IMG/VR virus record: IMGVR_UViG_3300044712_000557
Coordinates: 1-64,000 of that record
From: a virus
Reading direction: 5' to 3' (one strand)
Length of the DNA: 64,000 bases
Shown: piece by piece, positions 1 to 64,000 of the stretch
How positions within the stretch are numbered: position 1 is the stretch's first letter
How the letters are laid out: every line of letters starts with the position of its first letter
Notes under the pieces: model-generated
What the model was told of the DNA's origin: nothing
The model's database searches: none
Seen by the model: the letters and a program-made list of their open reading frames with translations, nothing else
Translations under genes and position numbers: made by a program

Positions 1-534
1 GCTGTGTTCAATCGTCCACCAGCACGGCTCGACTTTATTGCGGTAGTCAGACAACGCCTGACCACCTAGTTTGTTGTAGAACTCACGGGTGAGATACAGA
101 AACGTTGCGTCATTGATGATGCGCTTTGCGGAAGGCTCACCCCACGCCCAACGATCACTAGGCGCGGGGGAGCCACCAACGAAGAGGCCGCCCGGCTTTA
201 GGATGCGCCAAAGTTCCTGCATCCCCTTGAAGAATCCTTCAGCATTGCCCTGTTGCCCATAGAGCCCCATGACCGAATAGGCATGGATCTCATCGAAAGA
301 TCCGCTAGGGCAGGGGATCATGCTAGTGGTATATCCATCAGATGTGATCCAGTCCGATGTGGTCCAGTCCGAAGGCTGCTCAATGCTGTTTAGGTTGAAG
401 AGGATATCGGGCCTGCAGCGAAAGTCTGCGTCTAGGGTCGTCCATTCGATGGTTGCGTCGGCTGTGTTTGGCAGAAAGAGCTTCCTCTTCTTACCGTCGT
501 TGCCAGCTCCCAACGACAAGCACTTCAAGATCAC
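1..534 (-). CDS. class I SAM-dependent methyltransferase (3' end runs off window)
   Basis: Hand translation from GTG at 534: MILKCLSLGAGNDG...SFDEIHAYSV...ELWRILKPGGLFV; open frame to position 1. Confidence 0.75.
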   Translation of the reverse strand, partial: MILKCLSLGAGNDGKKRKLFLPNTADATIEWTTLDADFRCRPDILFNLNSIEQPSDWTTSDWITSDGYTTSMIPCPSGSFDEIHAYSVMGLYGQQGNAEGFFKGMQELWRILKPGGLFVGGSPAPSDRWAWGEPSAKRIINDATFLYLTREFYNKLGGQALSDYRNKVEPCWWTIEHS

Positions 535-645
535 TTGATCACCTTCTTGCAGTCACACCACTGAGCGGTACACCCACGAGGGCCGTGGATAGATTCGAAG
601 TGCCTGCAGCCCTTGCAGGTTCCAGGCACCACGATCTTCTTTGCC

Positions 646-1293
646 TTACTCGGTGCTGCCTTTTGGCTTCTCATCGTTTTTGATCGTTGTCTTGAAGTAC
701 GCCTTCGCAGCATGATGATACACGACAACGCCCTCTGGGTCCATGAAGTTTGGTGCGCATCTTGAGCCAAACGTCTTTAAGTTGAAGATTTGATCTTCAA
801 CTTCACGAGTGAGGAACGGACCTTCGTAGAGAAGCGGCACAACGCCAAGGCCCTCGGGGATCGGAAGGCTAGCCGCAGCACGGCCAGACAAGACCGGACC
901 CCACTGAGACGTATTGAACAGCGAGAAACGCTTGTCGTTACCCGTGAGTCCGTACCTACGCTGGATACCCGCGCCCCAGAACTCTCCGTAGTGGCGACCT
1001 TCGCCTAGTACGTCAAAGAGCCCTTCGACACGCTCAAGCACCCAGGCAGCAAAACCGCTGTTGTCCTGGCCCTTTGTCGGATAGACCCAGCGGTTGCGCG
1101 AGCCGGCGTAGATATGGAAGCGTCCCTCTGGCCTATCAATCGAAACTAGAGGATCGGCCCATGCCGGTCCAGTCGGGCTCCACTCACAGCTCAGTGCATT
1201 TTGGATCAGGATCTGCCCGTTCGTCCCGTCGATCTTCTCGGTGATGGTGCAGTCGCGGAACAGCCTTGGGATCTTCTTGAACTCCTCAAACAT
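646..1293 (-). CDS. ATP-dependent RNA ligase (Rnl2-like nucleotidyltransferase domain)
   Basis: Motif I TEKIDGTN, then GSRNR, GEFWGAGIQ, FSLFN, PEGVVV, YFK. Confidence 0.8.
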   Translation of the reverse strand: MFEEFKKIPRLFRDCTITEKIDGTNGQILIQNALSCEWSPTGPAWADPLVSIDRPEGRFHIYAGSRNRWVYPTKGQDNSGFAAWVLERVEGLFDVLGEGRHYGEFWGAGIQRRYGLTGNDKRFSLFNTSQWGPVLSGRAAASLPIPEGLGVVPLLYEGPFLTREVEDQIFNLKTFGSRCAPNFMDPEGVVVYHHAAKAYFKTTIKNDEKPKGSTE

Positions 1294-1417
1294 TCTTCAG
1301 CCTCCTACGGAACACGCGGAAGGAGATCGGCTTCATCCCCTCAGGAACGTGCGGCAGCACCCCCTTCAGCCAGATGTTGTACATCTTGGCCAGCCTCTTG
1401 ACCTTGACTCCGCGCAT
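1286..1417 (-). CDS. small basic hypothetical protein (43 aa)
   Basis: MRGVKVKRLAKMYNIW...; fills the gap and overlaps both neighbours. Confidence 0.5.
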   Translation of the reverse strand: MRGVKVKRLAKMYNIWLKGVLPHVPEGMKPISFRVFRRRLKNV

Positions 1418-1746
1418 CAGATTTCCTTTCCGCCGTGACGAAACGCCCTAGTCGTGTTGTAGTTCATCTTTGTGCGGAGTACCAGCTCAAGGTCCACGTC
1501 ATTGGCTTCGCACCAGTCGAAGATCCTGATCACCGCATCTGCCATCTCAACCGGGATTCCTTCCGGCTTCCCATCCTTGAGATAAACCTCGTTCAGTCCA
1601 CGCCCATTGCGGAACTCCTCGACGGCCTCGGAGATCTCGGACACGATGAGCAGCATCTTCTCGCAGAAGAGTGCCCGACCCGCCGACTCCCACCCCTTAG
1701 CTTTGTTGTTGACGCGGATTTCCTTCATCGTCTCAGCGATGTTCAC
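1417..1746 (-). CDS. MazG-like all-alpha NTP pyrophosphohydrolase
   Basis: SEISEAVEEFR...EMADAVIRIFD...KMNYNTTR. Confidence 0.8.
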   Translation of the reverse strand: MNIAETMKEIRVNNKAKGWESAGRALFCEKMLLIVSEISEAVEEFRNGRGLNEVYLKDGKPEGIPVEMADAVIRIFDWCEANDVDLELVLRTKMNYNTTRAFRHGGKEI

Positions 1747-1943
1747 TCTGCCTCCTCAACGGAATATCCAGCGATCGTCTTCACGCAAAAGACCGCGTGC
1801 CCGAAGTTGTCAGTCGCCTCACCCTTGGCGTTCTTCACGTTGTATGTAAACGCTACGTAGTCCGGGGTCGGAGCCTTGACGGCCTCCACCCCATCGAACC
1901 GAAGATGCGCCCCGTACGGCAAGAACACACGAACCGTCTTCAT
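1743..1943 (-). CDS. hypothetical protein
   Basis: 4-nt overlaps with both neighbours. Confidence 0.6.
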   Translation of the reverse strand: MKTVRVFLPYGAHLRFDGVEAVKAPTPDYVAFTYNVKNAKGEATDNFGHAVFCVKTIAGYSVEEAE

Positions 1944-2563
1944 GCTTCCTCCACTTTGATGTCATCGAACAGCACGGCAACACTCGCCTGGAATTGCTTC
2001 AGCAGTGGCACTGCGATCTCTCGCATCTGAGGGTGCGCGCCCTTCGCCGTACGCTGCTTGAAGAAGTTCCGCCAGGACCGCAGGTTGAGCGTCATAATGA
2101 TCTCGGTCTTCAGGTTGGTAGGCAAAACGCCGCGTGCAATCTGAGGCTTCACTCCAAGATCGAGAAGAGCGAAGTAGCATCTCTCACACGTTGACATCGC
2201 CTCAACCCAATGTCGGTATTCCGCCATGCCGAGCCCTGGGGGCTGGACAACAGTGATCTCTCGTCCGAAGCATTCCTTGCTGTAGTTGCAGTACCGAGTG
2301 GACTCTTGCGAGTACGACGCGATGCGATTCCGCACGATCTCATGAGAGATTCCACGGTCGCAGATAATCCTGACGGTAACAACCTCATGCTCGATCACGC
2401 TTTCATGCTGTCTGTCGATGAGCGACTTTGCGAAGATCTCAGCGGTTCCCTTCGCGATGCGGCCCTCACTCTTATAGCAAACCCGGCCGTACTTTTCAAT
2501 GTTCTGTAGCGTCCAAGGGTCAAGCCCGGCTAGGATTTCAAAGCTAGCGGGAACGATCTTCAC
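1940..2563 (-). CDS. thyX: flavin-dependent thymidylate synthase
   Basis: HESVIEH, SHEIVRNRIASYSQESTRY (signature with H->N), ARGVLP, NLRSWRNF, AHPQMR. Confidence 0.9.
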   Translation of the reverse strand: MKIVPASFEILAGLDPWTLQNIEKYGRVCYKSEGRIAKGTAEIFAKSLIDRQHESVIEHEVVTVRIICDRGISHEIVRNRIASYSQESTRYCNYSKECFGREITVVQPPGLGMAEYRHWVEAMSTCERCYFALLDLGVKPQIARGVLPTNLKTEIIMTLNLRSWRNFFKQRTAKGAHPQMREIAVPLLKQFQASVAVLFDDIKVEEA

Positions 2564-3393
2564 AGTACCACCTGTCCCCTGAAGTACACGCGCCCCTCAG
2601 GCGTAGCCCAGACCATCTCGGGGCCAACGAACTTGCCACCCTTGAAGCCAAGGATCACGAAGCCAGACTGCCAATTCTGCGAGTTGTCTTCGGTGTAGTT
2701 CGTGAACTGAGCGCTCTCAACTGTGCTGATGGTGCCAGCATCGATGCCCCAACGTAGACCTCGATAGTCGGAGAAGGGCTTGACCCAGAGCCGGTGATCA
2801 TGTCCCGTAACAATCGATACTCCTGAGGCGATAGCATTGTTGTAAGCTCCATACTCACCGCCCTTGAATCGATGCTTGATAACAACCTCAGGGATCGCCT
2901 GATTCCCGATCCACGTAGCCCACGCAGGAAGCCAACCAGGGAAGTGATCCTTCAGCGTCGTGCCGAAGACGCCTGCGTACTCTGGAACCTTCTCGGCGAG
3001 CTTCGTCTCAAAGCGAGCATCGTGGTTCCCCAAGTTCCACACGCGGTACTGCACGAATGGAAGCTCCTCGTATTCTTTGAACCGAGCTGCTGTTTCCTTC
3101 AACTCAGCAACCACGGTGGGACGCTCCTTCAGCTCAACGAAGGACGACACGGGCCAGCGAGAGATGGACGCACCGTCGATGGCGTCACCGTTCGCAATGA
3201 TGGCCCAGGGACGCAGCGCGTTGGCGAGCAGGATGCTTGCCTTGTGCGCGGGCGAAGGAGGCGCATCGGGATGGTAGTGCTGGTCGGACACAACGAAGAC
3301 GTAGCCGTCTAGCGCGGGCAGGAGAACGCGTGCGCCGAAGCGCGCCCGTCCATAGTTCTGGTTGGCTGTCACGAAATGATCAAGCTCGTTCAT
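2560..3393 (-). CDS. calcineurin-like metallophosphoesterase
   Basis: SDQH, NGDAID, GNHD, GHDH metal-binding motifs. Confidence 0.85.
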   Translation of the reverse strand: MNELDHFVTANQNYGRARFGARVLLPALDGYVFVVSDQHYHPDAPPSPAHKASILLANALRPWAIIANGDAIDGASISRWPVSSFVELKERPTVVAELKETAARFKEYEELPFVQYRVWNLGNHDARFETKLAEKVPEYAGVFGTTLKDHFPGWLPAWATWIGNQAIPEVVIKHRFKGGEYGAYNNAIASGVSIVTGHDHRLWVKPFSDYRGLRWGIDAGTISTVESAQFTNYTEDNSQNWQSGFVILGFKGGKFVGPEMVWATPEGRVYFRGQVVL

Positions 3394-3604
3394 TGTTCTT
3401 CATGGCCTCGCAGTAATCACGAACCGTAGTGCGGCTGCAGGTAAATCCCTTGGTTCGTAGATACTTGGTGATGTCGGAGTGGCGGTTGTCGGTAAATGCT
3501 CTACTACTTAGGATTGTATCCCTAAGTGCCTTATTGGCCTGAAGCAGATCGCGCAACTGCTGCAGGGCGCTGGGCTTGAACATCGCGTCGAGTTCGTTTA
3601 CCAC
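3380..3604 (-). CDS. small hypothetical, possibly HTH-like protein
   Basis: ORF in track (3380-3664); likely GTG start at ~3604 after GAGGAG; C-terminal SRTTVRDY. Confidence 0.45.
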   Translation of the reverse strand: MVNELDAMFKPSALQQLRDLLQANKALRDTILSSRAFTDNRHSDITKYLRTKGFTCSRTTVRDYCEAMKNNERA

Positions 3605-4425
3605 CCGTAGCTCCTCTTCACAATACCGCTGGCGAAGGCAGTTGCGCGCAGAGATTCTGCCCACTTCTCGTTCTCAACCGCAGGCTCTGGCTCCTGCTTT
3701 GCCCCCTTCGGCTGGGAATCCCACTGCTGAGCAAACCACGCCAGCCCCGCGTGTGTAAAGAACGTCTGTCGGTAGTACTTCTTGTCGTCGTGGTTCTCGC
3801 GAAGTGGGAACTTGAAGTAACCGGCGTAGATGTACTGCTTGCTTGGGCGCAGCTTCCCAATGTGATTTTTCCTAGCTGGCTCTCGGTATAGGATCCCCTT
3901 GTCGATTGCAAACTTCGCCGCTGCCTTTTCTGAGATGCCAAGGTGAGCGCATCCATCGCTCCACCTAATGAGGCCATCCGCGCTAAGGAACCGGTCAGCC
4001 ATCTCCGCTTTTGGAGTCAGCGCCTTGATAGTCTCCACGCTCTCCGCAACGCGGGCCTTCTGCTTCTCAATCATGTCATTCGCAAGACGCAGCGCGTGTG
4101 CGAAGACCATCTCTGGAGTCTGCCAAGCTTCCTCCAGCTTGAGCAGATACTTCTTGGCCTCAAGAGAGCCCTCGGCCCTTGCACTGATAGCAATCAGCTT
4201 CGCCGCAGCGAACGTGAGTATGTAGACATCTCTTGGCCGACCGCCCTGGGGGTTTACCCGGTTTTCCGGGTAAACTCTAAAGTCAATCCCTTCATCGAGT
4301 TGTAGGCGCGAGATGTTGTACTTGATCCAGGTGTTGAAGTCCCATCCCATGCCCAGTCGCTCGTAAAGCTCTCGTGCGTCCACTTCGTTCGTCGGCTGCG
4401 CGTACACCGTTACTGCGCTGCTCAT
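3598..4425 (-). CDS. phage antirepressor (AntA/AntB N-terminal + KilA-C/ANT-like C-terminal)
   Basis: VDARELYERLG..DFNTWIK..GGRP...KLEEAWQTPEMV..ALTPKA..QTFFTHAGLAW. Confidence 0.85.
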   Translation of the reverse strand: MSSAVTVYAQPTNEVDARELYERLGMGWDFNTWIKYNISRLQLDEGIDFRVYPENRVNPQGGRPRDVYILTFAAAKLIAISARAEGSLEAKKYLLKLEEAWQTPEMVFAHALRLANDMIEKQKARVAESVETIKALTPKAEMADRFLSADGLIRWSDGCAHLGISEKAAAKFAIDKGILYREPARKNHIGKLRPSKQYIYAGYFKFPLRENHDDKKYYRQTFFTHAGLAWFAQQWDSQPKGAKQEPEPAVENEKWAESLRATAFASGIVKRSYGW

Positions 4426-4901
4426 CGCTCGTCTCCATCCTGACGAGTCCAGTCATATTCGACGTGAGCCTCGTCGGCCTTCGTAAACTTCCCACCCTGA
4501 CGCGCAGCCCTTGCTGCACGCTTCTGCCCAGCGATACGCTTCTGCTCCAACCATCCTTCGTACTTATCCCGGTCGTGGTACTCAGCGAAGGCCGGGATGC
4601 GGTACCCGTTTTCGAGAATCTCAAGACGTGCCTCGCCAGGGTTCGTCCGGCTGTGCATGTCCGGCGAGGTAAGACGCTGGATCGCACGGTCGAACTCATC
4701 ACGCGGAAGGAACGCCTTGCGAAGCAGGTTGCCCGGAGTGATGATGATCACACCCTCACCGTGGGATCGGTTGATCGGATCCTGCGCGAGGGCCAGGAGA
4801 GTCAACCAAAGAACCCTGGTAGCAGGATCCTCTTCCCACACCGAAGACTCAAAGAGTCGACGGTTGACTTTGAAGAACGGCTCGTCCTTGTACCTAGACA
4901 C
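4422..4901 (-). CDS. phage replication initiator (replisome organizer) N-terminal domain, stand-alone
   Basis: GTG at 4901 after GGAGGAG; FFKVNRRLFESSVWEEDPATRVLWLTLLALA..SPDMHSRT..GYRIPAFAEY resembles phage initiator N-domains. Confidence 0.65.
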   Translation of the reverse strand: MSRYKDEPFFKVNRRLFESSVWEEDPATRVLWLTLLALAQDPINRSHGEGVIIITPGNLLRKAFLPRDEFDRAIQRLTSPDMHSRTNPGEARLEILENGYRIPAFAEYHDRDKYEGWLEQKRIAGQKRAARAARQGGKFTKADEAHVEYDWTRQDGDER

Positions 4902-5082
4902 GCGACTCGATCTCCTCCCACAGAGAGACAGCGAGAACGACGCTATGCCACACGGGCCAACCCAGGGCCAAGACGATAGACGCAGTCGGAAGCATCTCGG
5001 TGTCTGACCACTCAGATACGAACGCGTAGGTAACGAGCACCCCAACCAAGTACATCCAACCTACCAGCAGCCACGCGATCAT
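4894..5082 (-). CDS. small membrane protein
   Basis: Two hydrophobic segments; operon position. Confidence 0.6.
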   Translation of the reverse strand: MIAWLLVGWMYLVGVLVTYAFVSEWSDTEMLPTASIVLALGWPVWHSVVLAVSLWEEIESRV

Positions 5083-5295
5083 CTAGATTTTCCCCCTAAG
5101 AAAATCATCGAATCGTCCCTGGCTCCAAGCCCAAGAGGCGATTCCAATGAGCCCGCAAGTCCAACCTCCGAGGAATCCAATGAGGTACTCTCCTACCTTC
5201 CCGGACTCTCCGGTGACCAGCCATACGATGAGCGACCCGGTCACCATCCCAAACCAGAACAGGAAGACTCTCAACTGCCACATCAACATCTCCAC
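5083..5295 (-). CDS. small membrane protein
   Basis: Two hydrophobic segments; GGAGG upstream. Confidence 0.6.
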   Translation of the reverse strand: MEMLMWQLRVFLFWFGMVTGSLIVWLVTGESGKVGEYLIGFLGGWTCGLIGIASWAWSQGRFDDFLRGKI

Positions 5296-5297
5296 CT

Positions 5298-5600
5298 CCG
5301 CTGGTGAGTATCTGCCTCCTACACCAGCGAGTCAAGGTTCTCGGTGGTTGGATTCGCCATTCCGCTGGTTGCTTGATGGATGGTTGGTGGTTGCTTGACG
5401 GGAGTCCATTCCCAGGCCATGTCCACGCGGCGTGGGCGCGTCCTAAAAGTGGACATCCACCAGCTTCCGATGGCTTATTTCAGAATGATGTCGTAAATAG
5501 ACCAGCGGGCCGCTGGTCGCCACCAGCGAAACACTTTTTTCCGCTGGTCCAAAACCAGCAAGAAAGAGAACAAGAAAGAGAACAAGAAAGAGAATTAACA
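5298..5600. repeat. iteron-like ACCAGC(G)/(C)GCTGGT cluster plus 12-bp tandem repeat; putative replication origin
   Basis: ~9 copies in both orientations (5298, 5323, 5362, 5459, 5501, 5511, 5522, 5541, 5554), then CAAGAAAGAGAA x3. Confidence 0.6.
5307..5335 (-). promoter_or_regulatory. sigma70-type promoter TTGACT-17-GATACT
   Basis: Minus strand ttgact cgctggtgtaggaggca gatact, directly upstream of the 5295 gene. Confidence 0.6.
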
Positions 5601-5775
5601 GATATACAGTTCTACCTCATTGGAGATGAGGGGTCTGGGGAGAAGAACCTTGTTCATTCCACCCATTCCTCTTCCCCACAAGTACGGCAACGGACCCTTA
5701 GACCGTAAACGGACACGGACACCAGCTCCACCCCATGACATCCGAAGAGATGAACGACACGATGCCAGAACTTCT

Positions 5776-6018
5776 TCAGACCCTGCATAGGTTCTCCTCG
5801 CAGTAGTCGCAGATCTTCGGAGAGCAGGCGCAGGTATCGAAGCGCTGGTTGCATCCGCAGTTGCACTCGCACGTCACCTCGGAGAACCAATGAGGGCACT
5901 CATATTTAACTCTGGCCTCCAAGATAGATCTGAGGTATATGAATTCTTCATGGGTGATCTCGATGGCCTTGAAGGCGTTTGCCAGATCCATAACGTGCGG
6001 ACGGATGTCAGCGAGCAT
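5776..6018 (-). CDS. Cys-rich hypothetical protein
   Basis: MLADIRPH...CECNCGC..CACSPKICDYC. Confidence 0.55.
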   Translation of the reverse strand: MLADIRPHVMDLANAFKAIEITHEEFIYLRSILEARVKYECPHWFSEVTCECNCGCNQRFDTCACSPKICDYCEENLCRV

Positions 6019-6283
6019 GATCGATTCCCCTTTCGCGAGCCCACTCCTCGTGAAGCTCAAGATTCTCTGGAGTCGGATTGGCGAAGTCACAAGTCGGACA
6101 AGGCTTCGACCCTCCGACCCTGACCGGAAGCACGTAGATATCCCCATCACCTTCAGGAATATCTACGAGGCCCTTCTCATAGTCCACGATACTGGCGTGC
6201 TTGACCCAATGCTGCAGATGGAGCATGAGTTGTTCTAGAGGAGCGTCGTCGGGACGTACGACGCCTAGAATGAACATCTTCAT
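6008..6283 (-). CDS. hypothetical protein with CxxC
   Basis: GAGGAGG upstream; CPTC. Confidence 0.6.
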   Translation of the reverse strand: MKMFILGVVRPDDAPLEQLMLHLQHWVKHASIVDYEKGLVDIPEGDGDIYVLPVRVGGSKPCPTCDFANPTPENLELHEEWARERGIDHAR

Positions 6284-6468
6284 TCCGATTCCTCCTCACG
6301 GTCCATGTAGCACGCCCAATGAACGAACTTGCCTTCGGTGCCCATTACGGTCACCTGTCCGTAGACGAACGGCTTTCCGCAGTCGGGACAGGTGTGCTGA
6401 GCCTTGGTGTCCTTTGGTAGGTCGAATTCCACAGAAATTTCTCCCAGAAAATAGGGGGTGGCCTGTTT

Positions 6469-6714
6469 TTAAGACCCCCCACCCTTCATCGCAGTAAGAA
6501 CTTGCAGCAGTGAAACTACCAGGATGATGTAGAGCAAGGTCAGTGTTCCCAGCATGAAGTTATCGCATGAGTCCGACTGGAATCCGCCGTACTTGTGGGC
6601 AAGGTTGCCGACCCAGCACGCCGCCCAGATCGGCACCGACAAGATCGTACCGATAGCCACGGCGTAGCCGAAGAGCACGAACGCTTGGTAGACCCACGCG
6701 AGCAGGAAGGCCAT
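6469..6714 (-). CDS. membrane protein
   Basis: Two hydrophobic helices; operon packing. Confidence 0.55.
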   Translation of the reverse strand: MAFLLAWVYQAFVLFGYAVAIGTILSVPIWAACWVGNLAHKYGGFQSDSCDNFMLGTLTLLYIILVVSLLQVLTAMKGGGS

Positions 6715-7444
6715 CAGTAGATCTCCCTGAACTGATCACACGAGTGGCAGCAGTCACACTCCGGGATGTGGCTATGGAACCCGTGCCCACACCTCTTGCA
6801 GATGGGCTCCCCGAGGAGCGGATCCGTGCCCTCGTTCTCATCACGCCCAGACTTGTAGCACTCCATGTCCTCGACAATCCCCTGGAGCTTCTCTTGCACC
6901 TCGGTGATGAAGTAGTACAAATCCTTCACCTCCGACCGTAGATACGCTAGACGTACAGCGTCAGCATCACTCTGCTTCATTTCACACCCCCAACCTCGTA
7001 AAGACGCAACGTCATCACAAACGACACGATCAGCGACATCAGCAGGAGCACCTGGAGCGCAATCTTCTGGTCGTACGTCATGCTCCCCCATTCCCCCAGC
7101 CAATCGCTAATCTTCACCAACACCCAGAAGAACCCGTACACCGCAGCGATAGCCAGGACCGTACTCCCGAATACCGCCAGGAAGCTCAGAGCCCACAGAA
7201 CCAAGAACATCTACTCCCCCTTATTCTTTGAGTGTGTCACGCTCAAGTGACTTTTGGCGAAAAAGTTCCCATGGTGTTTGGGGTATGGCGCGAAAGCAAT
7301 GAGGTCGCGTTCGACGGCTACTCCCCCCTGCCACCGCCCAGGCTGGCCCTGTGACGCGCCAGGAGACGCCAGGACAAGAGCTAGCGCACGAGCACGAGTG
7401 CTTTGCCTGCCTGCTCTTGCTACGTCGCTCCTGGGCGATCCTGC

Positions 7445-7825
7445 TCACTTGCGCAACCAGCCACTAGCGCGCCAGGGCGACCCCTTGCGAGCACGCTTGC
7501 GTGGGGATCCAACGTTGTTCGCGAGACGTGTCACCAGAACGTGCGTGTCGCCTCGTAGAGCAGCGCGCCATGCTGCGTCCAAGTCAACATCGGTCATGCG
7601 AGCAGCGGCTCGTCCTAGCGTGTCCTGGCTCGTCCTGGTGCGCGTGTAGAGCAGATCCCTGGCGCGCAGACGAGCACGATCGCGTGACGCTGCAGCCAGC
7701 GATTCACGCAGCCAGTCCAGCGCATCTCGACTCTTGAACCAGCGCTCGCTGGTCGCTCGGAACATAACCTCGATAACATCTCTTACCGGAAGTACTGCCC
7801 GGCCACCCTTGTCTTTACTGCTCAA
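7445..7825 (-). CDS. hypothetical protein
   Basis: ORF overlapping the upstream gene; RBS-like GAGG. Confidence 0.5.
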   Translation of the reverse strand: MSSKDKGGRAVLPVRDVIEVMFRATSERWFKSRDALDWLRESLAAASRDRARLRARDLLYTRTRTSQDTLGRAAARMTDVDLDAAWRAALRGDTHVLVTRLANNVGSPRKRARKGSPWRASGWLRK

Positions 7826-8168
7826 GATGCACCTCGTCCACCGCTGGGATAGTTGTCAGAACTACGTCCTGGCTCTCGCACTGGTCGCTGGTCGGTCGCT
7901 GGTCGAGAGGCTTGAACGCGATCGGCACCTCATCGTCCTGGCGTGCCCTGTAGCGAGTCAGACGCGCGTCCCTGCACGCTTGCTCCCATCGCTCGTCCCT
8001 GCGTCGTCTACGGACGACCTTGGCCCTCTTGGCCATGGCTCGATCCGCTTGCGCTCCACGCAGGCCGATCGCGGCCAGGACGATCTCGCGCGCCTCGTCC
8101 AGATCTCCCACGAAAAGTTCGTATGCTGCGTCACGGGCCATGTCTTCCATCATCTCAGCCCGCTCCAA
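7815..8168 (-). CDS. hypothetical protein (first gene of the leftward unit)
   Basis: ORF adjacent to the strand switch. Confidence 0.5.
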   Translation of the reverse strand: MERAEMMEDMARDAAYELFVGDLDEAREIVLAAIGLRGAQADRAMAKRAKVVRRRRRDERWEQACRDARLTRYRARQDDEVPIAFKPLDQRPTSDQCESQDVVLTTIPAVDEVHLEQ

Positions 8169-8268
8169 GGTTCTCGCCCTGGTACGCAGATCTCTACTAG
8201 TTCTTTAGTAGCCGAAAACTTTATTACGAATGTCTTCAATAACTTATGGATGACACGTACGATTTCTA

Positions 8269-8339
8269 TTGACACCGTAGTCGGCAACTGTGCGATGATT
8301 CGCCTGTCACCAACCCCCCGAGGTTGGGATCTTTGAAAA
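8269..8339 (+). promoter_or_regulatory. putative promoter followed by rrn-type boxB hairpin and boxA antitermination site
   Basis: TTGACA at 8269; TGcGATGAT at 8291 (long spacer); CCAACC..GGTTGG hairpin 8310-8327; GATCTTTGAAAA 8328-8339. Confidence 0.6.
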
Positions 8340-9093
8340 CCTGGGTCGAAAGCGCGGTCGAGGGCGAAAGCCTTCGAAGGCGTAGGTTCCGAATCCCTTC
8401 TGGGATCGCGAACCCTGCGGTGCCTCGCAATCCACGGTGTCCTGGGACGCTCCAGGGGGCTGGGCTGGGACGAGATCCACGAGATGGGGATAAGCGGTTG
8501 CAAGAGGGAGTCGGAAGGCCTGGAGCGCAAAGCCAGATTCGGAATGCTCCAAACGGTGGCTGCCCTACAGCAAGTAGACCCTAGATAAGCCCCCGATGGT
8601 AAGAACAGCGATCGGACGCCGCTAGCGCAGTGCTAGACGCGTTTGAATCGTTGCTTAGAGTCTCGGTACCAGGGAGCGACGATGGATGCGGTGTAACACC
8701 TAGTGGGTGCGCTCGACAGCCATCTAGCCTCCTGGGCCGGTCCAGGGTTCAGCGCTAAGCGTACACAAGGCGACGCACCAGCACCTGGACAGACGGACGA
8801 AGGCAACGAGAGGGAGTGAGCAACTCCCGCAACGATCATTGATCTACGACAGCGACGCGGGGCGATTCCAGTGGCGACTATCCAGGCCTGAGGGCCAACC
8901 GGATGACAGCCGAGAGGATCGCCTTAGCGTGCGAGGCCAGAAAGAGCGCAGTCCGCGAAGTGAGCCTAAGACGCCCACGCGGCGAGGCAGCATTCAGCTA
9001 GTTGCCAAGTTCGACGGCCGATGTAGACGAGATGCGAAGTTCTAGGGTAGGGGGCGAGGAGGGGGCGAGGGAAACAGAACCTTCGCTCTCTTT
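8340..9093 (+). ncRNA. candidate large (~750 nt) structured non-coding RNA
   Basis: No credible ORF; many hairpins including GNRA-type loops; long-range ACCCTAGA(8578)/TCTAGGGT(9041); ends in a GC hairpin plus T run. Confidence 0.55.
9061..9093 (+). terminator. hairpin with short T tract, possible terminator or attenuator
   Basis: GGGGGCGAGGG-aaacagaa-CCTTCGCTCTC-TTT. Confidence 0.4.
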
Positions 9094-10080
9094 GCTATGT
9101 AGCCGAGCAGGCGCGTCCAGGCCCTGCTGCCAACGTGAGGTTGGTCCTTGAGAGGCGGCTACAGAGCAAAGGGACACACTCTCTTTTGGAGGATCACATG
9201 GACAGCATCCTGATCGAGAACGAGAACTTCTGGATCATCATCGACCCCAAGGACGGCTCGACGTGCGAGGTCCACTGCGCCGTCTCGATGCACACCGACT
9301 TCGACGTCTGGGTGTGCGTCTGGTCGGTGTACTCGTGGGATCGCTACACCCAGGCGCGCTTGACCTACCGCAGCTACTAGCGGGAGCCGGTGCGGGAGGA
9401 CAGCGTCCTGGACGAGGGAGAGATCCGATGATTTGGGTCATCGAGTCGTACGACAGCGAGCGTGAGCAGTGGCACCCAATCACTTGGAATTGCTACGACA
9501 CGCGTCGCGAGGCCAGGATCGTCCTGGCGCGGTTGCGCATGGGGCGCAAGGGTCGCATTCGAGCGTACACGCAAGCGTAGCAACTCTGAAAGCAGTCCGG
9601 GCTCGCGGAGGGCACCGTAGGGGCCAGCCTCAGTAGACCTCGGCTTGCTTCCTGGACTGTATTGAGCGTTGCTGCTTACACATCTCAAAACTAAGTGGAG
9701 GATGCGATGGCGACCTTCTATGCTCTGCCCCTTGCTGACAAGGGCTTCGTCCCGGTCAACGAGTTCAGCAATCCCGTGCGCTGGTACGTGGCTCAGGACG
9801 GAAAGGACTGGCCGGTCTACGGCCCGTACGCGTCGCGTGAGGCGGCTGAGGCTGAGGCCAAGCGTCGCTCTGGAGGCTTCTAATGCGCAAGTGCCAGAAG
9901 TGCAACGAGCCGTCTCTGACCGCTCAGTTTCGCGAGCGGTCGCTCCCTGGCCTCAAGATCCTCTGCGCCGAGTGCAACGTGGACGTGCGCACGTCCTCGA
10001 CGCGCAAGGTCACGTTCCAGACGCGCACGGTCGAGGACCGCTACACGCTGCTCGCGCGCAAGCACGGGCTGGCGTAGGCA

Positions 10081-10212
10081 ACGTGTCGTAAGCTGGCTGG
10101 AGAGCGGGCTACCGGCTCCCAGGGGCGACCAAGACAGGTAGCACGCGACGTTCGTAAGGCTGGCTGGATACCGGGGCACCGGGTACCAGGGGCCAAATCC
10201 AAGACAGGTGCC
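10081..10212 (+). ncRNA. tandem pair of a ~65-nt structured RNA motif
   Basis: Two copies of CGTAAG(G)CTGGCTGGA..CCAGGGGC..CCAAGACAGGT with compensatory stems GAGC/GCTC vs TACC/GGTA. Confidence 0.55.
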
Positions 10213-10690
10213 GCCTCAAAGCCGAGACTCAAGGTGTACCGTAATGAATCTCGCTAGCGCGGCGAGCGGTCTATAAACCACTTTGAGTCTCGACTTGGAG
10301 GCGATCATGGACGAGTCCTATAGCAATTCATTCGATGACTGCTGCCCTGAGTGCGGCGGTCTTGGCTGCGCCCTTGGAACCTTGGGCATGCTGCTCCATC
10401 TGCGTTGCCGTGACTGTGGCATGGACTGGTCGGTGCCTTCTCCTGACGCGTACGAGTCTGACTGGAGCGACAAGCTCTAGTCAACCAGCGCGAGCCTCGT
10501 CGCTTAGTAACGAGGCACCTTCTACGCTGAGCACGTAAGTGAGAGGCAAGCCTAGCGCCTGCAGTACTAGTCAACTCAGGCCTCCTAGGGCAGAGTCAGC
10601 ACGCTTGTCATCGTCCCGTCAGACTCAATCGGGATGTACGTGTTCAGCGTAGAGGGTTCGTTTCACGTCGCACTTGATTGGAGGTTGATC

Positions 10691-10978
10691 ATGTTCAACA
10701 CGCGTCAGGCCTACGGCTACGTCAACGTCAACCTGGGGCAGATGAGCGGCCTCGCGCAGATCGCGAAGCCCGTCGTGCGTCGCACCCTGGACGTGCAGCG
10801 CAAGCGCAACGGGCGCGCCCTGGTCAAGGCCCAGGCGCAGGCGCAGGCGGGCCAGTCCCCCAGCCTCCAGGCGCTCGTGGAGCGCAACAAGGCGGCGCGG
10901 CTGCAGCGCGAGGCCGAGCGCGAGGCGGCGCTGACCATCGTCTGCTCCAACGGTCGCACCATCCGCCCGATCAAGTAG
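10691..10978 (+). CDS. hypothetical early protein
   Basis: GGAGG then ATG; strong GC3 codon bias. Confidence 0.65.
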   Translation: MFNTRQAYGYVNVNLGQMSGLAQIAKPVVRRTLDVQRKRNGRALVKAQAQAQAGQSPSLQALVERNKAARLQREAEREAALTIVCSNGRTIRPIK

Positions 10979-10985
10979 GGGCATC

Positions 10986-11255
10986 ATGGACGCCAAGATC
11001 AACATCACCATCGGCAACAGCACCTTTGAGAAAGAGTACGTCGTGGGGCTCACGCGGGCATCGCGCGACTACGACTACTACGGGGTGATACAGGTCGAGA
11101 CGGGAAGCCAGCGTATCGTGGCGATCCCCGCTGAGGACGTGGAGATGCAGGTCGCTCGCTACGAGAGCGGCATGTACAACTTCGCGCCCTGCGGCTCCGA
11201 TCTTCTCGACGCGGAAGTGCTGATCGATCTGGTCGTCTCACGCTTGCTCAGGTAG
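10986..11255 (+). CDS. hypothetical early protein
   Basis: ORF with phage codon bias. Confidence 0.6.
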   Translation: MDAKINITIGNSTFEKEYVVGLTRASRDYDYYGVIQVETGSQRIVAIPAEDVEMQVARYESGMYNFAPCGSDLLDAEVLIDLVVSRLLR

Positions 11256-11541
11256 GGGGCTCATTATGCCGCGCTTCAAGCTGTACGTGACTGAGACGGT
11301 CGAGTACGTCATCCTCGTGGACGCTGGCAGCGAGGAAGAGGCGCGTGATGCGCTCGACGTGGCGGGAGTGGACTGCGGCGAGATCATGCACACCGAGCGC
11401 CACTCCGAGATCGAGCGTGTCGAGATGGAAGACAATGAGGACTGAGTCCTCCGGGCACGATCCAGTGGATGCCCTCTGGGTCGTGCCCATCATCATCCTG
11501 CTGTTCGCGTTCATGATTCACTTGATTTGAGGAGAAAGCAA

Positions 11542-12243
11542 ATGAAGTTCAACGCTGGCGACAAGGTTCGACATGTGAGCGGCCCGGTTCTCGGTACCGT
11601 GCTGAAAGACCCCGCCCCGTCTGCCCCCTTCGACATCGAAGGCGATACGTCAAAGTACGTCTTGATCCGATGGGACGACCAGGATGGTCCCCGTACGGAG
11701 TCTAACCTCCGAGATAACGTTGTGCTCGTGCAGCCCACTCCCCTCGTTGAGCCCGGCAAGGAAGACGGCATCAAGGAAGAGGAGGTCGTTGTGTCCAAGC
11801 CCCTGACTCAGCGTGAGCATCTGGCGATCCTGCGCGACTACGCTCTCGACCTGGGAGCCGTTGCCAACGTGCGCAAGAACAGCTACGGGGAGTACGAGGC
11901 GCGCGTCAAGATGAACGGCGAGCGCGAGCCCTACGTGGCTTTTGAGAGCACGTTCTCGGACGCGTACGACACCGTCAAGGCGATGCTGGACGAGATCGCC
12001 AAGCGTCAGCGTGCTGAGGGCGAGCGCCGCGAGCGCGAGTACCAGCACGAGCTAGACAAGGCTTACGAGCAGGCGCGCACGATCATGGGCTTCGTCAACT
12101 GCACCGTGACGCGTGATGGTGAGACTGTGACGTTCCATAGCCCGAAGACGGGCAGCCACTCGCTCTGTATGGCCTTGGGCGTGCGTCCCGTGTCTGACCT
12201 GATCGCTCACGCGTGCGGGTTCGCTGAGCAGCAGACGCACTGA
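11542..12243 (+). CDS. hypothetical early protein
   Basis: GAGGAG RBS; long ORF with codon bias. Confidence 0.7.
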   Translation: MKFNAGDKVRHVSGPVLGTVLKDPAPSAPFDIEGDTSKYVLIRWDDQDGPRTESNLRDNVVLVQPTPLVEPGKEDGIKEEEVVVSKPLTQREHLAILRDYALDLGAVANVRKNSYGEYEARVKMNGEREPYVAFESTFSDAYDTVKAMLDEIAKRQRAEGERREREYQHELDKAYEQARTIMGFVNCTVTRDGETVTFHSPKTGSHSLCMALGVRPVSDLIAHACGFAEQQTH

Positions 12244-12429
12244 TCGTTCGTACCCTCTCCCCTTGGGGTCCAGGGGTGATGCTGACTGCGGTGCGCGTCA
12301 GGCCCAGGGATAGGCTGACTACGTCGCGCCCGAGGAGCGCTATCGCATCGCAGGGCAGTGCAGAGCAGTTATCCAGGGGCGCACCCCTTGATCGCTCACA
12401 GGGGGTGCGCCTCAAGCAATGAGGAAGGC

Positions 12430-12888
12430 ATGCGAGCACCCAAGGTTGAAGTCACACTGGATCCCGTTGACGCTTGCAAGTCAGTCGTTCTAGTCAACGG
12501 CAAGAGGGCAGCCTTCACCTTTGAGGCTGTCTCGTGCCGCGTGATCTTTATGACTGAGCGTTACGTCGTGAAGGTTGTCGATCCTAACGCGAACGACGCT
12601 GGCTACAGCGACCTCAATCCCAGGGCTCAGAATCGATGCGAGGTTCGCACCTGGAAGCGCATCTCCAAGAGCGACGATAGGGCACGCTTCGCAGAGATGC
12701 TCTGCTGGGATCCCAAGTACACCTGGGTGTGCCAGGAGCGTGTTCGTACGTCTCGGCGAGCTACAACTCAAGAGCGCAACTTCCTAGAGGAAGTAGCCGC
12801 ACGCTACAACGTTGGCGACATCCATCGTGGCAACATTGGCAGACGTAAAGGACAGCCAGTCATCCTCGACTATGGCTGCAAAGGCTAG
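12430..12888 (+). CDS. minimal protein-kinase-like protein
   Basis: YVVKV (Lys), QNRCE (alphaC Glu), GDIHRGNIG (catalytic loop), ILDYG. Confidence 0.7.
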   Translation: MRAPKVEVTLDPVDACKSVVLVNGKRAAFTFEAVSCRVIFMTERYVVKVVDPNANDAGYSDLNPRAQNRCEVRTWKRISKSDDRARFAEMLCWDPKYTWVCQERVRTSRRATTQERNFLEEVAARYNVGDIHRGNIGRRKGQPVILDYGCKG

Positions 12889-13479
12889 GAGGCCTATGGC
12901 CCTTTCGGCGTACCTGAGTCCCTCCAAGGCTGCCCGCAAGGCTGCCTACTGTCGTGACGTGGAGCGACTTGTTGTCGCTGCTCGTCCCGACGTGGCGGGA
13001 CGAATGGATTGGGATGACGTGCTCTATCACTTCCACTACGGCCATTCCGTAGAGGAAGCGGTGGCTGCCATCCTGAGCCATTGACGGCACCAGCGCCTCG
13101 TCCTGCCGCCTAGTAGCGGGACGCTCGTACACCCCAGGGAGTGAGGCGTGGGGTGCCTGGGCATTTACGCCTAGGCACTTGCAACCAGTAACGCTCACGC
13201 GTTGCAACGTGAGCCTGCTGCCATTGCCTCACTTCCTGAGTTGTACGAATTGGAGGAAGACAATGAGCAACATCGTCTGGGTCATTGAGGTTCGCCGTGG
13301 TCGCAACAAGCGTTGGGAGCCGTATCACACCACGCAGGATCGGCATCATGCCGTGAGCCTCATGGAGCGTGTCTCTCGCGAGGCTGCCAAGGATCGGTTC
13401 CCTCATCGCAAGAGCGAGTCGTTCAGGCTGTCTGTCGCAGCATTGATCCCCGTTGCGGACGTGCTCTAGTGAGGATGCC

Positions 13480-13704
13480 ATGAAGAACCTCTGTAGCAAG
13501 ACGGTCAAGCGTGCTGACGCGTACGAGGTCTGGCGCTCGTTCGATGGCTCGTGGACGTGGTACTGCCTGAAGAAGTGGCAAGCAGACGACGCGAAGCCCC
13601 ACGCTCGCTGGTTCTGCGACGTTGTCACTCCCTTCGTTCCCGAGGGCGAGATGGGAGACGTGTATGTCTCCGAGATCAAGTCCAATGCCGTGCGCGTGAA
13701 GTGA
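13480..13704 (+). CDS. DUF2958-like protein
   Basis: WTWY..WFC.V....EMGDVYVSEI. Confidence 0.5.
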   Translation: MKNLCSKTVKRADAYEVWRSFDGSWTWYCLKKWQADDAKPHARWFCDVVTPFVPEGEMGDVYVSEIKSNAVRVK

Positions 13705-15319
13705 GGAGAGCGAGATGAAGTGCTACTGCTACGACAACGGCATCGCCCACGAGAAGTACGCATGCACATGCCCGTGTCACTCCGAGGTTGCAGCCAAGCC
13801 TCGTACGCTGACGCAGCTTCTGGAGGAGCGTAGGCAGCTTCAGATAGACGAGGAAGCATTGCGGAAGTCGATGCTCTCCATCAGCGTTCGCATCCGCGAA
13901 CTGCAGGATGAGTTTGTGGATCGCCTGGAGGAAGGCCATTGCGTCGTCTTTGGCGGTAGCGTCTACGCGAACGTCAACGGCGAATTCATGTCCTTCGTCC
14001 AGAGGAGTTAGGCATGGTCGAGATCAAAGATCGAGTGATGCTTCCCGGCGAAGCGATGTGGGATCGCCTCGACCCACAGGACATCAAGGCCTCAACTGGA
14101 TGGTGCGAGGTCCACTTGAGTCATCGCGTGCTCGACAACGAACACTGGTGGCGCGTAGAGCACGACGTTCGCGATTGGGTGGGAGAGGGGCGTACCCCTA
14201 CTGAGGCCTTCGCGAGCTACAGGCTGGCCGTGGACGCTTGGTTGAGAGGAGACATGCTGTGAAGATCTTTCAGTGGTACGACGAGATGAAGCCGGTCACC
14301 TGGGTGCCGGGCAAGGCTCGCGTCTTTCGGGGCCGAGCACGACGGCGTCACGCTGAGCCTCTGCCTTGGCTACGATAGCTCCTCCAACTGTCGCGACGGT
14401 GGAGACGAGAACGAGACGATGGAGGTTGCCATCTTTCTGGGAGACGAGATAGTGACCCTGCCCAACAGTGACACCGTGCAGGGATATGTGCCGGCGCTTC
14501 TGCTGCCTGTCTTGCTCGCGCATGTGGCGAACGATCAGCCTGCCGATGTGCGCGTGAAGGGCATGGTGGAAGTACTGGCTGCCTTTCAGAGACTGCAGGA
14601 AGGGGTGATCGGGTGAGCATCACACACCTCACGTCCAGCGAGGTCGTGGAGTTCTCACGCGGGTATATCGTCCTGGGATACGGCACAGTCTTCGAAGTGT
14701 CCTGGGATCCTTTCTCGCAAAAGTGGAACCTCGCCGAGTTTCCTTATCGGCAGTACACGATCTACCAGGGCAAGGTGAGCGAGCCGCGCTAGCCAAAAAA
14801 GGGGGGGCAGATGCCCAGCTTCAAGTTCGCAGATCTTCATCGCCTGTTCCCCGCTCACAACCTCTGCCAGTGCGGGCACCAGCGGCTCTGGCATCGAGAG
14901 ATGCCTACTTGGTACGGTGCCCCGCACACCAAGACTCAGTGCCAGGGCAAGTGCCCTTGCAAGACATTCGAAGCCCTTCCTGAACAGCCCGACGCGAACT
15001 TCTGGAAGCAAGAGCAGGAGGGGAAGCTTCACTCTCACTAATGGTCGCATCCTGCAGTCGACCACGTCGAATGCAGGCTAGGATCATTGGAGGTCATCAT
15101 GTCGCTACGTGCTCCTGACGGTACGGGGATCAAGGGTGGGCTCACGAGCTATCACGCAGAGCGTATGCTGCGTGCCCTTTCCTTTGTTCCACAATTCGAC
15201 TCCATCAGCGAGACAGCTACGCAATTCGCAGTAGACGTTGCCGTAGACCATGCACGACTGGCCGCTCGTGCAGCCCTCAACGGTATGTACAATGGCAAGC
15301 GGCCATTTGGAGGAAACAA

Positions 15320-15613
15320 GTGAAGCACCCGACCGTTGAAGAGGCCAAGGCTTTCGTGCTTGCCCTGTGGCCGAATGATCACAACCAGAACGTCAGCGTG
15401 CGGCAGGTCAGTAGAGGCTACACGATCGAGATCGCTCGCATGTACGGCTACGTCAACCTGAGCCTGGACAAACTGCTGAAGCTGGCAGAGTTCTTCGGCA
15501 CCATGAACATCGACACGTCTGATCGATGGGCCAGTCGTGGGTGTGATACGTGCGACTACGGCTCTTCGTACACGGTGTCGTTGTTAGTAGAGGATGACAA
15601 TGAATCTCGATGA
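15320..15613 (+). CDS. hypothetical protein (GCDTCDYGS motif)
   Basis: GGAGG RBS; motif typical of phage hypothetical proteins. Confidence 0.6.
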   Translation: MKHPTVEEAKAFVLALWPNDHNQNVSVRQVSRGYTIEIARMYGYVNLSLDKLLKLAEFFGTMNIDTSDRWASRGCDTCDYGSSYTVSLLVEDDNESR

Positions 15614-15802
15614 AGTCGGCTCCGTCATAGAGGAAGACGATTGGGACGGGCACGCTCCGTCTGATCGCGTCTACTGGTGCCAGGAGGAGCGTGCTTGTCG
15701 TAAGGGGCGCGATCGTGACGAACTGCAGGATCTCTGGCGCGAGGAGACTCAGCGGCGCAAGCGTGAGCGTGCGCCTTCGTTCTATCGAAAGGGAGCATGG
15801 CT

Positions 15803-16240
15803 GTGAGTACCATACTCTTCCTCGATGACATGCCGATCAGGCACACCGTCTTCAAGGATCTGGCCGCCAGGGATGGCTTCCTGGTGGACTCTGCCTACAC
15901 CGCAGAGGAGGCCATCAGGCTCCTGGAGTCACACGAGTACGTAGGGGCATCCCTCGACCACGACCTGGGAGAGGATCACTACATGGGTCCGTACGTCTCG
16001 CCTAGCATGGGCGGGACAGCCCACAGTGGTCGTGCTGTGGCTCGATGGATCGCCGAGCACGGCAAGCCGTTCTTCGTGATGATCCACAGCTACAATCCAG
16101 ACGGGGCAAGGGAGATGTTCCAGATTGTTTGGGAGTCGGACCACCCCCTGAATGTTCGTAGTCAGCCATTCAACACTGCTGCCTTCAGGACATGGTTCAG
16201 TGACATTCACTGGTCAGAGGAAGCGAAGGAGGAGAAATGA
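15803..16240 (+). CDS. cyclic-phosphate-processing receiver (REC-like) domain protein
   Basis: ILFLDD...SLDHDLG...IHSYNPDGA. Confidence 0.75.
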   Translation: MSTILFLDDMPIRHTVFKDLAARDGFLVDSAYTAEEAIRLLESHEYVGASLDHDLGEDHYMGPYVSPSMGGTAHSGRAVARWIAEHGKPFFVMIHSYNPDGAREMFQIVWESDHPLNVRSQPFNTAAFRTWFSDIHWSEEAKEEK

Positions 16241-16605
16241 TCACGTATCACGAAGAGTACCCCAGCCTTGATCGGCCGCTTCGTGCGGTGACGTTGTCGG
16301 ACGAGAACTGCCTGCTCACGTTCTCGTTCACTGGTGGGAGCGTGGCGCAGTACCGTGCGGTGGGCGACTGCTGCTCGCACTCCTGGATCGAGCACCTGGA
16401 GACGCCTAACGAGTTTGAGGGGCGTAGGATCGTTGCCGTGGAAGACGTGGACGTTGTCCCCCAGCCCGAAAACGACCCCGAAGAGTACGAATACATCAGG
16501 GTCTACAAGACCGTCTTCCGCCTCGACAACGGGGAGGCGATCACGGCCGAGTACCGCAACAGCAGCAACGGCTACTACGGTGGCTGGCTGGAGAGGATCT
16601 CATGA
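16237..16605 (+). CDS. conserved phage protein (DCC...SNGYYGG)
   Basis: GDCCSHSW and SNGYYGG motifs; AGGAGG RBS. Confidence 0.65.
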   Translation: MITYHEEYPSLDRPLRAVTLSDENCLLTFSFTGGSVAQYRAVGDCCSHSWIEHLETPNEFEGRRIVAVEDVDVVPQPENDPEEYEYIRVYKTVFRLDNGEAITAEYRNSSNGYYGGWLERIS

Positions 16606-16837
16606 GCGTACGCAGGTTCAAGATCAAGGCGAAGCTCGACGGTGCCGATGAGGTCACCGTCGAGATCAAGCCTACGGCAGGAGATAACGACGCCATCGTC
16701 TCAGTGCGCCCCAAGCATCAGAGGATCGTCTACACGGGCCTCCTGAGTGACGTGGCACTTATCGTCGCGGCCCGGCACTGCAAGGCCTTGGCAGCCCAGC
16801 AGGGCATTGCAGTGCCCACTGCGAGGAAGGTGAAGCG

Positions 16838-17083
16838 ATGAGGCGGATCGTTGCTGCAGTAGCCATGATCGTGCTCCTGGTTGGATGCAGTAGCACGTCA
16901 CGCTATGTCGTTACCATGAAGGATGGAAGGCAGTTCAGGGTCAACGCTGCTGGAGTAGAGTTCCCCGAGTTGCATTGCATGAGGATGTACGACCTGAATG
17001 GGACTCTAGTCTTCAGGTCTTGCGAAGTGGAGAAGTACGAAGTCGTTGAGGCGTGGCCCCCGGAGAACCAAGCGCAACGTTAG
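16838..17083 (+). CDS. putative lipoprotein
   Basis: Signal peptide with LVGC lipobox. Confidence 0.6.
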   Translation: MRRIVAAVAMIVLLVGCSSTSRYVVTMKDGRQFRVNAAGVEFPELHCMRMYDLNGTLVFRSCEVEKYEVVEAWPPENQAQR

Positions 17084-17140
17084 CCGCCTCTCCCGGCGGC
17101 GGGCACGGTCAAATCACTGACTGTTAAAAAGGGAGAGCAT

Positions 17141-17362
17141 ATGCAGACCATGCAGACTGTCGTTGCCGTGGACGGTTCCGTTCGTAGCGTGCGCGTTGGT
17201 TCCTCTTCGCGTCCTGGCGTCGTCCACAAGGTTGTCCTCTCGTGCTCGTGTGAGGGCTTCCAGTACGTTGGTCACTGCCGTCACCTGGGCGAGGCCGCCG
17301 TGGTCCTCTGTGAGGACACGCGTGCTGCTCGCCTGCGCACTCGTGTGCGCCTGAGCCGTTAG
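17141..17362 (+). CDS. SWIM zinc-finger protein
   Basis: CSCEGFQYVGHCRH. Confidence 0.7.
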   Translation: MQTMQTVVAVDGSVRSVRVGSSSRPGVVHKVVLSCSCEGFQYVGHCRHLGEAAVVLCEDTRAARLRTRVRLSR

Positions 17363-18603
17363 TCTTTACCGGGCCTTAGCAGTCCTATAGGGTGGGCTAG
17401 GGACGCTTGCGTGCGAGGCAGGGGGCACGCAGAGGAGATCGCATGGAATCTGAGATTGTCGTGAGTACTCTTCCGACCGAGGAAGATCGAGAGACGTTCT
17501 GGGAGATGCTCTACCTGCTCTCAGGCTGGGGTCTGTGTGATCCTGAGTTTCACAAGCTGGGGGCCAAGCTGTTCAACGACGAGTCGTTCACTGATGACAT
17601 GGAAGGACTACACGGCAAATGCCACATTCAATGATGGGAACCCGAGGATCCATCCGCTTTCGAGGGAAGAACAGCCCGCGCTACCGCAAGGAAGCGTACA
17701 GGCTGGAGCAGGAGACGTACCTGCGCGCCCTGGCGCACAAGGCCCAGGTGGAGGCGAAGCAGGCCAAGGACGCACTGGAGCGTGAGCGTCGTCCTCTGGC
17801 GCGCAAGCTCTGGCCGACAAGGTGAAGGGCTTCACGTCGCGGCTCTTCGGAAGGAAGACGGGATGAAGGAAGAGACTGCCCGCAAGTGGATCGACCTGGA
17901 GCGCTGCTTGCCCGAGGGCGCAATGGAAGCCATGAAGCAGAGCCACAAGGGTGAGTGGTGTACTCAGTTTTGCGGGGCCAAGTTCTTCTTCAAGAAGCTT
18001 GAGCAGGCAAAGCGCGAGTACCCGGAGCTGTGAGGTAGATTATGTGCCTATGCGGTGGCGTGCTAGAGACTGCTACGCTTGTGGCAGCCGGGGGATACAT
18101 TGTGAAGAAGCAGTGGAAGATCAAGCTGCCATCGCTTGCGACGATCGTGGCCGGAATGCGCGCTGGTGTGCGTCCCGGCCAAGTGTTCAAGGACAAGCGT
18201 AGGCCTGCCAGGGTCAACGAGAAGGCACAGGTGAAGGCGGATGCTGCGGATCACTGCTGACGTAAACGGCAAGCCCATTGGGTACATCTTCGCCCACAAC
18301 GTTGGGACGCTGAAGGGTGAGATCTGCTCGTATGACGCAGCCATCTGGAACCCTGCTGCAGATGATGGAGTCCTGGGGCTGGAGGGAATCACCCACTTTA
18401 GGCCTGACGGATGGATTTCTCTGGTGAGGAAGGTGATCAATGCTGTCACCTAGGCTTCGTTTCATGTTCCGCGCACGACGGGCCTTTGAGCAGGGATGGA
18501 TGGCTGTCGCTGAGCGCAGTGGTGGAAAGCTGGCATTTGCAGATTGCCCCTACTGGAGCCTGCTGGATCTGATGGACGAGAGGCGCGCATATTGGGAGGG
18601 AAA

Positions 18604-20166
18604 GTGAGCAACCAAGCTCTGATCGATCAGTTGCTGGCAGCACGCGAGGTTAGCACGCCGCTGATCGCGATCACCACGCCTGATCAGCCGGCAGTGGCGA
18701 GCGCCATCACGAAGTCGCTGAATGGCAAGACGCCTGTCATCTCGTGGGATCGCGTGAAGGGCTTCCAGCCCAAGAACAAGAAGGGTGTCGAGGCCCTGGA
18801 GTCGTTCTGCAACGCGAACGACATCAAGCCTGAAGATCTGTCCTTCGCTACCGCCGAGGCGAGGGACGCGTTCCGGCTTGCGATGACCCTGCCTGAGCAC
18901 ACTGTCCTGATCGCGTTCTCCCTGGACCGGTTCATGCGTGAGGAGTCTGGGGCAGTGGTCGTGCAGGCGATCCTGAACCTGCGTGATGCGTTCCTCAGCA
19001 ACCATCGCATGCTGATCGGCCTCAGCCCTGACTTCTCGTTGCCTGCCGAGATCCAGCATGACGTGATCCTACTGGACGATCCTCTGCCTGACGATGACAC
19101 CTATCGCGAGATCGTGAAGACGGCCATCAAGAACACCAAGGATGGCGGGCACGAGATCGAGAAGGTGTCCACTGAGACGGTGACGCAGACGGTTCGCGCT
19201 ATCCGTGGCCTGTCTCCATTCGAGGCCGATCAGGTTGTTTCGATGTCGATCGCCTCGACCGGCATGAAGAAGATCGACCTTGCGTCAGCGTGGAAGCTCA
19301 AGGTGGGAGCTACGAATAAGATCAAGGGTCTGACGATGACCCTCGACGGTCCCGACCTGAAGGATCTGCGTGGACTTAATCAGATCACCAGCATGCTCAA
19401 CGACCTTTGGGCTGGGCCTGAGCCGCCCGAGCTGGTCGTGCGCGTAGACGAGATCGACAAGACGATGGCTGGCCTGGGCAGCAATGGTGGCCCTGGCGAC
19501 AACACTGGTGTCTCCCAGGATCTCAACCAGAACTTCCTCGTCAACATGGAAGACAACGGATGGGTGGGCGCCATCCTGGTCGGCATCCGTGGCTCTGGCA
19601 AGACGATCCTCACGCAGAGCATCGGGGCTGCGCATGGTGTGCCAACGATCGCGATGGACGCTGGCGCGATGAAGGGCAAGCATGTGGGAGAGAGCGAGCA
19701 GGCATTCCGCGAAGCCTTCCGTACGATCAAGTCGATCGGAGGCTCTCGTGTTTGCGTGCTTGCTACCTGCAACAAGCTGGATGTCCTTCCTCCTGAGTTG
19801 CTGCGCAGGTTCAAGCTGCAGATCTGGTACTTCGATCTTCTGACCAAGGAAGAGCGAGATGCCCTGTGGCCCATCTACCTCAAGCGTTACGGTCACGACC
19901 TTAATGCCGAGCGTCCACATGACGAAGGGTGGACCGGCGCAGAGATCCGCAACTGCTGCGAGATGGCTTACAAGCTGCGCCGAAACGTGAAGGAGTACGG
20001 GAATACGTGCATCGTGCCCGTTACGAAGTCTGACCCTCGATCGGTTGAGGCCCTTCGTGACAAGGCGCAAAACTGTTTCTTGTCCGCTTCGTACCCTGGA
20101 CCGTATCGTAAGCCAGTGGCCGAAGTGGTCGAGTTCTCTGGTCGTCAGTTGGGAGGTAAGAATTGA
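18604..20166 (+). CDS. Ycf46-like AAA+ ATPase with rearranged motif order
   Basis: VRVDEIDK (Walker B) precedes GIRGSGKT (Walker A); then VGESE, VLATCN, LPPELLRRF, GWTGAEI. Confidence 0.85.
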   Translation: MSNQALIDQLLAAREVSTPLIAITTPDQPAVASAITKSLNGKTPVISWDRVKGFQPKNKKGVEALESFCNANDIKPEDLSFATAEARDAFRLAMTLPEHTVLIAFSLDRFMREESGAVVVQAILNLRDAFLSNHRMLIGLSPDFSLPAEIQHDVILLDDPLPDDDTYREIVKTAIKNTKDGGHEIEKVSTETVTQTVRAIRGLSPFEADQVVSMSIASTGMKKIDLASAWKLKVGATNKIKGLTMTLDGPDLKDLRGLNQITSMLNDLWAGPEPPELVVRVDEIDKTMAGLGSNGGPGDNTGVSQDLNQNFLVNMEDNGWVGAILVGIRGSGKTILTQSIGAAHGVPTIAMDAGAMKGKHVGESEQAFREAFRTIKSIGGSRVCVLATCNKLDVLPPELLRRFKLQIWYFDLLTKEERDALWPIYLKRYGHDLNAERPHDEGWTGAEIRNCCEMAYKLRRNVKEYGNTCIVPVTKSDPRSVEALRDKAQNCFLSASYPGPYRKPVAEVVEFSGRQLGGKN

Positions 20167-21059
20167 GCGCAGAGCCGCAGATCTCCGACTCTACCGTCGT
20201 ACTCAGCCTGGAGCTTGGTCGTGTCTCCAATCGCCGTCGCATCAAGAGCGACACCGAGGCGATCACGACTGATATCGACAGGTCGATGCTGCACCTTGGC
20301 GTCGACCTGTTCGACGCCCCTGAGCTTCGCGCGTGCCAGAACTTCCTGGTGAAGCTGAAGGCCTCCATCAAGCTCTTGACCGTTCCGTCGTTCTTCCGTG
20401 GCGGCATGTACCTCGTCAAGCTGGAGGCCTTCGAACAGGTCGACAAGCTGATCGAAGAGGCCAAGGAGGAATTCAAGCCTCTCGTGGAGGCATTCGCCAA
20501 CGCGGTCGATCAGCGTCGTGACGAGGCCAAGGAACGCCTCAAGGGTGCGTTCAATGCTGCTCTCTACCCGAATCGAGAGCAGGTTCTGGCGGCCTACAGC
20601 ATCTCGCATCAGTGGCTCACGCTGGCTACACCAACCTCGCTCAAGAAGATCAACATGGCCCTCTTTGAGCGAGAGCGTGTGAAGGCCGAGGAGGCCCTTA
20701 AGGTCGCCACCGAGGGAATCACAGCCCTGCTAGCAACGGAAGCCAAGCACCTCAGCGAGCACCTGATCGATCGCCTTACGCCTGATGCTGATGGTGAGGC
20801 GAAGCAGATCCGCAAGGGCTCAGTGAATGGCATTACTGAGTTCCTCTCCACGTTCCATCTCCGCAACATCGGAACCAGCGAAGAGCTTGATGCCCAGGTC
20901 GAGAAGATCAAGCGTCTGATGACCGGTGTCGACGTGGTCGATCTCCGTGGCAATGAGACGTTGCGCAACGACGTTGCTAAGGGGTTCAAGGAAGTTGCCT
21001 CTGCGCTCGATGCGCTGATCGTGGACAAGCCAAAGCGCTACATGGGCGGCGATGAGTAA
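20163..21059 (+). CDS. DUF3150-like protein
   Basis: Follows the AAA gene; GGMYLV, LKGAFNAALYP, NET LRNDVA pattern. Confidence 0.55.
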   Translation: MSAEPQISDSTVVLSLELGRVSNRRRIKSDTEAITTDIDRSMLHLGVDLFDAPELRACQNFLVKLKASIKLLTVPSFFRGGMYLVKLEAFEQVDKLIEEAKEEFKPLVEAFANAVDQRRDEAKERLKGAFNAALYPNREQVLAAYSISHQWLTLATPTSLKKINMALFERERVKAEEALKVATEGITALLATEAKHLSEHLIDRLTPDADGEAKQIRKGSVNGITEFLSTFHLRNIGTSEELDAQVEKIKRLMTGVDVVDLRGNETLRNDVAKGFKEVASALDALIVDKPKRYMGGDE

Positions 21060-21169
21060 CTGCCTGGAAGGGGCTACGGTATGTCCAGAGTGTAGGTGCC
21101 TGCTCTTCTGGGTAGATGATAGGCGGCACGACCTTTGGCATACTGCTCTTGAGGAAAGGATAAAGGCTC

Positions 21170-21388
21170 TTGAGCTACGCGAACATCCCGGAGGGGATGG
21201 AGGCATCATCTCTTTCGTGGCGCAGAAGTAAGCGGGCGCACGGAAACGCACGCCTCAGCGTCAAGTGCGCACTTGAGGTCAGGGCATGGCGGGGGCACCT
21301 TAGCTCCCGCCAGACCGCCGAGATGTTTGGTGTAACGAAGAACACCGTCTTGAACATCTGGCGCGGAGCAAGCTGGAGGTACGTGTGA
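21170..21388 (+). CDS. small HTH protein resembling an HNH-endonuclease C-terminal DNA-binding domain
   Basis: HGNARLS...TAEMFGVTKNTVLNIWRGASWRYV. Confidence 0.5.
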   Translation: MSYANIPEGMEASSLSWRRSKRAHGNARLSVKCALEVRAWRGHLSSRQTAEMFGVTKNTVLNIWRGASWRYV

Positions 21389-22375
21389 ACAATGAGCGGT
21401 CTATGCCAGTCACCATGGCAGTGGTTGTCCTCGTGGGCATGCTGCTATGGTGGCTGGTGACGAAGGGGCTCGACGCCCTGAGGAGGATCGGGTGAGCGCA
21501 GACGTGGTCTGGATGGGGTGGCTGATTCTCTTCCTCTTGTACGAGATCTACGCAGCTAAGGCGGCACCGAAGGGCGATACACTCAGCGAGAACGTCTGGG
21601 ATTGGTTTGGGGTTAAGTCCTACAAGCCGTTAAGCGGATTCCGCAGGGCGATTCTGGGAGCCTTCATGGGAGTCCTGGGCTGCCACTTCGTATTTGGCGA
21701 GCCTGGGGGCCTAGGCGTCATCCTGGCGGGCATCCCCGTGGGGTGCGTAGTCGTCTATTCGATTCTGTTTGAGCGGAAGCCGGTTCGATACGAGGTTTAC
21801 TACCCTGAGGAGGGTGACGATGAGCATTGAGCAGCCTGATCAGATCTACGCGGACGCATTCGGCGGGCCGTACCCGGTTTGCACCCAGGGCCAGAAGGAA
21901 CGTCTGGAGGCAGCCTATAAGAAGATGATGGAGTATCTCGCCACGACCGACCACCCTGGACGGACGAAGCAGAAGGGCTGCGACTGCGAGCTTCTGATCT
22001 CTCTCATGGAGAGCCCTGATCGGGACGACCTGATTGCTGCGGCAGTAGTCCTCTCTGAGATCATCTACGCGCAGAAGACTGCCATGTCTGCGTTGCGGGC
22101 GTCCCTGCTCGACATGGTGGCCCAGCAGGGCGGGATCAACTGATGGGGCTAACTTACTACGCGATCAAGGGTGACGCCGGGTACTACCATGGGTACTCTC
22201 AAGGCGGCAAACATTGGCGAGACTATCCCAAGCTCTGGAGGCGGCGCGGAGAGGCCAAGCAGTCTCTCAATGCTCTCCAGGTGTACCATCGGCTGGACAG
22301 GAAGACATTCCAGATGGTCAAGGAAACTAGGAATGCGGACGCCCACATCGTTGTCTTCGACGTTTCGGAGGTCAA

Positions 22376-22807
22376 ATGAGTCACGTTGCTGAGTGCAAGG
22401 CCGAGCTGAAGAACCTCGACGTCATCGAGGCTGCAGCGAAGCGTCTTGGCGGTCGACTGGTGCGAGGCCAGAAGACGTACAAGTGGTTTGGTCAGTGGGT
22501 TGGCGATACCCCGATGCCGAAGGGCATGACCAAGGCTGACCTGGGCAAGTGTGACCACGCGATCGTCTTCCCTGACGCCTCGTACGAGGTTGGAGTTCGC
22601 GTCCAGTCGGACGGAACATTCTCCCTGGCCTGGGACTGGTGGGGTGAGGGACGCTTGCTCCCAAAGATGGGCGACACCGGGGCCGGGAAGTTCGTCCAGG
22701 CCTACGGAATCGAGGCTGCGAAGCGTGCGGCTATCAGGAAGGGCTATGTCGCTCGTGAGACTGCCAAGTCTGACGGGAGTGTGATGCTGGAGCTTCTGTG
22801 TCACTGA
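22376..22807 (+). CDS. DUF1257 (Ycf35-like) protein
   Basis: MSHV..CKAELKNL...YEVGV...WDWWG...AIRKGY. Confidence 0.65.
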   Translation: MSHVAECKAELKNLDVIEAAAKRLGGRLVRGQKTYKWFGQWVGDTPMPKGMTKADLGKCDHAIVFPDASYEVGVRVQSDGTFSLAWDWWGEGRLLPKMGDTGAGKFVQAYGIEAAKRAAIRKGYVARETAKSDGSVMLELLCH

Positions 22808-23761
22808 TTAAGTCGTTGGTCGATATGTTCTGTGGGACAAGCTGGGCCAGCATGTTTTGGGGCGGCATCAATCTAGGGTTTGGCCTTGGCATTCTGACCG
22901 GGATGCCTGGGTTCCCACGTTGGGTTGTTGTCGTGTCGTTTCTTTGTGCTGCGATTTGCTTTGGCGGTGCCTACTGGAGGAGAGGAGGTCGCTTTGTGGA
23001 TTAAGACCGACAAGGGTCGTTGCCAGTGCAGCATCGAGTCGCTGGCCGCGCTGGAGCCGGACGTGCTCAAGGTGCGTGAGGCCTATCGCAAAGCCTGCGC
23101 TGAGCGTCCCCAGGACAAGGACGCGCACGGTAGCGCTGTCCTTAAGTGGTCCATGAAGAACTTCGGGCCGTACATCTTCAATCGCGACTTCGAAGCCGTT
23201 TGCGGACGAGGGGTTGAGACTCCTACCGGAATCAGCTACGGTGGCTGTGCCGGTGTTGCGAAGTGGGACGCTTTCATCGAGTCGAAGCCTTTGGAATACC
23301 GCAAGTGGTACCTAGACCCCACAGTGGTGGCTGGGTGCATCATGGGAGATGATGAATGAAGTTCAAGGCGAAGCATCGAGTGCGGATCGAGTTTGAGTTG
23401 ACCACGAAGTCTGACGAAATCTTGACGCCTGCAGCCATCGAGGAGGCGATTCGAGAGCAGTGGTACCTCAGGGCAGGGAATGACTCCATGCCTATCGGCG
23501 AGGGCGGGCTGATCCCGATTCGATATGGGAAGATGAGCGTCACGATCAAGACGATCAAGGAGTAGTGATGGGAGCTACTCGTACGTACTGTAAGGACTGC
23601 CTATGGTTTGATCTACGTCCTTACTTTGGGCAGGATGGTGAAACCTTGGGATACTGTCGAATCGGCCCCGCGATCATGATGCCGTCTACTCGCTGTGATG
23701 AATCTATGGGTCGTTGGCCGATCGTTTCTGCTGAAGATTGGTGCGGTCACGGGGTGGGCAA

Positions 23762-23947
23762 GTGAAGAAGATCGTCATCGTGTTCGATAAGAAGGGACAG
23801 AGCACCATCGAGGCTTTCGGGTTTTCTGGCGGTGAGTGCCTTAAGGCCACGAAGGACATCGAGGAGGCCATTGGCAAGGCTGAGGGTCGCAAGATGAAGT
23901 CTGGTAGTGGCGACGTTGCCGACCAGAAGCGAGTCGTGACGCAGTGA
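23762..23947 (+). CDS. DUF2997 protein
   Basis: EAFGFSGGECLKATKDIEEAIG. Confidence 0.7.
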   Translation: MKKIVIVFDKKGQSTIEAFGFSGGECLKATKDIEEAIGKAEGRKMKSGSGDVADQKRVVTQ

Positions 23948-24086
23948 CCGAGAAGGAATGGATTGTCCTCGCCTGCATCGTGCTGGCATATCTGGCAGGA
24001 GGGCCGGGGTTGGCGGTCATCCCTCTGGTTCTCTTGCTGATCATGGCCCACGACAGGAAGCCTCGTCCACCGTATGGGGGTGTCGC

Positions 24087-24347
24087 ATGAAGGTCACGTT
24101 CGAAGTCGACGGCAAAATCCGGTTCATCTACGAAGACGAGGGGGCCAGCCTGATGCAGGAGGTTGGACCGCTAGAGGTAAAGCGAGCCTCTCATGTCGAG
24201 CCGAAGTCTGGGCCGTATGGGACTTGGTGGCACGCCGACATGTCCCCGGTCGGTGGGCCTAGCCTTGGGCCATTTTCCACTCGCGCAGAGGCCCTGGAGG
24301 CCGAGCGTGACTGGCTGATCGCAGAAGGGATCCCGAAACCGCGATGA
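24087..24347 (+). CDS. hypothetical protein of the AAA/DUF1257/DUF2997 module
   Basis: RASHVEP..WHADMSPVGGPSLGPF..RAEALEAE..WL. Confidence 0.55.
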   Translation: MKVTFEVDGKIRFIYEDEGASLMQEVGPLEVKRASHVEPKSGPYGTWWHADMSPVGGPSLGPFSTRAEALEAERDWLIAEGIPKPR

Positions 24348-24866
24348 GTATCTACTTGGCGTTTGTGTGTGTCGTAGGTATCACCATCGCCTGCCTGCTG
24401 GTCTTGGGTGCGCTTGGATGGATCTACGTGACCATCGAAGACTGGCTGGGGTGGAATGGGGATCTCTTTGGGGCCTCTTGCGTAGCCCTCGCGCTCTTCG
24501 TGTTCTTGGGGATTTCCTCTGTCGCCTTCCAGGATTGGTTCAATAGGAACTACACTCAACGTCGACCCCCGGCAGAGGCGGTGCAGCAGTGAGGATCCTA
24601 GATATCTACGCAAAGCCGCGTCGTATCCAGATCAACCTGGATCACGTAGACATGTGGTCAGTGGAGGAAGGGCAGGAGCACAGCATGTACTCCTCGTTCA
24701 ACATCTACATGTCTGGTAGCGAAACCCCGCTGACCATCTGGCTTAAGCGCGACACTACGGAGGATGTCATCTTCGTTAGGCTCCGTAAGGCCCTTGCCCC
24801 GCTCTACGAGTCGCGACAAGGTACAGTCCTTGGCATCTATTTGACCTTAGACCTGAGGGATCTGCA

Positions 24867-25142
24867 GTGAAGATTCTGAGGATCGAGTGCGATGCCTGCG
24901 GAGGCACTGGCCTCTACAGTGGGATGTGTGAAGCTGCCGGGCAGGCCGTTGTGTGTCTGGACTGCTCTGGAACCGGCTGCAAGAACATCTCGTATGAGCC
25001 ATACACCGGCAGGAAGCGTAAGCGTGGGGTCAAGGGGATTAGGTTCTCGCGTGGCCGTCTGATCGTTTCGGGTGTTGGCGGCACCGGCAAGCCGATGACC
25101 TACGCAGAATTTGAGGCCACAATCCCAGAGGAGCGGACCTAG
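24867..25142 (+). CDS. CxxCxGxG zinc-finger protein
   Basis: CDACGGTG...CLDCSGTG. Confidence 0.6.
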   Translation: MKILRIECDACGGTGLYSGMCEAAGQAVVCLDCSGTGCKNISYEPYTGRKRKRGVKGIRFSRGRLIVSGVGGTGKPMTYAEFEATIPEERT

Positions 25143-25143
25143 T

Positions 25144-25443
25144 ATGGCAGATGACCGTGAGACAGTAGAAAGGATGCGAGCAGTCAGAGAGCCCACCAGA
25201 GACAAGTCGAAGTCGTTCATGGCTGCGTCAGAGGTGCTACGGCTTCGCCAGACGGTGATGCGCGTGTCGCAGGCCCGTCTGGCGGCCCAGCTCATTAGCC
25301 CCGAAGACGGGGAGCCAATCTCCCAGGGTGCCGTTTGGCTCTGGGAGAATGGCCGTAGGGCGGTGCCTCTCTGGGCTGCTCGTCAGATCCGCGCTATTGC
25401 GGAAGCTTGCAAGCGGTACGATGCCCGCCAGGAGAGTGCATGA
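25144..25443 (+). CDS. XRE-like HTH protein
   Basis: SQARLAAQL...ISQGAVWLWENGRRAVP. Confidence 0.7.
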   Translation: MADDRETVERMRAVREPTRDKSKSFMAASEVLRLRQTVMRVSQARLAAQLISPEDGEPISQGAVWLWENGRRAVPLWAARQIRAIAEACKRYDARQESA

Positions 25444-26300
25444 GTACATTCAACCGTTGGAGCAACAGTAGCCTTACGACGCTTCAGATGTGCGCGCATA
25501 AGTTCAAGCTGAAGCACCTCGACAAGATGTATCGCCAGTCTGGCTATCAGGCCAAGCGTGGGATAGCGGTCCATCACGTTGCCAAAGAAGCACACAAGCG
25601 TCAGATGGTGACAGCCAACCTCTGGACCGGAACATTGCCAGAGTTGAGCGAAGACCCTGGCAGCCCTCGCTCGATCGAGGAGGCGCGAGACATCGCGGCT
25701 AAGGAATTCGAGCGCGCTGTCAGTGACGGCGTGACGATGAGTACCAAGGACAAAGAGATCGGCGCAGATAAGCTCAAGGCTTCCTGCAAAGACACAGCAG
25801 TGGTCCTGGCTGCTCTCTACGTCTCAGACGTCGCACCACGCGTGAAGCCGGTAGCCGTTGAGCGCAAGGTTGAAATCAAGCCGCGCGACATGGATATCAC
25901 CATCATGGGCTACATCGACCTCGTTGAAGATGATCTTGGAGATGTCATCCGAGATCTAAAGACGGGGGAGAAGGCACCCTTCAAGGACGCGGCAAAGCTG
26001 TCGCAGCAGTTGACGATGTACGCCATGATTCGAGCCGCCGAGACTCGCAAGATGCCTCGCGAAGAGAGACTCGTGCATCTTGTGCGTACGCCTAAGTCGG
26101 AAGAGACAAGCATCGTCGTGCAGGCTACGACTCGTGATGTGGAAGACCTTGTGCGCCTTCGTGAGCGACTCCAGACAGCTATCGAGGCTGTCGACAAGGG
26201 TGTCTTTGTCCCCGCCGACCCATCGGCCCCTGGGAGCCCATGCAACTGGTGTGAGTACCGTGACGGTACGTGCAAGTACGTGAGGAAGCAGGAGGTCTGA
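25440..26300 (+). CDS. PD-(D/E)XK nuclease (RecB/Cas4-like exonuclease)
   Basis: MCAHKF, GIAVH, GYIDLVE..IRDLKTG, QLTMY, CNWCEY. Confidence 0.85.
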   Translation: MSTFNRWSNSSLTTLQMCAHKFKLKHLDKMYRQSGYQAKRGIAVHHVAKEAHKRQMVTANLWTGTLPELSEDPGSPRSIEEARDIAAKEFERAVSDGVTMSTKDKEIGADKLKASCKDTAVVLAALYVSDVAPRVKPVAVERKVEIKPRDMDITIMGYIDLVEDDLGDVIRDLKTGEKAPFKDAAKLSQQLTMYAMIRAAETRKMPREERLVHLVRTPKSEETSIVVQATTRDVEDLVRLRERLQTAIEAVDKGVFVPADPSAPGSPCNWCEYRDGTCKYVRKQEV

Positions 26301-26773
26301 TGCGCGATCGGTATGAGTACGTGGGTGGGTCTTCGCGCAAGTTCTGGGAGATCGAAAAGCCACGTTGCGCAGATGGCAAGTGGGGAGACTGGCTAGTGAC
26401 AGTGGTGTTCGGTCGCATCGGAACTGCTGGCCAGTCGCACACGAAGGTCTTTGGATCTAAGTGGACAGCGGAGAGCTACTACTCTAGCAAGGTCAGCGAG
26501 AAGGTCGGCAAGGGATACGTGCCTAAGGGCAAGATTGCCACCGTCTCTCCGAAGCTCCAGCAGATCCAGGGCAGTGCCATCCCGCAGTACGTAGTGCCCA
26601 AGGTAAAGCCGAAGCCTGCCTGTGCTCATCCCACCTTGACTCGCAAGGGAAATACCTACGAATGCGCAGCCTGCAAGAGCAAGGTCGAATTCGACAAGCC
26701 TCAGGCCTCCACCGTGCAGGTCTTTGAGATCGAACAGCAAGTTCGTCGCTACTTCGCGAGGGCTGGAGAATGA
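26300..26773 (+). CDS. WGR-domain protein with C-terminal zinc ribbon
   Basis: SRKFWEI..VVFGRIGTAGQ..EKVGKGY; CAAC. Confidence 0.75.
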   Translation: MRDRYEYVGGSSRKFWEIEKPRCADGKWGDWLVTVVFGRIGTAGQSHTKVFGSKWTAESYYSSKVSEKVGKGYVPKGKIATVSPKLQQIQGSAIPQYVVPKVKPKPACAHPTLTRKGNTYECAACKSKVEFDKPQASTVQVFEIEQQVRRYFARAGE

Positions 26774-27297
26774 AGGGTCCGTATATCCGTTCGTGCAGAA
26801 AACACCAGAGTGAACTCAAGGCTCGCTATGATCCTGCAGGGCACGAGAGCCTCTGGTGTACCAGTAGTCCACATGGATCGCACAAGTGCCGCTCCTGGAA
26901 CGTCAAGGATTCCAACGGGGAGACAATCTTCGTTGGCCACATCGACGCAACCTACCAAGTCGTATCTCCTGAGGTTGGCTTCCTCGATGAGGATCCCTTT
27001 CTTCCGCCCATGCCAGTTGGAGCTTGCCAGCGTGGTCATGAGAACGAATGGGTTTTGACGTCTGACATCCGCTATCGGTGCCGAGCGTGCTTGAAGATTG
27101 GTCAGGCCCGGAGGAACGCGAAGCGCAAGGCTGACCTAGAGGCAAGAGAGGCATACAAGAAGACTCCAGCGTACATTGCTAGGCTGGCTAACCAGCGAGA
27201 GTACCGCAAGAGGATGCGAATCAAGTACCCAGAGAAGTACGCTCAGTACCAGTCTAACCGTCGTCTAAAGAGAAAGCAGAGGCAGAAGAATGTCTGA
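26770..27297 (+). CDS. Cys/His-rich basic hypothetical protein
   Basis: CQRGH..YRCRAC; basic tail. Confidence 0.6.
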   Translation: MKGPYIRSCRKHQSELKARYDPAGHESLWCTSSPHGSHKCRSWNVKDSNGETIFVGHIDATYQVVSPEVGFLDEDPFLPPMPVGACQRGHENEWVLTSDIRYRCRACLKIGQARRNAKRKADLEAREAYKKTPAYIARLANQREYRKRMRIKYPEKYAQYQSNRRLKRKQRQKNV

Positions 27298-28102
27298 TCC
27301 CAACCCTATCGATCCCAACGTTACGCCAGCTCAGCCGGCTCCCGTGACTGCCATCATGGTCCCGCCGCAGCGTTCCGAGGTTGCCCACTTCAATCCCGAT
27401 GACCCTGCATCGATGTTCATGCAGACGAACGTCTTCGAACAGTTGCAGCGGGTTGCGAAGCTTATGGCCAGCAGCCAGCTCGTGCCCAAGCACCTGCAGG
27501 GGAATGCTGCCGACTGCTTCCTTGTCGTCTCTCAGGCTGTGCAGTGGAAGATGAACCCATTCGCCGTGGCGCAGTCCTGCTACGTACTGCAGGGTAAGGT
27601 TGGCTACGAGGGCAAGCTGATTGCCGCCATCGTCAACTCCTACCCTCGCCTCGCGAAGAAGCTGAACTACGAGTACAGCGGCACAGGTGCTCAGCGTCAG
27701 GTGCGTGTCTTCGGAACCCTAAAGGGCGAGGATGCTCCGCGTGAGGTCATCGGCAAGGTGTCCGACTGGAAGACCTCGAATCGCCAGTGGGAGACACAGA
27801 CCGACCAGATGCTCTCGTACCGTGGCGCTCGTGAGTGGGCTCGCCGGCACATGCCCGAAGCTGTACTTGGGGTGTATGCTGAGGAGGAGTTGGTGGTTGT
27901 CGCCAACGCGGCTCCCGTGGTCGTGGAGGCTCCCAGCTTGACTGACGTTACTGGCGTGGTCGTAGAGGCTCAGGACGACCCTGGAGAAGAGATCCGCTCT
28001 TCGCGCAGGAAGCCCAACGTCAAGAAGCTAGAGCCTGAGCCGATTGACGCCGAGCCGATCGTTGAAAAGGACTCCGAGATCGACAAGCTCTTCACCAAGT
28101 GA
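27290..28102 (+). CDS. recT: RecT-family ssDNA-annealing recombinase
   Basis: VPKHLQGNAADC..QWKMNPFAVAQ..GYEGKLI..QMLSYRGAREWARRHMPE. Confidence 0.8.
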   Translation: MSDPNPIDPNVTPAQPAPVTAIMVPPQRSEVAHFNPDDPASMFMQTNVFEQLQRVAKLMASSQLVPKHLQGNAADCFLVVSQAVQWKMNPFAVAQSCYVLQGKVGYEGKLIAAIVNSYPRLAKKLNYEYSGTGAQRQVRVFGTLKGEDAPREVIGKVSDWKTSNRQWETQTDQMLSYRGAREWARRHMPEAVLGVYAEEELVVVANAAPVVVEAPSLTDVTGVVVEAQDDPGEEIRSSRRKPNVKKLEPEPIDAEPIVEKDSEIDKLFTK

Positions 28103-28890
28103 AGCATCCCCACGATCCGAAGAAGTACTTGCACTGCGCTGAGTGCGAGAATTCACGGCCTGACGGAGAGCATGCGCGCGTCTACGCACGGCTCTCCGTC
28201 GCCGTGACGTTAGAGGGACACCTACTGATCACTTGCGTCCGTCATGAATGCGTCGTTGCCTTCCTAGAGAACCAGAAGATCGCTGACATCCTGTCCGATA
28301 TCGCCCTCGCAGAGTGCGATTGCGGAGAGCACAAGAACGAGGTGACACATTGAGGATCCCCGTGTTTGCCGTACGCCAGCCCGACAAGGCCGGGAAGCTG
28401 TTCGTTGTTTCCGCCTGGACCGATGAGTACTGCGCGAAGTACGAAGCGGCTCGCTGGACGCAGGATCTAAAAGAGGATTGGGACTATGTTCCTGCCGTGC
28501 TTGTCGTGGAAGAGAACGACGATGCGCCGACTACTGAGTGACCTCTTCTGTGGGCTGCGTGAGCGATGGGAGCATGAAGATCGCTTACGCATGAAGGCGA
28601 TTGCCCATCTCTACGGAGAGCTCGCGTCGATGAATGGAGAGGTCATCAAGAGCACCGGGCAGATCGTCGCGAGGGATAGCGCATGAAATGGACCATGTAT
28701 GCCATCATGGACGCCAATGGAAGGTACTTCAACGGCCAGCATCATCGGTATTCGGCCACGACGCATCCTAAGCTTTGGTCAAGGATGCGTGACGTGAAGT
28801 ATGCCCATCAAAGCGAAAGCAGGGCGGGGAACGTCTTCAAGTGGTTAAACATCGCGTTACCACTCACCATCATCGAAGTGGAGGTAAAGC

Positions 28891-29370
28891 ATGGCAAAGC
28901 GTAAGCTGGCTCCAGGGCTGGGTCGCCTTGACGAGATGAAGATCGACCCACTCTACGATCAGGCCCGCGACCTGATGGAGCAACTTACCAAGTTTTTCAA
29001 CGTTGCGTTCCAGCGAAAGACCGCTGGCGGGATCGAGTTCCTGGGTGAGATCATTCGAGCCCTGCGAGACGGATATGGTCCAGAGGAGCTTCGCGTAGCT
29101 TATTGGGTTGCGCGCTGTCTCACTGGCAAGGCCTCATGGCTCAGCGGGGCCTTGCGTGGCGATCTCTTGCCGTCCATCGTGCTGCGCCATGATGGAGGCA
29201 TCAATCCCAAGACGGGGAAGCCTGCCGTGCGATGGCTTGACGACATGCTGGCGCGCAGGATGGAAGTTAGCCATGCCATGGTGCAGGCACTCTACGACAA
29301 CCTTCCTGACGACCTGAAGGAGTCCGAGAAGGAGATCGTTCCTCTCATGGGGGTGAAACTGAATGTCTGA
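28891..29370 (+). CDS. protein resembling a phage initiator C-terminal domain, coupled to DnaB
   Basis: RALRDGYGPEEL...LLPSIVLR; overlaps the helicase start. Confidence 0.45.
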   Translation: MAKRKLAPGLGRLDEMKIDPLYDQARDLMEQLTKFFNVAFQRKTAGGIEFLGEIIRALRDGYGPEELRVAYWVARCLTGKASWLSGALRGDLLPSIVLRHDGGINPKTGKPAVRWLDDMLARRMEVSHAMVQALYDNLPDDLKESEKEIVPLMGVKLNV

Positions 29371-30712
29371 AGAGGTTGTAGACCTAGATAACCCAGAGGT
29401 TCTCTTGATCGCCGGGGCCTTGATGAAGCCAGCCCTGGCGATCGAGGCGGCTCGCTACGTGACCCATGATGACTTCCAGGACCATCGTATCGGTCAGATC
29501 TGGGGGATCATCATCAAGATGGTCAACGACGGGCTCAAAGAAGACGAGATCGATATCGTAGGCATTGCACATCGGTATAGTACGAACCCGAATGAGCAGC
29601 GGAATATCCGCATGCTCTGCTCTGCGATCACCGATGGGATGCCTCGTGCGACGTCCCTCGTCCTGCTGGCCCAGCGAGTGCGACGTCGCGCTACGATGCG
29701 ATTGGCGATGGGCGAGATCCGCAAGATCGCCGTCGAGCTTCAGTCGCAGATCACTTCCAACGATGGCGACATGCCAGACCTGGACCTGAGGCTGTCTGGG
29801 CTCTCGGTGGCCGTCCATACACGATCTGACCTAACCAAGAAGCGCACGCAGTACAAGGATCTGGGCTCAGAGGTCAGTCGGTACTTCGACGGGCTCATCA
29901 GCGGGGATAAGGGACTCTACGTGCCCACGGGGCTCCCAACCCTGGACCGATACCTTGGTGGAGGATTGCGCCCTGGGCAACTCCACGTCGTCCTAGGGGG
30001 CACGGGATCGGGCAAGACGGCCTTTACCTCGCAGCTATGCGATCGGGCCTCTCTGGCGGGCAAGCGTGCCCTTATGTTCTCGATGGAAGTCGACCCCCTG
30101 GACGTCTACATCCGCGACGTGGAACGGGTAGCTGGGGTGAGCCGCTGGGATCTTAGGTCGAGGGTCCAGGCGGAACGTGAGGCGGCCCAGATGGCCCTCA
30201 TGGAAGCCCAGAATATCATCCTCAACCAGCCTCGTGGGAAGACCGTATACGGGGAGCCGATGTCCCTGGAAGGGATCCGGCAGGCGGTCCTAACGGAGCG
30301 TGTCAGGGGCGGCAAGGTAGACATGATCGGTGTCGACCATGCCCAGGTAACTTTGCCTTCCGAGGGCGAGCTTCGTACGATGCCGCGCTATCTTCAGGTG
30401 AAGAGTACCGCTGAAGGCCTGCGCGCACTGGCTCGCCAGCTAGGCATCGCAGTCGTCTTGACCGCTCAGTTGAATCCGCCACCGAAGGGTGAAGAGCCCA
30501 CGATGGCGATGGTGCGCGAGTCCAAGGACATCAACAACGCCGCTGAAGTTGTCATGCTCATTTTCCATAAGAAGGAAGAGGAGCCGATGACAGGGCAGAT
30601 GTTCATCTCAGAGTCCTGGCTCATCCTTGAGAAGGTGCGCGCTGGCCGCGAGGGGCGCATCGCTCTTAAGTATGACGGCAAGTGCTTCAGGTTTACGGAG
30701 GCTACGTTGTGA
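29363..30712 (+). CDS. dnaB: DnaB-like replicative helicase
   Basis: VPTGLPTLD..GGLRPGQL, GGTGSGKT, FSMEV, VDHAQ, LTAQLN, RES, EKVRAG. Confidence 0.9.
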   Translation: MSEEVVDLDNPEVLLIAGALMKPALAIEAARYVTHDDFQDHRIGQIWGIIIKMVNDGLKEDEIDIVGIAHRYSTNPNEQRNIRMLCSAITDGMPRATSLVLLAQRVRRRATMRLAMGEIRKIAVELQSQITSNDGDMPDLDLRLSGLSVAVHTRSDLTKKRTQYKDLGSEVSRYFDGLISGDKGLYVPTGLPTLDRYLGGGLRPGQLHVVLGGTGSGKTAFTSQLCDRASLAGKRALMFSMEVDPLDVYIRDVERVAGVSRWDLRSRVQAEREAAQMALMEAQNIILNQPRGKTVYGEPMSLEGIRQAVLTERVRGGKVDMIGVDHAQVTLPSEGELRTMPRYLQVKSTAEGLRALARQLGIAVVLTAQLNPPPKGEEPTMAMVRESKDINNAAEVVMLIFHKKEEEPMTGQMFISESWLILEKVRAGREGRIALKYDGKCFRFTEATL

Positions 30713-31230
30713 GCATCGAAGAGAAGTTCGCCGAGGTCGTATCGGAAGGTGTAGGCCCTAGTGGAATCATCTGGCGCGATGAGGTTCGTCGCGTTGGCGA
30801 TCTGCTCGAATGGCCCGACAACCCGCGTAGGATCACCGATGAGCAGGCAAAGCATCTGGCTAAGAGCATCGTCCTCTTCGGCTACGCGGATCCGATCCTC
30901 ATCAACACCGACAACATGATCGTTGGTGGCCACATGCGGCTTCGCGTGATGCGTGTTGCGGGCATGGTGCATGACAACACCAAGATCGCGGTGCGAGTTC
31001 CTAGTAGGCCACTTGACCCAGAGGAATTCGAAGAGCTGGCGATCCGCCTCAACAAGAACGTGGGCACCTGGGATTTCGAGAAGCTCTCTATGAGCTTTGA
31101 CCAGACCAACCTGCGCAATTGGGGCTTCAGCCCGATGGAGTTTGGTATGCAGAGTCAAGATCTGAAGCCCACCAAGCTCAAGCCTGCCCAACAGAAGACA
31201 TGCCCTGAATGTGGAGCGATTCTTCCATGA
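30709..31230 (+). CDS. ParB N-terminal-domain protein
   Basis: NPRRI..LAKSI..FGYADPILI..IVGGHMRL..RLNK. Confidence 0.8.
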   Translation: MSIEEKFAEVVSEGVGPSGIIWRDEVRRVGDLLEWPDNPRRITDEQAKHLAKSIVLFGYADPILINTDNMIVGGHMRLRVMRVAGMVHDNTKIAVRVPSRPLDPEEFEELAIRLNKNVGTWDFEKLSMSFDQTNLRNWGFSPMEFGMQSQDLKPTKLKPAQQKTCPECGAILP

Positions 31231-32087
31231 CGCTAGAAGAGATGGCCATAGCACAGCTAGGTAGTACAATCCGTCGCTTACTTGTCAATCTCTCTCATGC
31301 CGAGGCGAAGACGGAGCAGGCACAGCAGCGGGTGGCAGAGCTGGAGCACCAGCTAGCGACCCATCCGCAGCACGAAGCCTGCCCGAAGTGCTGGCTACGG
31401 CTACAGTCAGTACAGAAGCGCGCGGAGGCTGCGGAGGATCAAGTTCGCAAACTGTCCAAAGAGCGGGACAATCTGCTCGATCGTCTATTGGATGAGCAAA
31501 CTCGAAATGAAGTGGAGCCTTCCGTTAGTGACTGTGGGCATGATTACAGTTGTGGGTTCTGTCGCGCAAGGCGCACTAGATTGGAGGCTGCGGAGCAGCG
31601 AGTGCGTAACGCCGATCAATCGGCGTCACATGCGCTAGCAGTGTCGGAGAAAGCGATAGGGCGCGCGGAGGCTGCGGAGGCTGAGGTGGAGCGGCTCAAG
31701 CGCCTGCTCGCGGAAGGGCACGAGCTGATGGCCGATCTGCACTCCACTCTGGCACAGACGCGGGCCGACCGAGAGGTGTACTTCAAGGCTGGGCAAGAGG
31801 CACAGCGTGACGTAGAGCAGGCACTGGCCGAGGTGGAGCGGCTCAAAGCCGAAGTCGGCATAGGCGCAGGCGTGAAGACGGCAGCCGAAGTGAAGGCACT
31901 GGAGCGCATCGCCAGTCTGGAGGCAGCGCTGGACAGGATCAACACCGAGGTTGAACTTCAGCTTCGCACTGCAACCGGCAAGGATGGCATGACTCACTAC
32001 TTCCAAGGCGACGTTGCCGAGGTTGTGAAGCGCATCACCCAAGTTGTGCGCGAGGAGCGCAAGAAGGCGGGGGTGGGCCGTGGCTGA
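31227..32087 (+). CDS. coiled-coil hypothetical protein
   Basis: Repeated RAEAAEAEVERLK. Confidence 0.65.
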   Translation: MTLEEMAIAQLGSTIRRLLVNLSHAEAKTEQAQQRVAELEHQLATHPQHEACPKCWLRLQSVQKRAEAAEDQVRKLSKERDNLLDRLLDEQTRNEVEPSVSDCGHDYSCGFCRARRTRLEAAEQRVRNADQSASHALAVSEKAIGRAEAAEAEVERLKRLLAEGHELMADLHSTLAQTRADREVYFKAGQEAQRDVEQALAEVERLKAEVGIGAGVKTAAEVKALERIASLEAALDRINTEVELQLRTATGKDGMTHYFQGDVAEVVKRITQVVREERKKAGVGRG

Positions 32088-33154
32088 CGCTAAGCCAACA
32101 TTGGTCGAGATCGACATTCGGCTGGAAACTCTCCAGCGAATCGCTGAGAGGCTCACGACAGGAAACGTCGCCCACGACGGGGCCGAACTCGCCGCCGCGA
32201 TCCGAGCACTTCGCCGACGAATCGGAACGCGGGCGTTCAAGGAGGCCGATCGTGGCTGAGCCCAGCGTGTGCCCTCGCTTCGTAGTCCCGTGGGATGAGC
32301 AGCAGGGATTCAACCCAACCCGTGACGGAGATGTGTCCTGCGATGCTTGCGGTAGGCCACACAGCGAGCACAAGGTGAAGACTCCCAAGCCAACCGCGCG
32401 CAATCTGGAGATGGCAGCGGAGTGGTATCTCGACACCATCCAGACCGTCTCGTCTTTGGCTGAAGTGATTGCCGTGGCCCGCGATGAGGTCCGCGCCGAG
32501 GAGCGGAAGCGGGCAGTGAGGATCATTCAACACGTGTTCGCTCGTGCGAAGAGAAACGAAATTATGCTCAGCCCCCCCGTAATTGGACGCGCGATTGGGG
32601 AGATCCTGCGCCGCCTGCGGGAGGAGGGGGCGTGAGTCTCTGGCGAACATGGGTAGCTCCAGATGATGGCTTGGTCACCTTCTGGAGCTACCGACGTCTT
32701 CCCGATGGAAGCTTTAAGGCTGATTTTGAGCTACAGCTCCCTTATGAGGAAGTGCTGGATCAGAATGGAAACACCCTTTCCGAGGTAGAGGTTGACGATG
32801 AGTGAGGCACTGGTCAAGAGGATCGAACAGCTAGAGGAGGCCTTGCGCTACATCAGGGACGGCTGGGACCACGACGAAGATTGTCATAGGTACTCCACTG
32901 CGTGCTTCATTTGCGTAGCCGATGAAGCTCTCAAGCCTGTGGTACTCTACGATACCAACCCATTTACGGGGCATCCTGAATGTGTGAAGCAGTAGATACT
33001 ACCGATAGCCGCTACCCTGGTTGGTACTGCTGTCGAGACAACACGTTCAACGGCGCTCGCGCCAAGGCATGCCGCGTCTGTAAGCATGCGAGGGACAACA
33101 AAGAGACTCCAGTGGTCATCCCACGTCCTCCGCGTAGGAAGAAGAGGATCGTGA

Positions 33155-33679
33155 GTGAAGCCACGCCAGTGCAGCAAGTGCAGAAAGCCAAGCCTGTGGC
33201 GCAAGGTAAAGCCCGAAGGGTCAAACCGAAACAGATTCGAATGCGTAGAGTGCGGAAGTCCAACAAGGCCGATTAAGGGGCTGCGCAAGAAGTCGTACAT
33301 GCCGCCTGGGCTGTACGGCTATCGGCAGAAGGTGAAGGTGGCGAATGATCTTTGGCGACATCTCATCTACGCCAAGGCGAATGATGGTCGGTGCGCAGTC
33401 TGTGGAACCCAAAAAGGTCTACAGGCCATGCACCTATTCCCGAAGGGTCGCTATCCCCATTTACGTTTCGAGCTGGACAATGGCGCTCCCGGTTGTCCAG
33501 GCTGCCACCGACGTCTCACTAACGATCACGAAGCCCATCGTGACTTTTGCATAAGGTATCTGGGCGCAGAGAAGTATGAGGCCCTCAGGCTCATGTCGAT
33601 CTCGCGCGGGAAGGTAGATGTGGCGCTAGTGATTCTGCGTCTTCAGAAGTTGACCGATGAAAACAAGCATAGCGGCTAA
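33155..33679 (+). CDS. NinG/Rap-like HNH protein
   Basis: CAVCG..QAMHLF..LRFELDN..CPGCH. Confidence 0.7.
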   Translation: MKPRQCSKCRKPSLWRKVKPEGSNRNRFECVECGSPTRPIKGLRKKSYMPPGLYGYRQKVKVANDLWRHLIYAKANDGRCAVCGTQKGLQAMHLFPKGRYPHLRFELDNGAPGCPGCHRRLTNDHEAHRDFCIRYLGAEKYEALRLMSISRGKVDVALVILRLQKLTDENKHSG

Positions 33680-34226
33680 GCTATGGCAGCGCCCGCAGCC
33701 CACTGAAACGAAATTCGTTGATTGCTACGTATCGAGGCCAGCGCCGCTCATCATCAAGAAGACTAGTGATCTCTGGAGCAATCCTAAGGTCTTAGTGGAC
33801 AGCGAGATCAATCCGTACGACAAGGATCTCCTTCACTTCAAGCTGAACTATGTACTAGAGGAAACGAAGTACCAAGAGGAGATTGCCGTCTACTCAGAAG
33901 TCTCTCGCGAAGAGGCTGAGGCTGTACAGAAAGTCGTCCAGGACGAGATAGCCAAGATAGAGCGGAAGGCGGAAGAGCAGCAACAGGCGAAAATCGCCAG
34001 TCAAATGGCCGCCTTCGGCGCAGCCCAGCTTCAGAAGATGCAGGAGCAGCTAGTCGTTAAGTCGACGCAGGCGCAGCCATTCTTCGATTACTATGGAACT
34101 ACGCATGGGTATCTACCCAAGCATACTGCAGTAGCTACTGCCCCTAAGATCGAGCCGCCCGTTGAGCCGAAGCCCGCATTCGAAGTGCCAGAAGAACCTA
34201 AGAGGTGGATGAAGAAAGATGGATGA
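33657..34226 (+). CDS. hypothetical protein
   Basis: Long ORF in operon. Confidence 0.6.
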   Translation: MKTSIAAKLWQRPQPTETKFVDCYVSRPAPLIIKKTSDLWSNPKVLVDSEINPYDKDLLHFKLNYVLEETKYQEEIAVYSEVSREEAEAVQKVVQDEIAKIERKAEEQQQAKIASQMAAFGAAQLQKMQEQLVVKSTQAQPFFDYYGTTHGYLPKHTAVATAPKIEPPVEPKPAFEVPEEPKRWMKKDG

Positions 34227-34435
34227 AATGGAACGCTGGAAGGCGTACAAGACTTTCGTGGCCGAGTTGTATGACGCCCTGGAAGATGGAGAGTGGGGAA
34301 TGATCGCCTGGGACGATGAGGACAAGGGTGACTTTCAGGAGGCGATCCGTACGGCTTGGGCGCGAACATTCCCGGTGGCAAATCCTAACACCAGGGAACC
34401 TTGACCCGTAGTGTAATCTGCTAGTTAAGGACGTT

Positions 34436-34507
34436 GGGAGTGGGTGCTGAGCACGGGGCAGCCTCCAAAGCTGAACCGGCAGGGTTCGATTCCTTGCACT
34501 CCCGCCA
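34436..34507 (+). tRNA. tRNA-Trp(CCA)
   Basis: GGGAGTG/CACTCCC acceptor; CT-CCA-AA loop; TTCGATT; CCA end. Confidence 0.85.
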
Positions 34508-34616
34508 TCCTGCTCGTGCCGAGAAGGGCATGAGAGCCAGTTGGAGGATGTAGCTGGCACGGCGCGCACTGATCGCCGGGATGTCTTTGACAACGCGGAT
34601 CGTAAGTAACTACTGA

Positions 34617-34690
34617 GCGGCAGTGGTGTAGCGATAGCACGCGATTCTGCCAAGTTCGCAGTGCGGGTTTAACTCCCGCCTGCCGCTCCA
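34617..34690 (+). tRNA. tRNA-Gly(GCC)
   Basis: GCGGCAG/CTGCCGC; CT-GCC-AA; U73 CCA; T loop TTTAACT. Confidence 0.85.
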
Positions 34691-34699
34691 AATTCGTAT

Positions 34700-34790
34700 G
34701 GGGGGTTAGCCTCAATCTGGTAAGGCACCCGGCTGTAACCCGGCGGTTGGTCACCATGCCATCGTGGTTCAAATCCACGACTCCCCACCA
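34700..34790 (+). tRNA. tRNA-Tyr(GTA)
   Basis: CT-GTA-AC loop; long variable arm; CCA. Confidence 0.9.
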
Positions 34791-34796
34791 TTCAGC

Positions 34797-34870
34797 GCGT
34801 CCTTGGTGTAGCACTAACACGCTATCCTTCCAAGTTAGAGTCGAGGGTGGGACTCCCTCAGGACGCTCCA
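34797..34870 (+). tRNA. tRNA-Gly(TCC)
   Basis: GCGTCCT/AGGACGC; CT-TCC-AA; T loop TGGGACT. Confidence 0.8.
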
Positions 34871-34940
34871 TCACAGCTAGGGCAAGAACGCGCCTAGCTA
34901 GCCGTGCCCCCGTGGTCCAGACTGGCCAGGGGGTTCGTTC

Positions 34941-35014
34941 GCCGCCCTAGTTCAATAGCAGAATGGATCCTTGGTAAGGATCTGACATCGGAGCGTAACC
35001 GATGGGCGGCTCCA
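34941..35014 (+). tRNA. tRNA-Thr(GGT)
   Basis: GCCGCCC/GGGCGGC; TT-GGT-AA; T loop AGCGTAA. Confidence 0.8.
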
Positions 35015-35015
35015 T

Positions 35016-35090
35016 CCCTCACAGGTGTTATGGCAGCATTCCAGGCTCTTAACCTGCGCGGTCAGAGTTCAAATCTCTGGTGGGGGACCA
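35016..35090 (+). tRNA. tRNA-Lys(CTT)
   Basis: CCCTCAC/GTGGGGG; CT-CTT-AA; A8/U14. Confidence 0.85.
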
Positions 35091-35095
35091 AATTC

Positions 35096-35173
35096 GCGAG
35101 TGTGACGGTAACTGGCAAACCTAGCAGGTCGAGAGCCTGCTGTTTGTGGGTTCAACTCCCACCGCTCGCACCA
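35096..35173 (+). tRNA. tRNA-Leu(GAG), short variable loop
   Basis: GCAGG-TC-GAG-AG-CCTGC; A73 CCA. Confidence 0.8.
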
Positions 35174-35174
35174 T

Positions 35175-35250
35175 GCCAGCGTACTCCAACAGCAGAGAGA
35201 CGCGACTCAGACTCGCGACAGTGGTGGTGCGAATCCACTCGCTGGCACCA
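35175..35250 (+). tRNA. tRNA-Leu(CAG), short variable loop
   Basis: CGCGA-CT-CAG-AC-TCGCG. Confidence 0.85.
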
Positions 35251-35251
35251 T

Positions 35252-35327
35252 GGCGCACTATCCCAACGGCAGAGGAACGGGTCTTAGAAGCCCGCAAGTC
35301 TGGGTTCAAATCCCAGGTGCGCCACCA
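35252..35327 (+). tRNA. tRNA-Leu(TAG), short variable loop
   Basis: CGGGT-CT-TAG-AA-GCCCG. Confidence 0.85.
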
Positions 35328-35420
35328 ACCTGACGTGCTTTGCGCCTATGACTCGTGATCCTTGAGGGGAGGGACACGACGAGGATGCGCTCCTTAAGCA
35401 AGAGTGAAACATTCCCTCAT

Positions 35421-35496
35421 CGGCACGTAGCCCAACGGCAGAGGCAGCAGCCTTAAAACCTGCTCAGTGAGAGTTCGAATCTCTCGGTGCCGACCA
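35421..35496 (+). tRNA. tRNA-Leu(TAA), short variable loop
   Basis: CT-TAA-AA loop; TTCGAAT; CCA. Confidence 0.8.
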
Positions 35497-35497
35497 T

Positions 35498-35575
35498 CGC
35501 CGACTGATGTAACTTGGCAAACATCCTCGTCTCAAAAACGAGGTCTTCTGGGTTCAACTCCCAGGTCGGCGACCA
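35498..35575 (+). tRNA. tRNA-Leu(CAA), short variable loop
   Basis: CTCGT-CT-CAA-AA-ACGAG. Confidence 0.85.
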
Positions 35576-35592
35576 TCTTGATTCTTCATGAA

Positions 35593-35671
35593 GGGGTACG
35601 AGAGAGCTTGGCGTTCTCTCTGCGTTGTCAGCGCAGGTAATCGGTGGGTTCAAATCCCACGTACCCCGCCA
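35593..35671 (+). tRNA. tRNA-Asp(GTC)
   Basis: GGGGTAC/GTACCCC; TT-GTC-AG; G73 CCA. Confidence 0.85.
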
Positions 35672-35687
35672 TGAGTAATCAAGAAGC

Positions 35688-35760
35688 AGGGGCAGGAGTG
35701 GGTTCGAATCCCACCATGAATGCGGGAGCGTTCGTGTGGTGTATAGGAAGCACGTCCCCT
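35688..35760 (+). ncRNA. circularly permuted tRNA-like RNA 1 (YrlA-like arm order)
   Basis: AGGGG - T arm GTGGG/TTCGAAT/CCCAC - 9-bp acceptor-like stem closed by GGGA - TG - D arm GTGT/ATAGGAA/GCAC - CCCCT. Confidence 0.7.
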
Positions 35761-35771
35761 TAAAAGCATAA

Positions 35772-35888
35772 GCGGGTGGAGCGGTTCGACTCCGCACTGT
35801 CGCAGTGTCCTAGGAATCACACAGAGTGGTCATGCCCACGCGAAAGGCGCTCTGACGTGACAGCTTAGTGTAACGGTAGCACACCCGC
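35772..35888 (+). ncRNA. circularly permuted tRNA-like RNA 2 with inserted domain
   Basis: GCGGGT - T arm GCGG/TTCGACT/CCGC - CTGTCGC..53 nt..GTGACAG - D arm GTGT/AACGGTA/GCAC - ACCCGC. Confidence 0.65.
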
Positions 35889-36040
35889 ACATACCAAAGC
35901 ACACACGAATGATCTTCCGATGCGTGCGCTCTACGGCTCTGCAGGGCCGGCGATACGAAGATCATATTAGCCCCGTGGTACGAGCGCTGTGGAGCGCCTG
36001 TGGCCACAGCAGCGCAAACGGCCACGGGGTATTACAATTC

Positions 36041-36114
36041 GGGCGACGAGTAGGACGGGAATACGGCTGGTTTGCACCCAGCAAGACAGGGTTCGACTCC
36101 CTGGTTGTCCACCA
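36041..36114 (+). tRNA. tRNA-Ala(TGC)
   Basis: G3:U70; TT-TGC-AC; CCA. Confidence 0.85.
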
Positions 36115-36287
36115 AATACTGCCAGCGGTGATGCTGGTTGTGGGGATGCCGGCTATCCCACGGCGACTTCTTTGCGTGAGTGGAGCAATAGTAGTCGCAG
36201 ATTAGTCCGGCCAGCGTGAAACGCAAGGTCACTCCTTAGTGACAGGGGGATCCGGCAATGCCTGAGGCATCCAGTACTCCCCCATTT

Positions 36288-36364
36288 GGCCTCGTCTTCT
36301 AACTGGTCGAGGATACTGCCCTCTCAAGGCGGCGATACCGGTTCGATCCCGGTCGAGGCTACCA
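36288..36364 (+). tRNA. tRNA-Glu(CTC)
   Basis: CT-CTC-AA; canonical arms; CCA. Confidence 0.9.
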
Positions 36365-36379
36365 TCCGATAGGAGACGA

Positions 36380-36730
36380 ATGTCGTACGATCATAAGTTG
36401 TACATGAGAGAGTGGTACAAGAAGAACAAGAAGAAGCACGTTGGGTACGTTTCTTCTTCCAAGTCTTCTGTATGCCTCTACATCGACAACGCAAAGAGGT
36501 GCCCATGTTCCGACTGCGGGAAGACTTACCCCACTTATGTGATGCAGTTTGATCACGTCCGTGGTCGTAAGTTGGTAGCTCTCTCAAGAGCTGCCCAAAG
36601 CGGGCTTGGGATGCAAAGAGTCAAAGACGAGATAGCAAAATGCGAGGTTGTGTGCGCGAATTGCCACGCCGAGCGAACTCATCAAAGGTTGTTGTTGCGG
36701 GGTAGGGCAGTCCCTACACAAGTCTCATAA
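36380..36730 (+). CDS. HNH endonuclease-like protein 1
   Basis: CSDCG..MQFDHVRG..CEVVCANCH; AGGAG RBS. Confidence 0.8.
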   Translation: MSYDHKLYMREWYKKNKKKHVGYVSSSKSSVCLYIDNAKRCPCSDCGKTYPTYVMQFDHVRGRKLVALSRAAQSGLGMQRVKDEIAKCEVVCANCHAERTHQRLLLRGRAVPTQVS

Positions 36731-36768
36731 ACTTGATGGCGAGCGTGCAACTCGCTCCTCCGCTCCCA
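36696..36768 (+). tRNA. tRNA-Met(CAT), fMet-like acceptor, reduced D arm
   Basis: TGCGGGG acceptor with 1:72 mismatch; CT-CAT-AA. Confidence 0.65.
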
Positions 36769-36769
36769 T

Positions 36770-36844
36770 GGTTCTCTAGTGAAATGGCCATCACGACAGG
36801 CTTACACCCTGTTATTCAGAGTTCGAATCTCTGGGGAACCACCA
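36770..36844 (+). tRNA. tRNA-Val(TAC)
   Basis: ACAGG-CT-TAC-AC-CCTGT. Confidence 0.9.
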
Positions 36845-36845
36845 T

Positions 36846-36919
36846 GGCAGTCCAAGATGGAGTTTCAGGCGCGCTCATAACGCGTATCTGGGCAGGTTCG
36901 AATCCTGCGGCTGCCACCA
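36846..36919 (+). tRNA. tRNA-Met/Ile2(CAT), degenerate D arm
   Basis: GGCAGTC/GGCTGCC; CT-CAT-AA; TTCGAAT. Confidence 0.7.
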
Positions 36920-37002
36920 TCTACGGTTAGAAGTAGGCCCACTCAAATGAGAGCGACCCAGCGGAATTGCTAACCGCTCATCGGTTGCGTGTGGGTCTAC
37001 TT

Positions 37003-37078
37003 GTGGCCGTAGTGTTAACGGTAAGCACGGGGAGTTGTGGCCTCCCTAGTCGCAGTTCAAATCTGCGCGGTCACCCCA
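37003..37078 (+). tRNA. tRNA-His(GTG)
   Basis: GGGAG-TT-GTG-GC-CTCCC; C73; no encoded G-1. Confidence 0.85.
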
Positions 37079-37091
37079 ATTGAGGAGAGAG

Positions 37092-37379
37092 ATGCCAAGC
37101 AGGGGAGCGAAGCGTACTGGGCAGTTCAAGGCGAGGTATAAGCTACGCTACGAATTGATCAACAGGCTAAAGGACAAGCCATGCGCTGAGTGTGGAAGTA
37201 CGTTCCCGACATACGTGATGGAGTTTGATCATGTACGTGGCGAGAAGAAGTGCAACGTGCCAAAGTTGTGGCATTGCAGCGAGGCGGTCTTTCTAGAGGA
37301 AGTATCGAAGTGCGACGTGGTGTGTTCCAATTGCCACAAGATTCGCACGAGGACAAGAGTTCACGGGGATGTAGGGTAG
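37092..37379 (+). CDS. HNH endonuclease-like protein 2 (paralog of 36380)
   Basis: CAECG..MEFDHVRG..CDVVCSNCH; GAGGAG RBS. Confidence 0.8.
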   Translation: MPSRGAKRTGQFKARYKLRYELINRLKDKPCAECGSTFPTYVMEFDHVRGEKKCNVPKLWHCSEAVFLEEVSKCDVVCSNCHKIRTRTRVHGDVG

Positions 37380-37440
37380 TGGATTGCCCGCGTGGTTTGG
37401 GACCACGAAAGCGCAGGTTCGAGTCCTGTCATCCCCACCA
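37365..37440 (+). tRNA. tRNA-Pro(TGG)
   Basis: CGTGG-TT-TGG-GA-CCACG. Confidence 0.9.
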
Positions 37441-37506
37441 TTCGGGCGAGTAGCTGCGCCCTGCGAAGATTGACGCAGAACCTACGACGTAGGGGCTACA
37501 CAGAAC

Positions 37507-37585
37507 GGGGATATAGAGAAGCCTGCATTTTCTCACTCGCTTCGGAGGCGAACAAGCGCTGGTTGAAATCCAGCTATCCCCACCA
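37507..37585 (+). tRNA. tRNA-Pro(CGG)
   Basis: GGGGATA/TATCCCC; TT-CGG-AG; T loop TTGAAAT. Confidence 0.75.
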
Positions 37586-37812
37586 TCTCATGAGGCGGCT
37601 CGCCCAAGGAGCCGTACGCCCGATGCGAGTGAGCAGAAGGCTGAAGGTGCGACGGCATCGCTTGGGCACAGAATGTAGCGCGGGCAGTAAGCTAGACCAT
37701 GGGGACGCTAAGCGCCCCTGGGTCAAGTGCTCCTCAATCCTTCCTGGCCTACGTGCTCACACACGTAGTGGATCGGAGCCTGGGCTGCCCCCACTTGAAT
37801 TCATAGACTTAT

Positions 37813-37888
37813 TGGGGCTTAGCATAATGGCAGTGCGGTAGGCTCTGACCCTACGCCAATAGAGGTTCGACTCCTCTAGCCCCAGCCA
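37813..37888 (+). tRNA. tRNA-Gln(CTG)
   Basis: GTAGG-CT-CTG-AC-CCTAC; U1:A72; G73. Confidence 0.9.
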
Positions 37889-37896
37889 ACTTCCGT

Positions 37897-37973
37897 TCCT
37901 CAGTGGTGTAACTGGTAAGACCCCCGACTGTTAATCGGTGAGATTGTAGGTTCGAATCCTACCTGAGGAGCCA
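37897..37973 (+). tRNA. tRNA-Asn(GTT)
   Basis: TCCTCAG/CTGAGGA; CT-GTT-AA. Confidence 0.9.
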
Positions 37974-37974
37974 T

Positions 37975-38049
37975 CCCTCGCAAGTGTTACGGCAGCATAG
38001 CGGGCTTTTAACCCGACAGGTCAGAGTTCGAATCTCTGGCGAGGGACCA
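37975..38049 (+). tRNA. tRNA-Lys(TTT)
   Basis: CCCTCGC/GCGAGGG; CT-TTT-AA; A8/U14. Confidence 0.85.
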
Positions 38050-38056
38050 TTTCTAC

Positions 38057-38130
38057 GGGCTCTTAGTGAAACAGCATAACGCCTGCCTGATTAGCGGGAG
38101 TTCGCGGTGCGAATCCGTGAGAGCCTACCA
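38057..38130 (+). tRNA. tRNA-Ile(GAT)
   Basis: CCTGC-CT-GAT-TA-GCGGG; U37. Confidence 0.8.
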
Positions 38131-38136
38131 CTTCGT

Positions 38137-38212
38137 GCCGGTAAGGTGTCGAAGGAGACGCGCTCGCCTCGTAAGCGAGAGATGGCGGGTTCGATCCCCG
38201 TAACCGGCTCCA
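38137..38212 (+). tRNA. tRNA-Thr(CGT)
   Basis: CTCGC-CT-CGT-AA-GCGAG. Confidence 0.85.
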
Positions 38213-38216
38213 TCTC

Positions 38217-38368
38217 GGTGAGGGGCTGTGTTCGGCGTCTCGACAGTAAGAGACATGTGGTGCGGACACACCTGAGTTGCCCAGAGCGGATAAACACCGC
38301 CATGTATGGTAGCTTGGCACAGCGTAAAACGAAGGCGTCACTGCACGCCAACCTCACCTTTTCTTTTT
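38217..38368 (+). ncRNA. unidentified ~140-nt structured RNA ending in a T tract
   Basis: GGTGAGG/CCTCACC closing stem + TTTTCTTTTT; inner GCTGTGTT/GGCACAGC. Confidence 0.45.
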
Positions 38369-38400
38369 CGAGTCACGATCCGCAGACTCAAAGACCTTAA

Positions 38401-38476
38401 GCCGACTTAGCAATGACAGTTCATGCGCCCGCCTGAAGAGCGGGATATGTTGGGGCGGCACCAACAGTCGGCACCA
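38401..38476 (+). tRNA. tRNA-Phe(GAA)
   Basis: GCCGACT/AGTCGGC; CT-GAA-GA; T loop GGCGGCA. Confidence 0.8.
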
Positions 38477-38838
38477 TTCTACGGGCCTTGGCCCAGCATA
38501 TTCTGGGATGATCGATCTCAACGCAGATACCTCTCGGTGACAATTCTGCGGGTCCACCAGTTCGCCATGTGGGATCGCGAAAGGGTGGCGGAAAACCCGG
38601 AACCGCCAGCAAGAGTAACCTTAGGCGCGTGAAAGCTTCATGCTCGATATGGATGGCTGGGGCCAATGATAGGTTGCGACGACGGCTTACTTCTAGTGCC
38701 CCACATGGCACATCTCTATGGGACAGAAGACTCGCTGTTGTGTTCGTAAGCGTCAAGGATGGTACCGTCCTGAGCTACTACGGCACGATGGAGATCAGAA
38801 GACATCGTGGGGTAGGACCACACTGTCCCTCAATTCTT

Positions 38839-38909
38839 GCCGGTCGAGCTAGGCTCAGAGCGGTCCTGTAAACCGCCCTTGCTCGGTGCGATACCGAGGA
38901 CCGGCTCCA
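38839..38909 (+). tRNA. tRNA-Thr(TGT), minimal D arm
   Basis: GCCGGTC/GACCGGC; GCGGT-CC-TGT-AA-ACCGC. Confidence 0.7.
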
Positions 38910-38913
38910 CTTC

Positions 38914-38988
38914 GGGGTCATACGCCAACGGCTAAGCGGACTGCCTTTCAAGCAGTTGATGAGGGTTCAATTCCCTCTGACCCTACCA
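38914..38988 (+). tRNA. tRNA-Glu(TTC)
   Basis: ACTGC-CT-TTC-AA-GCAGT. Confidence 0.9.
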
Positions 38989-39069
38989 TCTATGCCGGGA
39001 AGAGCAACGCTGGACGGCACGGCTACCGCAATGGTCGGCTGCATAGGATCCAGCCCCGGCACCATCTGT

Positions 39070-39146
39070 CCTCCCGTAGCCCTAAGGATAGGGCACCAGC
39101 CCCCGAAGCTGGAGCTTAGTGGGTTCGATTCCCACCGGGAGTACCA
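39070..39146 (+). tRNA. tRNA-Arg(CCG)
   Basis: CCAGC-CC-CCG-AA-GCTGG; A20. Confidence 0.85.
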
Positions 39147-39212
39147 TCCAAAGGAGTCGCAATGAGCAACGGAGGAACGTCATGCTTATGTAGCTAAGGA
39201 GGCTACCCAAGC

Positions 39213-39383
39213 ATGGCTGCTTCGAACGATCGTTCCGCGAAGGACAAGCAGATGGCTGCGCGTCTGAAGGCTGAAGGTGATGACCGGCACATCGGCCGCT
39301 GCTGCATCTGCTACCGTATCATCTCCAACGGCGCTGCGTGCGAGAACCACTACGGTGCTCACGCGCGTGGTGCTAGCGACTAA
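39213..39383 (+). CDS. small Cys/His protein (56 aa)
   Basis: AAGGAGG RBS; MAASNDRSAKD..RCCICYR..NHYGAH. Confidence 0.6.
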   Translation: MAASNDRSAKDKQMAARLKAEGDDRHIGRCCICYRIISNGAACENHYGAHARGASD

Positions 39384-39439
39384 GCAGTATAGCTGCGGGC
39401 GACAGCTAAGTGGGGCTCATGCCGCCACATCGCCCTCAT

Positions 39440-39516
39440 GGCCCATTCGTTCAACTGGATGAGGATACCGGGCTACGAACCCGGAGATTGCAGTTCGAAT
39501 CTGCAGTGGGCCACCA
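39440..39516 (+). tRNA. tRNA-Arg(ACG)
   Basis: CCGGG-CT-ACG-AA-CCCGG. Confidence 0.9.
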
Positions 39517-39520
39517 TCTT

Positions 39521-39595
39521 GGCGCTATAGCTCAACGGACAGAGCGCGAGTTTCCTAAACTCAAGGTCCGAGTTCGACTCTCGGTAGCGCCTCCA
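39521..39595 (+). tRNA. tRNA-Arg(CCT)
   Basis: TT-CCT-AA; canonical arms; CCA. Confidence 0.9.
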
Positions 39596-39792
39596 ACCTA
39601 GGAGCATATGGAACACCCAAGTGGATTCCCAATGAGTTCTTCGTTCTCCGTTGCTGTCAGAGTGCAAGATGACAATGGAGTCACCATCAAGCAAGAGCAG
39701 TTCTCGCTGACTGGCTACTTCAAGGACTCCTCCGAGATGTTAGCTAAAGCAGTCGAGTGGACGGACAAACAGAAGAGAGAAGCTAGAGAGTA

Positions 39793-40338
39793 ATGGACTC
39801 AGAGACAAAGGCCGGGTTGAGCGTGATCCTTGGAACCTTCCTCGCAGTCATCCTGCTGTCGTGGGTGGTCCAGGGAAACGACTGCTGGATGTTCAAGATC
39901 TTCGCACCGAAGTACGAGCAGCAGGAGATTCTTCTAAAGGAGGCAGCCGCCCAGACCGGGATGCCTGCTATTGCAAACTTCCGAGAGCGCAAGCTTCTCA
40001 AGGACATCATCGAGCTTCGTGACCAGAACGGGCTCGTGACCTATACGTACGTTTGGAACGAGTTCAATGGAAAGATGGTATTCTTCTGCGATAGCATCGG
40101 GTATGGAATCCCGTACGCTACGCAGTACACTTCCCCGGAGAAGATGGTCGGATACAACAGTGCGCCGGCCGTGGTTCCCCAGGCAGATCCCAACGGGCTC
40201 TTCTCCCCGGCATCAGCCGAGGGCACCTGGGTCATGTGTAAGAACCCCAACGGAAAGGAAGTGCGCCCTGTTTACGTAGAACCGCGCATCATCGTCTCCC
40301 CGTTCCCACTGACGAAACAGCCAGCGGAGCAGAACTAG
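39793..40338 (+). CDS. conserved phage membrane-anchored protein
   Basis: N-terminal TM; SIGYGIPYATQYTSP, PQADPNGLFSP, YVEP. Confidence 0.65.
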   Translation: MDSETKAGLSVILGTFLAVILLSWVVQGNDCWMFKIFAPKYEQQEILLKEAAAQTGMPAIANFRERKLLKDIIELRDQNGLVTYTYVWNEFNGKMVFFCDSIGYGIPYATQYTSPEKMVGYNSAPAVVPQADPNGLFSPASAEGTWVMCKNPNGKEVRPVYVEPRIIVSPFPLTKQPAEQN

Positions 40339-40422
40339 AATCAACAGGGTCTGTTGATTCACAGCGAGTGTCGAGAAATCAACCGGTCGTGCGCTGTGAC
40401 CGTACTCGCGACAGCGCGCCAT

Positions 40423-40500
40423 GGCCCCTTGGTGTAACCCGGACAAGCATACTTGGCTTCTAACCTTGAGGCGACAGTTCGAATCTGTCAGGGGCCTCCA
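40423..40500 (+). tRNA. tRNA-Arg(TCT)
   Basis: CT-TCT-AA; weak anticodon stem; CCA. Confidence 0.75.
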
Positions 40501-40506
40501 TCTTTC

Positions 40507-40600
40507 AGTGGCGTAGTGTATGGCAGCACGGGGGGACTTATAAACCCTATAGCGCCAGATTAGCGCACCGGATTGGGTTCGATTCCCAACGCCACTACCA
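40507..40600 (+). tRNA. tRNA with TAT (Ile) anticodon and long variable arm
   Basis: AGTGGCG/CGCCACT; CT-TAT-AA; V-arm GCGC-CAGATTA-GCGC. Confidence 0.7.
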
Positions 40601-40601
40601 T

Positions 40602-40692
40602 GGAAGGGATGATCGAGTTGGCAGATCACCTACCTGCTAAGTAGGACAGCCCTCATAAGGCTGCGAGAGTTCGATTCTCTCCCCTTCCGCCA
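40602..40692 (+). tRNA. tRNA-Ser(GCT)
   Basis: CCTAC-CT-GCT-AA-GTAGG; long V arm; G73. Confidence 0.9.
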
Positions 40693-40705
40693 CCTTAGTG
40701 AGACT

Positions 40706-41068
40706 ATGGAAAAACCAAGGCGTCTTCTGTTTTCGGTCACGGCGAAGGACTTAGATATCCAGACCTTCTGTACGGGTGGCAATGGAGGCCAGCACAGGAA
40801 CGCCAAGCAGAATGGCGTACGACTCATCCATCGGGCCTCAGGAGCCCGCGCAGAGCATCGGGACGGACGGGACCAGGGGAAGAACCGCAGGGAGGCCTTC
40901 CTGAAGCTCCTAGAGACTCCAGAGTGGAAGGCGTGGTCGAAGATGGAAGTCTCCAGAAGGCTAGGACTGATCACTGCGGCTGAGAATGCTGTAGAGGAAG
41001 CCATGGCAGCTCCCAACCTACGTATCGAGGTTAAGGGAGACGACGGCACATGGCACGAGATTGAATAA
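40706..41068 (+). CDS. stand-alone GGQ release-factor domain (ArfB/PrfH-like peptidyl-tRNA hydrolase)
   Basis: TGGNGGQHRNA..GVRLIH..RDQGKNRREA. Confidence 0.85.
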   Translation: MEKPRRLLFSVTAKDLDIQTFCTGGNGGQHRNAKQNGVRLIHRASGARAEHRDGRDQGKNRREAFLKLLETPEWKAWSKMEVSRRLGLITAAENAVEEAMAAPNLRIEVKGDDGTWHEIE

Positions 41069-41069
41069 C

Positions 41070-41143
41070 GGTAGGCATGCTTAGGGACATAGCCGAGATT
41101 CGAACCTTTGGCTAGCTGGGTTCGAATCCCAGGCCTACCGCCA
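41070..41143 (+). tRNA. atypical tRNA, CGA (Ser) anticodon, no variable arm
   Basis: GGTAGGC/GCCTACC-G-CCA; extended anticodon stem; TT-CGA-AC. Confidence 0.6.
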
Positions 41144-41370
41144 TCTTAAGGAGAAACGATGTGTTGCTGTAGATGTAGCCGTGCGCACGACGAGGCTATT
41201 GCCGACATGGTTCTGGCGGAAGCTATCCTGACGGAGCATGCCTTTCGGGCTATGCACCCAAACCTCCACCCAGCCGTTGAGGAAAGGATGATTAGGCTGG
41301 GCAGCCTTATCTCTCCTGGCCTCAATGAGTCGATGCTGGCCTATCTTACCAAGCTGTGGAGACTAGCTAA

Positions 41371-41655
41371 GTGAAAGACTTCCTAGGAAAAGAGATCACG
41401 GTCGGATGCCTGATCGCGTATCCGGCGCGCATGAGTTCTTCAGTCTGGATGAACGTCGCGCGAGTCGTTGGATTTAGCACACGCAAGGATACCTGGGCTA
41501 GGAAGAACGTTCCATCTCTCAAGCTGAAGCGCGTGTCTAGCACAGACAGCTACTTCAAGCCTGGGACCACCACAGAGATCTACGCCCTCGACAACGTACT
41601 CGTGCTTGAGGAGGCAGATGTCCCGAAGCAAGAAGAGGCCGTACACCAAGAGTAA
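41371..41655 (+). CDS. hypothetical protein
   Basis: MKDFLGKEITVGCLIAYP, a common phage N-terminus. Confidence 0.6.
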   Translation: MKDFLGKEITVGCLIAYPARMSSSVWMNVARVVGFSTRKDTWARKNVPSLKLKRVSSTDSYFKPGTTTEIYALDNVLVLEEADVPKQEEAVHQE

Positions 41656-41795
41656 GCGCTTCGACGCGACATGTCGTAGCCATGGCGGTTGCCCGTACTG
41701 CCAGGGGAATCGAAAGCATTCGACCAATCGTAGGAGCTATCCATTGCGGGCAGAGGTAGCCGAAGGCGTTTGGTCATTTGAGGAGTGGCAAGCTA

Positions 41796-42497
41796 GTGAA
41801 GAAGGGTGCAACCGAGATTGTTGTCGTACTCGACCGTTCGGGGTCGATGCAGAGCACGAAGACTGACGCAGAGGGCGGCCTGAAGGCATTCGTGGAGAAG
41901 CAGCGAGAACTTCCCGGCGAGTGCGTGCTGACCCTGTATCGATTTGACGATACGATCGAGCGCGTCTTTGAGGAGAAGCCTCTGGTACGAGTCGAGCCAT
42001 ACGACCTCCAGTTGGTCCCTAGGGGTTCTACGGCCCTCCTAGACGCCATGGATCGAGCCATCGATGAGGTGGGATCGCGTCTCGCTCGTCGTGCCGACTA
42101 TGATCGTCCAGAGTTCATCTACTTCGTGACGATCACAGATGGCTACGAGAACGCCTCCAGGAAGGCCTCTCCCGCCAGCGTCTTCGATAAGGTTACGCAT
42201 CAGCGTGACAAGTACGGCTGGCAGTTCGTCTTCATCGGTGCCAACCAGGACGCTATCGCCACGGCTTCGAAGCTGGGTATCGGGGCGCAGTACTCCCTTA
42301 CATATCGTGATAGCTCCATGGGTACCAAGAGTGCTTACAACAGCATGAGCGACGGCATCCTGCGTTCTCGCCAGCTTGGCGGGCAGGCTGTGTGCTTTAC
42401 CGCTCAGGAGCGCACGGAGGCCATGGCCAGCGATGACGACATCAAGGCTCTTAAGACGACCTTCGGAACATCGAGTGTGACAACTCCAAGAAAGTAA
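41796..42497 (+). CDS. vWA-domain protein
   Basis: VLDRSGSM MIDAS, GSTALLDA, ITDGYENAS, FIGANQDA. Confidence 0.85.
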   Translation: MKKGATEIVVVLDRSGSMQSTKTDAEGGLKAFVEKQRELPGECVLTLYRFDDTIERVFEEKPLVRVEPYDLQLVPRGSTALLDAMDRAIDEVGSRLARRADYDRPEFIYFVTITDGYENASRKASPASVFDKVTHQRDKYGWQFVFIGANQDAIATASKLGIGAQYSLTYRDSSMGTKSAYNSMSDGILRSRQLGGQAVCFTAQERTEAMASDDDIKALKTTFGTSSVTTPRK

Positions 42498-42498
42498 C

Positions 42499-43020
42499 GT
42501 GATGGCCTCAAAATGGAAGACTCTCAGCGGGGAGAACATCGCTGACATCGTGCAGTTCCTGAAGGACTCTAACCGCCATGGTCAGATCCTTCACGTTGGT
42601 ACAGACTCGCTGCAGACTGGAAGGTACACGCAGTTTGTGACTGTCGTGGTCCTGCTGAACCCCAGGCGTGATGGGGTGGGATCTGGCGGCAGGGTCTTTT
42701 ATCAGAGAGACATCGTTCCCCGCATCAACTCACTACGCGAGCGGCTTACTAAGGAAGTTTGGAAGTCGCTCGACCTTGCCATGCAACTGCCTGAGTTTGA
42801 CTTGACTGTGCATATCGATGCCAACCCATCGGAGAAGCATATGTCCAGCAAGTACCTGCAGGAGCTGGTTGGGATGGTCGTAGGGCAAGGGTTCAAGGCG
42901 CTGTGGAAGCCAGATAGCTGGGCCGCAACGCATGCCGCCGACCACGTCGTACGAATCAAAGGGAGACTGCCGAGCACTGGTGCTCAACTGGGCTTGAACC
43001 CCAGGGTAGCCACTGGCTAG
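42499..43020 (+). CDS. RNase H-like YkuK-family protein
   Basis: VGTDS, EVWKS, HIDAN, AADH. Confidence 0.8.
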   Translation: MMASKWKTLSGENIADIVQFLKDSNRHGQILHVGTDSLQTGRYTQFVTVVVLLNPRRDGVGSGGRVFYQRDIVPRINSLRERLTKEVWKSLDLAMQLPEFDLTVHIDANPSEKHMSSKYLQELVGMVVGQGFKALWKPDSWAATHAADHVVRIKGRLPSTGAQLGLNPRVATG

Positions 43021-43046
43021 GGGTTCGATCCCTCCAGTCTCCGCCA
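42962..43046 (+). tRNA. tRNA-Ser(TGA), probable 8/4 fold
   Basis: GGAGACTG/CAGTCTCC; CT-TGA-AC; V arm; 4-bp T stem. Confidence 0.8.
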
Positions 43047-43193
43047 CTCTAAGAGCGCCACAAACTATCTGGTTCCAATGGGGTCTACGTTGTGGCCCGG
43101 CGCTGAACCCTGCAATCCCCTCTAAGCGGGGAATAATGTCCGCATCCCCCTGGGAAGCTTAGCTCTGCAGGGGGCTTTCCTTACTGAGGCGTA

Positions 43194-43622
43194 ATGCTTG
43201 TTGGAATAGTCGGCGTCGAAGCAGCAAAGCTGGACGCCCCAACCAAAGAGAGAGCGCTGATCAGGCTAGAGCAGATCATCTCTAGCCCACATACATCTCT
43301 CGTCGTGAGCGGGCATTGCCATCTAGGGGGGATTGACATACTCGCCGAGGAGACAGCAGCAAGGCTAGGCAAGCCTTTCCTGATCTTCCCTCCCAAGAAC
43401 TTGCAGTGGTCCACTGGCTACATGCCTCGCAATCTACAGATCGTCAAGTTCAGCGATGTCGTCATCTGCCTAACGGTCAAGGAGCTTCCTGAAGGCTACG
43501 ACGGGATGCGCTTCGACCTCTGCTACCATTGCGGGACTAAGGAGCATATCAAGAGCGGGGGATGCTGGACCGTCAAGCAGGCAATCAAGGCAGGAAAGAA
43601 GGGACGCGTAGAGGTCATATGA
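43194..43622 (+). CDS. SLOG-superfamily (YspA/DprA-like) protein
   Basis: VGIVG, VVSG...GGID, RNLQIV, SGGCWT. Confidence 0.65.
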   Translation: MLVGIVGVEAAKLDAPTKERALIRLEQIISSPHTSLVVSGHCHLGGIDILAEETAARLGKPFLIFPPKNLQWSTGYMPRNLQIVKFSDVVICLTVKELPEGYDGMRFDLCYHCGTKEHIKSGGCWTVKQAIKAGKKGRVEVI

Positions 43623-43942
43623 GCGATGACTTGGATTACGAACAGTTAGACCCTGGGATCATAGGACTCGTAGCTCTCCTGCGCGCCCATGGGTTCGAAA
43701 CGACTGACTCTGGCGATGGAGTGAGCAAGAAGGCCAAGGGGATCGATGATGCATTGCCCTACCCTCACGTCTTCTGCGTGGTCGACCCAGATAGACTCGT
43801 CATCGAGGCTAAGAGAGCTTGGCACACGTTGAACGTCTATCCAGAGTACGAAGATCTCTCTATCGAGGCTAGCTACAGCCCCGATGACAACGCTGCGATT
43901 CTTGCCATCTATGGCAACGTCGTCTCTGGTGGGAGCTTGTAG
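43619..43942 (+). CDS. hypothetical protein
   Basis: LDPGI..LRAHGFETTDSGDG. Confidence 0.6.
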   Translation: MSDDLDYEQLDPGIIGLVALLRAHGFETTDSGDGVSKKAKGIDDALPYPHVFCVVDPDRLVIEAKRAWHTLNVYPEYEDLSIEASYSPDDNAAILAIYGNVVSGGSL

Positions 43943-43999
43943 GACAGAGGCGGGCTTGGAAAGCTCGCCGTTCGGGTTCGACTCCCGATCCCACCGCCA
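43928..43999 (+). tRNA. atypical tRNA, GGA (Ser) anticodon, no variable arm
   Basis: GGTGGGA/TCCCACC-G-CCA; GCGGGC-TT-GGA-AA-GCTCGC; 3-nt variable loop. Confidence 0.7.
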
Positions 44000-44066
44000 C
44001 TCTCGTGGCCATGATAGTTATCGTGGCCATGTTCGAAGTTACTGAACGATCCGCGAAGTTGAACAT

Positions 44067-44143
44067 GTGGATGTCGCCAAGAGGCTCAAGGCGCTAGGCT
44101 GCAACCCTAGTATTCGGTGGTTCAAATCCACTCATCCACTCCA
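44067..44143 (+). tRNA. tRNA-Cys(GCA)
   Basis: CTAGG-CT-GCA-AC-CCTAG; U73. Confidence 0.9.
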
Positions 44144-44144
44144 C

Positions 44145-44219
44145 AGGGCCTTGGCCGAGAGGACTAGGCAGCGGGCTTTGACCCCGCTAAGACAGGTTCG
44201 ATTCCTGTAGGCCCTGCCA
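44145..44219 (+). tRNA. tRNA-Gln(TTG)
   Basis: GCGGG-CT-TTG-AC-CCCGC; G73. Confidence 0.9.
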
Positions 44220-44405
44220 ACCTCCCAGAAAGAAGGCTATACGTGTCTGCTGTGTCTGGCCCCGTTGATATGAGGATGCGTCTCTCTGAGCTAGAGAATG
44301 AATGGATGGACCGCGATACGATCTCGCTGGGGTTCCTGGCGAGGGCGCTGTTCCTGATAGCCGCGATCCTCATCTTGATCCTAGAGTCTATGCAGGAGAA
44401 GCAGT

Positions 44406-44759
44406 ATGTGTGAAGACTGCGTCGAAGCCGATGCGGAGCGTGATCGACTGGAGTTAGAGCGTCAGCTAGTCGACCTTCTTGAGAAGTACGAAGCTGCCAA
44501 CAGCAAGCTTGAATCTGCCGAGTCTAGAGCTTCTACCCTGGAGGCTGCCCTGCGAGGCGTACACGGGGTCGTACTTGACGATGGCTATGAGGTCAATGTA
44601 GCCGACCTAAAGGGACGCCTAGACGAGATCGCCGATCTCCATCAGCCGTTAGAGCTTCACGGGGAGATCCTCGTAGACAACTGTGGTCGGTCGAAGTGTG
44701 GGGGGTGCCTAGGAGTTTGGCCCTGCGCGACTGATAGTCTTCTCCACCGAGAGCCTTAA
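44406..44759 (+). CDS. hypothetical protein
   Basis: AGGAG RBS; coiled coil; CGGC..WPC.T. Confidence 0.6.
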   Translation: MCEDCVEADAERDRLELERQLVDLLEKYEAANSKLESAESRASTLEAALRGVHGVVLDDGYEVNVADLKGRLDEIADLHQPLELHGEILVDNCGRSKCGGCLGVWPCATDSLLHREP

Positions 44760-44910
44760 TCCGCACCTCGCCCCCTCCTTTTCGTAGATCGATCAGGCCC
44801 GCATGATATGTGGGCCTCATTCGATAGGCGAAATCGTCTACGATACACATCCAATATCGGAGTGTACATCCTCAGCGAGGCGCATTAGCGGAGAACTCTT
44901 GCTAAGCGGC

Positions 44911-44945
44911 AAGGGGCGGGAAGAGGGATCCTCCCGCCCCTTTTT
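44911..44945 (+). terminator. intrinsic terminator at the convergence of the two transcription units
   Basis: AAGGGGCGGGA..TCCCGCCCCTTTTT. Confidence 0.75.
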
Positions 44946-45558
44946 ACTATCGTCGTGGACCGTTGACGATAATAGGCCCCGGTCGATGCTGGGTCTTGTC
45001 GAATGGAGATTCCTTGGGGGCATAGATTCCACCACCGCCCATCGGATTCCCATCCCTGTCCAGTAGAATCTCAGTACCCCCAGGCAACGTAACCTTGCTG
45101 CCCCTGATGGCGTCCAAGACCTTCCTGATTGGGCCGCTCTTGATGAACGCGCGCAGGATGTCGCCTAGTGGGAATCCCATCTCAGCAGCCCTTGCCCTTC
45201 TTGCCCTTGCCCTTACTCTTCTTCATCTCGCACCTCACCACTTCTCGATAGCCTTGAGAAGCTTCTTCTTACGCTTCTCTTTCTTGATGACCTTCTCGTC
45301 ATCCTGCTCCTCATCGAGGAGCCCCATGTCGCCCGTCACTTTGGCGACCTTCTTCTTGGGCATTGAGCTGGCCTTACCGGCTAGCTCCCCTTCCGGCCCG
45401 AAGATCTCCTCTGCTAGACTCTTTACCATGTTCTAGTCCTCAGCACTTGCAGGACGACTTGCCACAAGAGCAGGAACGAGTCTGCCCGCCCGACTTACTG
45501 CCGCCCTTGCTTGCTGCTGCCTTGACCTTCGATGCGCCCTTGCCCATTTTCGTCTCCT

Positions 45559-46161
45559 CTACTGGTTAAACCGAAACGCCGAAAGCATCCTTCTGATGCT
45601 GGCATCATCGTACTGCGGTGCGACTGCCGAAGTCTGCGTAGCTGGAACCAATGGTGTCTCTTCGCGCATTAGGCCCTGGAGCATCTTCGCAATGCGGTCT
45701 TGATGGGCCGCATCTGGTACGGAGAACTCAGGGCTTAGCTCGTCAGCAAACGGCTGCCCAGGCGCAGTCACATCAGCAATTGTACCACCCACCGTGTTGA
45801 CGTAGCCCTGAGCGCTAGGAGCCACTCCCCCAGCCCTGCGTGTCTTTCCAGGGCCGGCGTTGTAGGCAGACACAGCCTGCCTAGGATCCTTGAAGCTGTG
45901 TAGCATCTTGGCGATGTATCCCCCAGCCGCGTCGATAGCCTTGTCGGGATCCAGCATGTCACGATGCGCGTAGCCCATCTCCTTAGCGGCTGCAGGATGC
46001 ACCTGGAAGAGCCCCAGGGCCTTCCCCTGGTCACCAACGACACTAGGATCCCCCTGGCTCTCTCTCATGGCGATTGCGTACAGCAGAGACGCGGGAATGC
46101 CCAGGGGCTTCGCAGCCCTGCGGGCCATCTCTACGAGTTGATTCTGAGGGATCTCAGGCAT
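45559..46161 (-). CDS. lytic transglycosylase (SLT domain)
   Basis: AMRES, GKALGLFQV, AYNAGPG. Confidence 0.85.
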   Translation of the reverse strand: MPEIPQNQLVEMARRAAKPLGIPASLLYAIAMRESQGDPSVVGDQGKALGLFQVHPAAAKEMGYAHRDMLDPDKAIDAAGGYIAKMLHSFKDPRQAVSAYNAGPGKTRRAGGVAPSAQGYVNTVGGTIADVTAPGQPFADELSPEFSVPDAAHQDRIAKMLQGLMREETPLVPATQTSAVAPQYDDASIRRMLSAFRFNQ

Positions 46162-46669
46162 TACTTACGCTCCAAAGAGGTCGGCCGCGAAGCTGTCACG
46201 TCCAACGGCCTTCGCCTTCTTCTTGCCCTTCTTCTTCGCCTTCTTCTTGTCGCTCTTCCCGGTGACCGGTGCGCTCTTGTGCTTGCTGTTGTAGATAGCA
46301 GCGGCCTTCGACTGAGCAGCATCGTACTCTGGAGAATCGACTGGCGCTCCCTGTGCGAACTTGTTCCTCATCGCCTCGTATGCCTTTGGCATCTCCGTCC
46401 TCCTACAAAGTGAACTTGTGCTCTCCACCATGAGCACGATTTAGGTGGCAGTAGTACTCCGAATAGTGAGCGTTCTGGTCAGGGTTCTTCGCATCGCACT
46501 TGGCCAGAGACTCGTAGAGAGCCTTATCCTCTGCCTCTCTACGCTTGCGATCCTTGCGATCTTCCAGATACCACTTAGGAAGGTAGTACGGAAGCCCGAT
46601 GGTGAGCGCGAATAGGGCCTTCCCCCACTGTTTCTTGGTTGGCGGACGGAACGTATCTAGAGATCCCAT

Positions 46670-47047
46670 TTAGCCCTTCTTCCCTACTCTGTCCATTATA
46701 ATCTTAGCTCTAGAGCTAGGTGCCTGGACTGTCTTTCCAGAGGCATCTTTACGCCAGCCTAGGCCAAAATTCCCATCTTTCCCATTGGAATACGCCTTCT
46801 TCAGCTCGTCTGGAGAGAATTGAGCAGCGGTAGGATCTACCTTCGATCCATCTGGCTTCTCTAGCCACCAATGGGTCATGTCGCGTCCCTTGGAATCCTT
46901 CCCTAGGTTCGCCACCTTTGGCTTCAGAGTGCGCCCTGTGAGCCACCACGTCGCTTCAGCGGCTGCGTAGCAGTGCCCGGCGGTTGAATGGTCATCCGGC
47001 GTGCGTAGACTCCTCCACTGAGGATTCAAGAGATCCGGGGTGAGCAC
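46670..47047 (-). CDS. papain/transglutaminase-like Cys-His-Asp domain (possible frameshift extension of the giant protein)
   Basis: GHCYAAAEA, THWWL, VDPTAAQF. Confidence 0.6.
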   Translation of the reverse strand: MLTPDLLNPQWRSLRTPDDHSTAGHCYAAAEATWWLTGRTLKPKVANLGKDSKGRDMTHWWLEKPDGSKVDPTAAQFSPDELKKAYSNGKDGNFGLGWRKDASGKTVQAPSSRAKIIMDRVGKKG

Positions 47048-47070
47048 CGACTCGACCTTCTTCGCTACGG

Positions 47071-50000
47071 CTACTTCGCTTTTGGGCCGCTACCGCTTCC
47101 CTTCGGCTTCCCCAGAGCCGTACGGCTGTAGTACTTGCTCTGAGTCTCGAAGGCACCGCGAGGACGATTCGGATACGACGGCCTGTTGCGCGACACGACG
47201 GCCGTAGATACGCTACTGAGCCCGGTCTTGACGCCCGGTTCTACGGTATGGCCTGGGAAGAGAGCCTTCAGCTCGTCTACGAGTTCTCCAGGCTGATAGA
47301 ACTTCTGGAACGTCCTCGTATCCTTCGCGCCATCCTTAGGTGGCGGTCCCATGAGGACGCCATCAAAGATTGGCTCGCCGCCCATGTTCTTTTCTGCGCG
47401 CACAGCAACGTACATCTTGTCCTTCGCGCGGCCCATCGCCTCGATCCACATCGAGTGGCGCATGTTTGGCGGGATCACGTTACCAACGAAGGTGTTCGTT
47501 ACGATGTCGGCCATGCCTTCTGGCTTCGTTGGGCTGTGAGTAGGATCGTAGCCCTTCACGTTTGCCGCGCCCGCCTCCTCGTAGTGCTTGAGGTCGGCTC
47601 CCTTGCCGGATCCCCAGTCGAATACGGTCTTGCCCTTGATGGCCTCGCCGATAGCTTTCGCATGCGACGAAGATCCAGAACGAGCCATAGCCGTACGGCC
47701 AGCGTTCGCTACAACCTGCTCCTCAGTGTACTTGCGAGGGTTCCATTCCTTGCTGTATGGCACCGGGCGACCGTACTGCTTTGGAAGCTCAGATAGGGAA
47801 GCCTGAGAAGGAGCCTTGCGCAGTGGGATCGTCTTCTTGTCAGGCTCAGCTACGCCGAGAGACTTCGCAGCCGCCTTGCGCATCTGAGTGAGCGTGTCCT
47901 CAGAGAATGGAGACTTGTCGGGCGCTGCCTCTGGGGCATTGCCGGCCATGAAATCTCTGACGACATTCTTATCGGCCTGATTGGAGTCGTGCCCACCCTT
48001 ATACTCAGCCATCATCTTGTTGATGTACGGCATATCGAACTTGAATTGGATCTTCTGCTGCTTAATGAACTTCCCATTCTTGTCCCAGATGCGTCGGTCG
48101 GTCAGCAGCTTCTCATAGCCGGGCCAGTTGCGCATACGTTCGAACGGGGGCTTGACGCCACGCTGCTTACATAGCGCATCCAGCTTCTTTAAGTCGCCCT
48201 GCCACTCATCGATGAAGATCTCGACTGGAGCGGTGTCGATACGCTCCTGGCGATCCTTGGCATCCAGCTTGTCCCACGCCTCCTTGAGCAGGCGACTCTC
48301 AGCGTAGGCCTGTGGGTTCTTGGCTCCCTTCGCTGTTCCCTCGGCGATCTTAGCCGCCATCGTCTTCGCGTCGATCTTCGGGAGATGCTGCTCGCTGAAC
48401 TGGTCAAAGGCAACCTTCTCAGGGTCGAGGCCGACCTTCTCGCCAGTCTTAGCGCTCCTCCAGTTCTGCTCTTCAGAGTAGTCCTTCCAGTTCTCCATGC
48501 GGTTGACTAGCTGGTGCTCCCTGCTAAGGCCAGAATCGTGATACGGAATGACGTAGTCGATATCCTTTGAGGCCAGTAGCGCCTTGATATGCTTATCACT
48601 GATCCCGATTGCCTCGACGCCGACATTGTCGTACTTGTCACGCAGTTCATATGCACGCTTCATGTTGCGGATGGACTCGCGCTTATTAAATCTGAGCGAG
48701 CCGTCCGGGTTGAAGCCGTCACCCTCGGGGATGACGCTGCAATTGATCATCTCGTTCGTGTCCTTCATGGACTCGACGTACTCGATCTCCTTGGTGTAAG
48801 CCTGACCCTTGAGGCCACGCAGAGCCTTGTCCATTACGGCCTGCATCTTGTCGAGTAGATGCGGAACCTCAAAGTCAGACCAAGAGTTGGAGCGAGCGCC
48901 AGAGTAGCGGTTCATCTTGTCGATCTGACTCTGCTTCATGCTGAGATACTCGCCCTTGTACTCAGCTCGTCCGATAGGCACCTTGGCGTTCAGGCCAGCA
49001 AATGCAGCAGACAGAACAGCGTACTGCTCTGGGTCATCTACGAACATCTTGTTGCGGCCTTCCTGCGTCAGGGCTAGCTTAGCGTTCTCTGCCGTAAGTT
49101 GTGCGATCTGGCCCTTGCCCTTGCCAGTCTTAATCTCGTAGCCCTCAATGGCCTTATTGATCGCCGTGTCCATCTTGATGCGACGGGACTCGACGTAGCA
49201 AGGTCCGCAGTTAACTTCGTGGCCCTTGTCCTCAAGCATGCGTCGGATCTTCAAGATGTCATCTGCCTCAAGCATCTTGCCGCGCGCCTTCTGGATGGCG
49301 TCAACAGTGTCCGACAGCTTATAGCGGCGACGGCACATCGTCGTGTAGTCCTCGCTCACCGGGTAACGAGGATCGCCATTCTTCTTGATGCCAGTGGCAC
49401 CGTTGAGTGCGACGAAATCGAGCCGATCAGGATCGGCATTGACTGCAGCCGCAACGCTACGGAGGTCAGCCTCAAATGACTGCATCTGCTTTTCCGTAAA
49501 GGCCTTGACCTTCTTATTGGCCTTGCGAGCAGCATACATCGTTTCGTTCACGGTACGAGTGGAGTACTTAGCGGGCGCTACCGCCCCTCGCGTCATGACC
49601 ACGCCATTCTTCTGGACCACGCCCTCGCCCTTAGATCCAGCGTTGAACAGCGGCTCATCAGCGGGAGACTGCTTGCCCATACGAGGCTTCAAGTCCGTCT
49701 TCTGAGTCTCCAGAAGCCCCTTCTGCCCAGAGCGCGGCTGCGCAATGTTGCCAGCTCGTTCTAGCATCGACCCAGTAGAGCTGCGTAGAGGCTTCGGGCC
49801 TACGCTAGCCTTCGGTTCGATTCCATAGGCCTCGTATCCCTTCGCCTTCATGCCCGCATTCGAAGCTTCGCGCTCGAATGCCTTGCCAGTGCTCATGCTC
49901 TCAAAGATGGACTCTGGATCTGGATGAACTGCGCGCAGAGCTGTCGTGAAGAAGTCACTGACCTTCTTGAAGTACTTGCCAATCACGCCCTGTGGCTGCC

Positions 50001-53000
50001 ACTGTGGGTTGGCCTGACGGCGGTTGAAGTACTCACGATAAGCGTCAGAGATAACTTCGTCTACGCCACGGTTGGCTGCCTCTGCAATCGGGCCATACTT
50101 CTTCTGTAGAACTGCACGCTCCTTCGGTGTTGCGAAGTGATCCAAGAAGACGTGGCCAAATTCGTGAGGGATCGAACCCTTGCGAACGACTTCGATGATT
50201 GCTTCCTTGTCGAGGACAGTCTTGAGCCCCTCTGCGACCATCTTGCCAGCGCGCACGCCTTCGATCGCCCCTGGGGAGTACTCTCCAGCAAGAGTACTTG
50301 GGTCGACCTCGATGCGATCCTTCGGGATGATGCGGATGTTTCCGCCTGGAGTCTCAATGACGAGCGACCCGTCCGTCTCATCGACGTAGGCGCTCTTCTT
50401 GAAGTTGTCAGGCAGGCTTCTGATGATCTGCGTCGGAGTTACGAGCGGACGACGAGACTCTACGAGGTCGGAGAGCGCGTGCTCCTTAACGTTGAGTTCA
50501 AACTGACCGTTCTCTAGCCAGCGTCCCTCTCCACGAGCAGCTAGGCGATCACGCATCGCGATAGCAGCCTTGGTGACGATACCTTCCGACACGCCGACCT
50601 TGTTAGAGCTTGGGAAGATGATCTTGTCGGCACCGTTGGCCTCGGCGAATTCACGTACGGCCTGGATCATCGCTGCGGAGTTCTCTCCCTCGCCCTTGTC
50701 TAGGTGCCACATCTCCACCTTTCCCTTGCGCAGGCGAACGGACACGGACTCTCCGTCCGGGCCATGGAGTTTGGACTTTCCTAGGTTGCCCTCCTCGACT
50801 CCGAATCCCCCAGGCAGGTAAGGTAGTTTGTCGCTATCTACGAGGTAACTCTTCGCAGTATCGCCAGCCTTACGAAGAGCCTGTTTGATGCCGCCCATAA
50901 CCTTGGTAGCGGGTTCTGCCCTGAACGGCCCCTCGACTTTTGGGGGCATCCTCAGCTCAGGCTTCTCCTTCGTCTTCTGGTAGTCCTCGGCCAGGGAGTA
51001 CTGCTTGCCCCCTCCTTCGACAAATTCCTTCTTAACCGATGGCCTTACTCTGCTTGGGGTTCCATCGGAGTCGATCGAGGTGATCATGGATCCGTCTGGG
51101 TGGACATATCCAATACGGTTGCCATGAATATCTTTAGCGTCTGGGTTGGGCGCAGTCTCACGGGCCAGCTTAGCGGCTGCTGCGAAGTCACGCTTGTTCA
51201 CCAGGGCCTTGATCTGGTCTACCTGTTCTGGGGTGCGTGCGGTCCTAGGAGCCGTCTTTGCTTCAGGCGCAGTCTCCGGGGCCACCTCGGCCACTGGAGT
51301 AGCTTCTGGGGCCGCCTGGGCCTCCACGGGGGCCTTCTTCGGAGTCTTCTTGCCTGTCTTTTCGGCCCGAACCTTATCGTAGGCAGCCTCAGCTTGTTCA
51401 CGAGTCGTCTCAATACCCTCGCGAGCCTGGGTAGCCTGGATGGTCGAGGACATCATGTCCTTGCGCTGCCCCTCGTCGGCCAGAATCTTCTTGACGTTTA
51501 CCCTCTTGCTCTTCTTGGTCGGAGCCGGCGCTGGAGCTTCAGGTGGGGCTGGTGGCGGATCAGGAGCAGGCGGCTCGGAAGCCTTCCGCTCGATTACCGC
51601 GTCTACGGCCTTGATGTCTGCCTGGAGATTGGCTGCGTCAACCGGATGCTCTTCGGTCTTAGCGGCAGCCTCTAGTTGATCACGAAGGCGCGCGAGAGCC
51701 GGTAGATCGAGGGCGTCGAGGCCCTTGCTTTGAGTCTCGGCGAATTTCCCTTCGATCCCCGTTGGTCCCGTTGGCTGCTCGGCCTTCGGCTCGACCAGAG
51801 CCTTCCCCTTCTGCTCACGATAACGCTTCAGAGAGTCCTGAAGGAGAGGCTCAAAGGTGGCCTGATCAACGTGCCTCTTGATGAGTCGTGCGCGGATTGC
51901 CCCTGCGTTCCCCTGGCTCTCTGCCACGAGGGCATCCATGGCGGCCTGAGGAGACGTAGACATTCCAGATCCAGCGATAGCGCCAGCCGTCGCGTTCTGC
52001 TTCGCGTTCTCACGCTCGGCAACGATAGCCTTAACGGCACGATCACGCGCGATAGCTCGCATGATCTTAGAACCAGCCTCGTCCTGTGGGATTGGAACGT
52101 CCTCTACGACTCCAGTATCCTTGTTCTTCTTTCTCTGGGTAAGCTTACCAGTCCTCCACTCCTCAACGGTACGGTCGTACTCTGGGTGGAAGTCCTGCTC
52201 ATTACGACCGATCCCGAGATCCTTCGCACGCTGCTCGCCCTTCGACACTTCAGGCTCAGGCACACCAGCTTCCTTCATCGTCTTCGTAACATCAGCTAGA
52301 GGCGTGTGAGGAGTCTGCTGGAACGGATCGGCTGCGGCAACTTCGGCGGCATTGCGCTCAGGAGCACCAGGGACTACACGCGGAGACTCGCCACGTACTT
52401 CAGGCGCAAGCATGCCAAGAAGCTGTGCCTGCTCTTCTGGCGTGAACCCTCCTAATCCTCCACGCTCAGTCTTGCTCTGCCATGGATCTGGAGCCATCAA
52501 CTGAGACTGCTGCTCAGGTGTTAGCTGGATAGGCGGCTCAGAGTAAGGAGCCTGCAGTGGCTCGCCCCACTTGATCCCCTTCGCAGCTTCAGCGTTCGCG
52601 ATGTTGTCTGCGATGCCTAGGTCTTCTCTTTGGCGAGCCTTGGCCATCTGAGTCTCGTAGGCCTTCATCGCAGGCTCTAGGGCCTCAGATGGATCCATGC
52701 CGTATGCCTTCGCATAGGCCTTTACCATCTTCTCTAGGCCAGGGTTCTGCTCGTACTTGTCGAGTAGGTCTAGCTCTGCTTGGGCCTTCTGCTCAGCAAT
52801 CTGAGCCTTACGCTGCTTGAGAGTCTCCACTGCAGACGGAGGCGGTGCCTGGTCGGCCTGTTGCGTTGCTGCTAGCCCTTCGTTGAGGGGCGCTTCCATC
52901 GCAGCCTGATCGAACTCAGTCGCAGGACGACCAGCAAATGGATCGAGGCCAGCCCTTGCAGCGAGAAGCTGCTCTGGGCTACCAGCCATAGCTCCAGTGA

Positions 53001-54645
53001 TGCTCTTTGGATCGACGCCCTGTGTTGCGGCTAGCTGCTCAACAATGAAGCCAACGTCTGGGCTTGCGTTGATCTGCTTCCAGTTCGCAGGGTCTAGGCT
53101 GTCGCGCCCCTGAAACAGCTCTGCGTCGGTAGCCATCCCCGGTCGTCCACTTTCCGGCGGGAGATAGCCCTCATTGACTGGAGCTTTACTCCCACTTACG
53201 GCTCTGGCTAGCTTGGCCCCTAGTCTTTCTCCAGCCGCACCCATGCGCTTTCGAATTGCATATCCTAGCGCTAGTCCCATGTATGGGCTACCCGTCAGTG
53301 CGGTTCCGGTCGCAGCTCCCCCAGCATAGCCCGCCACCTCGCCGGCCATCTTTCCAGCCTTAGGCAGGAAGGACGAGGCTTCCGATGTGGCCTGCGCAGA
53401 TACAGGCTTTTCACCAACCGTCTCTACCCTCATCCCCGTTAGATTTGGATCCGGCGTACCTTCTGTGGCTACTGGCTTGTTGGACTTGTAAGCCTCTAGG
53501 GCCTTCGATACTACGTCCTTTGCACCATTAACTACGTCGCCCTGTGGCCCTACTCCCTCAGCTAGATGCTTACCAGAGTGAAGGGCGAAATATGCATCGG
53601 TGCCGGACCCCACGATGGCAGGCAGCGCCTTCTTCAGGTCGCCCTCAGCCAATGCCTCGCCAGCCTGTCCTCCCTGCTCGGCAGCTCCCATTGCCATAGT
53701 TGGAGTGAAGTAGCCAGAGATCGCCTTATTGGCAGCAGAAGCCGTCTTACCCGATGCTACGCGACCCTTTAGAAATGCTTTTGTCCTAGGATCAGCGGCA
53801 GAGAAAATCTCAGACAGAGGGCCGGCAGTAGAGGCTTCAGTCTTCTTGATTCCCTCTAGAGTCTTGGCAGCATTTGCTCCCCTAGCCGCCTCAGCACCAG
53901 AGAATCCCATAGCCAACATCGTGGGATCTCCACCGGCCATGGCTACGCCAAGATCAAAAGGCTTAGACGCAGCCTGCTCAAAAGAATTCATCCATGGATT
54001 CTGCTCGGCGATAGACTCCTGCACCTCAGTAGGAGATCCAGCCTCTGACTGAGGATCGAGGGCATGCACGTTTAGCCCGATGGAAGCGCGCAATCCACGG
54101 TTGACAGCCTCTGGGAGGCTCTTCGGAGCATCAGTCCTAGCCCATTCGTTCAAGCGAGTTTGAGCGCCACCACGACCAAGCTGATAGATAGGACTACCGT
54201 TGGGATCAAGACGAGTTCCAGTAACGGCCTCCATGAGGCCTCGGCGTTCTCCAGCCACCGGCTTGATATTTCTCCCGCCGGTCTGAATGGAATCGAGCAC
54301 CCTGCCAAGTACGTCCGCAGGGATACCCATCGTGTCGCCTACAGCTCCGACTGTGGTGCCAGACGCAGCCCTTACCGCATCGAGAGTTGGACTACCAGTT
54401 GATGGAGCAGGCTCAGATGTACTAGGAGCGTTCAGCCACGGAGAATTCTTGACCCCAGACGCAGCATCTCCAAGTTGGGCCATCATTCTCGTCCCAAGGC
54501 CAACTTCAGACTTTTGCTTCATGGCGTCTTGGAATTTGGCCATGGCGATCGGCTGAGTCTGAATGGACTTCTCTAGGTCATCATCGTCCCAAGAATCAAA
54601 CTCGCCTGGGAATACTTCCCTGATCTGCTTTGCTAGGATGCCCAT
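47071..54645 (-). CDS. giant polyvalent virion/ejection protein (2524 aa)
   Basis: HEFGH zincin motif; C..CGPC/SDF/YTK domain; C-terminal SAM methyltransferase (FDWGSGKG, TFQKFY); last in the ejection-protein cluster. Confidence 0.8.
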   Translation of the reverse strand: MGILAKQIREVFPGEFDSWDDDDLEKSIQTQPIAMAKFQDAMKQKSEVGLGTRMMAQLGDAASGVKNSPWLNAPSTSEPAPSTGSPTLDAVRAASGTTVGAVGDTMGIPADVLGRVLDSIQTGGRNIKPVAGERRGLMEAVTGTRLDPNGSPIYQLGRGGAQTRLNEWARTDAPKSLPEAVNRGLRASIGLNVHALDPQSEAGSPTEVQESIAEQNPWMNSFEQAASKPFDLGVAMAGGDPTMLAMGFSGAEAARGANAAKTLEGIKKTEASTAGPLSEIFSAADPRTKAFLKGRVASGKTASAANKAISGYFTPTMAMGAAEQGGQAGEALAEGDLKKALPAIVGSGTDAYFALHSGKHLAEGVGPQGDVVNGAKDVVSKALEAYKSNKPVATEGTPDPNLTGMRVETVGEKPVSAQATSEASSFLPKAGKMAGEVAGYAGGAATGTALTGSPYMGLALGYAIRKRMGAAGERLGAKLARAVSGSKAPVNEGYLPPESGRPGMATDAELFQGRDSLDPANWKQINASPDVGFIVEQLAATQGVDPKSITGAMAGSPEQLLAARAGLDPFAGRPATEFDQAAMEAPLNEGLAATQQADQAPPPSAVETLKQRKAQIAEQKAQAELDLLDKYEQNPGLEKMVKAYAKAYGMDPSEALEPAMKAYETQMAKARQREDLGIADNIANAEAAKGIKWGEPLQAPYSEPPIQLTPEQQSQLMAPDPWQSKTERGGLGGFTPEEQAQLLGMLAPEVRGESPRVVPGAPERNAAEVAAADPFQQTPHTPLADVTKTMKEAGVPEPEVSKGEQRAKDLGIGRNEQDFHPEYDRTVEEWRTGKLTQRKKNKDTGVVEDVPIPQDEAGSKIMRAIARDRAVKAIVAERENAKQNATAGAIAGSGMSTSPQAAMDALVAESQGNAGAIRARLIKRHVDQATFEPLLQDSLKRYREQKGKALVEPKAEQPTGPTGIEGKFAETQSKGLDALDLPALARLRDQLEAAAKTEEHPVDAANLQADIKAVDAVIERKASEPPAPDPPPAPPEAPAPAPTKKSKRVNVKKILADEGQRKDMMSSTIQATQAREGIETTREQAEAAYDKVRAEKTGKKTPKKAPVEAQAAPEATPVAEVAPETAPEAKTAPRTARTPEQVDQIKALVNKRDFAAAAKLARETAPNPDAKDIHGNRIGYVHPDGSMITSIDSDGTPSRVRPSVKKEFVEGGGKQYSLAEDYQKTKEKPELRMPPKVEGPFRAEPATKVMGGIKQALRKAGDTAKSYLVDSDKLPYLPGGFGVEEGNLGKSKLHGPDGESVSVRLRKGKVEMWHLDKGEGENSAAMIQAVREFAEANGADKIIFPSSNKVGVSEGIVTKAAIAMRDRLAARGEGRWLENGQFELNVKEHALSDLVESRRPLVTPTQIIRSLPDNFKKSAYVDETDGSLVIETPGGNIRIIPKDRIEVDPSTLAGEYSPGAIEGVRAGKMVAEGLKTVLDKEAIIEVVRKGSIPHEFGHVFLDHFATPKERAVLQKKYGPIAEAANRGVDEVISDAYREYFNRRQANPQWQPQGVIGKYFKKVSDFFTTALRAVHPDPESIFESMSTGKAFEREASNAGMKAKGYEAYGIEPKASVGPKPLRSSTGSMLERAGNIAQPRSGQKGLLETQKTDLKPRMGKQSPADEPLFNAGSKGEGVVQKNGVVMTRGAVAPAKYSTRTVNETMYAARKANKKVKAFTEKQMQSFEADLRSVAAAVNADPDRLDFVALNGATGIKKNGDPRYPVSEDYTTMCRRRYKLSDTVDAIQKARGKMLEADDILKIRRMLEDKGHEVNCGPCYVESRRIKMDTAINKAIEGYEIKTGKGKGQIAQLTAENAKLALTQEGRNKMFVDDPEQYAVLSAAFAGLNAKVPIGRAEYKGEYLSMKQSQIDKMNRYSGARSNSWSDFEVPHLLDKMQAVMDKALRGLKGQAYTKEIEYVESMKDTNEMINCSVIPEGDGFNPDGSLRFNKRESIRNMKRAYELRDKYDNVGVEAIGISDKHIKALLASKDIDYVIPYHDSGLSREHQLVNRMENWKDYSEEQNWRSAKTGEKVGLDPEKVAFDQFSEQHLPKIDAKTMAAKIAEGTAKGAKNPQAYAESRLLKEAWDKLDAKDRQERIDTAPVEIFIDEWQGDLKKLDALCKQRGVKPPFERMRNWPGYEKLLTDRRIWDKNGKFIKQQKIQFKFDMPYINKMMAEYKGGHDSNQADKNVVRDFMAGNAPEAAPDKSPFSEDTLTQMRKAAAKSLGVAEPDKKTIPLRKAPSQASLSELPKQYGRPVPYSKEWNPRKYTEEQVVANAGRTAMARSGSSSHAKAIGEAIKGKTVFDWGSGKGADLKHYEEAGAANVKGYDPTHSPTKPEGMADIVTNTFVGNVIPPNMRHSMWIEAMGRAKDKMYVAVRAEKNMGGEPIFDGVLMGPPPKDGAKDTRTFQKFYQPGELVDELKALFPGHTVEPGVKTGLSSVSTAVVSRNRPSYPNRPRGAFETQSKYYSRTALGKPKGSGSGPKAK

Positions 54646-56123
54646 TACTTGCGTCCCCCAACACTGACTACCCCAAGAGAGTTCTTACCTTGCAGTGATT
54701 CCTTGCCCATCTTCAGCTTCCACCCAGCACTGTCGTGGTTATAGTTCCAGTTGCCACCAAACATCGGCGTGTCTTGAACCGATGGCACACCAAAGGCGCT
54801 CTTCCACACCTCTTCTTGGGCGTCTGCTCGCTGCTCGATAGCGGCCTTGAAGCTGTCAATGATAGCTTGACGCTCTGCTGGTGCAGTAGTCGTATCCCTT
54901 AGAATGGCGAATGCCCTATTGTCCTCGTTTGTAGGCGCTCCACCCTTCAATGTCGCAATGTACTCATTGATGACCGTGTTGGCCAAAGCCTCATAGGCAC
55001 GCAGTGGACCCTTCTTGCCGGCACGGGTGAATCTCTGATCTAGCGAGTTGATAGTCTGCCAGTCGCTGTTGGCCAAATGCTTATTGATCTCATCGGATGC
55101 GGACTGCAATTCGTCCAAGTGCCCCGCGAACTGGTTGATTCTTGTGATCTGTCCACCACGGCTGCTCTGGGAGCCCTTAACGACGTCCTTGCGCAGGGCC
55201 TCCCTTTCTCCCACAACCTGCATATTAAGCTTGGGGTTATACTTCCAAGCCATCTGCTGTAGAAGGTTTACGTTGGTTCCAGCCCTCGGCCGAATGCCAC
55301 GACCCTCAGTGAAGGCCACAACCATGTCGCGATACTGCTGAGGGATCGTACTCGGATCGCCCGGAACGATACTATCCAGCATGGCATTATCGGCGGCATC
55401 CTTCTCGGCCTTAATGTCTGATGGAGACTTCTTGTTCATCATTGCGCTGAGTCGAGCATTGGCCATACGCTCCTGAGACGCGAGGCGCTCATCGGCCTGG
55501 AGGTCGGCCATGTGCTGTCGATATAGACCCATGATCGTAGCTGGAACCACATCTTCGTAGTGGCCCAGGCCTAGCTTGTCCAAGGACGCTGTCAGCTCAG
55601 GAGTAGCAACTACTACCTGCCCGCTATCGATGCGTTCACGCTTCTTCTGAGCCTCAGCCTGCTGTCCTCCCCAGTCGGCAATCCCCGTCGACTTTCCAAA
55701 CTGCTTCGTGCGAACGAGCTTCTTCTTAGTGATGGTTCCGGCCGGAATTTCCTTTCCAGTCGTGGGATCTAATCCCGGAGGCCCGGCCAGCTCTTCCGTG
55801 TAGTCCTGGGTGAACTCCGGGATTTTCATCGCCTCTTCTACAGGCAGAACCCTGGCGTTCTCTTCGAACTGCTTCGCCAGCATCGCATCCGTCTTGTCCT
55901 GACGGTCTTCCTTCATCCATTGATGCTGCTGAGCCTGCTGAGCCATCATCTCTGCGCGGATCTTGTTCTCCTGCGCCTGCTCAGCTTCGAACTTCTTCTG
56001 CTTCTGGTATTCCTGATAGTAGCCGAGAACCTGCCCTAGGCCCCTGTTGATGGCATCACCAGCAACCGACCAAGTGCTTCCGTAGTTTGGAGCGCGGCCC
56101 GCTTCAATTACATTCGTCGGCAT
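54645..56123 (-). CDS. putative internal virion (ejection) protein
   Basis: Helical, Q/A-rich; position before the giant protein. Confidence 0.6.
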   Translation of the reverse strand: MPTNVIEAGRAPNYGSTWSVAGDAINRGLGQVLGYYQEYQKQKKFEAEQAQENKIRAEMMAQQAQQHQWMKEDRQDKTDAMLAKQFEENARVLPVEEAMKIPEFTQDYTEELAGPPGLDPTTGKEIPAGTITKKKLVRTKQFGKSTGIADWGGQQAEAQKKRERIDSGQVVVATPELTASLDKLGLGHYEDVVPATIMGLYRQHMADLQADERLASQERMANARLSAMMNKKSPSDIKAEKDAADNAMLDSIVPGDPSTIPQQYRDMVVAFTEGRGIRPRAGTNVNLLQQMAWKYNPKLNMQVVGEREALRKDVVKGSQSSRGGQITRINQFAGHLDELQSASDEINKHLANSDWQTINSLDQRFTRAGKKGPLRAYEALANTVINEYIATLKGGAPTNEDNRAFAILRDTTTAPAERQAIIDSFKAAIEQRADAQEEVWKSAFGVPSVQDTPMFGGNWNYNHDSAGWKLKMGKESLQGKNSLGVVSVGGRK

Positions 56124-56132
56124 AGCTACCTC

Positions 56133-56540
56133 TTACTGTCCACCATACTGGAATGTCTTGAAGGCCCCAGAGGCCTGAGGGAATAGCTGCGGGAAGCGCT
56201 GAGCAAAGACGCTAGAAAGGCCCTTCCCCATCATCATTCCGCGCTGCATTACTGGTGCTGGTGCCGAAGCCGTTACGGCGTCCATCGTAGCCTGTGGGTC
56301 ACCTAGGATCCCAATAGGCATGGCCTGGGTATCTACCCCAAGATTACTCATGGGGTCGATAGGCGCAGGAGCCACTACTGGAGGAGGAGCGGCTGCCCTC
56401 TTAGCAGCATCGGCCGCACTCTTCGCAGCGAACGCCTGCCCCAGAAGGGCTCCTAGCCCCTGCAGGCCCGATCCCATGGCTCCCCAGGTACTTCCAGCGG
56501 TCGTAGATGGAGCTTGGCTTCCGATGATGTTCGTAGGCAT
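56133..56540 (-). CDS. putative ejection protein
   Basis: N-terminus MPTNII..GSTW shared with the 56123 protein. Confidence 0.55.
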   Translation of the reverse strand: MPTNIIGSQAPSTTAGSTWGAMGSGLQGLGALLGQAFAAKSAADAAKRAAAPPPVVAPAPIDPMSNLGVDTQAMPIGILGDPQATMDAVTASAPAPVMQRGMMMGKGLSSVFAQRFPQLFPQASGAFKTFQYGGQ

Positions 56541-57259
56541 TAGACCACCACTTCCTTGTTAACCGGGCTACCAGCGCGAAGGGCAGCCAGCATCGTTCCG
56601 TAGTCTGGCCCGCCGGTCGTGGTGCCGCCGCCCCTGGAGTTCTGGGTCTGCTTTGTATTCGTACGCTGATACAGATTCTTCAGTACGCTCGTTAGGTCGC
56701 CGAATGCCTGTCTACGATTATCCTGAGACTTCTGCCCAATCGCATTGTTGTTAGCCAGCCTCTGCGCGTTGAGAGCCTGGGTGGCCCCAACCTTCATCAT
56801 GCTGGGGTTGACTCCCATTCGAGCCGCCTGATTGTTGATCGTGCGATTAACGTTCTGACCCTGTGATGCTAGATCTCGCTCTGCGGCAGCCTTCTGCTCG
56901 GCTAGAAGGTTGTTCACCTCAAAAGGAGCATTGCGAGCAGCCGTCAGGACATCCCCGGCCGCAGCATTCCCCTCAGGACCAAAGTCCATCGACTGCGTAG
57001 AGTCGGAGTTGGAGTTCTGCCAGCTAGAGTTGGTCGTTGTCTGTGGTCCAGAAGCTCCTGCCATAATGCTGCTCAGGGAACCAGTGATCTGGTCCTGATA
57101 GGCTTTATTGGTAGCGTAGTTCTCATCAACTACGGCCTGGATAGCAGCCTTCCTGGCCGCATCCGCCTTCTCCTGGGCTGACATTGCCTTGTGCTGTCCG
57201 ATGGCGTTCATCCCCATTCCAACGAGGCTTACTGCGGCTGGAACTGCGACTGCTGGCAT
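56540..57259 (-). CDS. putative pilot/ejection protein
   Basis: G/A-rich hydrophobic N-terminus; Q/N/T-rich body. Confidence 0.6.
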   Translation of the reverse strand: MPAVAVPAAVSLVGMGMNAIGQHKAMSAQEKADAARKAAIQAVVDENYATNKAYQDQITGSLSSIMAGASGPQTTTNSSWQNSNSDSTQSMDFGPEGNAAAGDVLTAARNAPFEVNNLLAEQKAAAERDLASQGQNVNRTINNQAARMGVNPSMMKVGATQALNAQRLANNNAIGQKSQDNRRQAFGDLTSVLKNLYQRTNTKQTQNSRGGGTTTGGPDYGTMLAALRAGSPVNKEVVV

Positions 57260-57262
57260 GTG

Positions 57263-57637
57263 TTACTCCTTTGAGGCGTCCCAATAATAAAGGGTACCAT
57301 CGACCTTCTTGCCACCGAACCAGTGGGCAAACTTCTTTAGAACGGGAGTGGAATCAAGCACTACCGTGTATACGCAGGCGATGTTGGAGGCCTTAATCAT
57401 GGCCTTCATGTGCTCTGCCATCCTTCTCAAGATGGTCATAGACTTACGGTAGTCTTCTCTGACCCAGAAGGGCTCAATGTGGACCATGGCAAACATCGTC
57501 CAGGTGGCTACGACCTCTCCCTGCTCATTGAATGCAGCCAGGATTCTGGAGTTCCCCGCCTCATATACGTCAGACCCAGGCACTTCTCTAGGAGCTAAGT
57601 GGAACTCGTCCGGCTCAAGTTCTCGATAGGTGATCAT
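57263..57637 (-). CDS. GNAT-like protein (T7 gp13-like position)
   Basis: VHIEPFWVREDYRKS; position between tail and ejection genes. Confidence 0.55.
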   Translation of the reverse strand: MITYRELEPDEFHLAPREVPGSDVYEAGNSRILAAFNEQGEVVATWTMFAMVHIEPFWVREDYRKSMTILRRMAEHMKAMIKASNIACVYTVVLDSTPVLKKFAHWFGGKKVDGTLYYWDASKE

Positions 57638-60334
57638 CTAGAATGTCTTCCAGTCTCGACGGATCCAATCCATGGTCCAATGGGCAACAGTAGTAGCTCC
57701 ATATTGGTCTAGCTGCAGATTGAAGTGATGCACCGTCATGGTCTTAGTGTATGTCCCTACCTGGAACCATACTTCTCCGTCCAACGACCCCCACACCGAC
57801 CAGACAGACCCAGTCCTCTGAAGATGGATATATGAGACATGCAGCGCTGCTACGGCCTGACTGGATCGATTGTATGTCCAGCTACTGCTATCCTTCGTTG
57901 CCAGTCTGAACCCCCATCCTCCATAGTACTGAGCGTATGCCATAACGGCATCGCTTTCATCGCTGTCATAGGCTATCAACCTAACGTTCTGATAGCTAGT
58001 AAATGGAGTGATGCCAAACTTCCACGTCAGAGAAAAGTCTCCAGCGGGGGCGTACGCCTGGGAGATTTCCCACGTAGCGTTTCCGGGCAGCTTCAGCGTA
58101 ATCCTAGACGATGGAGAATTATAGGCAATCACCGGAGATCCAGTGTTGATCGTAACGCTCCATTTGGCGTCTAGGCTGCTACCCGTAAACTCGTCATCCT
58201 GGGTATTAGGAGATCCAGGAGGAGTGTCGGGACTCCACAAGCTAGACCCTCCAGATGCGGCCACCGTAACGTTTACTCGGTCGTTGCCCGCGTCATCGGC
58301 CACCGTTAGCGTTACGTTAGATCCCTCTACTAGGTTTACATTCTTTCGGGTACCTACAAGTGATCCGGCCTTAGAGACTTGGATCTTCTGCGCATCGGCC
58401 AACAACCCCGAAAGCCCCGTTACTCCGATTTCGTCTGCCCCACCATCCTGATGAGACGAGGCGTGTGATGCAGGAGTTCCTGCCGCCGCTGGCTTCCAAG
58501 TAGACGTAGCTGACTCGTATGCCAGCACATTAGTGTTGGCTGCGCCAGCAGTATCAACGTCAGTCAGATCGTTTAGAGCGCTAGCTCCACCGCCGCCACC
58601 AGTGCTCCATACCACGCCACCAGCTCCATTGGGGGCCAGCCTCTTACTTGTGTCCGTCTCGGAGGCACTCATCGCCGTGATAGGGTGAGCCGGGAAGTCG
58701 CTTCGCCCACTAAGAGAATTGTGAACTGTTGCGCTCCCAGACTGAGTTATCTGAATCCCCTTGGCGTGGATGAGGGTCACTGCCACGATCCGCGACTTAT
58801 GCGTTCCTGCATATGTAGATTTACAGTGAAGCGTCAACTTCGCAATCGGCACTACCTCTTCGAATGGCAACGTGCCCCAGGATAGAGTTAGGTAGTCCTC
58901 CCCCTGAGCTGACGCCAATGTTGCATGGGTAGCTTGTCCTGGAATCCACGCGAACTGTTTGGCAGCAACGTTGCATGGATGCGCCGCCAGGAACACGTTC
59001 ATATAGTTCCCGCTGGATAGCCCGTCCATCTCCGTGAGCTGCCAAGCTCCACCAGTTAGCTGGTTCCACTTCGGGTATGTTGTCCCGCTGATGAACGGGA
59101 AGGTTGGAGTGTCATCCCAGACCCATTCTCCCGTGGCTCCAGTACGGTACATGACATGGTATGGACCGCCATCAGATACGGCAGACAGGGTTCTAACTAC
59201 GTCCTCGTCGGCGATGATTGCCGAAGCTACAGCGGGCGTAATCGCCGCATCGGAGTCAGTATCCAGCGTGTACCCAGTGATTGCTGCTCCTGAGATTAAC
59301 TCCGTCCCCTCAGTGAAGTGGTGAGTATAATGCTCCCAGATATCCCTCTCGGCACCATGGGCTTCGAAGTAGGAGATCCCATCAGAGAGCGTATTGGAAT
59401 AATAGACCGCAGCTACTGGAATAACCGTGCGGTCCAAGATGGACCATGGGGTGGCCACGGCACTTACGGACAATACTCCGCTTGCATTGTAGTAGAAGTA
59501 GTACATGCCCGTAGATGTGCCATGCCCAGTCCCAGCGGTTTCTGTGGTCTTGACATACTTCACGCCATCAATCCAGATGGTGAAGTTCGCACCGGTTGGA
59601 GTAACCGTGATCTTGCGAGTAGTCTTGTCGTAAGAGATCGTTACCAGGGCCGATCCATCGGTAGCCCTCTTGAATCCATGCTTCCTCTGGTAAAGATCGT
59701 GGTCATCATCGCCTAATCCCGTTAGGGCCAATCCATGATCCAGAGTGCCGCAGTTCGCAGCATTCTGGTGCGTGTGATCTGGCACCTCAGAAGCTAGCCC
59801 CCCAGACGCCTCTTCTTTTAGGTATTGAGTATGGTCATCATCCAGGAGTCCGGCGATATCACTGCCGTGATCGATCTGCCTAGGCTCGCCATAGTTGGAG
59901 CTGGCATTCCAGAATACAACATCCTTATCAACAAGAGTCTCTCTATTGATATTGGAAAGCTCATACATGGACGGCAGTACAGTGATGTTTACTGCAACAT
60001 CAAAAATACCGCCACCATGCCCGTACGATACGGTGCCGATCATCACCTGTGGCGTGGGGGCTACCGGACGAGTATTGGTTAGCACCCCACCAAGCTTGGC
60101 CCAGAGAGTGTCTCCTACGGCCCATGTGTCTCCGCTGGTCTGCGTCATAGACCTAAGTAGGCCCTTGCGCAATACCCATACCTTTTGCCCAACTGTAGAG
60201 TCGGACATCGTAACGCCGGCAATTTTGTGGCCGTTGGATAGCCCTGGCTTTTCTGCTGCGCCTGACCATACCTGGATAGTGGGAGTAGCCCCTCCCGATC
60301 CGCCATGCTGGACGACAGTTCCCCTTAGGATCAC
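57638..60334 (-). CDS. tail fibre/spike protein
   Basis: DDDHTQY, LNDLTDVD and HASSHQDGG fibre motifs; C-terminal lectin-like beta domain. Confidence 0.75.
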   Translation of the reverse strand: MILRGTVVQHGGSGGATPTIQVWSGAAEKPGLSNGHKIAGVTMSDSTVGQKVWVLRKGLLRSMTQTSGDTWAVGDTLWAKLGGVLTNTRPVAPTPQVMIGTVSYGHGGGIFDVAVNITVLPSMYELSNINRETLVDKDVVFWNASSNYGEPRQIDHGSDIAGLLDDDHTQYLKEEASGGLASEVPDHTHQNAANCGTLDHGLALTGLGDDDHDLYQRKHGFKRATDGSALVTISYDKTTRKITVTPTGANFTIWIDGVKYVKTTETAGTGHGTSTGMYYFYYNASGVLSVSAVATPWSILDRTVIPVAAVYYSNTLSDGISYFEAHGAERDIWEHYTHHFTEGTELISGAAITGYTLDTDSDAAITPAVASAIIADEDVVRTLSAVSDGGPYHVMYRTGATGEWVWDDTPTFPFISGTTYPKWNQLTGGAWQLTEMDGLSSGNYMNVFLAAHPCNVAAKQFAWIPGQATHATLASAQGEDYLTLSWGTLPFEEVVPIAKLTLHCKSTYAGTHKSRIVAVTLIHAKGIQITQSGSATVHNSLSGRSDFPAHPITAMSASETDTSKRLAPNGAGGVVWSTGGGGGASALNDLTDVDTAGAANTNVLAYESATSTWKPAAAGTPASHASSHQDGGADEIGVTGLSGLLADAQKIQVSKAGSLVGTRKNVNLVEGSNVTLTVADDAGNDRVNVTVAASGGSSLWSPDTPPGSPNTQDDEFTGSSLDAKWSVTINTGSPVIAYNSPSSRITLKLPGNATWEISQAYAPAGDFSLTWKFGITPFTSYQNVRLIAYDSDESDAVMAYAQYYGGWGFRLATKDSSSWTYNRSSQAVAALHVSYIHLQRTGSVWSVWGSLDGEVWFQVGTYTKTMTVHHFNLQLDQYGATTVAHWTMDWIRRDWKTF

Positions 60335-61054
60335 TTACGGCCTCCATCCGGCAAAGATATACTCTGGCGTTCCAGCGCCCACTCTTCCTTGCCAACGATA
60401 ATTAGTTCCACCATTTGGAGATGTTCCAAGCGCGGTATACCTAGCGGATGTTCCTATATTCAGAGCTGTGACGCCGCTGAAGTATGGAACCCCGGAGACA
60501 TCGTATGGGTTTACGGTCTGGTTGCTGAAGACATGATCGGGCCAGTTGCTCTGAGTGATTCCGAAGGCCGTGTATAGCGGGATAGAGTAGCTGGGGAAAC
60601 TGTTAGCATCAACTCCATGGATAACCGTGCCGCCAGCAAGAATAAAATCCCTCACGGAATTATTTCCAGTTGTAATGTAGTCTGGGCCTGGGGCAATCTC
60701 TAGGTAATTAAGGCCGTTATAGATGAATACGTCATGAGTGCTCACAGATAGCGGCGTTGTTTTATTGCTAGCATTCCTATCCGTGATGGTATGACCCTGC
60801 GAGGCTAGCCAAGCCTTAAAGGTTGGGTCAATGCTCACATCGAACAAGATACGCTTAGCACCAGCCCCGGCCATTGCGGTAATGACATTCGTAGTAAGCG
60901 CCTGTATCGATGCTGCCTGCGCCTCATAGGATTCTGATCCTGGAGGCCAGTGTGTCCAGAAAAGATTGTCCCCAATTCCGAATAGGCCACCGGGCTGCTC
61001 GGAGTTCTGAGCTAAGAACGCCTCCCAACCTAGGGCCAACTTAACGTCTGTCAT
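60335..61054 (-). CDS. putative virion protein
   Basis: Within the tail cluster; looks lower in GC than its neighbours. Confidence 0.55.
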   Translation of the reverse strand: MTDVKLALGWEAFLAQNSEQPGGLFGIGDNLFWTHWPPGSESYEAQAASIQALTTNVITAMAGAGAKRILFDVSIDPTFKAWLASQGHTITDRNASNKTTPLSVSTHDVFIYNGLNYLEIAPGPDYITTGNNSVRDFILAGGTVIHGVDANSFPSYSIPLYTAFGITQSNWPDHVFSNQTVNPYDVSGVPYFSGVTALNIGTSARYTALGTSPNGGTNYRWQGRVGAGTPEYIFAGWRP

Positions 61055-61055
61055 G

Positions 61056-61916
61056 CTATACCCCGCTTGCCACGTAGGCTACCAACGTGCCCTCTAAAGT
61101 GTCCCAGGACATTAGGCCTTCGCCCGCAGCATAATCAACCCCAGCCTCAACAGCGGAATTCCATTCTACCCTAGATGGGTTGTCGATTACTGACTTCGTA
61201 GGCTCAGTATTGAACTGCACTCTTTCTAGCCCGTCGACTCTGGCTTCATCGTTCACATCATCCCCGGCCATATGGATAGCACGCGGATTATCAATGCGTC
61301 CTTCCCCTGTGCCAGAGACAGACATGTCGATGTGCTTAACGCCTGTTATCTCTCCATCTCCGGTCATGTAAATGGTACGAGCCTGATCGATGATGGCGTG
61401 TCCGACTCCACCAGTAAAGACTAGATCCTTAACGTCTCCGATAGCATTGCCGCCCATATCGAGGTCGCCCAGCATGTCCTGGGCTCCAGACCTAGCGAGC
61501 TTCTCGCTATCCAGCTCTTCAATGGCAGCCTTAACATTGACAGCAGATACATATCCAGACCCAACATGCGTAATCTGGTCAGATGGGTGCGTGTGTGGTC
61601 CTGGGGTGCCTCCAGAGGCCACCGACCAGCTACCATCCTCCCTGAGGAACTTCGTGGTCCCAGGGGTGACTCCGGGGTCGGGAACGTAGCCATGCATGTG
61701 GGCAGGGCCACTGCCACGGAAGACGTCATTGGGGTCTAGGTAGGTGGGAGTCTTGCCAAGGCGCACTACGGCCCCCTGAAGCTCCTCTACGGCCTTCGGA
61801 GAGGGCATGGCGGCCTTGGCGTCGGCCAGGGCCTTCTTTAGCTCCCGGATTTCGTCATTCAACTCCCGGATTGAAACCTTGACGTCCAGCGATGCTTCCT
61901 GTGGAACGCGTGCCAT
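61056..61916 (-). CDS. tail-associated structural protein
   Basis: GYVPDPG..KFLREDGSW, NVKAAIEEL, GDLDMGGN fibre motifs. Confidence 0.65.
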   Translation of the reverse strand: MARVPQEASLDVKVSIRELNDEIRELKKALADAKAAMPSPKAVEELQGAVVRLGKTPTYLDPNDVFRGSGPAHMHGYVPDPGVTPGTTKFLREDGSWSVASGGTPGPHTHPSDQITHVGSGYVSAVNVKAAIEELDSEKLARSGAQDMLGDLDMGGNAIGDVKDLVFTGGVGHAIIDQARTIYMTGDGEITGVKHIDMSVSGTGEGRIDNPRAIHMAGDDVNDEARVDGLERVQFNTEPTKSVIDNPSRVEWNSAVEAGVDYAAGEGLMSWDTLEGTLVAYVASGV

Positions 61917-64000
61917 TACTGATCACTCCTCTGGTCCGTATCTCCTACGCTTAGCTCGGTCCAGTTGCCGGTAGACTGGTGGCGAACGCGAACCATGTAT
62001 GTCTCAAATCCATGGAAGCCTTCAGAGCTGGCGTAGGAAGTACGCAACTTGACGGCCAGCCTGCGGCCCTTCGTGTCCCTTGGCAAGATGACCGTGTAGA
62101 CGTCTCTAACATCTGGGTCGACCACAACAGTTTCGGTGCAGTGGAGATGGCCGTTCTTATAGATGTCCAGATACAAATTATGCAAGCTCTGGATCTCCAA
62201 CTCTACCTGATTGATCCAGGCCAAGTCGCCACCGTTGGGTGGGATGATATTACCAAGGTCCATCGAGTACACATGCTGAGGACGGGCATTGTAGGTAACC
62301 CCGAAGCCATGGAACGACAATGCGCTCATGGCCCCAAAGATCTCTACCTGCACCCTCATAAATGGACCCAAGTCCAGGATGTCTGCCCTCCAGATGCCCT
62401 CTCGCATCATCGAGTACGAGAGTGTTTTGTTAGGAGCAGCAGGGAACTCGGTCGCATCGGTGTACAGATTAACGGTTCCTACGGACCCTCCAGTCTTACC
62501 GTGAATCTGAAGGTCGGCAGGATCCTTTCGAGTCAACGGAGAATCGCCTTCGATATACGGAGATAGCATCTCAATGTAGATGTCGCTCCCACTATCAAGC
62601 TCTCCGTCCTCAATCTTGATCACGTTTCCTTCGTAGCTGCCGGCGATCAGGCCCCCATCGTATTCGCGATGAAGCGACATGATGGTGTTTACCCCATACG
62701 TGAAGCGGCACCATTCGTCTCCGTAGAACTTCCACAGGGACGTAGATGCAGTTTCGAATACCGACTCCTTAGCGTACGGGGAACTGCAGTATAGGAATAG
62801 CTTGCTCCCAGGGGTAGCTGTCAGCGTCAGAATGCCAGAGCTGGTATCGATCGTGGCAACCACGGAAGGGTGCGCTGAGGCAACCTGATAGTCTCCAGCA
62901 ACTCCTCCCGTGCCATTGATAGCGTGCATCATGTTGGTCCACGAGATGTCAGCGTCGTTACCGATCAGCACTTCTCCGTTGGCATTCACCTCGTTTGTTA
63001 CGAAGCGATACGTACGGCTGTCGATGATGACCTTGTCGCCATTTCTAGGGTTCGTCGTCTCATAGCTGATCGTAGCGATAGGGTTGGAACCCTCAGGGGC
63101 CAGCATATAAAGGTTGTGGTCGTCCATCTCATAACGGAATCGACCGTTCTTGGTATCTAGCGCCGATACTCCATAGCGATCGTAACCCTTCCAGAGCATA
63201 CTGGTTCCAGCGAACGGTACCGGCTCTCCGCTAGCTCCCGTGAATACCATGGGTCCGTCTGCGGCACGGTAGTACACGCTATTCCCGTCTACGGTCACAG
63301 AGCTGTCTACGGGCGGGTTAGCCACACTGAGAGGATCTGGGTAGAGATCGGCCAAGAGATTGTCTTCTAGCACGTCTCCACTGCCGGCAATGCGTACGAT
63401 GTCCTTGCTCATGCCAACGAAGATGCCAGAGGACGTCTTGACGCACCACTTTGGCTCACCATACATGCGCAGATCGATCGTCTGATAGAGGCTAAAGCTG
63501 GACGGAGAACGCTGCGAGGATGGGTAAAGCCACCCCTCCTTCGTAAGGGCGAAGATCCTCTTGTTCCATGGCCCCGCCACAGAGATGATGTTGTCTGGAG
63601 GCCCTACGGACCCAGCTTCGTACACCTCATTCTCGATGAGCGCCTCAAGCTCGCTCTTGTAGATCTTGGCCACCAGATCTGGCGTCTCATCCGACTCATT
63701 GGTCGTCTCTGAAAACGCATACGAAGACAGTCTTGCCCACTCGCCTGGGTCATCTAGAAGATTTGGTTCTGAGATGTCATCGATCGTCATCCCGCCGCCA
63801 GGAGAAGCTGGTAGAATCGCCACGCGATAGTAGGTGTCTAGCCATCCGCCATATAGGTAGACCCATACCTGATTGACCTGGGAGTCCTTCAGGTTCATCG
63901 TTGCGGCCGGGACAGTGAACTGCAGCGTCTGCTGCTGGAGTACGATCGACTTAGAGATCGGGGACATCGGGGACAGCTCTGTGTAGACCTCCGCGCCACC
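61916..64000 (-). CDS. podovirus tail tubular/nozzle-like protein (5' end off window)
   Basis: Beta-rich propeller-like sequence; frame open to the window end; position. Confidence 0.55.
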   Translation of the reverse strand, partial: GGAEVYTELSPMSPISKSIVLQQQTLQFTVPAATMNLKDSQVNQVWVYLYGGWLDTYYRVAILPASPGGGMTIDDISEPNLLDDPGEWARLSSYAFSETTNESDETPDLVAKIYKSELEALIENEVYEAGSVGPPDNIISVAGPWNKRIFALTKEGWLYPSSQRSPSSFSLYQTIDLRMYGEPKWCVKTSSGIFVGMSKDIVRIAGSGDVLEDNLLADLYPDPLSVANPPVDSSVTVDGNSVYYRAADGPMVFTGASGEPVPFAGTSMLWKGYDRYGVSALDTKNGRFRYEMDDHNLYMLAPEGSNPIATISYETTNPRNGDKVIIDSRTYRFVTNEVNANGEVLIGNDADISWTNMMHAINGTGGVAGDYQVASAHPSVVATIDTSSGILTLTATPGSKLFLYCSSPYAKESVFETASTSLWKFYGDEWCRFTYGVNTIMSLHREYDGGLIAGSYEGNVIKIEDGELDSGSDIYIEMLSPYIEGDSPLTRKDPADLQIHGKTGGSVGTVNLYTDATEFPAAPNKTLSYSMMREGIWRADILDLGPFMRVQVEIFGAMSALSFHGFGVTYNARPQHVYSMDLGNIIPPNGGDLAWINQVELEIQSLHNLYLDIYKNGHLHCTETVVVDPDVRDVYTVILPRDTKGRRLAVKLRTSYASSEGFHGFETYMVRVRHQSTGNWTELSVGDTDQRSDQ

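Follow-up and report, generated by a model that had tools for sequence, protein, structure and literature searches.

Positions 8269-9197 of the analysed DNA hold, with a probability of about 0.6, a promoter and an untranslated leader of ~890 nt that precede a rightward early operon, the leader being protected by antitermination and ending in a new cis-acting 3' RNA domain. The window, i.e. the whole stretch of 64,000 nt that was analysed, comprises the initial 64 kb of an IMG/VR phage record that is 93,162 bp long and carries terminal repeats. The phage has a G+C content of ~60% and a large tRNA array at 34.4-44.2 kb. Three relatives, all uncultured (G003, L028 and L214), were compared with it, making four phages in all, and the features of the leader are collected in Table 1.

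Table 1 Features of the leader region in window coordinates.
Feature	Position	Strand	Basis or remark
Upstream motif and -35 hexamer TTGACA (8269-8274), putative rightward early promoter	8254-8274	+	Word CACGTACGATTTnTnTTGAC also in G003
-10-like hexamer GATGAT (GATMAT-type)	8294-8299	+	19 nt after the -35; weak match
boxB-like hairpin, 6-bp stem and 6-nt loop, CCAACC/GGTTGG	8310-8327	+	Pair probability 0.99
boxA-like word GATCTTTGAAAAC	8328-8340	+	Consensus matches; L028 and L214 counterparts
Variable gene-free spacer	8341-8840	+	No significant alignment with any relative
Domain A, multi-branched fold closed by 8841-8847/9023-9028	8841-9028	+	Model R2; comparison with L214
Domain A, inner helix and inner hairpin	8852-8867/8917-8932; 8986-8991/9001-9006	+	Comparison with L214
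Domain B hairpin P1, GCGAGG-type stem	9064-9087	+	In four of four phages; loop lengths vary
Domain B P2, 17-19-bp stem with one central mismatch, closing a four-way junction of three hairpins	9087-9175	+	In four of four phages
Shine-Dalgarno GGAGGA and start codon ATG of the 60-aa first early gene	9188-9200	+	Sequence; start-codon/Shine-Dalgarno scan

Gene-free stretch at the strand switch

The 1044-nt stretch 8154-9197 lacks a credible gene and is bordered on the left by a minus-strand gene with its start codon at 8153 and on the right by the plus-strand gene that begins at 9198 behind GGAGGA. Stops interrupt all three plus frames, Pfam and PHROG searches with ORFs from both strands gave no match, no codon-position GC signal resembling that of the neighbouring genes was found, and no start codon stands behind a strong Shine-Dalgarno sequence until 9198. 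An earlier reading made from the letters alone (hereafter the sequence-only reading) had likewise seen no credible gene, which the broken frames, the empty searches and the missing GC signal bear out; it had closed the feature at 9093, short of its true end at 9197.

Unrecognised small protein genes have a next to negligible chance of accounting for the stretch. ORFs of 68-126 codons are present on both strands and one frame displays a mild coding-like GC pattern at 8350-8650, but that frame contains no start codon over its first 49 codons. In addition to the lack of Pfam and PHROG matches, the leaders of this phage, L028 and G003 contain no internal strong Shine-Dalgarno sequence with a start codon, and the only peptide conserved among these three is the translated RNA domain.

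Relatives and shared organisation

G003, a complete 92.5-kb record, was found via its DnaB (56% identical), L028 via a conserved 122-aa protein encoded 7 kb downstream (58% identical) and L214 via a leftward neighbour gene (59% identical). G003 represents the same genome type, reverse-complemented and with its ends placed elsewhere; gene order is common from 16.2 kb onward, and the AAA ATPase lies 9.3 kb beyond the end of the leader in this phage versus 9.05 kb in G003. Homologues of both leftward genes adjoin the promoter in L028 and L214. All four phages follow one plan, namely a TTGAC -35 element, a conserved -10-like hexamer, a gene-free leader, and a Shine-Dalgarno sequence with ATG, with total leader lengths of 891, 915, 921 and 993 nt. 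As phage genomes are compact, the retention of 1 kb of untranslated sequence in front of the early operon by four divergent phages calls for an explanation. The first genes behind the four leaders gave no blastp match among them at E <= 10 and are thus unrelated, which suggests that the leader element serves the operon rather than one protein.

Comparison with cultured phages by blastn gave no match, and the closest DnaB from a cultured phage shows 27% identity. No relative of the 60-aa first gene was found in IMG/VR, and the 112-aa leftward gene was a singleton in a set of 5.8 billion proteins. Scanning metagenomes and genome collections with the 122-aa protein yielded distant relatives only, none with the leader. 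A crude ORF-length map of gene-free gaps failed to flag this leader.

The 122-aa protein (16237-16605) contains invariant GDCCSHSW and EYRNSSNGYYGG motifs, and its relatives occur in 62 IMG/VR contigs of very different G+C content. Records G004 (57,773 bp) and G005/L028 (34,402 bp) come from one sample (3300013232) and add up to ~92 kb, like this phage and G003; they are probably two pieces of one genome.

Putative promoter, boxB-like hairpin and boxA-like word

The promoter word CACGTACGATTTnTnTTGAC occurs once in the window versus 0.03 occurrences expected and is common to this phage and G003, where its place is syntenic; the TTGAC within the -35 element is kept in all four phages. The -10-like hexamer GATGAT aligns with TAGTCT in L214 and TAGACT in G003, both at the 19-nt spacing, and the spacing in L028 is 16 nt. 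A generic sigma-70 scan did not call GATGAT, with its 19-nt spacer, as a -10 element. Transcription would start near 8305.

Beyond G003, a scan of IMG/VR with the promoter word returned only two A+T-rich phage contigs. The same 20-nt word CACGTACGATTTTTATTGAC lies in the divergent promoter region of L013 (3146-3165) and L015 (4094-4113), which are A+T-rich, near-identical at this place and otherwise unrelated to this phage. The sharing may be due to chance or to a common design of an upstream element plus a -35 hexamer.

The stem of the hairpin, CCAACC/GGTTGG here, is CCGACC/GGTCGG in L028 and CCGCC/GGCGG in L214, i.e. it has undergone compensatory changes. The loops differ completely among the phages, which makes a loop-specific protein unlikely. 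The word that follows, GATCTTTGAAAAC, agrees at 11 of 13 positions with the B. subtilis rrn boxA consensus AUGAUCUUUGAAA, to whose core GATCTTTGAAA is identical, and at 9 of 11 positions with the gamma-proteobacterial boxA consensus GYTCTTTAANA (PMC5725501), with the caveat that either consensus may not be that of the host. The B. subtilis consensus likewise follows a small 5' hairpin (PMC13753749). L028 and L214 carry GCTGTTTGAMAAC, and in the three leaders the boxA-like word starts 56-60 nt from the -35 element. A 5-6-bp hairpin followed within 1-2 nt by the boxA-like word is therefore a property of three of the four leaders; that of G003 contains no boxA within two mismatches.

The small hairpin thus lies directly upstream of boxA and near the putative 5' end of the transcript, and ~860 nt of gene-free RNA follow downstream. 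A Nus-loading signal is expected ahead of long untranslated transcripts (review, PMC12360218). The TTGACA, hairpin and word GATCTTTGAAAA described by the sequence-only reading at the strand switch are all present there, TTGACA at 8269-8274, the hairpin at 8310-8327 and the boxA-like word at 8328-8340. Its description of an rrn-style boxB-boxA signal is the best-supported part of its finding, owing to the retained hairpin and word, the consensus match, the second copy at the tRNA array, and the position ahead of untranslated RNA, where a boxA is expected; Nus binding and function are predictions.

Second boxA-like copy at the tRNA array

The 93-kb genome contains only two copies of the pattern STTTGAMAAC, each preceded by a hairpin and lying on the transcribed strand. 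The second unit (34561-34594) consists of the hairpin CGGCG/CGCCG and GTCTTTGACAAC. It is located between the first tRNA (Trp-like, ~34436-34508; unit region 34436-34616) and the main tRNA array, so that it precedes ~10 kb of tRNA genes. Hairpin and word after tRNA-Trp are kept in G003 and G002, and G004 has the variant GAATTGACAAC. This unit looks like an rRNA-type boxA for a tRNA operon. Because untranslated tRNA arrays are an expected place for Nus-type antitermination, the second copy supports the antitermination reading of the first. The suggestion of an early antitermination leader made by the sequence-only reading thereby gains support from three lines: a hairpin with boxA in three of four leaders, the match to the rrn consensus and the recurrence at the tRNA array.

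Folding of the single sequence

Every helix string listed by the sequence-only reading exists in the leader, but such strings are no more numerous than in shuffled sequence or in coding DNA of the phage. Perfect complementary 8-mers number 12, compared with 6.4 +/- 3.3 in shuffles and 2-30 in coding controls, and short-range complementary 6- and 7-mers are fewer than the shuffle mean. In the single-sequence ensemble, the pair probability exceeds 0.9 for GAGGGC/GCCTTC, GGGAGT/ACTCCC, GTCCAGG/CCTGGAC and GGCGATTC/GGATCGCC, and amounts to 0.06 for CCGCG/CGCGG and 0.14 for GGCAGC/GTTGCC. The long-range pair ACCCTAGA/TCTAGGGT, which was said to enclose ~470 nt, has a pair probability of 0.00 and is not confirmed.

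For the plus strand, the z of the folding energy is -3.4 over 8300-9200 and -2.4 over the middle. This strand is more stable than its shuffles, which is not so for the minus strand. In ten coding segments taken from the phage itself, z averaged -2.2, with a standard deviation of 1.4 and a minimum of -4.9. Thermodynamic stability as a sign of an ornate RNA was rejected, as coding controls fold equally well. Helix counts and energies both fall within the shuffle or coding background, and hence no excess of structure is evident from the sequence by itself; only the relatives provide real support, which is limited to 8841-9178 and to the 5' hairpin with boxA. Helices read by eye in G+C-rich sequence call for caution, as they were at chance level and the relatives alone singled out the real ones.

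Two coding segments a short way downstream, starting at 10300 and 12400 (within 10300-13100), have z values of -4.6 and -4.9 and fold more strongly than the leader. A tandem RNA motif at 10081-10212 was also part of the sequence-only reading.

Variable middle of the leader

Local alignment of 8341-8840 with the relatives gave z values of +0.8, -0.8, -0.5 and 0.0, and none of the leaders, compared two by two, are significantly similar in this part. Conserved structure between the middle of this leader and that of L214 was likewise not detected (alifold z -1.2 and +1.6, with compensatory counts at the null level). The whole leaders of this phage, L028 and G003 are G-over-C throughout, and the three contain no C-over-G (rut-like) window. 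A few short words turn up in much the same order in several of the leaders, GCGCGGTC at 47-94 nt from the start and GGGAAGCG in mid-leader. The ~500-nt middle appears to be a fast-evolving spacer that is kept in presence and length only.

In the unalignable middle, L214 (~1190-1204, minus strand) and L028 (~2172-2186) share the exact 15-mer ATCCACAGGGAAGCG, with a local-alignment z of 3.0. G003 contains two GGGAAG-containing copies of a word similar to ATCCACAGGGAAGCG, and this window contains none. The G003 leader (L011 4917-5063) also has three direct repeats of ~16-27 nt of the TTAGAAGC type, spaced 56 and 69 nt apart, which have no counterpart in this window.

Rfam searches of the whole window at the gathering score returned tRNAs only, and at E <= 10 the region 8100-9300 gave three chance-level matches to unrelated small families. 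None of the Rfam families matches, including GOLLD, ROOL, OLE, HEARO, RNase P, and group I and group II introns. No terminator was found between leader and genes.

These results bear on the proposal that the whole ~750-900 nt is one stand-alone structured ncRNA of a new GOLLD/ROOL-size class, released from its transcript and acting in trans, as a ribozyme or as a scaffold. A leader length held at 0.89-0.99 kb in four phages, a plus strand that outfolds its shuffles when the minus strand does not, the real conserved multi-branched fold of the 3' 340 nt described below, and the short words that recur roughly in order, among them the 15-mer of L214 and L028, would all fit such an RNA. However, Rfam searches give no match up to E <= 10, neither sequence nor structure is conserved with the closest relative in the 5' and middle thirds, the folding energy lies inside the coding background of the phage, the long-range closing pair has a pair probability of 0.00, and no terminator separates RNA and genes. 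A stand-alone RNA is accordingly improbable, and the ~750-nt GOLLD/ROOL-class ncRNA of the sequence-only reading finds no support in that form, with no Rfam match, ~500 unconserved nt after boxA, no predicted closing pair and stability at the coding level.

Conserved fold at the 3' end

Domain A is common to this phage and its closest relative L214 only, i.e. to two sequences, each of which also folds so alone. Its helices 1, 2, 5 and 9 contain 3, 5, 3 and 1 compensatory pairs, respectively; the GGCGATTC/GGATCGCC helix (5 compensatory pairs) and the GGCAGC/GTTGCC hairpin (1) belong to it. Model R2 finds no copy of Domain A in L028 or G003.

Domain B (9064-9175), a hairpin followed by a four-way junction, ends all four leaders. 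For P2, 98.4% of the cells are paired in three phages, and 13 of 22 pairs are compensatory compared with 0-1 in slid controls. Model R1, built from three sequences, recovered the fourth phage, L214, with an E value of 2e-10, and with four sequences 18 of 34 pairs are compensatory. Individual sequences adopt the domain's fold unaided, with single-sequence z values of -3.9, -5.8 and -3.95. In three phages the loop of the first inner hairpin is CGCGTMCAGNC, and it differs in L214.

The consensus of 8826-9200 with L214, which spans Domains A and B, comprises 89 pairs, 25 of them compensatory; slid controls gave 0-3 compensatory pairs, column shuffles gave 10.2 +/- 2.5 and never more than 19, and the z of the energy is -9.7. 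The consensus energy is -113.0 kcal/mol in the forward direction versus -83.7 kcal/mol for the reverse complement, a difference of 29 in favour of the former, and several of the kept pairs are G-U. Both observations indicate a plus-strand RNA rather than a DNA cruciform.

Compensatory changes in relatives are thus present in the 5' hairpin and in 8841-9178, and none above the null level was seen in the middle against L214. The structured RNA of no known family proposed by the sequence-only reading stands for the 3' ~340 nt and is not supported for the rest of the ~750 nt. Two or three of the helices it had listed lie within the 3' ~340 nt, namely GGCGATTC/GGATCGCC, GGCAGC/GTTGCC and, roughly, CCGCG/CGCGG. 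A scan for Domain B elsewhere with its loop word and model R1 gave at least 119 word matches, none confirmed by R1, and a 17-mer scan for Domain A gave three chance matches only; neither domain was found beyond these phages in the collections scanned.

A function of the stretch as DNA, whether as an origin of replication, as a region of packaging or of the genome termini, or as a regulatory spacer between divergent early operons, would make the RNA features incidental. The stretch does lie at a strand switch, a frequent site of origins and control regions, over ~500 nt its length is kept rather than its sequence, the G003 version has its three direct repeats, and the position of the terminal repeats varies from record to record, so that the records need not begin and end at the true genome ends. 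On the other hand, 8154-9197 contains no iteron-like repeats and has the ~60% G+C of the genes outside the AT-rich promoter region at 8170-8260, the compensatory changes include G-U pairs and favour the plus strand in energy, and boxA is an RNA signal that recurs before the tRNA array. A purely DNA-level role is highly improbable on this evidence.

Position and possible role of the 3' domain

In this phage, 13-23 nt remain between the end of the conserved fold and the ribosome-binding site, and across the four phages P2 ends 0-30 nt before the Shine-Dalgarno sequence. P2, an irregular stem some two helical turns in length, stands between leader and first gene, as an RNase III-type stem does; so long a stem immediately ahead of the ribosome-binding site fits a site of processing and stabilisation of the RNase III type like those of T7 and lambda.

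The main alternative for the 3' domain is a put-like or switch-like role, in which the domain would itself be a regulator rather than a processing site, either a polymerase modifier of the put/EAR kind or a riboswitch-like or protein-binding switch at the first ribosome-binding site. Domain B is kept even in G003, whose leader has no boxA, and this fits an independent antitermination or control role. The arms of P1 look like a Shine-Dalgarno sequence paired to an anti-Shine-Dalgarno sequence, which the 3' arm resembles, and the lowest-energy folds of L028 and G003 pair the true Shine-Dalgarno sequence with sequence just 5' of P2. The inner-hairpin loop shared by three phages would also suit a regulator, but it is not that of L214, sequestration of the Shine-Dalgarno sequence is not uniform among the four phages, and the architecture is not the two-stem put fold. 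Taken together, regulation by the domain itself is unlikely. Visual inspection shows complementarity between the Domain B loop and the 5' leader in L028 (8 nt) and, interrupted by a bulge, in this phage; it is at chance level and does not occur in G003.

Proposed mechanism

In the antitermination-leader reading, which we prefer, host RNA polymerase would start near 8305, and the nascent hairpin and boxA would recruit NusB/S10 and other Nus factors as on rRNA operons. The Nus-loaded polymerase could then resist Rho, first along ~0.9 kb of untranslated RNA with G over C (rut-poor) and then through the early genes that follow. The 3' domain would act in cis on the whole operon. Its most likely role is double-strand-specific, RNase III-type processing together with 5'-end stabilisation, by which the leader would be cut from the early mRNA, cf. 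T7 R0.3 and lambda N, and it might also govern access to the first ribosome-binding site. The transcription start, the continuity of the transcript with the genes and the processing are all inferred.

It is conceivable, if doubtful, that the 3' ~340 nt (8841-9175), alone or with the 0.9-kb leader, represents a new class of large phage RNA that is active in early infection. Such an RNA would be made under rRNA-type antitermination and would take the form of an element binding polymerase or ribosome, or of a stable RNA, released by processing, that sequesters a host factor; it would then be more than a passive processing hairpin.

The arrangement suggests that an uncultured, tRNA-rich phage lineage sets a host rRNA-type antitermination signal before both its early leader and its tRNA array. 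The covariation-supported fold of ~340 nt is new and absent from RNA family libraries, and, should its role be an active one, it would join the few large RNAs known from phages.

Comparison with known systems

The leader shares with GOLLD, ROOL, OLE and HEARO its size class, if counted as a whole, and the context of a tRNA-rich phage. It differs in that no covariance model matches at E <= 10, only ~340 nt are conserved and the RNA is not separated from the downstream genes.

HK022 putL/putR and EAR are cis-acting RNAs that act as processive antiterminators, put being formed by two stem-loops in ~70 nt. The point of resemblance is that a conserved RNA fold within the early leader of a phage acts on an operon and not on a single gene. 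In contrast to the two stem-loops of put, Domain B comprises a hairpin and a four-way junction.

T7 has the RNase III site R0.3 in its early leader, and in lambda the N leader contains nutL and an RNase III hairpin before the N ribosome-binding site. Common to these and the present leader are an early promoter for host polymerase, some hundred untranslated nt and a long irregular hairpin before the first early gene. The present leader is 2-4 times longer, its hairpin closes a four-way junction and follows a second domain of 190 nt, there is no sequence similarity, and RNase III cleavage is here a proposal. A lambda-type nut site was considered and rejected, as the hairpin here precedes boxA, whereas in nut boxA precedes boxB, whose loop is bound by an N-like protein of the phage, and the loops differ completely.

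The rrn leader is composed of a boxB hairpin, boxA and boxC, and the antitermination complex contains NusA, NusB, NusE and NusG, SuhB and S4. Duplex folding of long segments in search of an rrn-type leader-trailer helix gave just full-length duplexes and was uninformative. The present element is an mRNA leader rather than an rRNA leader, no boxC was found, and one of the four phages is without the hairpin and boxA. It has a promoter-proximal hairpin and directly behind it a boxA-like word, in the order of rrn and not of lambda nut, ahead of a long untranslated RNA.

Follow-up and report, generated by a model that had tools for sequence, protein, structure and literature searches.

A phage AAA ATPase with Walker B ahead of Walker A: a probable natural, non-circular permutation of the AAA core

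We describe a two-domain phage AAA ATPase in whose second domain the Walker B strand and the helix that follows it stand N-terminal of Walker A. We put a probability of about 85% on the reading that this is a type II-like AAA ATPase with an inactive first domain (D1) and a second domain (D2) that carries a natural, non-circular permutation of the β3-α3 unit, by which the canonical site is rebuilt. Throughout the family the transposed order is conserved, the moved unit is homologous to its counterpart in relatives of normal order, and the catalytic residues are invariant. ATP hydrolysis and assembly into a ring (hexamer) would be expected from these invariant residues and from the Arg fingers. 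Few enzyme folds are as conserved as the ASCE/AAA+ core, for which the succession Walker A, Walker B, sensor 1 counts as a defining feature, and a non-circular rewiring of it is rare.

Gene and Domain Layout

The window, that is the whole analysed stretch of 64,000 nucleotides, belongs to a complete 93-kb phage genome (IMG/VR record IMGVR_UViG_3300044712_000557). The ATPase gene occupies 18604-20166 on the plus strand and encodes 520 amino acids (P0002); residue n corresponds to nucleotide 18604+3(n-1). All motifs quoted in the initial annotation were indeed found in frame +1, within the open reading frame 18544-20166, in the claimed order Walker B, Walker A, sensor 1, Arg finger, and Walker A sits exactly at 19582-19605 as claimed. 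The GTG codon at 18604, with GGGAGGG just upstream and in agreement with the gene call of 520 amino acids, is likely the true start, and the longer TTG-initiated frame from 18544 is probably unused. The features are as follows.

18604..20166, plus strand: whole ATPase gene, two-domain AAA protein P0002 (motifs in frame +1, gene call)
18604..19341, plus strand: D1, residues 1-246, degenerate AAA-like domain (AF2: five strands and a four-helix lid)
19342..19419, plus strand: linker strand and helix α0 of D2, residues 247-272 (AF2 secondary structure)
19420..19563, plus strand: transposed unit, residues 273-320, with β3/Walker B, Gly-rich loop, α3 and MEDNGW (profiles, AF2, alignment)
19432-19452, plus strand: Walker B strand β3, L277-E283 with D282 and E283; K286 follows (motif)
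within 19420..19563, plus strand: Gly-rich GD..GVSQD loop, residues 298-306, at the pore-loop-2 position
within 19420..19563, plus strand: helix α3, residues 303-318 (AF2)
within 19420..19563, plus strand: MEDNGW motif, residues 315-320
19567..19605, plus strand: β1 and Walker A, G322-T334; P-loop GIRGSGKT, G327-T334, at 19582-19605
19672..19698, plus strand: pore-loop-1 region K357-E365 (KGKHVGESE; VGESE 361-365)
19738..19749, plus strand: α2-β4 junction G379-R382, the usual β3-α3 site (~40 amino acids in normal AAA proteins), empty here
19750..19773, plus strand: β4 and sensor 1, V383-N390 (V385-N390 at 19756-19773)
19804..19809, plus strand: Arg-finger pair R401, R402 of the second region of homology (SRH); LLRRF 399-403 at 19798-19812
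19846..20118, plus strand: helical lid 415-488 and conserved C-terminal tail to ~505, including GAEIRN and the near-invariant R449
20163..21059, plus strand: gene of a linked, mostly helical 298-aa protein, beginning with a TTG that overlaps the stop codon of the ATPase gene

The AF2 model and the motifs divide P0002 into a D1 that is AAA-like but inactive and, behind it, an active-type AAA D2. D1 lacks both a Walker A GK[ST] and a Walker B DE, and aligns with D1 of p97/Cdc48. Our reference for normal order is the Corndog gp96-like group (mycobacteriophage cluster O gp96; JavanS368_0002 of the Streptococcus satellite Javan368), which combines the same degenerate N-domain with a classical AAA C-domain, keeps Walker A, Walker B and sensor 1 in the normal order and gives one contiguous match to the CDC48/FtsH models. 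The group is probably Ycf46-like, a name that comes solely from 'ycf46', the automatic label of an Atlas cluster at rank 17. The N-domain homology between this group and the permuted family amounts to 37-46 bits: positions 16-260 of the normal-order family HMM match residues 7-260 of P0002 with 37.4 bits, and the same region scores 46.3 bits in the family member P0211. These profile matches make D1 a homologue of the N-domain found in the normal-order relatives. The GPEPPE loop that closes α0 of D2 resembles the P-P-[KR]-G loop preceding β1 in these relatives.

Order of the Motifs in D2

Along the chain, D2 shows α0, β3 (Walker B VVRVDEIDK), α3, β1 (Walker A GIRGSGKT), α1, β2, α2, β4 (sensor 1) and the Arg fingers, and the collinear order β1/Walker A, β2, β3/Walker B, β4/sensor 1 is not found. 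In a motif scan, 239 of 262 sequences had Walker B ahead of Walker A by 39-50 residues. The usual place of Walker B is empty, as had been proposed from the sequence alone: α2 ends at 379 and β4 starts at 383 in the AF2 model, and the 3-4 residues in between leave no room for it. The alignment with archaeal VAT skips the same part, since query residues 342-401 pair with chain residues 322-381 and query residues 401-475 with 422-501, so that 40 VAT residues, Walker B and α3, are passed over between the two aligned stretches of P0002. The best stretch of the match to the Pfam model AAA (PF00004), on which the protein reaches 46 bits, covers only profile positions 2-55, and the comparison with the Corndog gp96-like family broke into four separate matches (best single domain 50.5 bits) in place of one full-length collinear alignment.

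The boundaries of D2 are unchanged, with α0 on the N-terminal side and β4-β5-lid on the C-terminal side, and two adjacent internal blocks have been exchanged. Because the termini stay where they are, the rearrangement is not circular, and the internal segment swap that the initial annotation had favoured over a circular permutation is borne out.

Predicted Fold and Coevolution

Structure prediction, one of the checks suggested beforehand, gave an AF2 model with a pLDDT of 89.7, in which D2 contains exactly five strands, among them 277-281, plus a four-helix lid. Direct coupling analysis (DCA) of 257 sequences, which partly reads the same covariation signal as AF2, yielded parallel-register pairs between β3 and β4 (278-384, 282-388 and 284-387) together with β3-β2 pairs, and coupled D282 to T334 of Walker A. 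Counted by strands, we obtained four β3-β4, five β3-β2, two β1-β4 and three β1-β5 pairs, and none for β3-β1 or β3-β5. From the AF2 strands and the coevolution, the sheet of D2 is predicted to have the standard order 5-1-4-3-2; the placement of β3 in space is a prediction from secondary structure, coevolution and linker length.

The best structural matches over both domains are the type II proteins p97/Cdc48/VAT, Rix7/NVL and Afg2. The whole model aligned with p97 D1D2 at Z 17.9 (rmsd 6.1, 404 aligned; Foldseek E ~1e-13), and D2 with D2 of p97 (3cf0) at Z 15.0 and rmsd 2.8 over 202 of ~252 residues; Vps4 reached Z 15 with D2. The D2 residues left unaligned with 3cf0 are about as many as the moved segment holds, and a sequential aligner is unable to place this segment.

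A small chance has to be given to a 3D domain swap, in which β3-α3 completes the sheet of the neighbouring subunit in the ring, given that coevolution is blind to the difference between contacts within and between chains and that the subunits of AAA rings lie close together. Against this stands the linker between α3, which ends at 318, and β1, which starts at 321 in the AF2 model: with 2-3 residues it forces the segment into its own subunit, reaching only the start of that subunit's β1, beside β4, where α3 normally ends. The AF2 monomer is moreover confident over 271-330 apart from the Gly-rich loop.

A slimmer chance remains for the DEIDK strand as part of a separate degenerate domain or of a linker, which would leave D2 without a Walker B and non-hydrolysing or only ATP-binding. 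A degenerate N-terminal AAA-like domain is indeed present, and the top-L DCA list holds 19 couplings between the segment and D1. These are weaker, though, and none reaches a D1 strand, compared with 84 couplings from the segment to the rest of D2, and the strand pairs lead only to β4 and β2 of D2, besides the coupling of D282 to T334. D1 is complete in itself, with its own five strands and a lid ending before 246, and the segment follows α0 of D2, which without the strand 277-281 would be left with four strands. Finally, the invariance or near-invariance of E283 and K286 (below) would be unexpected in a linker. The possibility raised at the outset, that DEIDK lies in a degenerate N-terminal domain, thus gave way to its assignment to D2.

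Homology of the Moved Unit

The initial annotation had supposed that β3-α3 moved intact to a position upstream of β1 and that profile alignments would come out of order, and both were seen. A 47-column profile of the segment matched all 117 normal-order relatives at Walker B-α3, with 44-61 bits, and in none of them upstream of Walker A. Residues 314-373, 373-412 and 415-547 of Corndog gp96 correspond to positions 309-368, 264-306 and 370-483 of the permuted-family profile; the same out-of-order tiling appeared against VAT, p97 and Javan368, and in the reciprocal search of the normal-order profile against the permuted proteins. When the segment was put back in silico, every one of the 255 sequences scored better against the normal-order family, with a mean gain of 42.4 bits, and the best single-domain score rose from 50.5 to 179.7 bits in one full-length collinear match. 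Random moves of equal size cost 22.1 bits on average and improved the score in 0.9% of cases. Going by these profiles, the transposed segment is a genuine Walker B-α3 unit.

Convergence, with a Walker B-α3-like segment invented independently upstream and the ancestral unit deleted, we regard as very improbable. It could draw on the phmmer search with the 57-aa segment alone, which found no AAA protein among the PDB sequences (the sole match is unrelated, E 0.08), and on the segment score of only ~6.5 bits on the distant AAA proteins VAT and p97; the blank single-sequence search shows that family profiles are needed here. The likeness spans ~45 residues, however, from DEIEK over the GD..GVS loop to the L..M[EQ][DE] helix end, and neither the segment scores on all normal-order relatives nor the single collinear match after the move back fits an independent origin.

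Conservation and Distribution

The order was checked in homologues, as had been advised, and by alignment all 257 full-length homologues, with 35-80% identity and from many independent samples and sources, share it, which goes far beyond chance. E283, G330, K333, N390 and R402 are invariant among the 257, in line with the initial view that the catalytic residues are kept. Position 282 holds D in 233 of them and E in another 23, position 334 is T or S in all but one (256/257), R401 is found in 247, and K286 is invariant or nearly so.

In a search with ~4,700 matches, at least 929 clusters (50% identity) fall at E<=1e-30. Relatives are encoded on at least 363 IMG/VR contigs, with the transposed order seen at 80 IMG/VR loci. 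The cultured Tunturiibacter phage Tunturi_3 encodes gp103, which gives a single collinear match to the permuted family (477 bits) and no NCBIfam match at 1e-5. In a scan of GTDB representatives, long matches were confined to three loci, each on a MAG contig, and there was no evidence of the family in cultured bacterial chromosomes. An error of assembly or sequencing, by which a local rearrangement would have entered what is after all a metagenome-derived IMG/VR record, has a practically negligible probability: the reading frame is intact, the junctions are conserved, and misassembly is ruled out by an order common to one cultured, fully sequenced phage and hundreds of independent homologues from metagenomes.

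At the usual aromatic position of pore loop 1, P0002 has His. Family-wide (n=257) this position is L in 112, H in 50 and I in 35 sequences (197/257) and aromatic in 43, whereas 115 of the 117 Corndog gp96-like proteins have F or Y. The aromatic-hydrophobic-Gly pore loop 1 of threading unfoldases was not found, and its missing aromatic residue argues, for most members, against a standard threading unfoldase. Membership among the anti-phage IetA/IteA-type ATPases was rejected, the match being weak (18.9 bits) and confined to the lid region.

Evolution and Comparison with Known Systems

Under the preferred reading of a permuted D2, the β3-α3 unit, comprising D282/E283, the pore-loop-2 loop and MEDNGW, would have exchanged places with the β1-α1-β2-α2 block, giving the chain α0, β3, α3, β1, α1, β2, α2, β4, β5, lid. 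In the predicted structure β3 would return to its normal slot between β4 and β2, all crossovers would stay right-handed, and each helix would lie on its usual face. The active site would then be formed by K333/T334, D282/E283 and N390, plus R401/R402 provided in trans by the neighbouring subunit of the ring. MEDNGW may be the counterpart of the MDGF inter-subunit signalling (ISS) motif. The ancestor would lie among normal-order Corndog gp96-like (probably Ycf46-like) phage ATPases, and the simplest route would be an in-frame tandem duplication of the β1-to-α3 block (A-B-A-B), after which the first A and the last B disappeared. This route is only a model, and no two-copy intermediate turned up in the 257 permuted and the 117 normal-order sequences.

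In common with the Corndog gp96-like proteins, the permuted family has DEIEK...GD.GVS...L.WMQ[ED], the VGESE context, an SRH with adjacent Arg, and the VP..S.P..I..LR tail; the C-terminal tail can be aligned in both Corndog gp96 and Javan368. The Corndog gp96-like proteins lack an equivalent of the lid Arg R449. Walker A, sensor 1, the Arg fingers/SRH and the lid of P0002 also align in sequence with VAT and p97. In the type II unfoldases, D1 and D2 both bind nucleotide and have the normal order, while in P0002 D1 is dead and D2 permuted; P0002 furthermore lacks an N-terminal domain for substrates or adaptors, and in its family the pore loop is usually non-aromatic.

The best-known natural reordering of motifs in P-loop NTPases is that of the GTPases YlqF/RbgA and RsgA/YjeQ, with the order G4-G5-G1-G2-G3 and both fold and active site kept. 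In these TRAFAC GTPases the permutation is truly circular: the original ends are joined, and new termini arise inside the domain. In D2 of P0002, by comparison, the termini are unchanged, two internal blocks are swapped, and the core is of the ASCE-type AAA kind. Closer in kind of rearrangement is the capsid protein of Bordetella phage BPP-1, reportedly a non-circular permutation of the HK97 fold revealed by cryo-EM. It is likewise a phage protein of conserved fold with internal segments in a non-circular new order, but its fold is that of a structural capsid protein rather than an enzyme, while the case of P0002 is drawn from sequence, prediction and coevolution.

In the open-access literature we found no published account of a permuted AAA, P-loop or Walker motif order. 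The candidate papers mention permutation for methyltransferases only. Searches of the same literature gave nothing useful on Ycf46 with phage and no paper on Tunturiibacter phages. Whether this is the first recognised natural AAA+ (ASCE-type P-loop) lineage with a catalytically active, non-circular and functionally consequential permutation of strand order is a wider claim, and one we consider doubtful. On this view MEDNGW and pore loop 2, tied covalently to β1/P-loop and not to β4/sensor 1, the loss of the pore-loop-1 aromatic and a new lid Arg, R449, which coevolves with α3, would jointly couple the subunits to one another and to the substrate unlike in all normal AAA unfoldases.

The family is large, old and clearly selected, and shows that fold and active site can accommodate an exchange of internal blocks. 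It could serve studies of folding pathways, topology constraints and the evolution of permutations, and offers a direct test of whether the covalent α3-β4 link matters for inter-subunit signalling. In annotation, the permutation halves or removes profile-HMM scores, so that members are under-annotated, and collinear aligners misplace Walker B.

The Linked Gene

For the 298-aa protein encoded directly behind the ATPase, no family was found in Pfam, PHROGs or PADLOC, and a Foldseek search against the PDB returned nothing at E<=0.001; a wide fold comparison gave generic helical-bundle matches only (Z<=9). The complex prediction for the ATPase and this protein scored 0.00, below the mark, which is neutral on binding. 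Tentatively, and at somewhat less than even odds, the ATPase may be an ATP-driven protein remodeller that acts early in infection together with the linked helical protein of ~300 amino acids. A homologue of the latter was found downstream of the ATPase relative at 74 of 80 related IMG/VR phage loci, for most of these 74 on the same strand and within ~3 kb. The two form a widespread gene pair of soil and environmental phages.

Results and Discussion

P0002, the 520-aa ATPase under study, lies in an ORF at window 18544-20166 (+) and likely starts at GTG 18604, which is preceded by GGGAGGG; public gene callers also call the 520-aa protein. Residues are numbered on P0002, the codon of residue n starting at nucleotide 18604+3(n-1). 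The initial annotation had described a Walker B segment placed ahead of Walker A, and we confirmed this observation, finding every quoted motif in the stated order:

Motifs of P0002 (window, +), in chain order
Residues 277-283: Walker B-like LVVRVDE
Between this strand and MEDNGW: Gly-rich GD..GVSQD loop
Residues 315-320: MEDNGW
Residues 327-334 (nt 19582-19605): Walker A GIRGSGKT
Residues 361-365: VGESE
Residues 385-390: sensor 1 VLATCN
Residues 399-403: LLRRF

P0002 is non-collinear with every AAA profile. Pfam AAA gives 46 bits, with a best stretch covering only profile positions 2-55. Against archaeal VAT, query 342-401 (longer-ORF numbering) matches chain 322-381 and query 401-475 matches chain 422-501, so that the 40 VAT residues with Walker B and helix α3 have no counterpart at the usual place in P0002.

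This order is shared by a large family. A word-indexed search returned 530 relatives, and in an exhaustive search the representatives of 4,685 clusters matched at E≤0.001, at least 929 of them at E≤1e-30; at least 363 IMG/VR contigs carry a relative. The order is identical in each of 34 aligned members (38-80% identity) and throughout the family-profile alignment of 257 full-length members, and the catalytic residues are kept:

Conservation of selected residues among the 257 full-length members
E283, Walker B Glu: 257/257
D282, Walker B Asp: D 233, E 23
K286, after Walker B: 254/257
G330 and K333, Walker A: 257/257 each
N390, sensor 1: 257/257
R401, Arg finger: 247/257
R402, Arg finger: 257/257

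One member (Tunturi_3 gp103, PP885686, L002:5995-7590, annotated only as 'ATPase') gives a single collinear match of 477 bits to the family profile; it comes from a cultured Tunturiibacter phage, which opens the permuted arrangement to laboratory test. Judged from these sequences, the permuted order is neither an artefact nor peculiar to this contig, and we put the probability that the conserved segment transposition is real at the sequence level at roughly 0.97.

The moved unit (residues 273-320) is homologous to the Walker B-α3 unit of normal-order proteins. The out-of-order local matches that the initial annotation predicted were indeed obtained when the family profile was compared with PDB sequences: chain segments 321-383, 377-428 and 402-502 of VAT D2 match profile positions 309-371, 261-315 and 350-444, and p97 D2 gives the same pattern. 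The signal is much stronger in closer relatives. Mycobacteriophage Corndog gp96 tiles the profile exactly with its middle block transposed (314-373 on 309-368, 52 bits; 373-412 on 264-306, 26 bits; 415-547 on 370-483), a Streptococcus satellite Javan368 protein tiles likewise, and in the opposite direction a profile built on 117 Corndog gp96-like proteins produced a matching four-piece tiling on the permuted proteins and showed the N-terminal domains of both groups to be homologous. A 47-column profile of the segment alone matched all 117 normal-order relatives at Walker B-α3 with 44-61 bits, always downstream and never upstream of Walker A. When the segment was moved in silico to the α2/β4 junction and rescored against the normal-order profile, 255 of 255 sequences improved (mean +42.4 bits, minimum +35.4), four fragments merged into one domain match, and the best single-domain score rose from 50.5 to 179.7 bits; random segments of equal size moved over an equal distance lost a mean of 22.1 bits, with gains in just 0.9% of cases. 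The interpretation that β3-α3 has shifted upstream of β1 is supported.

The AlphaFold2 model of P0002, computed from the 34-sequence alignment, reached pLDDT 89.7 and pTM 0.80. It shows an N-terminal domain D1 (residues 1-246) that is complete but degenerate AAA-like, having five strands, a lid of four helices and neither GK[ST] nor DE, followed by the AAA domain D2:

Predicted elements of D2, in residues
α0 259-270; moved strand 277-281; moved helix 303-318
β1 321-327; α1 333-343; β2 348-351; α2 361-379
β4 383-389; β5 407-410; lid 415-488

Only when strand 277-281 is counted does D2 have exactly five strands. In Foldseek/VIA-align comparisons the whole model resembles the tandem AAA proteins Rix7 and Cdc48 (E ~1e-13) and aligns with p97 D1D2 over 404 residues (Z 17.9, rmsd 6.1). 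D2 matches Vps4 and p97 D2 (Z ~15, rmsd 2.8-3.0) over ~202 of 252 residues. The shortfall equals the moved unit in size, and a sequential aligner cannot place that unit.

Mean-field direct-coupling analysis of the 257 sequences (effective number 223) bears on where the segment sits. The top coupling of the entire protein joins R280 in the moved strand to T337 in helix α1, and D282 couples to Walker A T334. Among the top-L pairs of the full-length analysis, the segment makes 84 with the rest of D2, 19 with D1 and 4 with the linker or α0. Strand pairs are β3-β4 (4, in the parallel register 278-384, 282-388, 284-387), β3-β2 (5), β1-β4 (2) and β1-β5 (3), with none between β3 and β1, β5 or any D1 strand; this is the canonical 5-1-4-3-2 sheet order. 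Only 2-3 residues separate helix α3 from β1 in the model, which fits insertion into the segment's own subunit next to β4, the normal end of α3, and speaks against a swap in which the segment inserts into a neighbouring subunit. Topological reasoning indicates that the new crossovers (β3 to β1, β1 to β2, β2 to β4) would be right-handed with each helix on its usual face, so that the permuted chain can take the standard fold. P0002 carries the catalytic features of a classical AAA protein and, by prediction, its fold, and the transposition very probably rebuilds a canonical, active AAA site.

The swap leaves both flanks of the domain unchanged (α0 before, β4-β5-lid after) and exchanges two adjacent blocks between them, A (β1-α1-β2-α2) and B (β3-α3). 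It thus differs from a circular permutation and bears out the internal segment swap originally suggested. As to its origin, the simplest route would start with the A-B pair being duplicated in tandem and in frame, after which the leading A and the trailing B were lost; no two-copy intermediate of the segment was found among the 257 permuted and 117 normal-order sequences. The GPEPPE loop (family consensus G-P-x-P-P) that comes just before the moved strand is similar to P-P-[KR]-G, the loop ahead of β1 in normal-order relatives. This similarity fits a breakpoint exactly at the α0/β1 junction.

The nearest relatives are normal-order phage ATPases of the Corndog gp96 type (more than 4,000 proteins at E≤1e-10); a neighbouring cluster bears an automatic Atlas label, Ycf46, useful as a lead only. 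Tunturi_3 gp103 has no NCBIfam match at 1e-5, whereas the CDC48 and FtsH models match Corndog gp96 and Javan368 over long contiguous stretches. Failed collinearity explains the weak annotation of P0002 and Tunturi_3 gp103, and the permutation thereby hides family members from collinear profile searches. The permuted P-loop NTPases YlqF and RsgA are circularly permuted GTPases, and the BPP-1 capsid fold is reportedly a phage precedent for non-circular permutation. Searches of open-access full texts for permuted AAA, P-loop or Walker motifs turned up no account of the arrangement. The enzyme chemistry is ordinary, and the chain topology, common to a large phage family, is without precedent or at any rate undescribed.

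From the invariant catalytic set we would expect an active ATPase that forms rings and whose Arg fingers act in trans. The family departs from its relatives at three places. The aromatic position of pore loop 1 (P0002 residues 357-365, window 19672-19698, His) is L in 112, H in 50 and I in 35 members, that is 197 of 257, and aromatic in 43, whereas 115 of 117 Corndog gp96-like proteins have F/Y, a hint that members of the permuted family do not work as standard threading unfoldases. The ISS-like MEDNGW leads into β1 rather than into β4 as in normal-order relatives. Finally, the near-invariant R449 of the lid motif GAEIRN (window 19948-19950) coevolves strongly (rank 16) with E316 at the end of moved helix α3 (window 19549-19551), and its equivalent is absent in the two normal-order relatives compared, Corndog gp96 and Javan368. 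R449 may be an adaptation after permutation or a sensor-2-like residue. One may speculate that these three features belong to a remodeller coupled differently from threading unfoldases.

The window belongs to a complete virus record of 93,162 bp with direct terminal repeats. Neighbouring genes are:

Genes near the ATPase (window, all +)
20163-21059: linked 298-aa protein, TTG start overlapping the ATPase stop codon
25407-26300: PD-(D/E)XK exonuclease
27290-28102: RecT-like annealing protein
29363-30712: DnaB-like helicase

Given the recombination and replication block at 25407-30712, the ATPase belongs to the early or replication region of a tailed phage's genome. Of 80 related IMG/VR loci, 74 have a homologue of the 298-aa protein, in most cases on the ATPase strand and no more than ~3 kb downstream; the protein's AlphaFold2 model (pLDDT 89.2) shows a small sheet and long helices, with no family match and no informative fold match. 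The 298-aa protein probably works together with the ATPase or serves as its substrate. That the ATPase is an ATP-driven protein remodeller, acting early in infection jointly with this linked protein, is a tentative proposal, to which we give somewhat less than even odds.

Two small ORFs without family matches, 22376-22807 (+, 143 aa) and 23958-24347 (+, 129 aa), recur in the ATPase neighbourhood, in 30 and 27 of those 80 loci respectively, and may form one conserved early module with it. Further along, three large ORFs without PHROG or Pfam match (54645-56123, 57638-60334 and 61916-63967) come after a very large one of 2,524 aa at window 47071-54645 (-).
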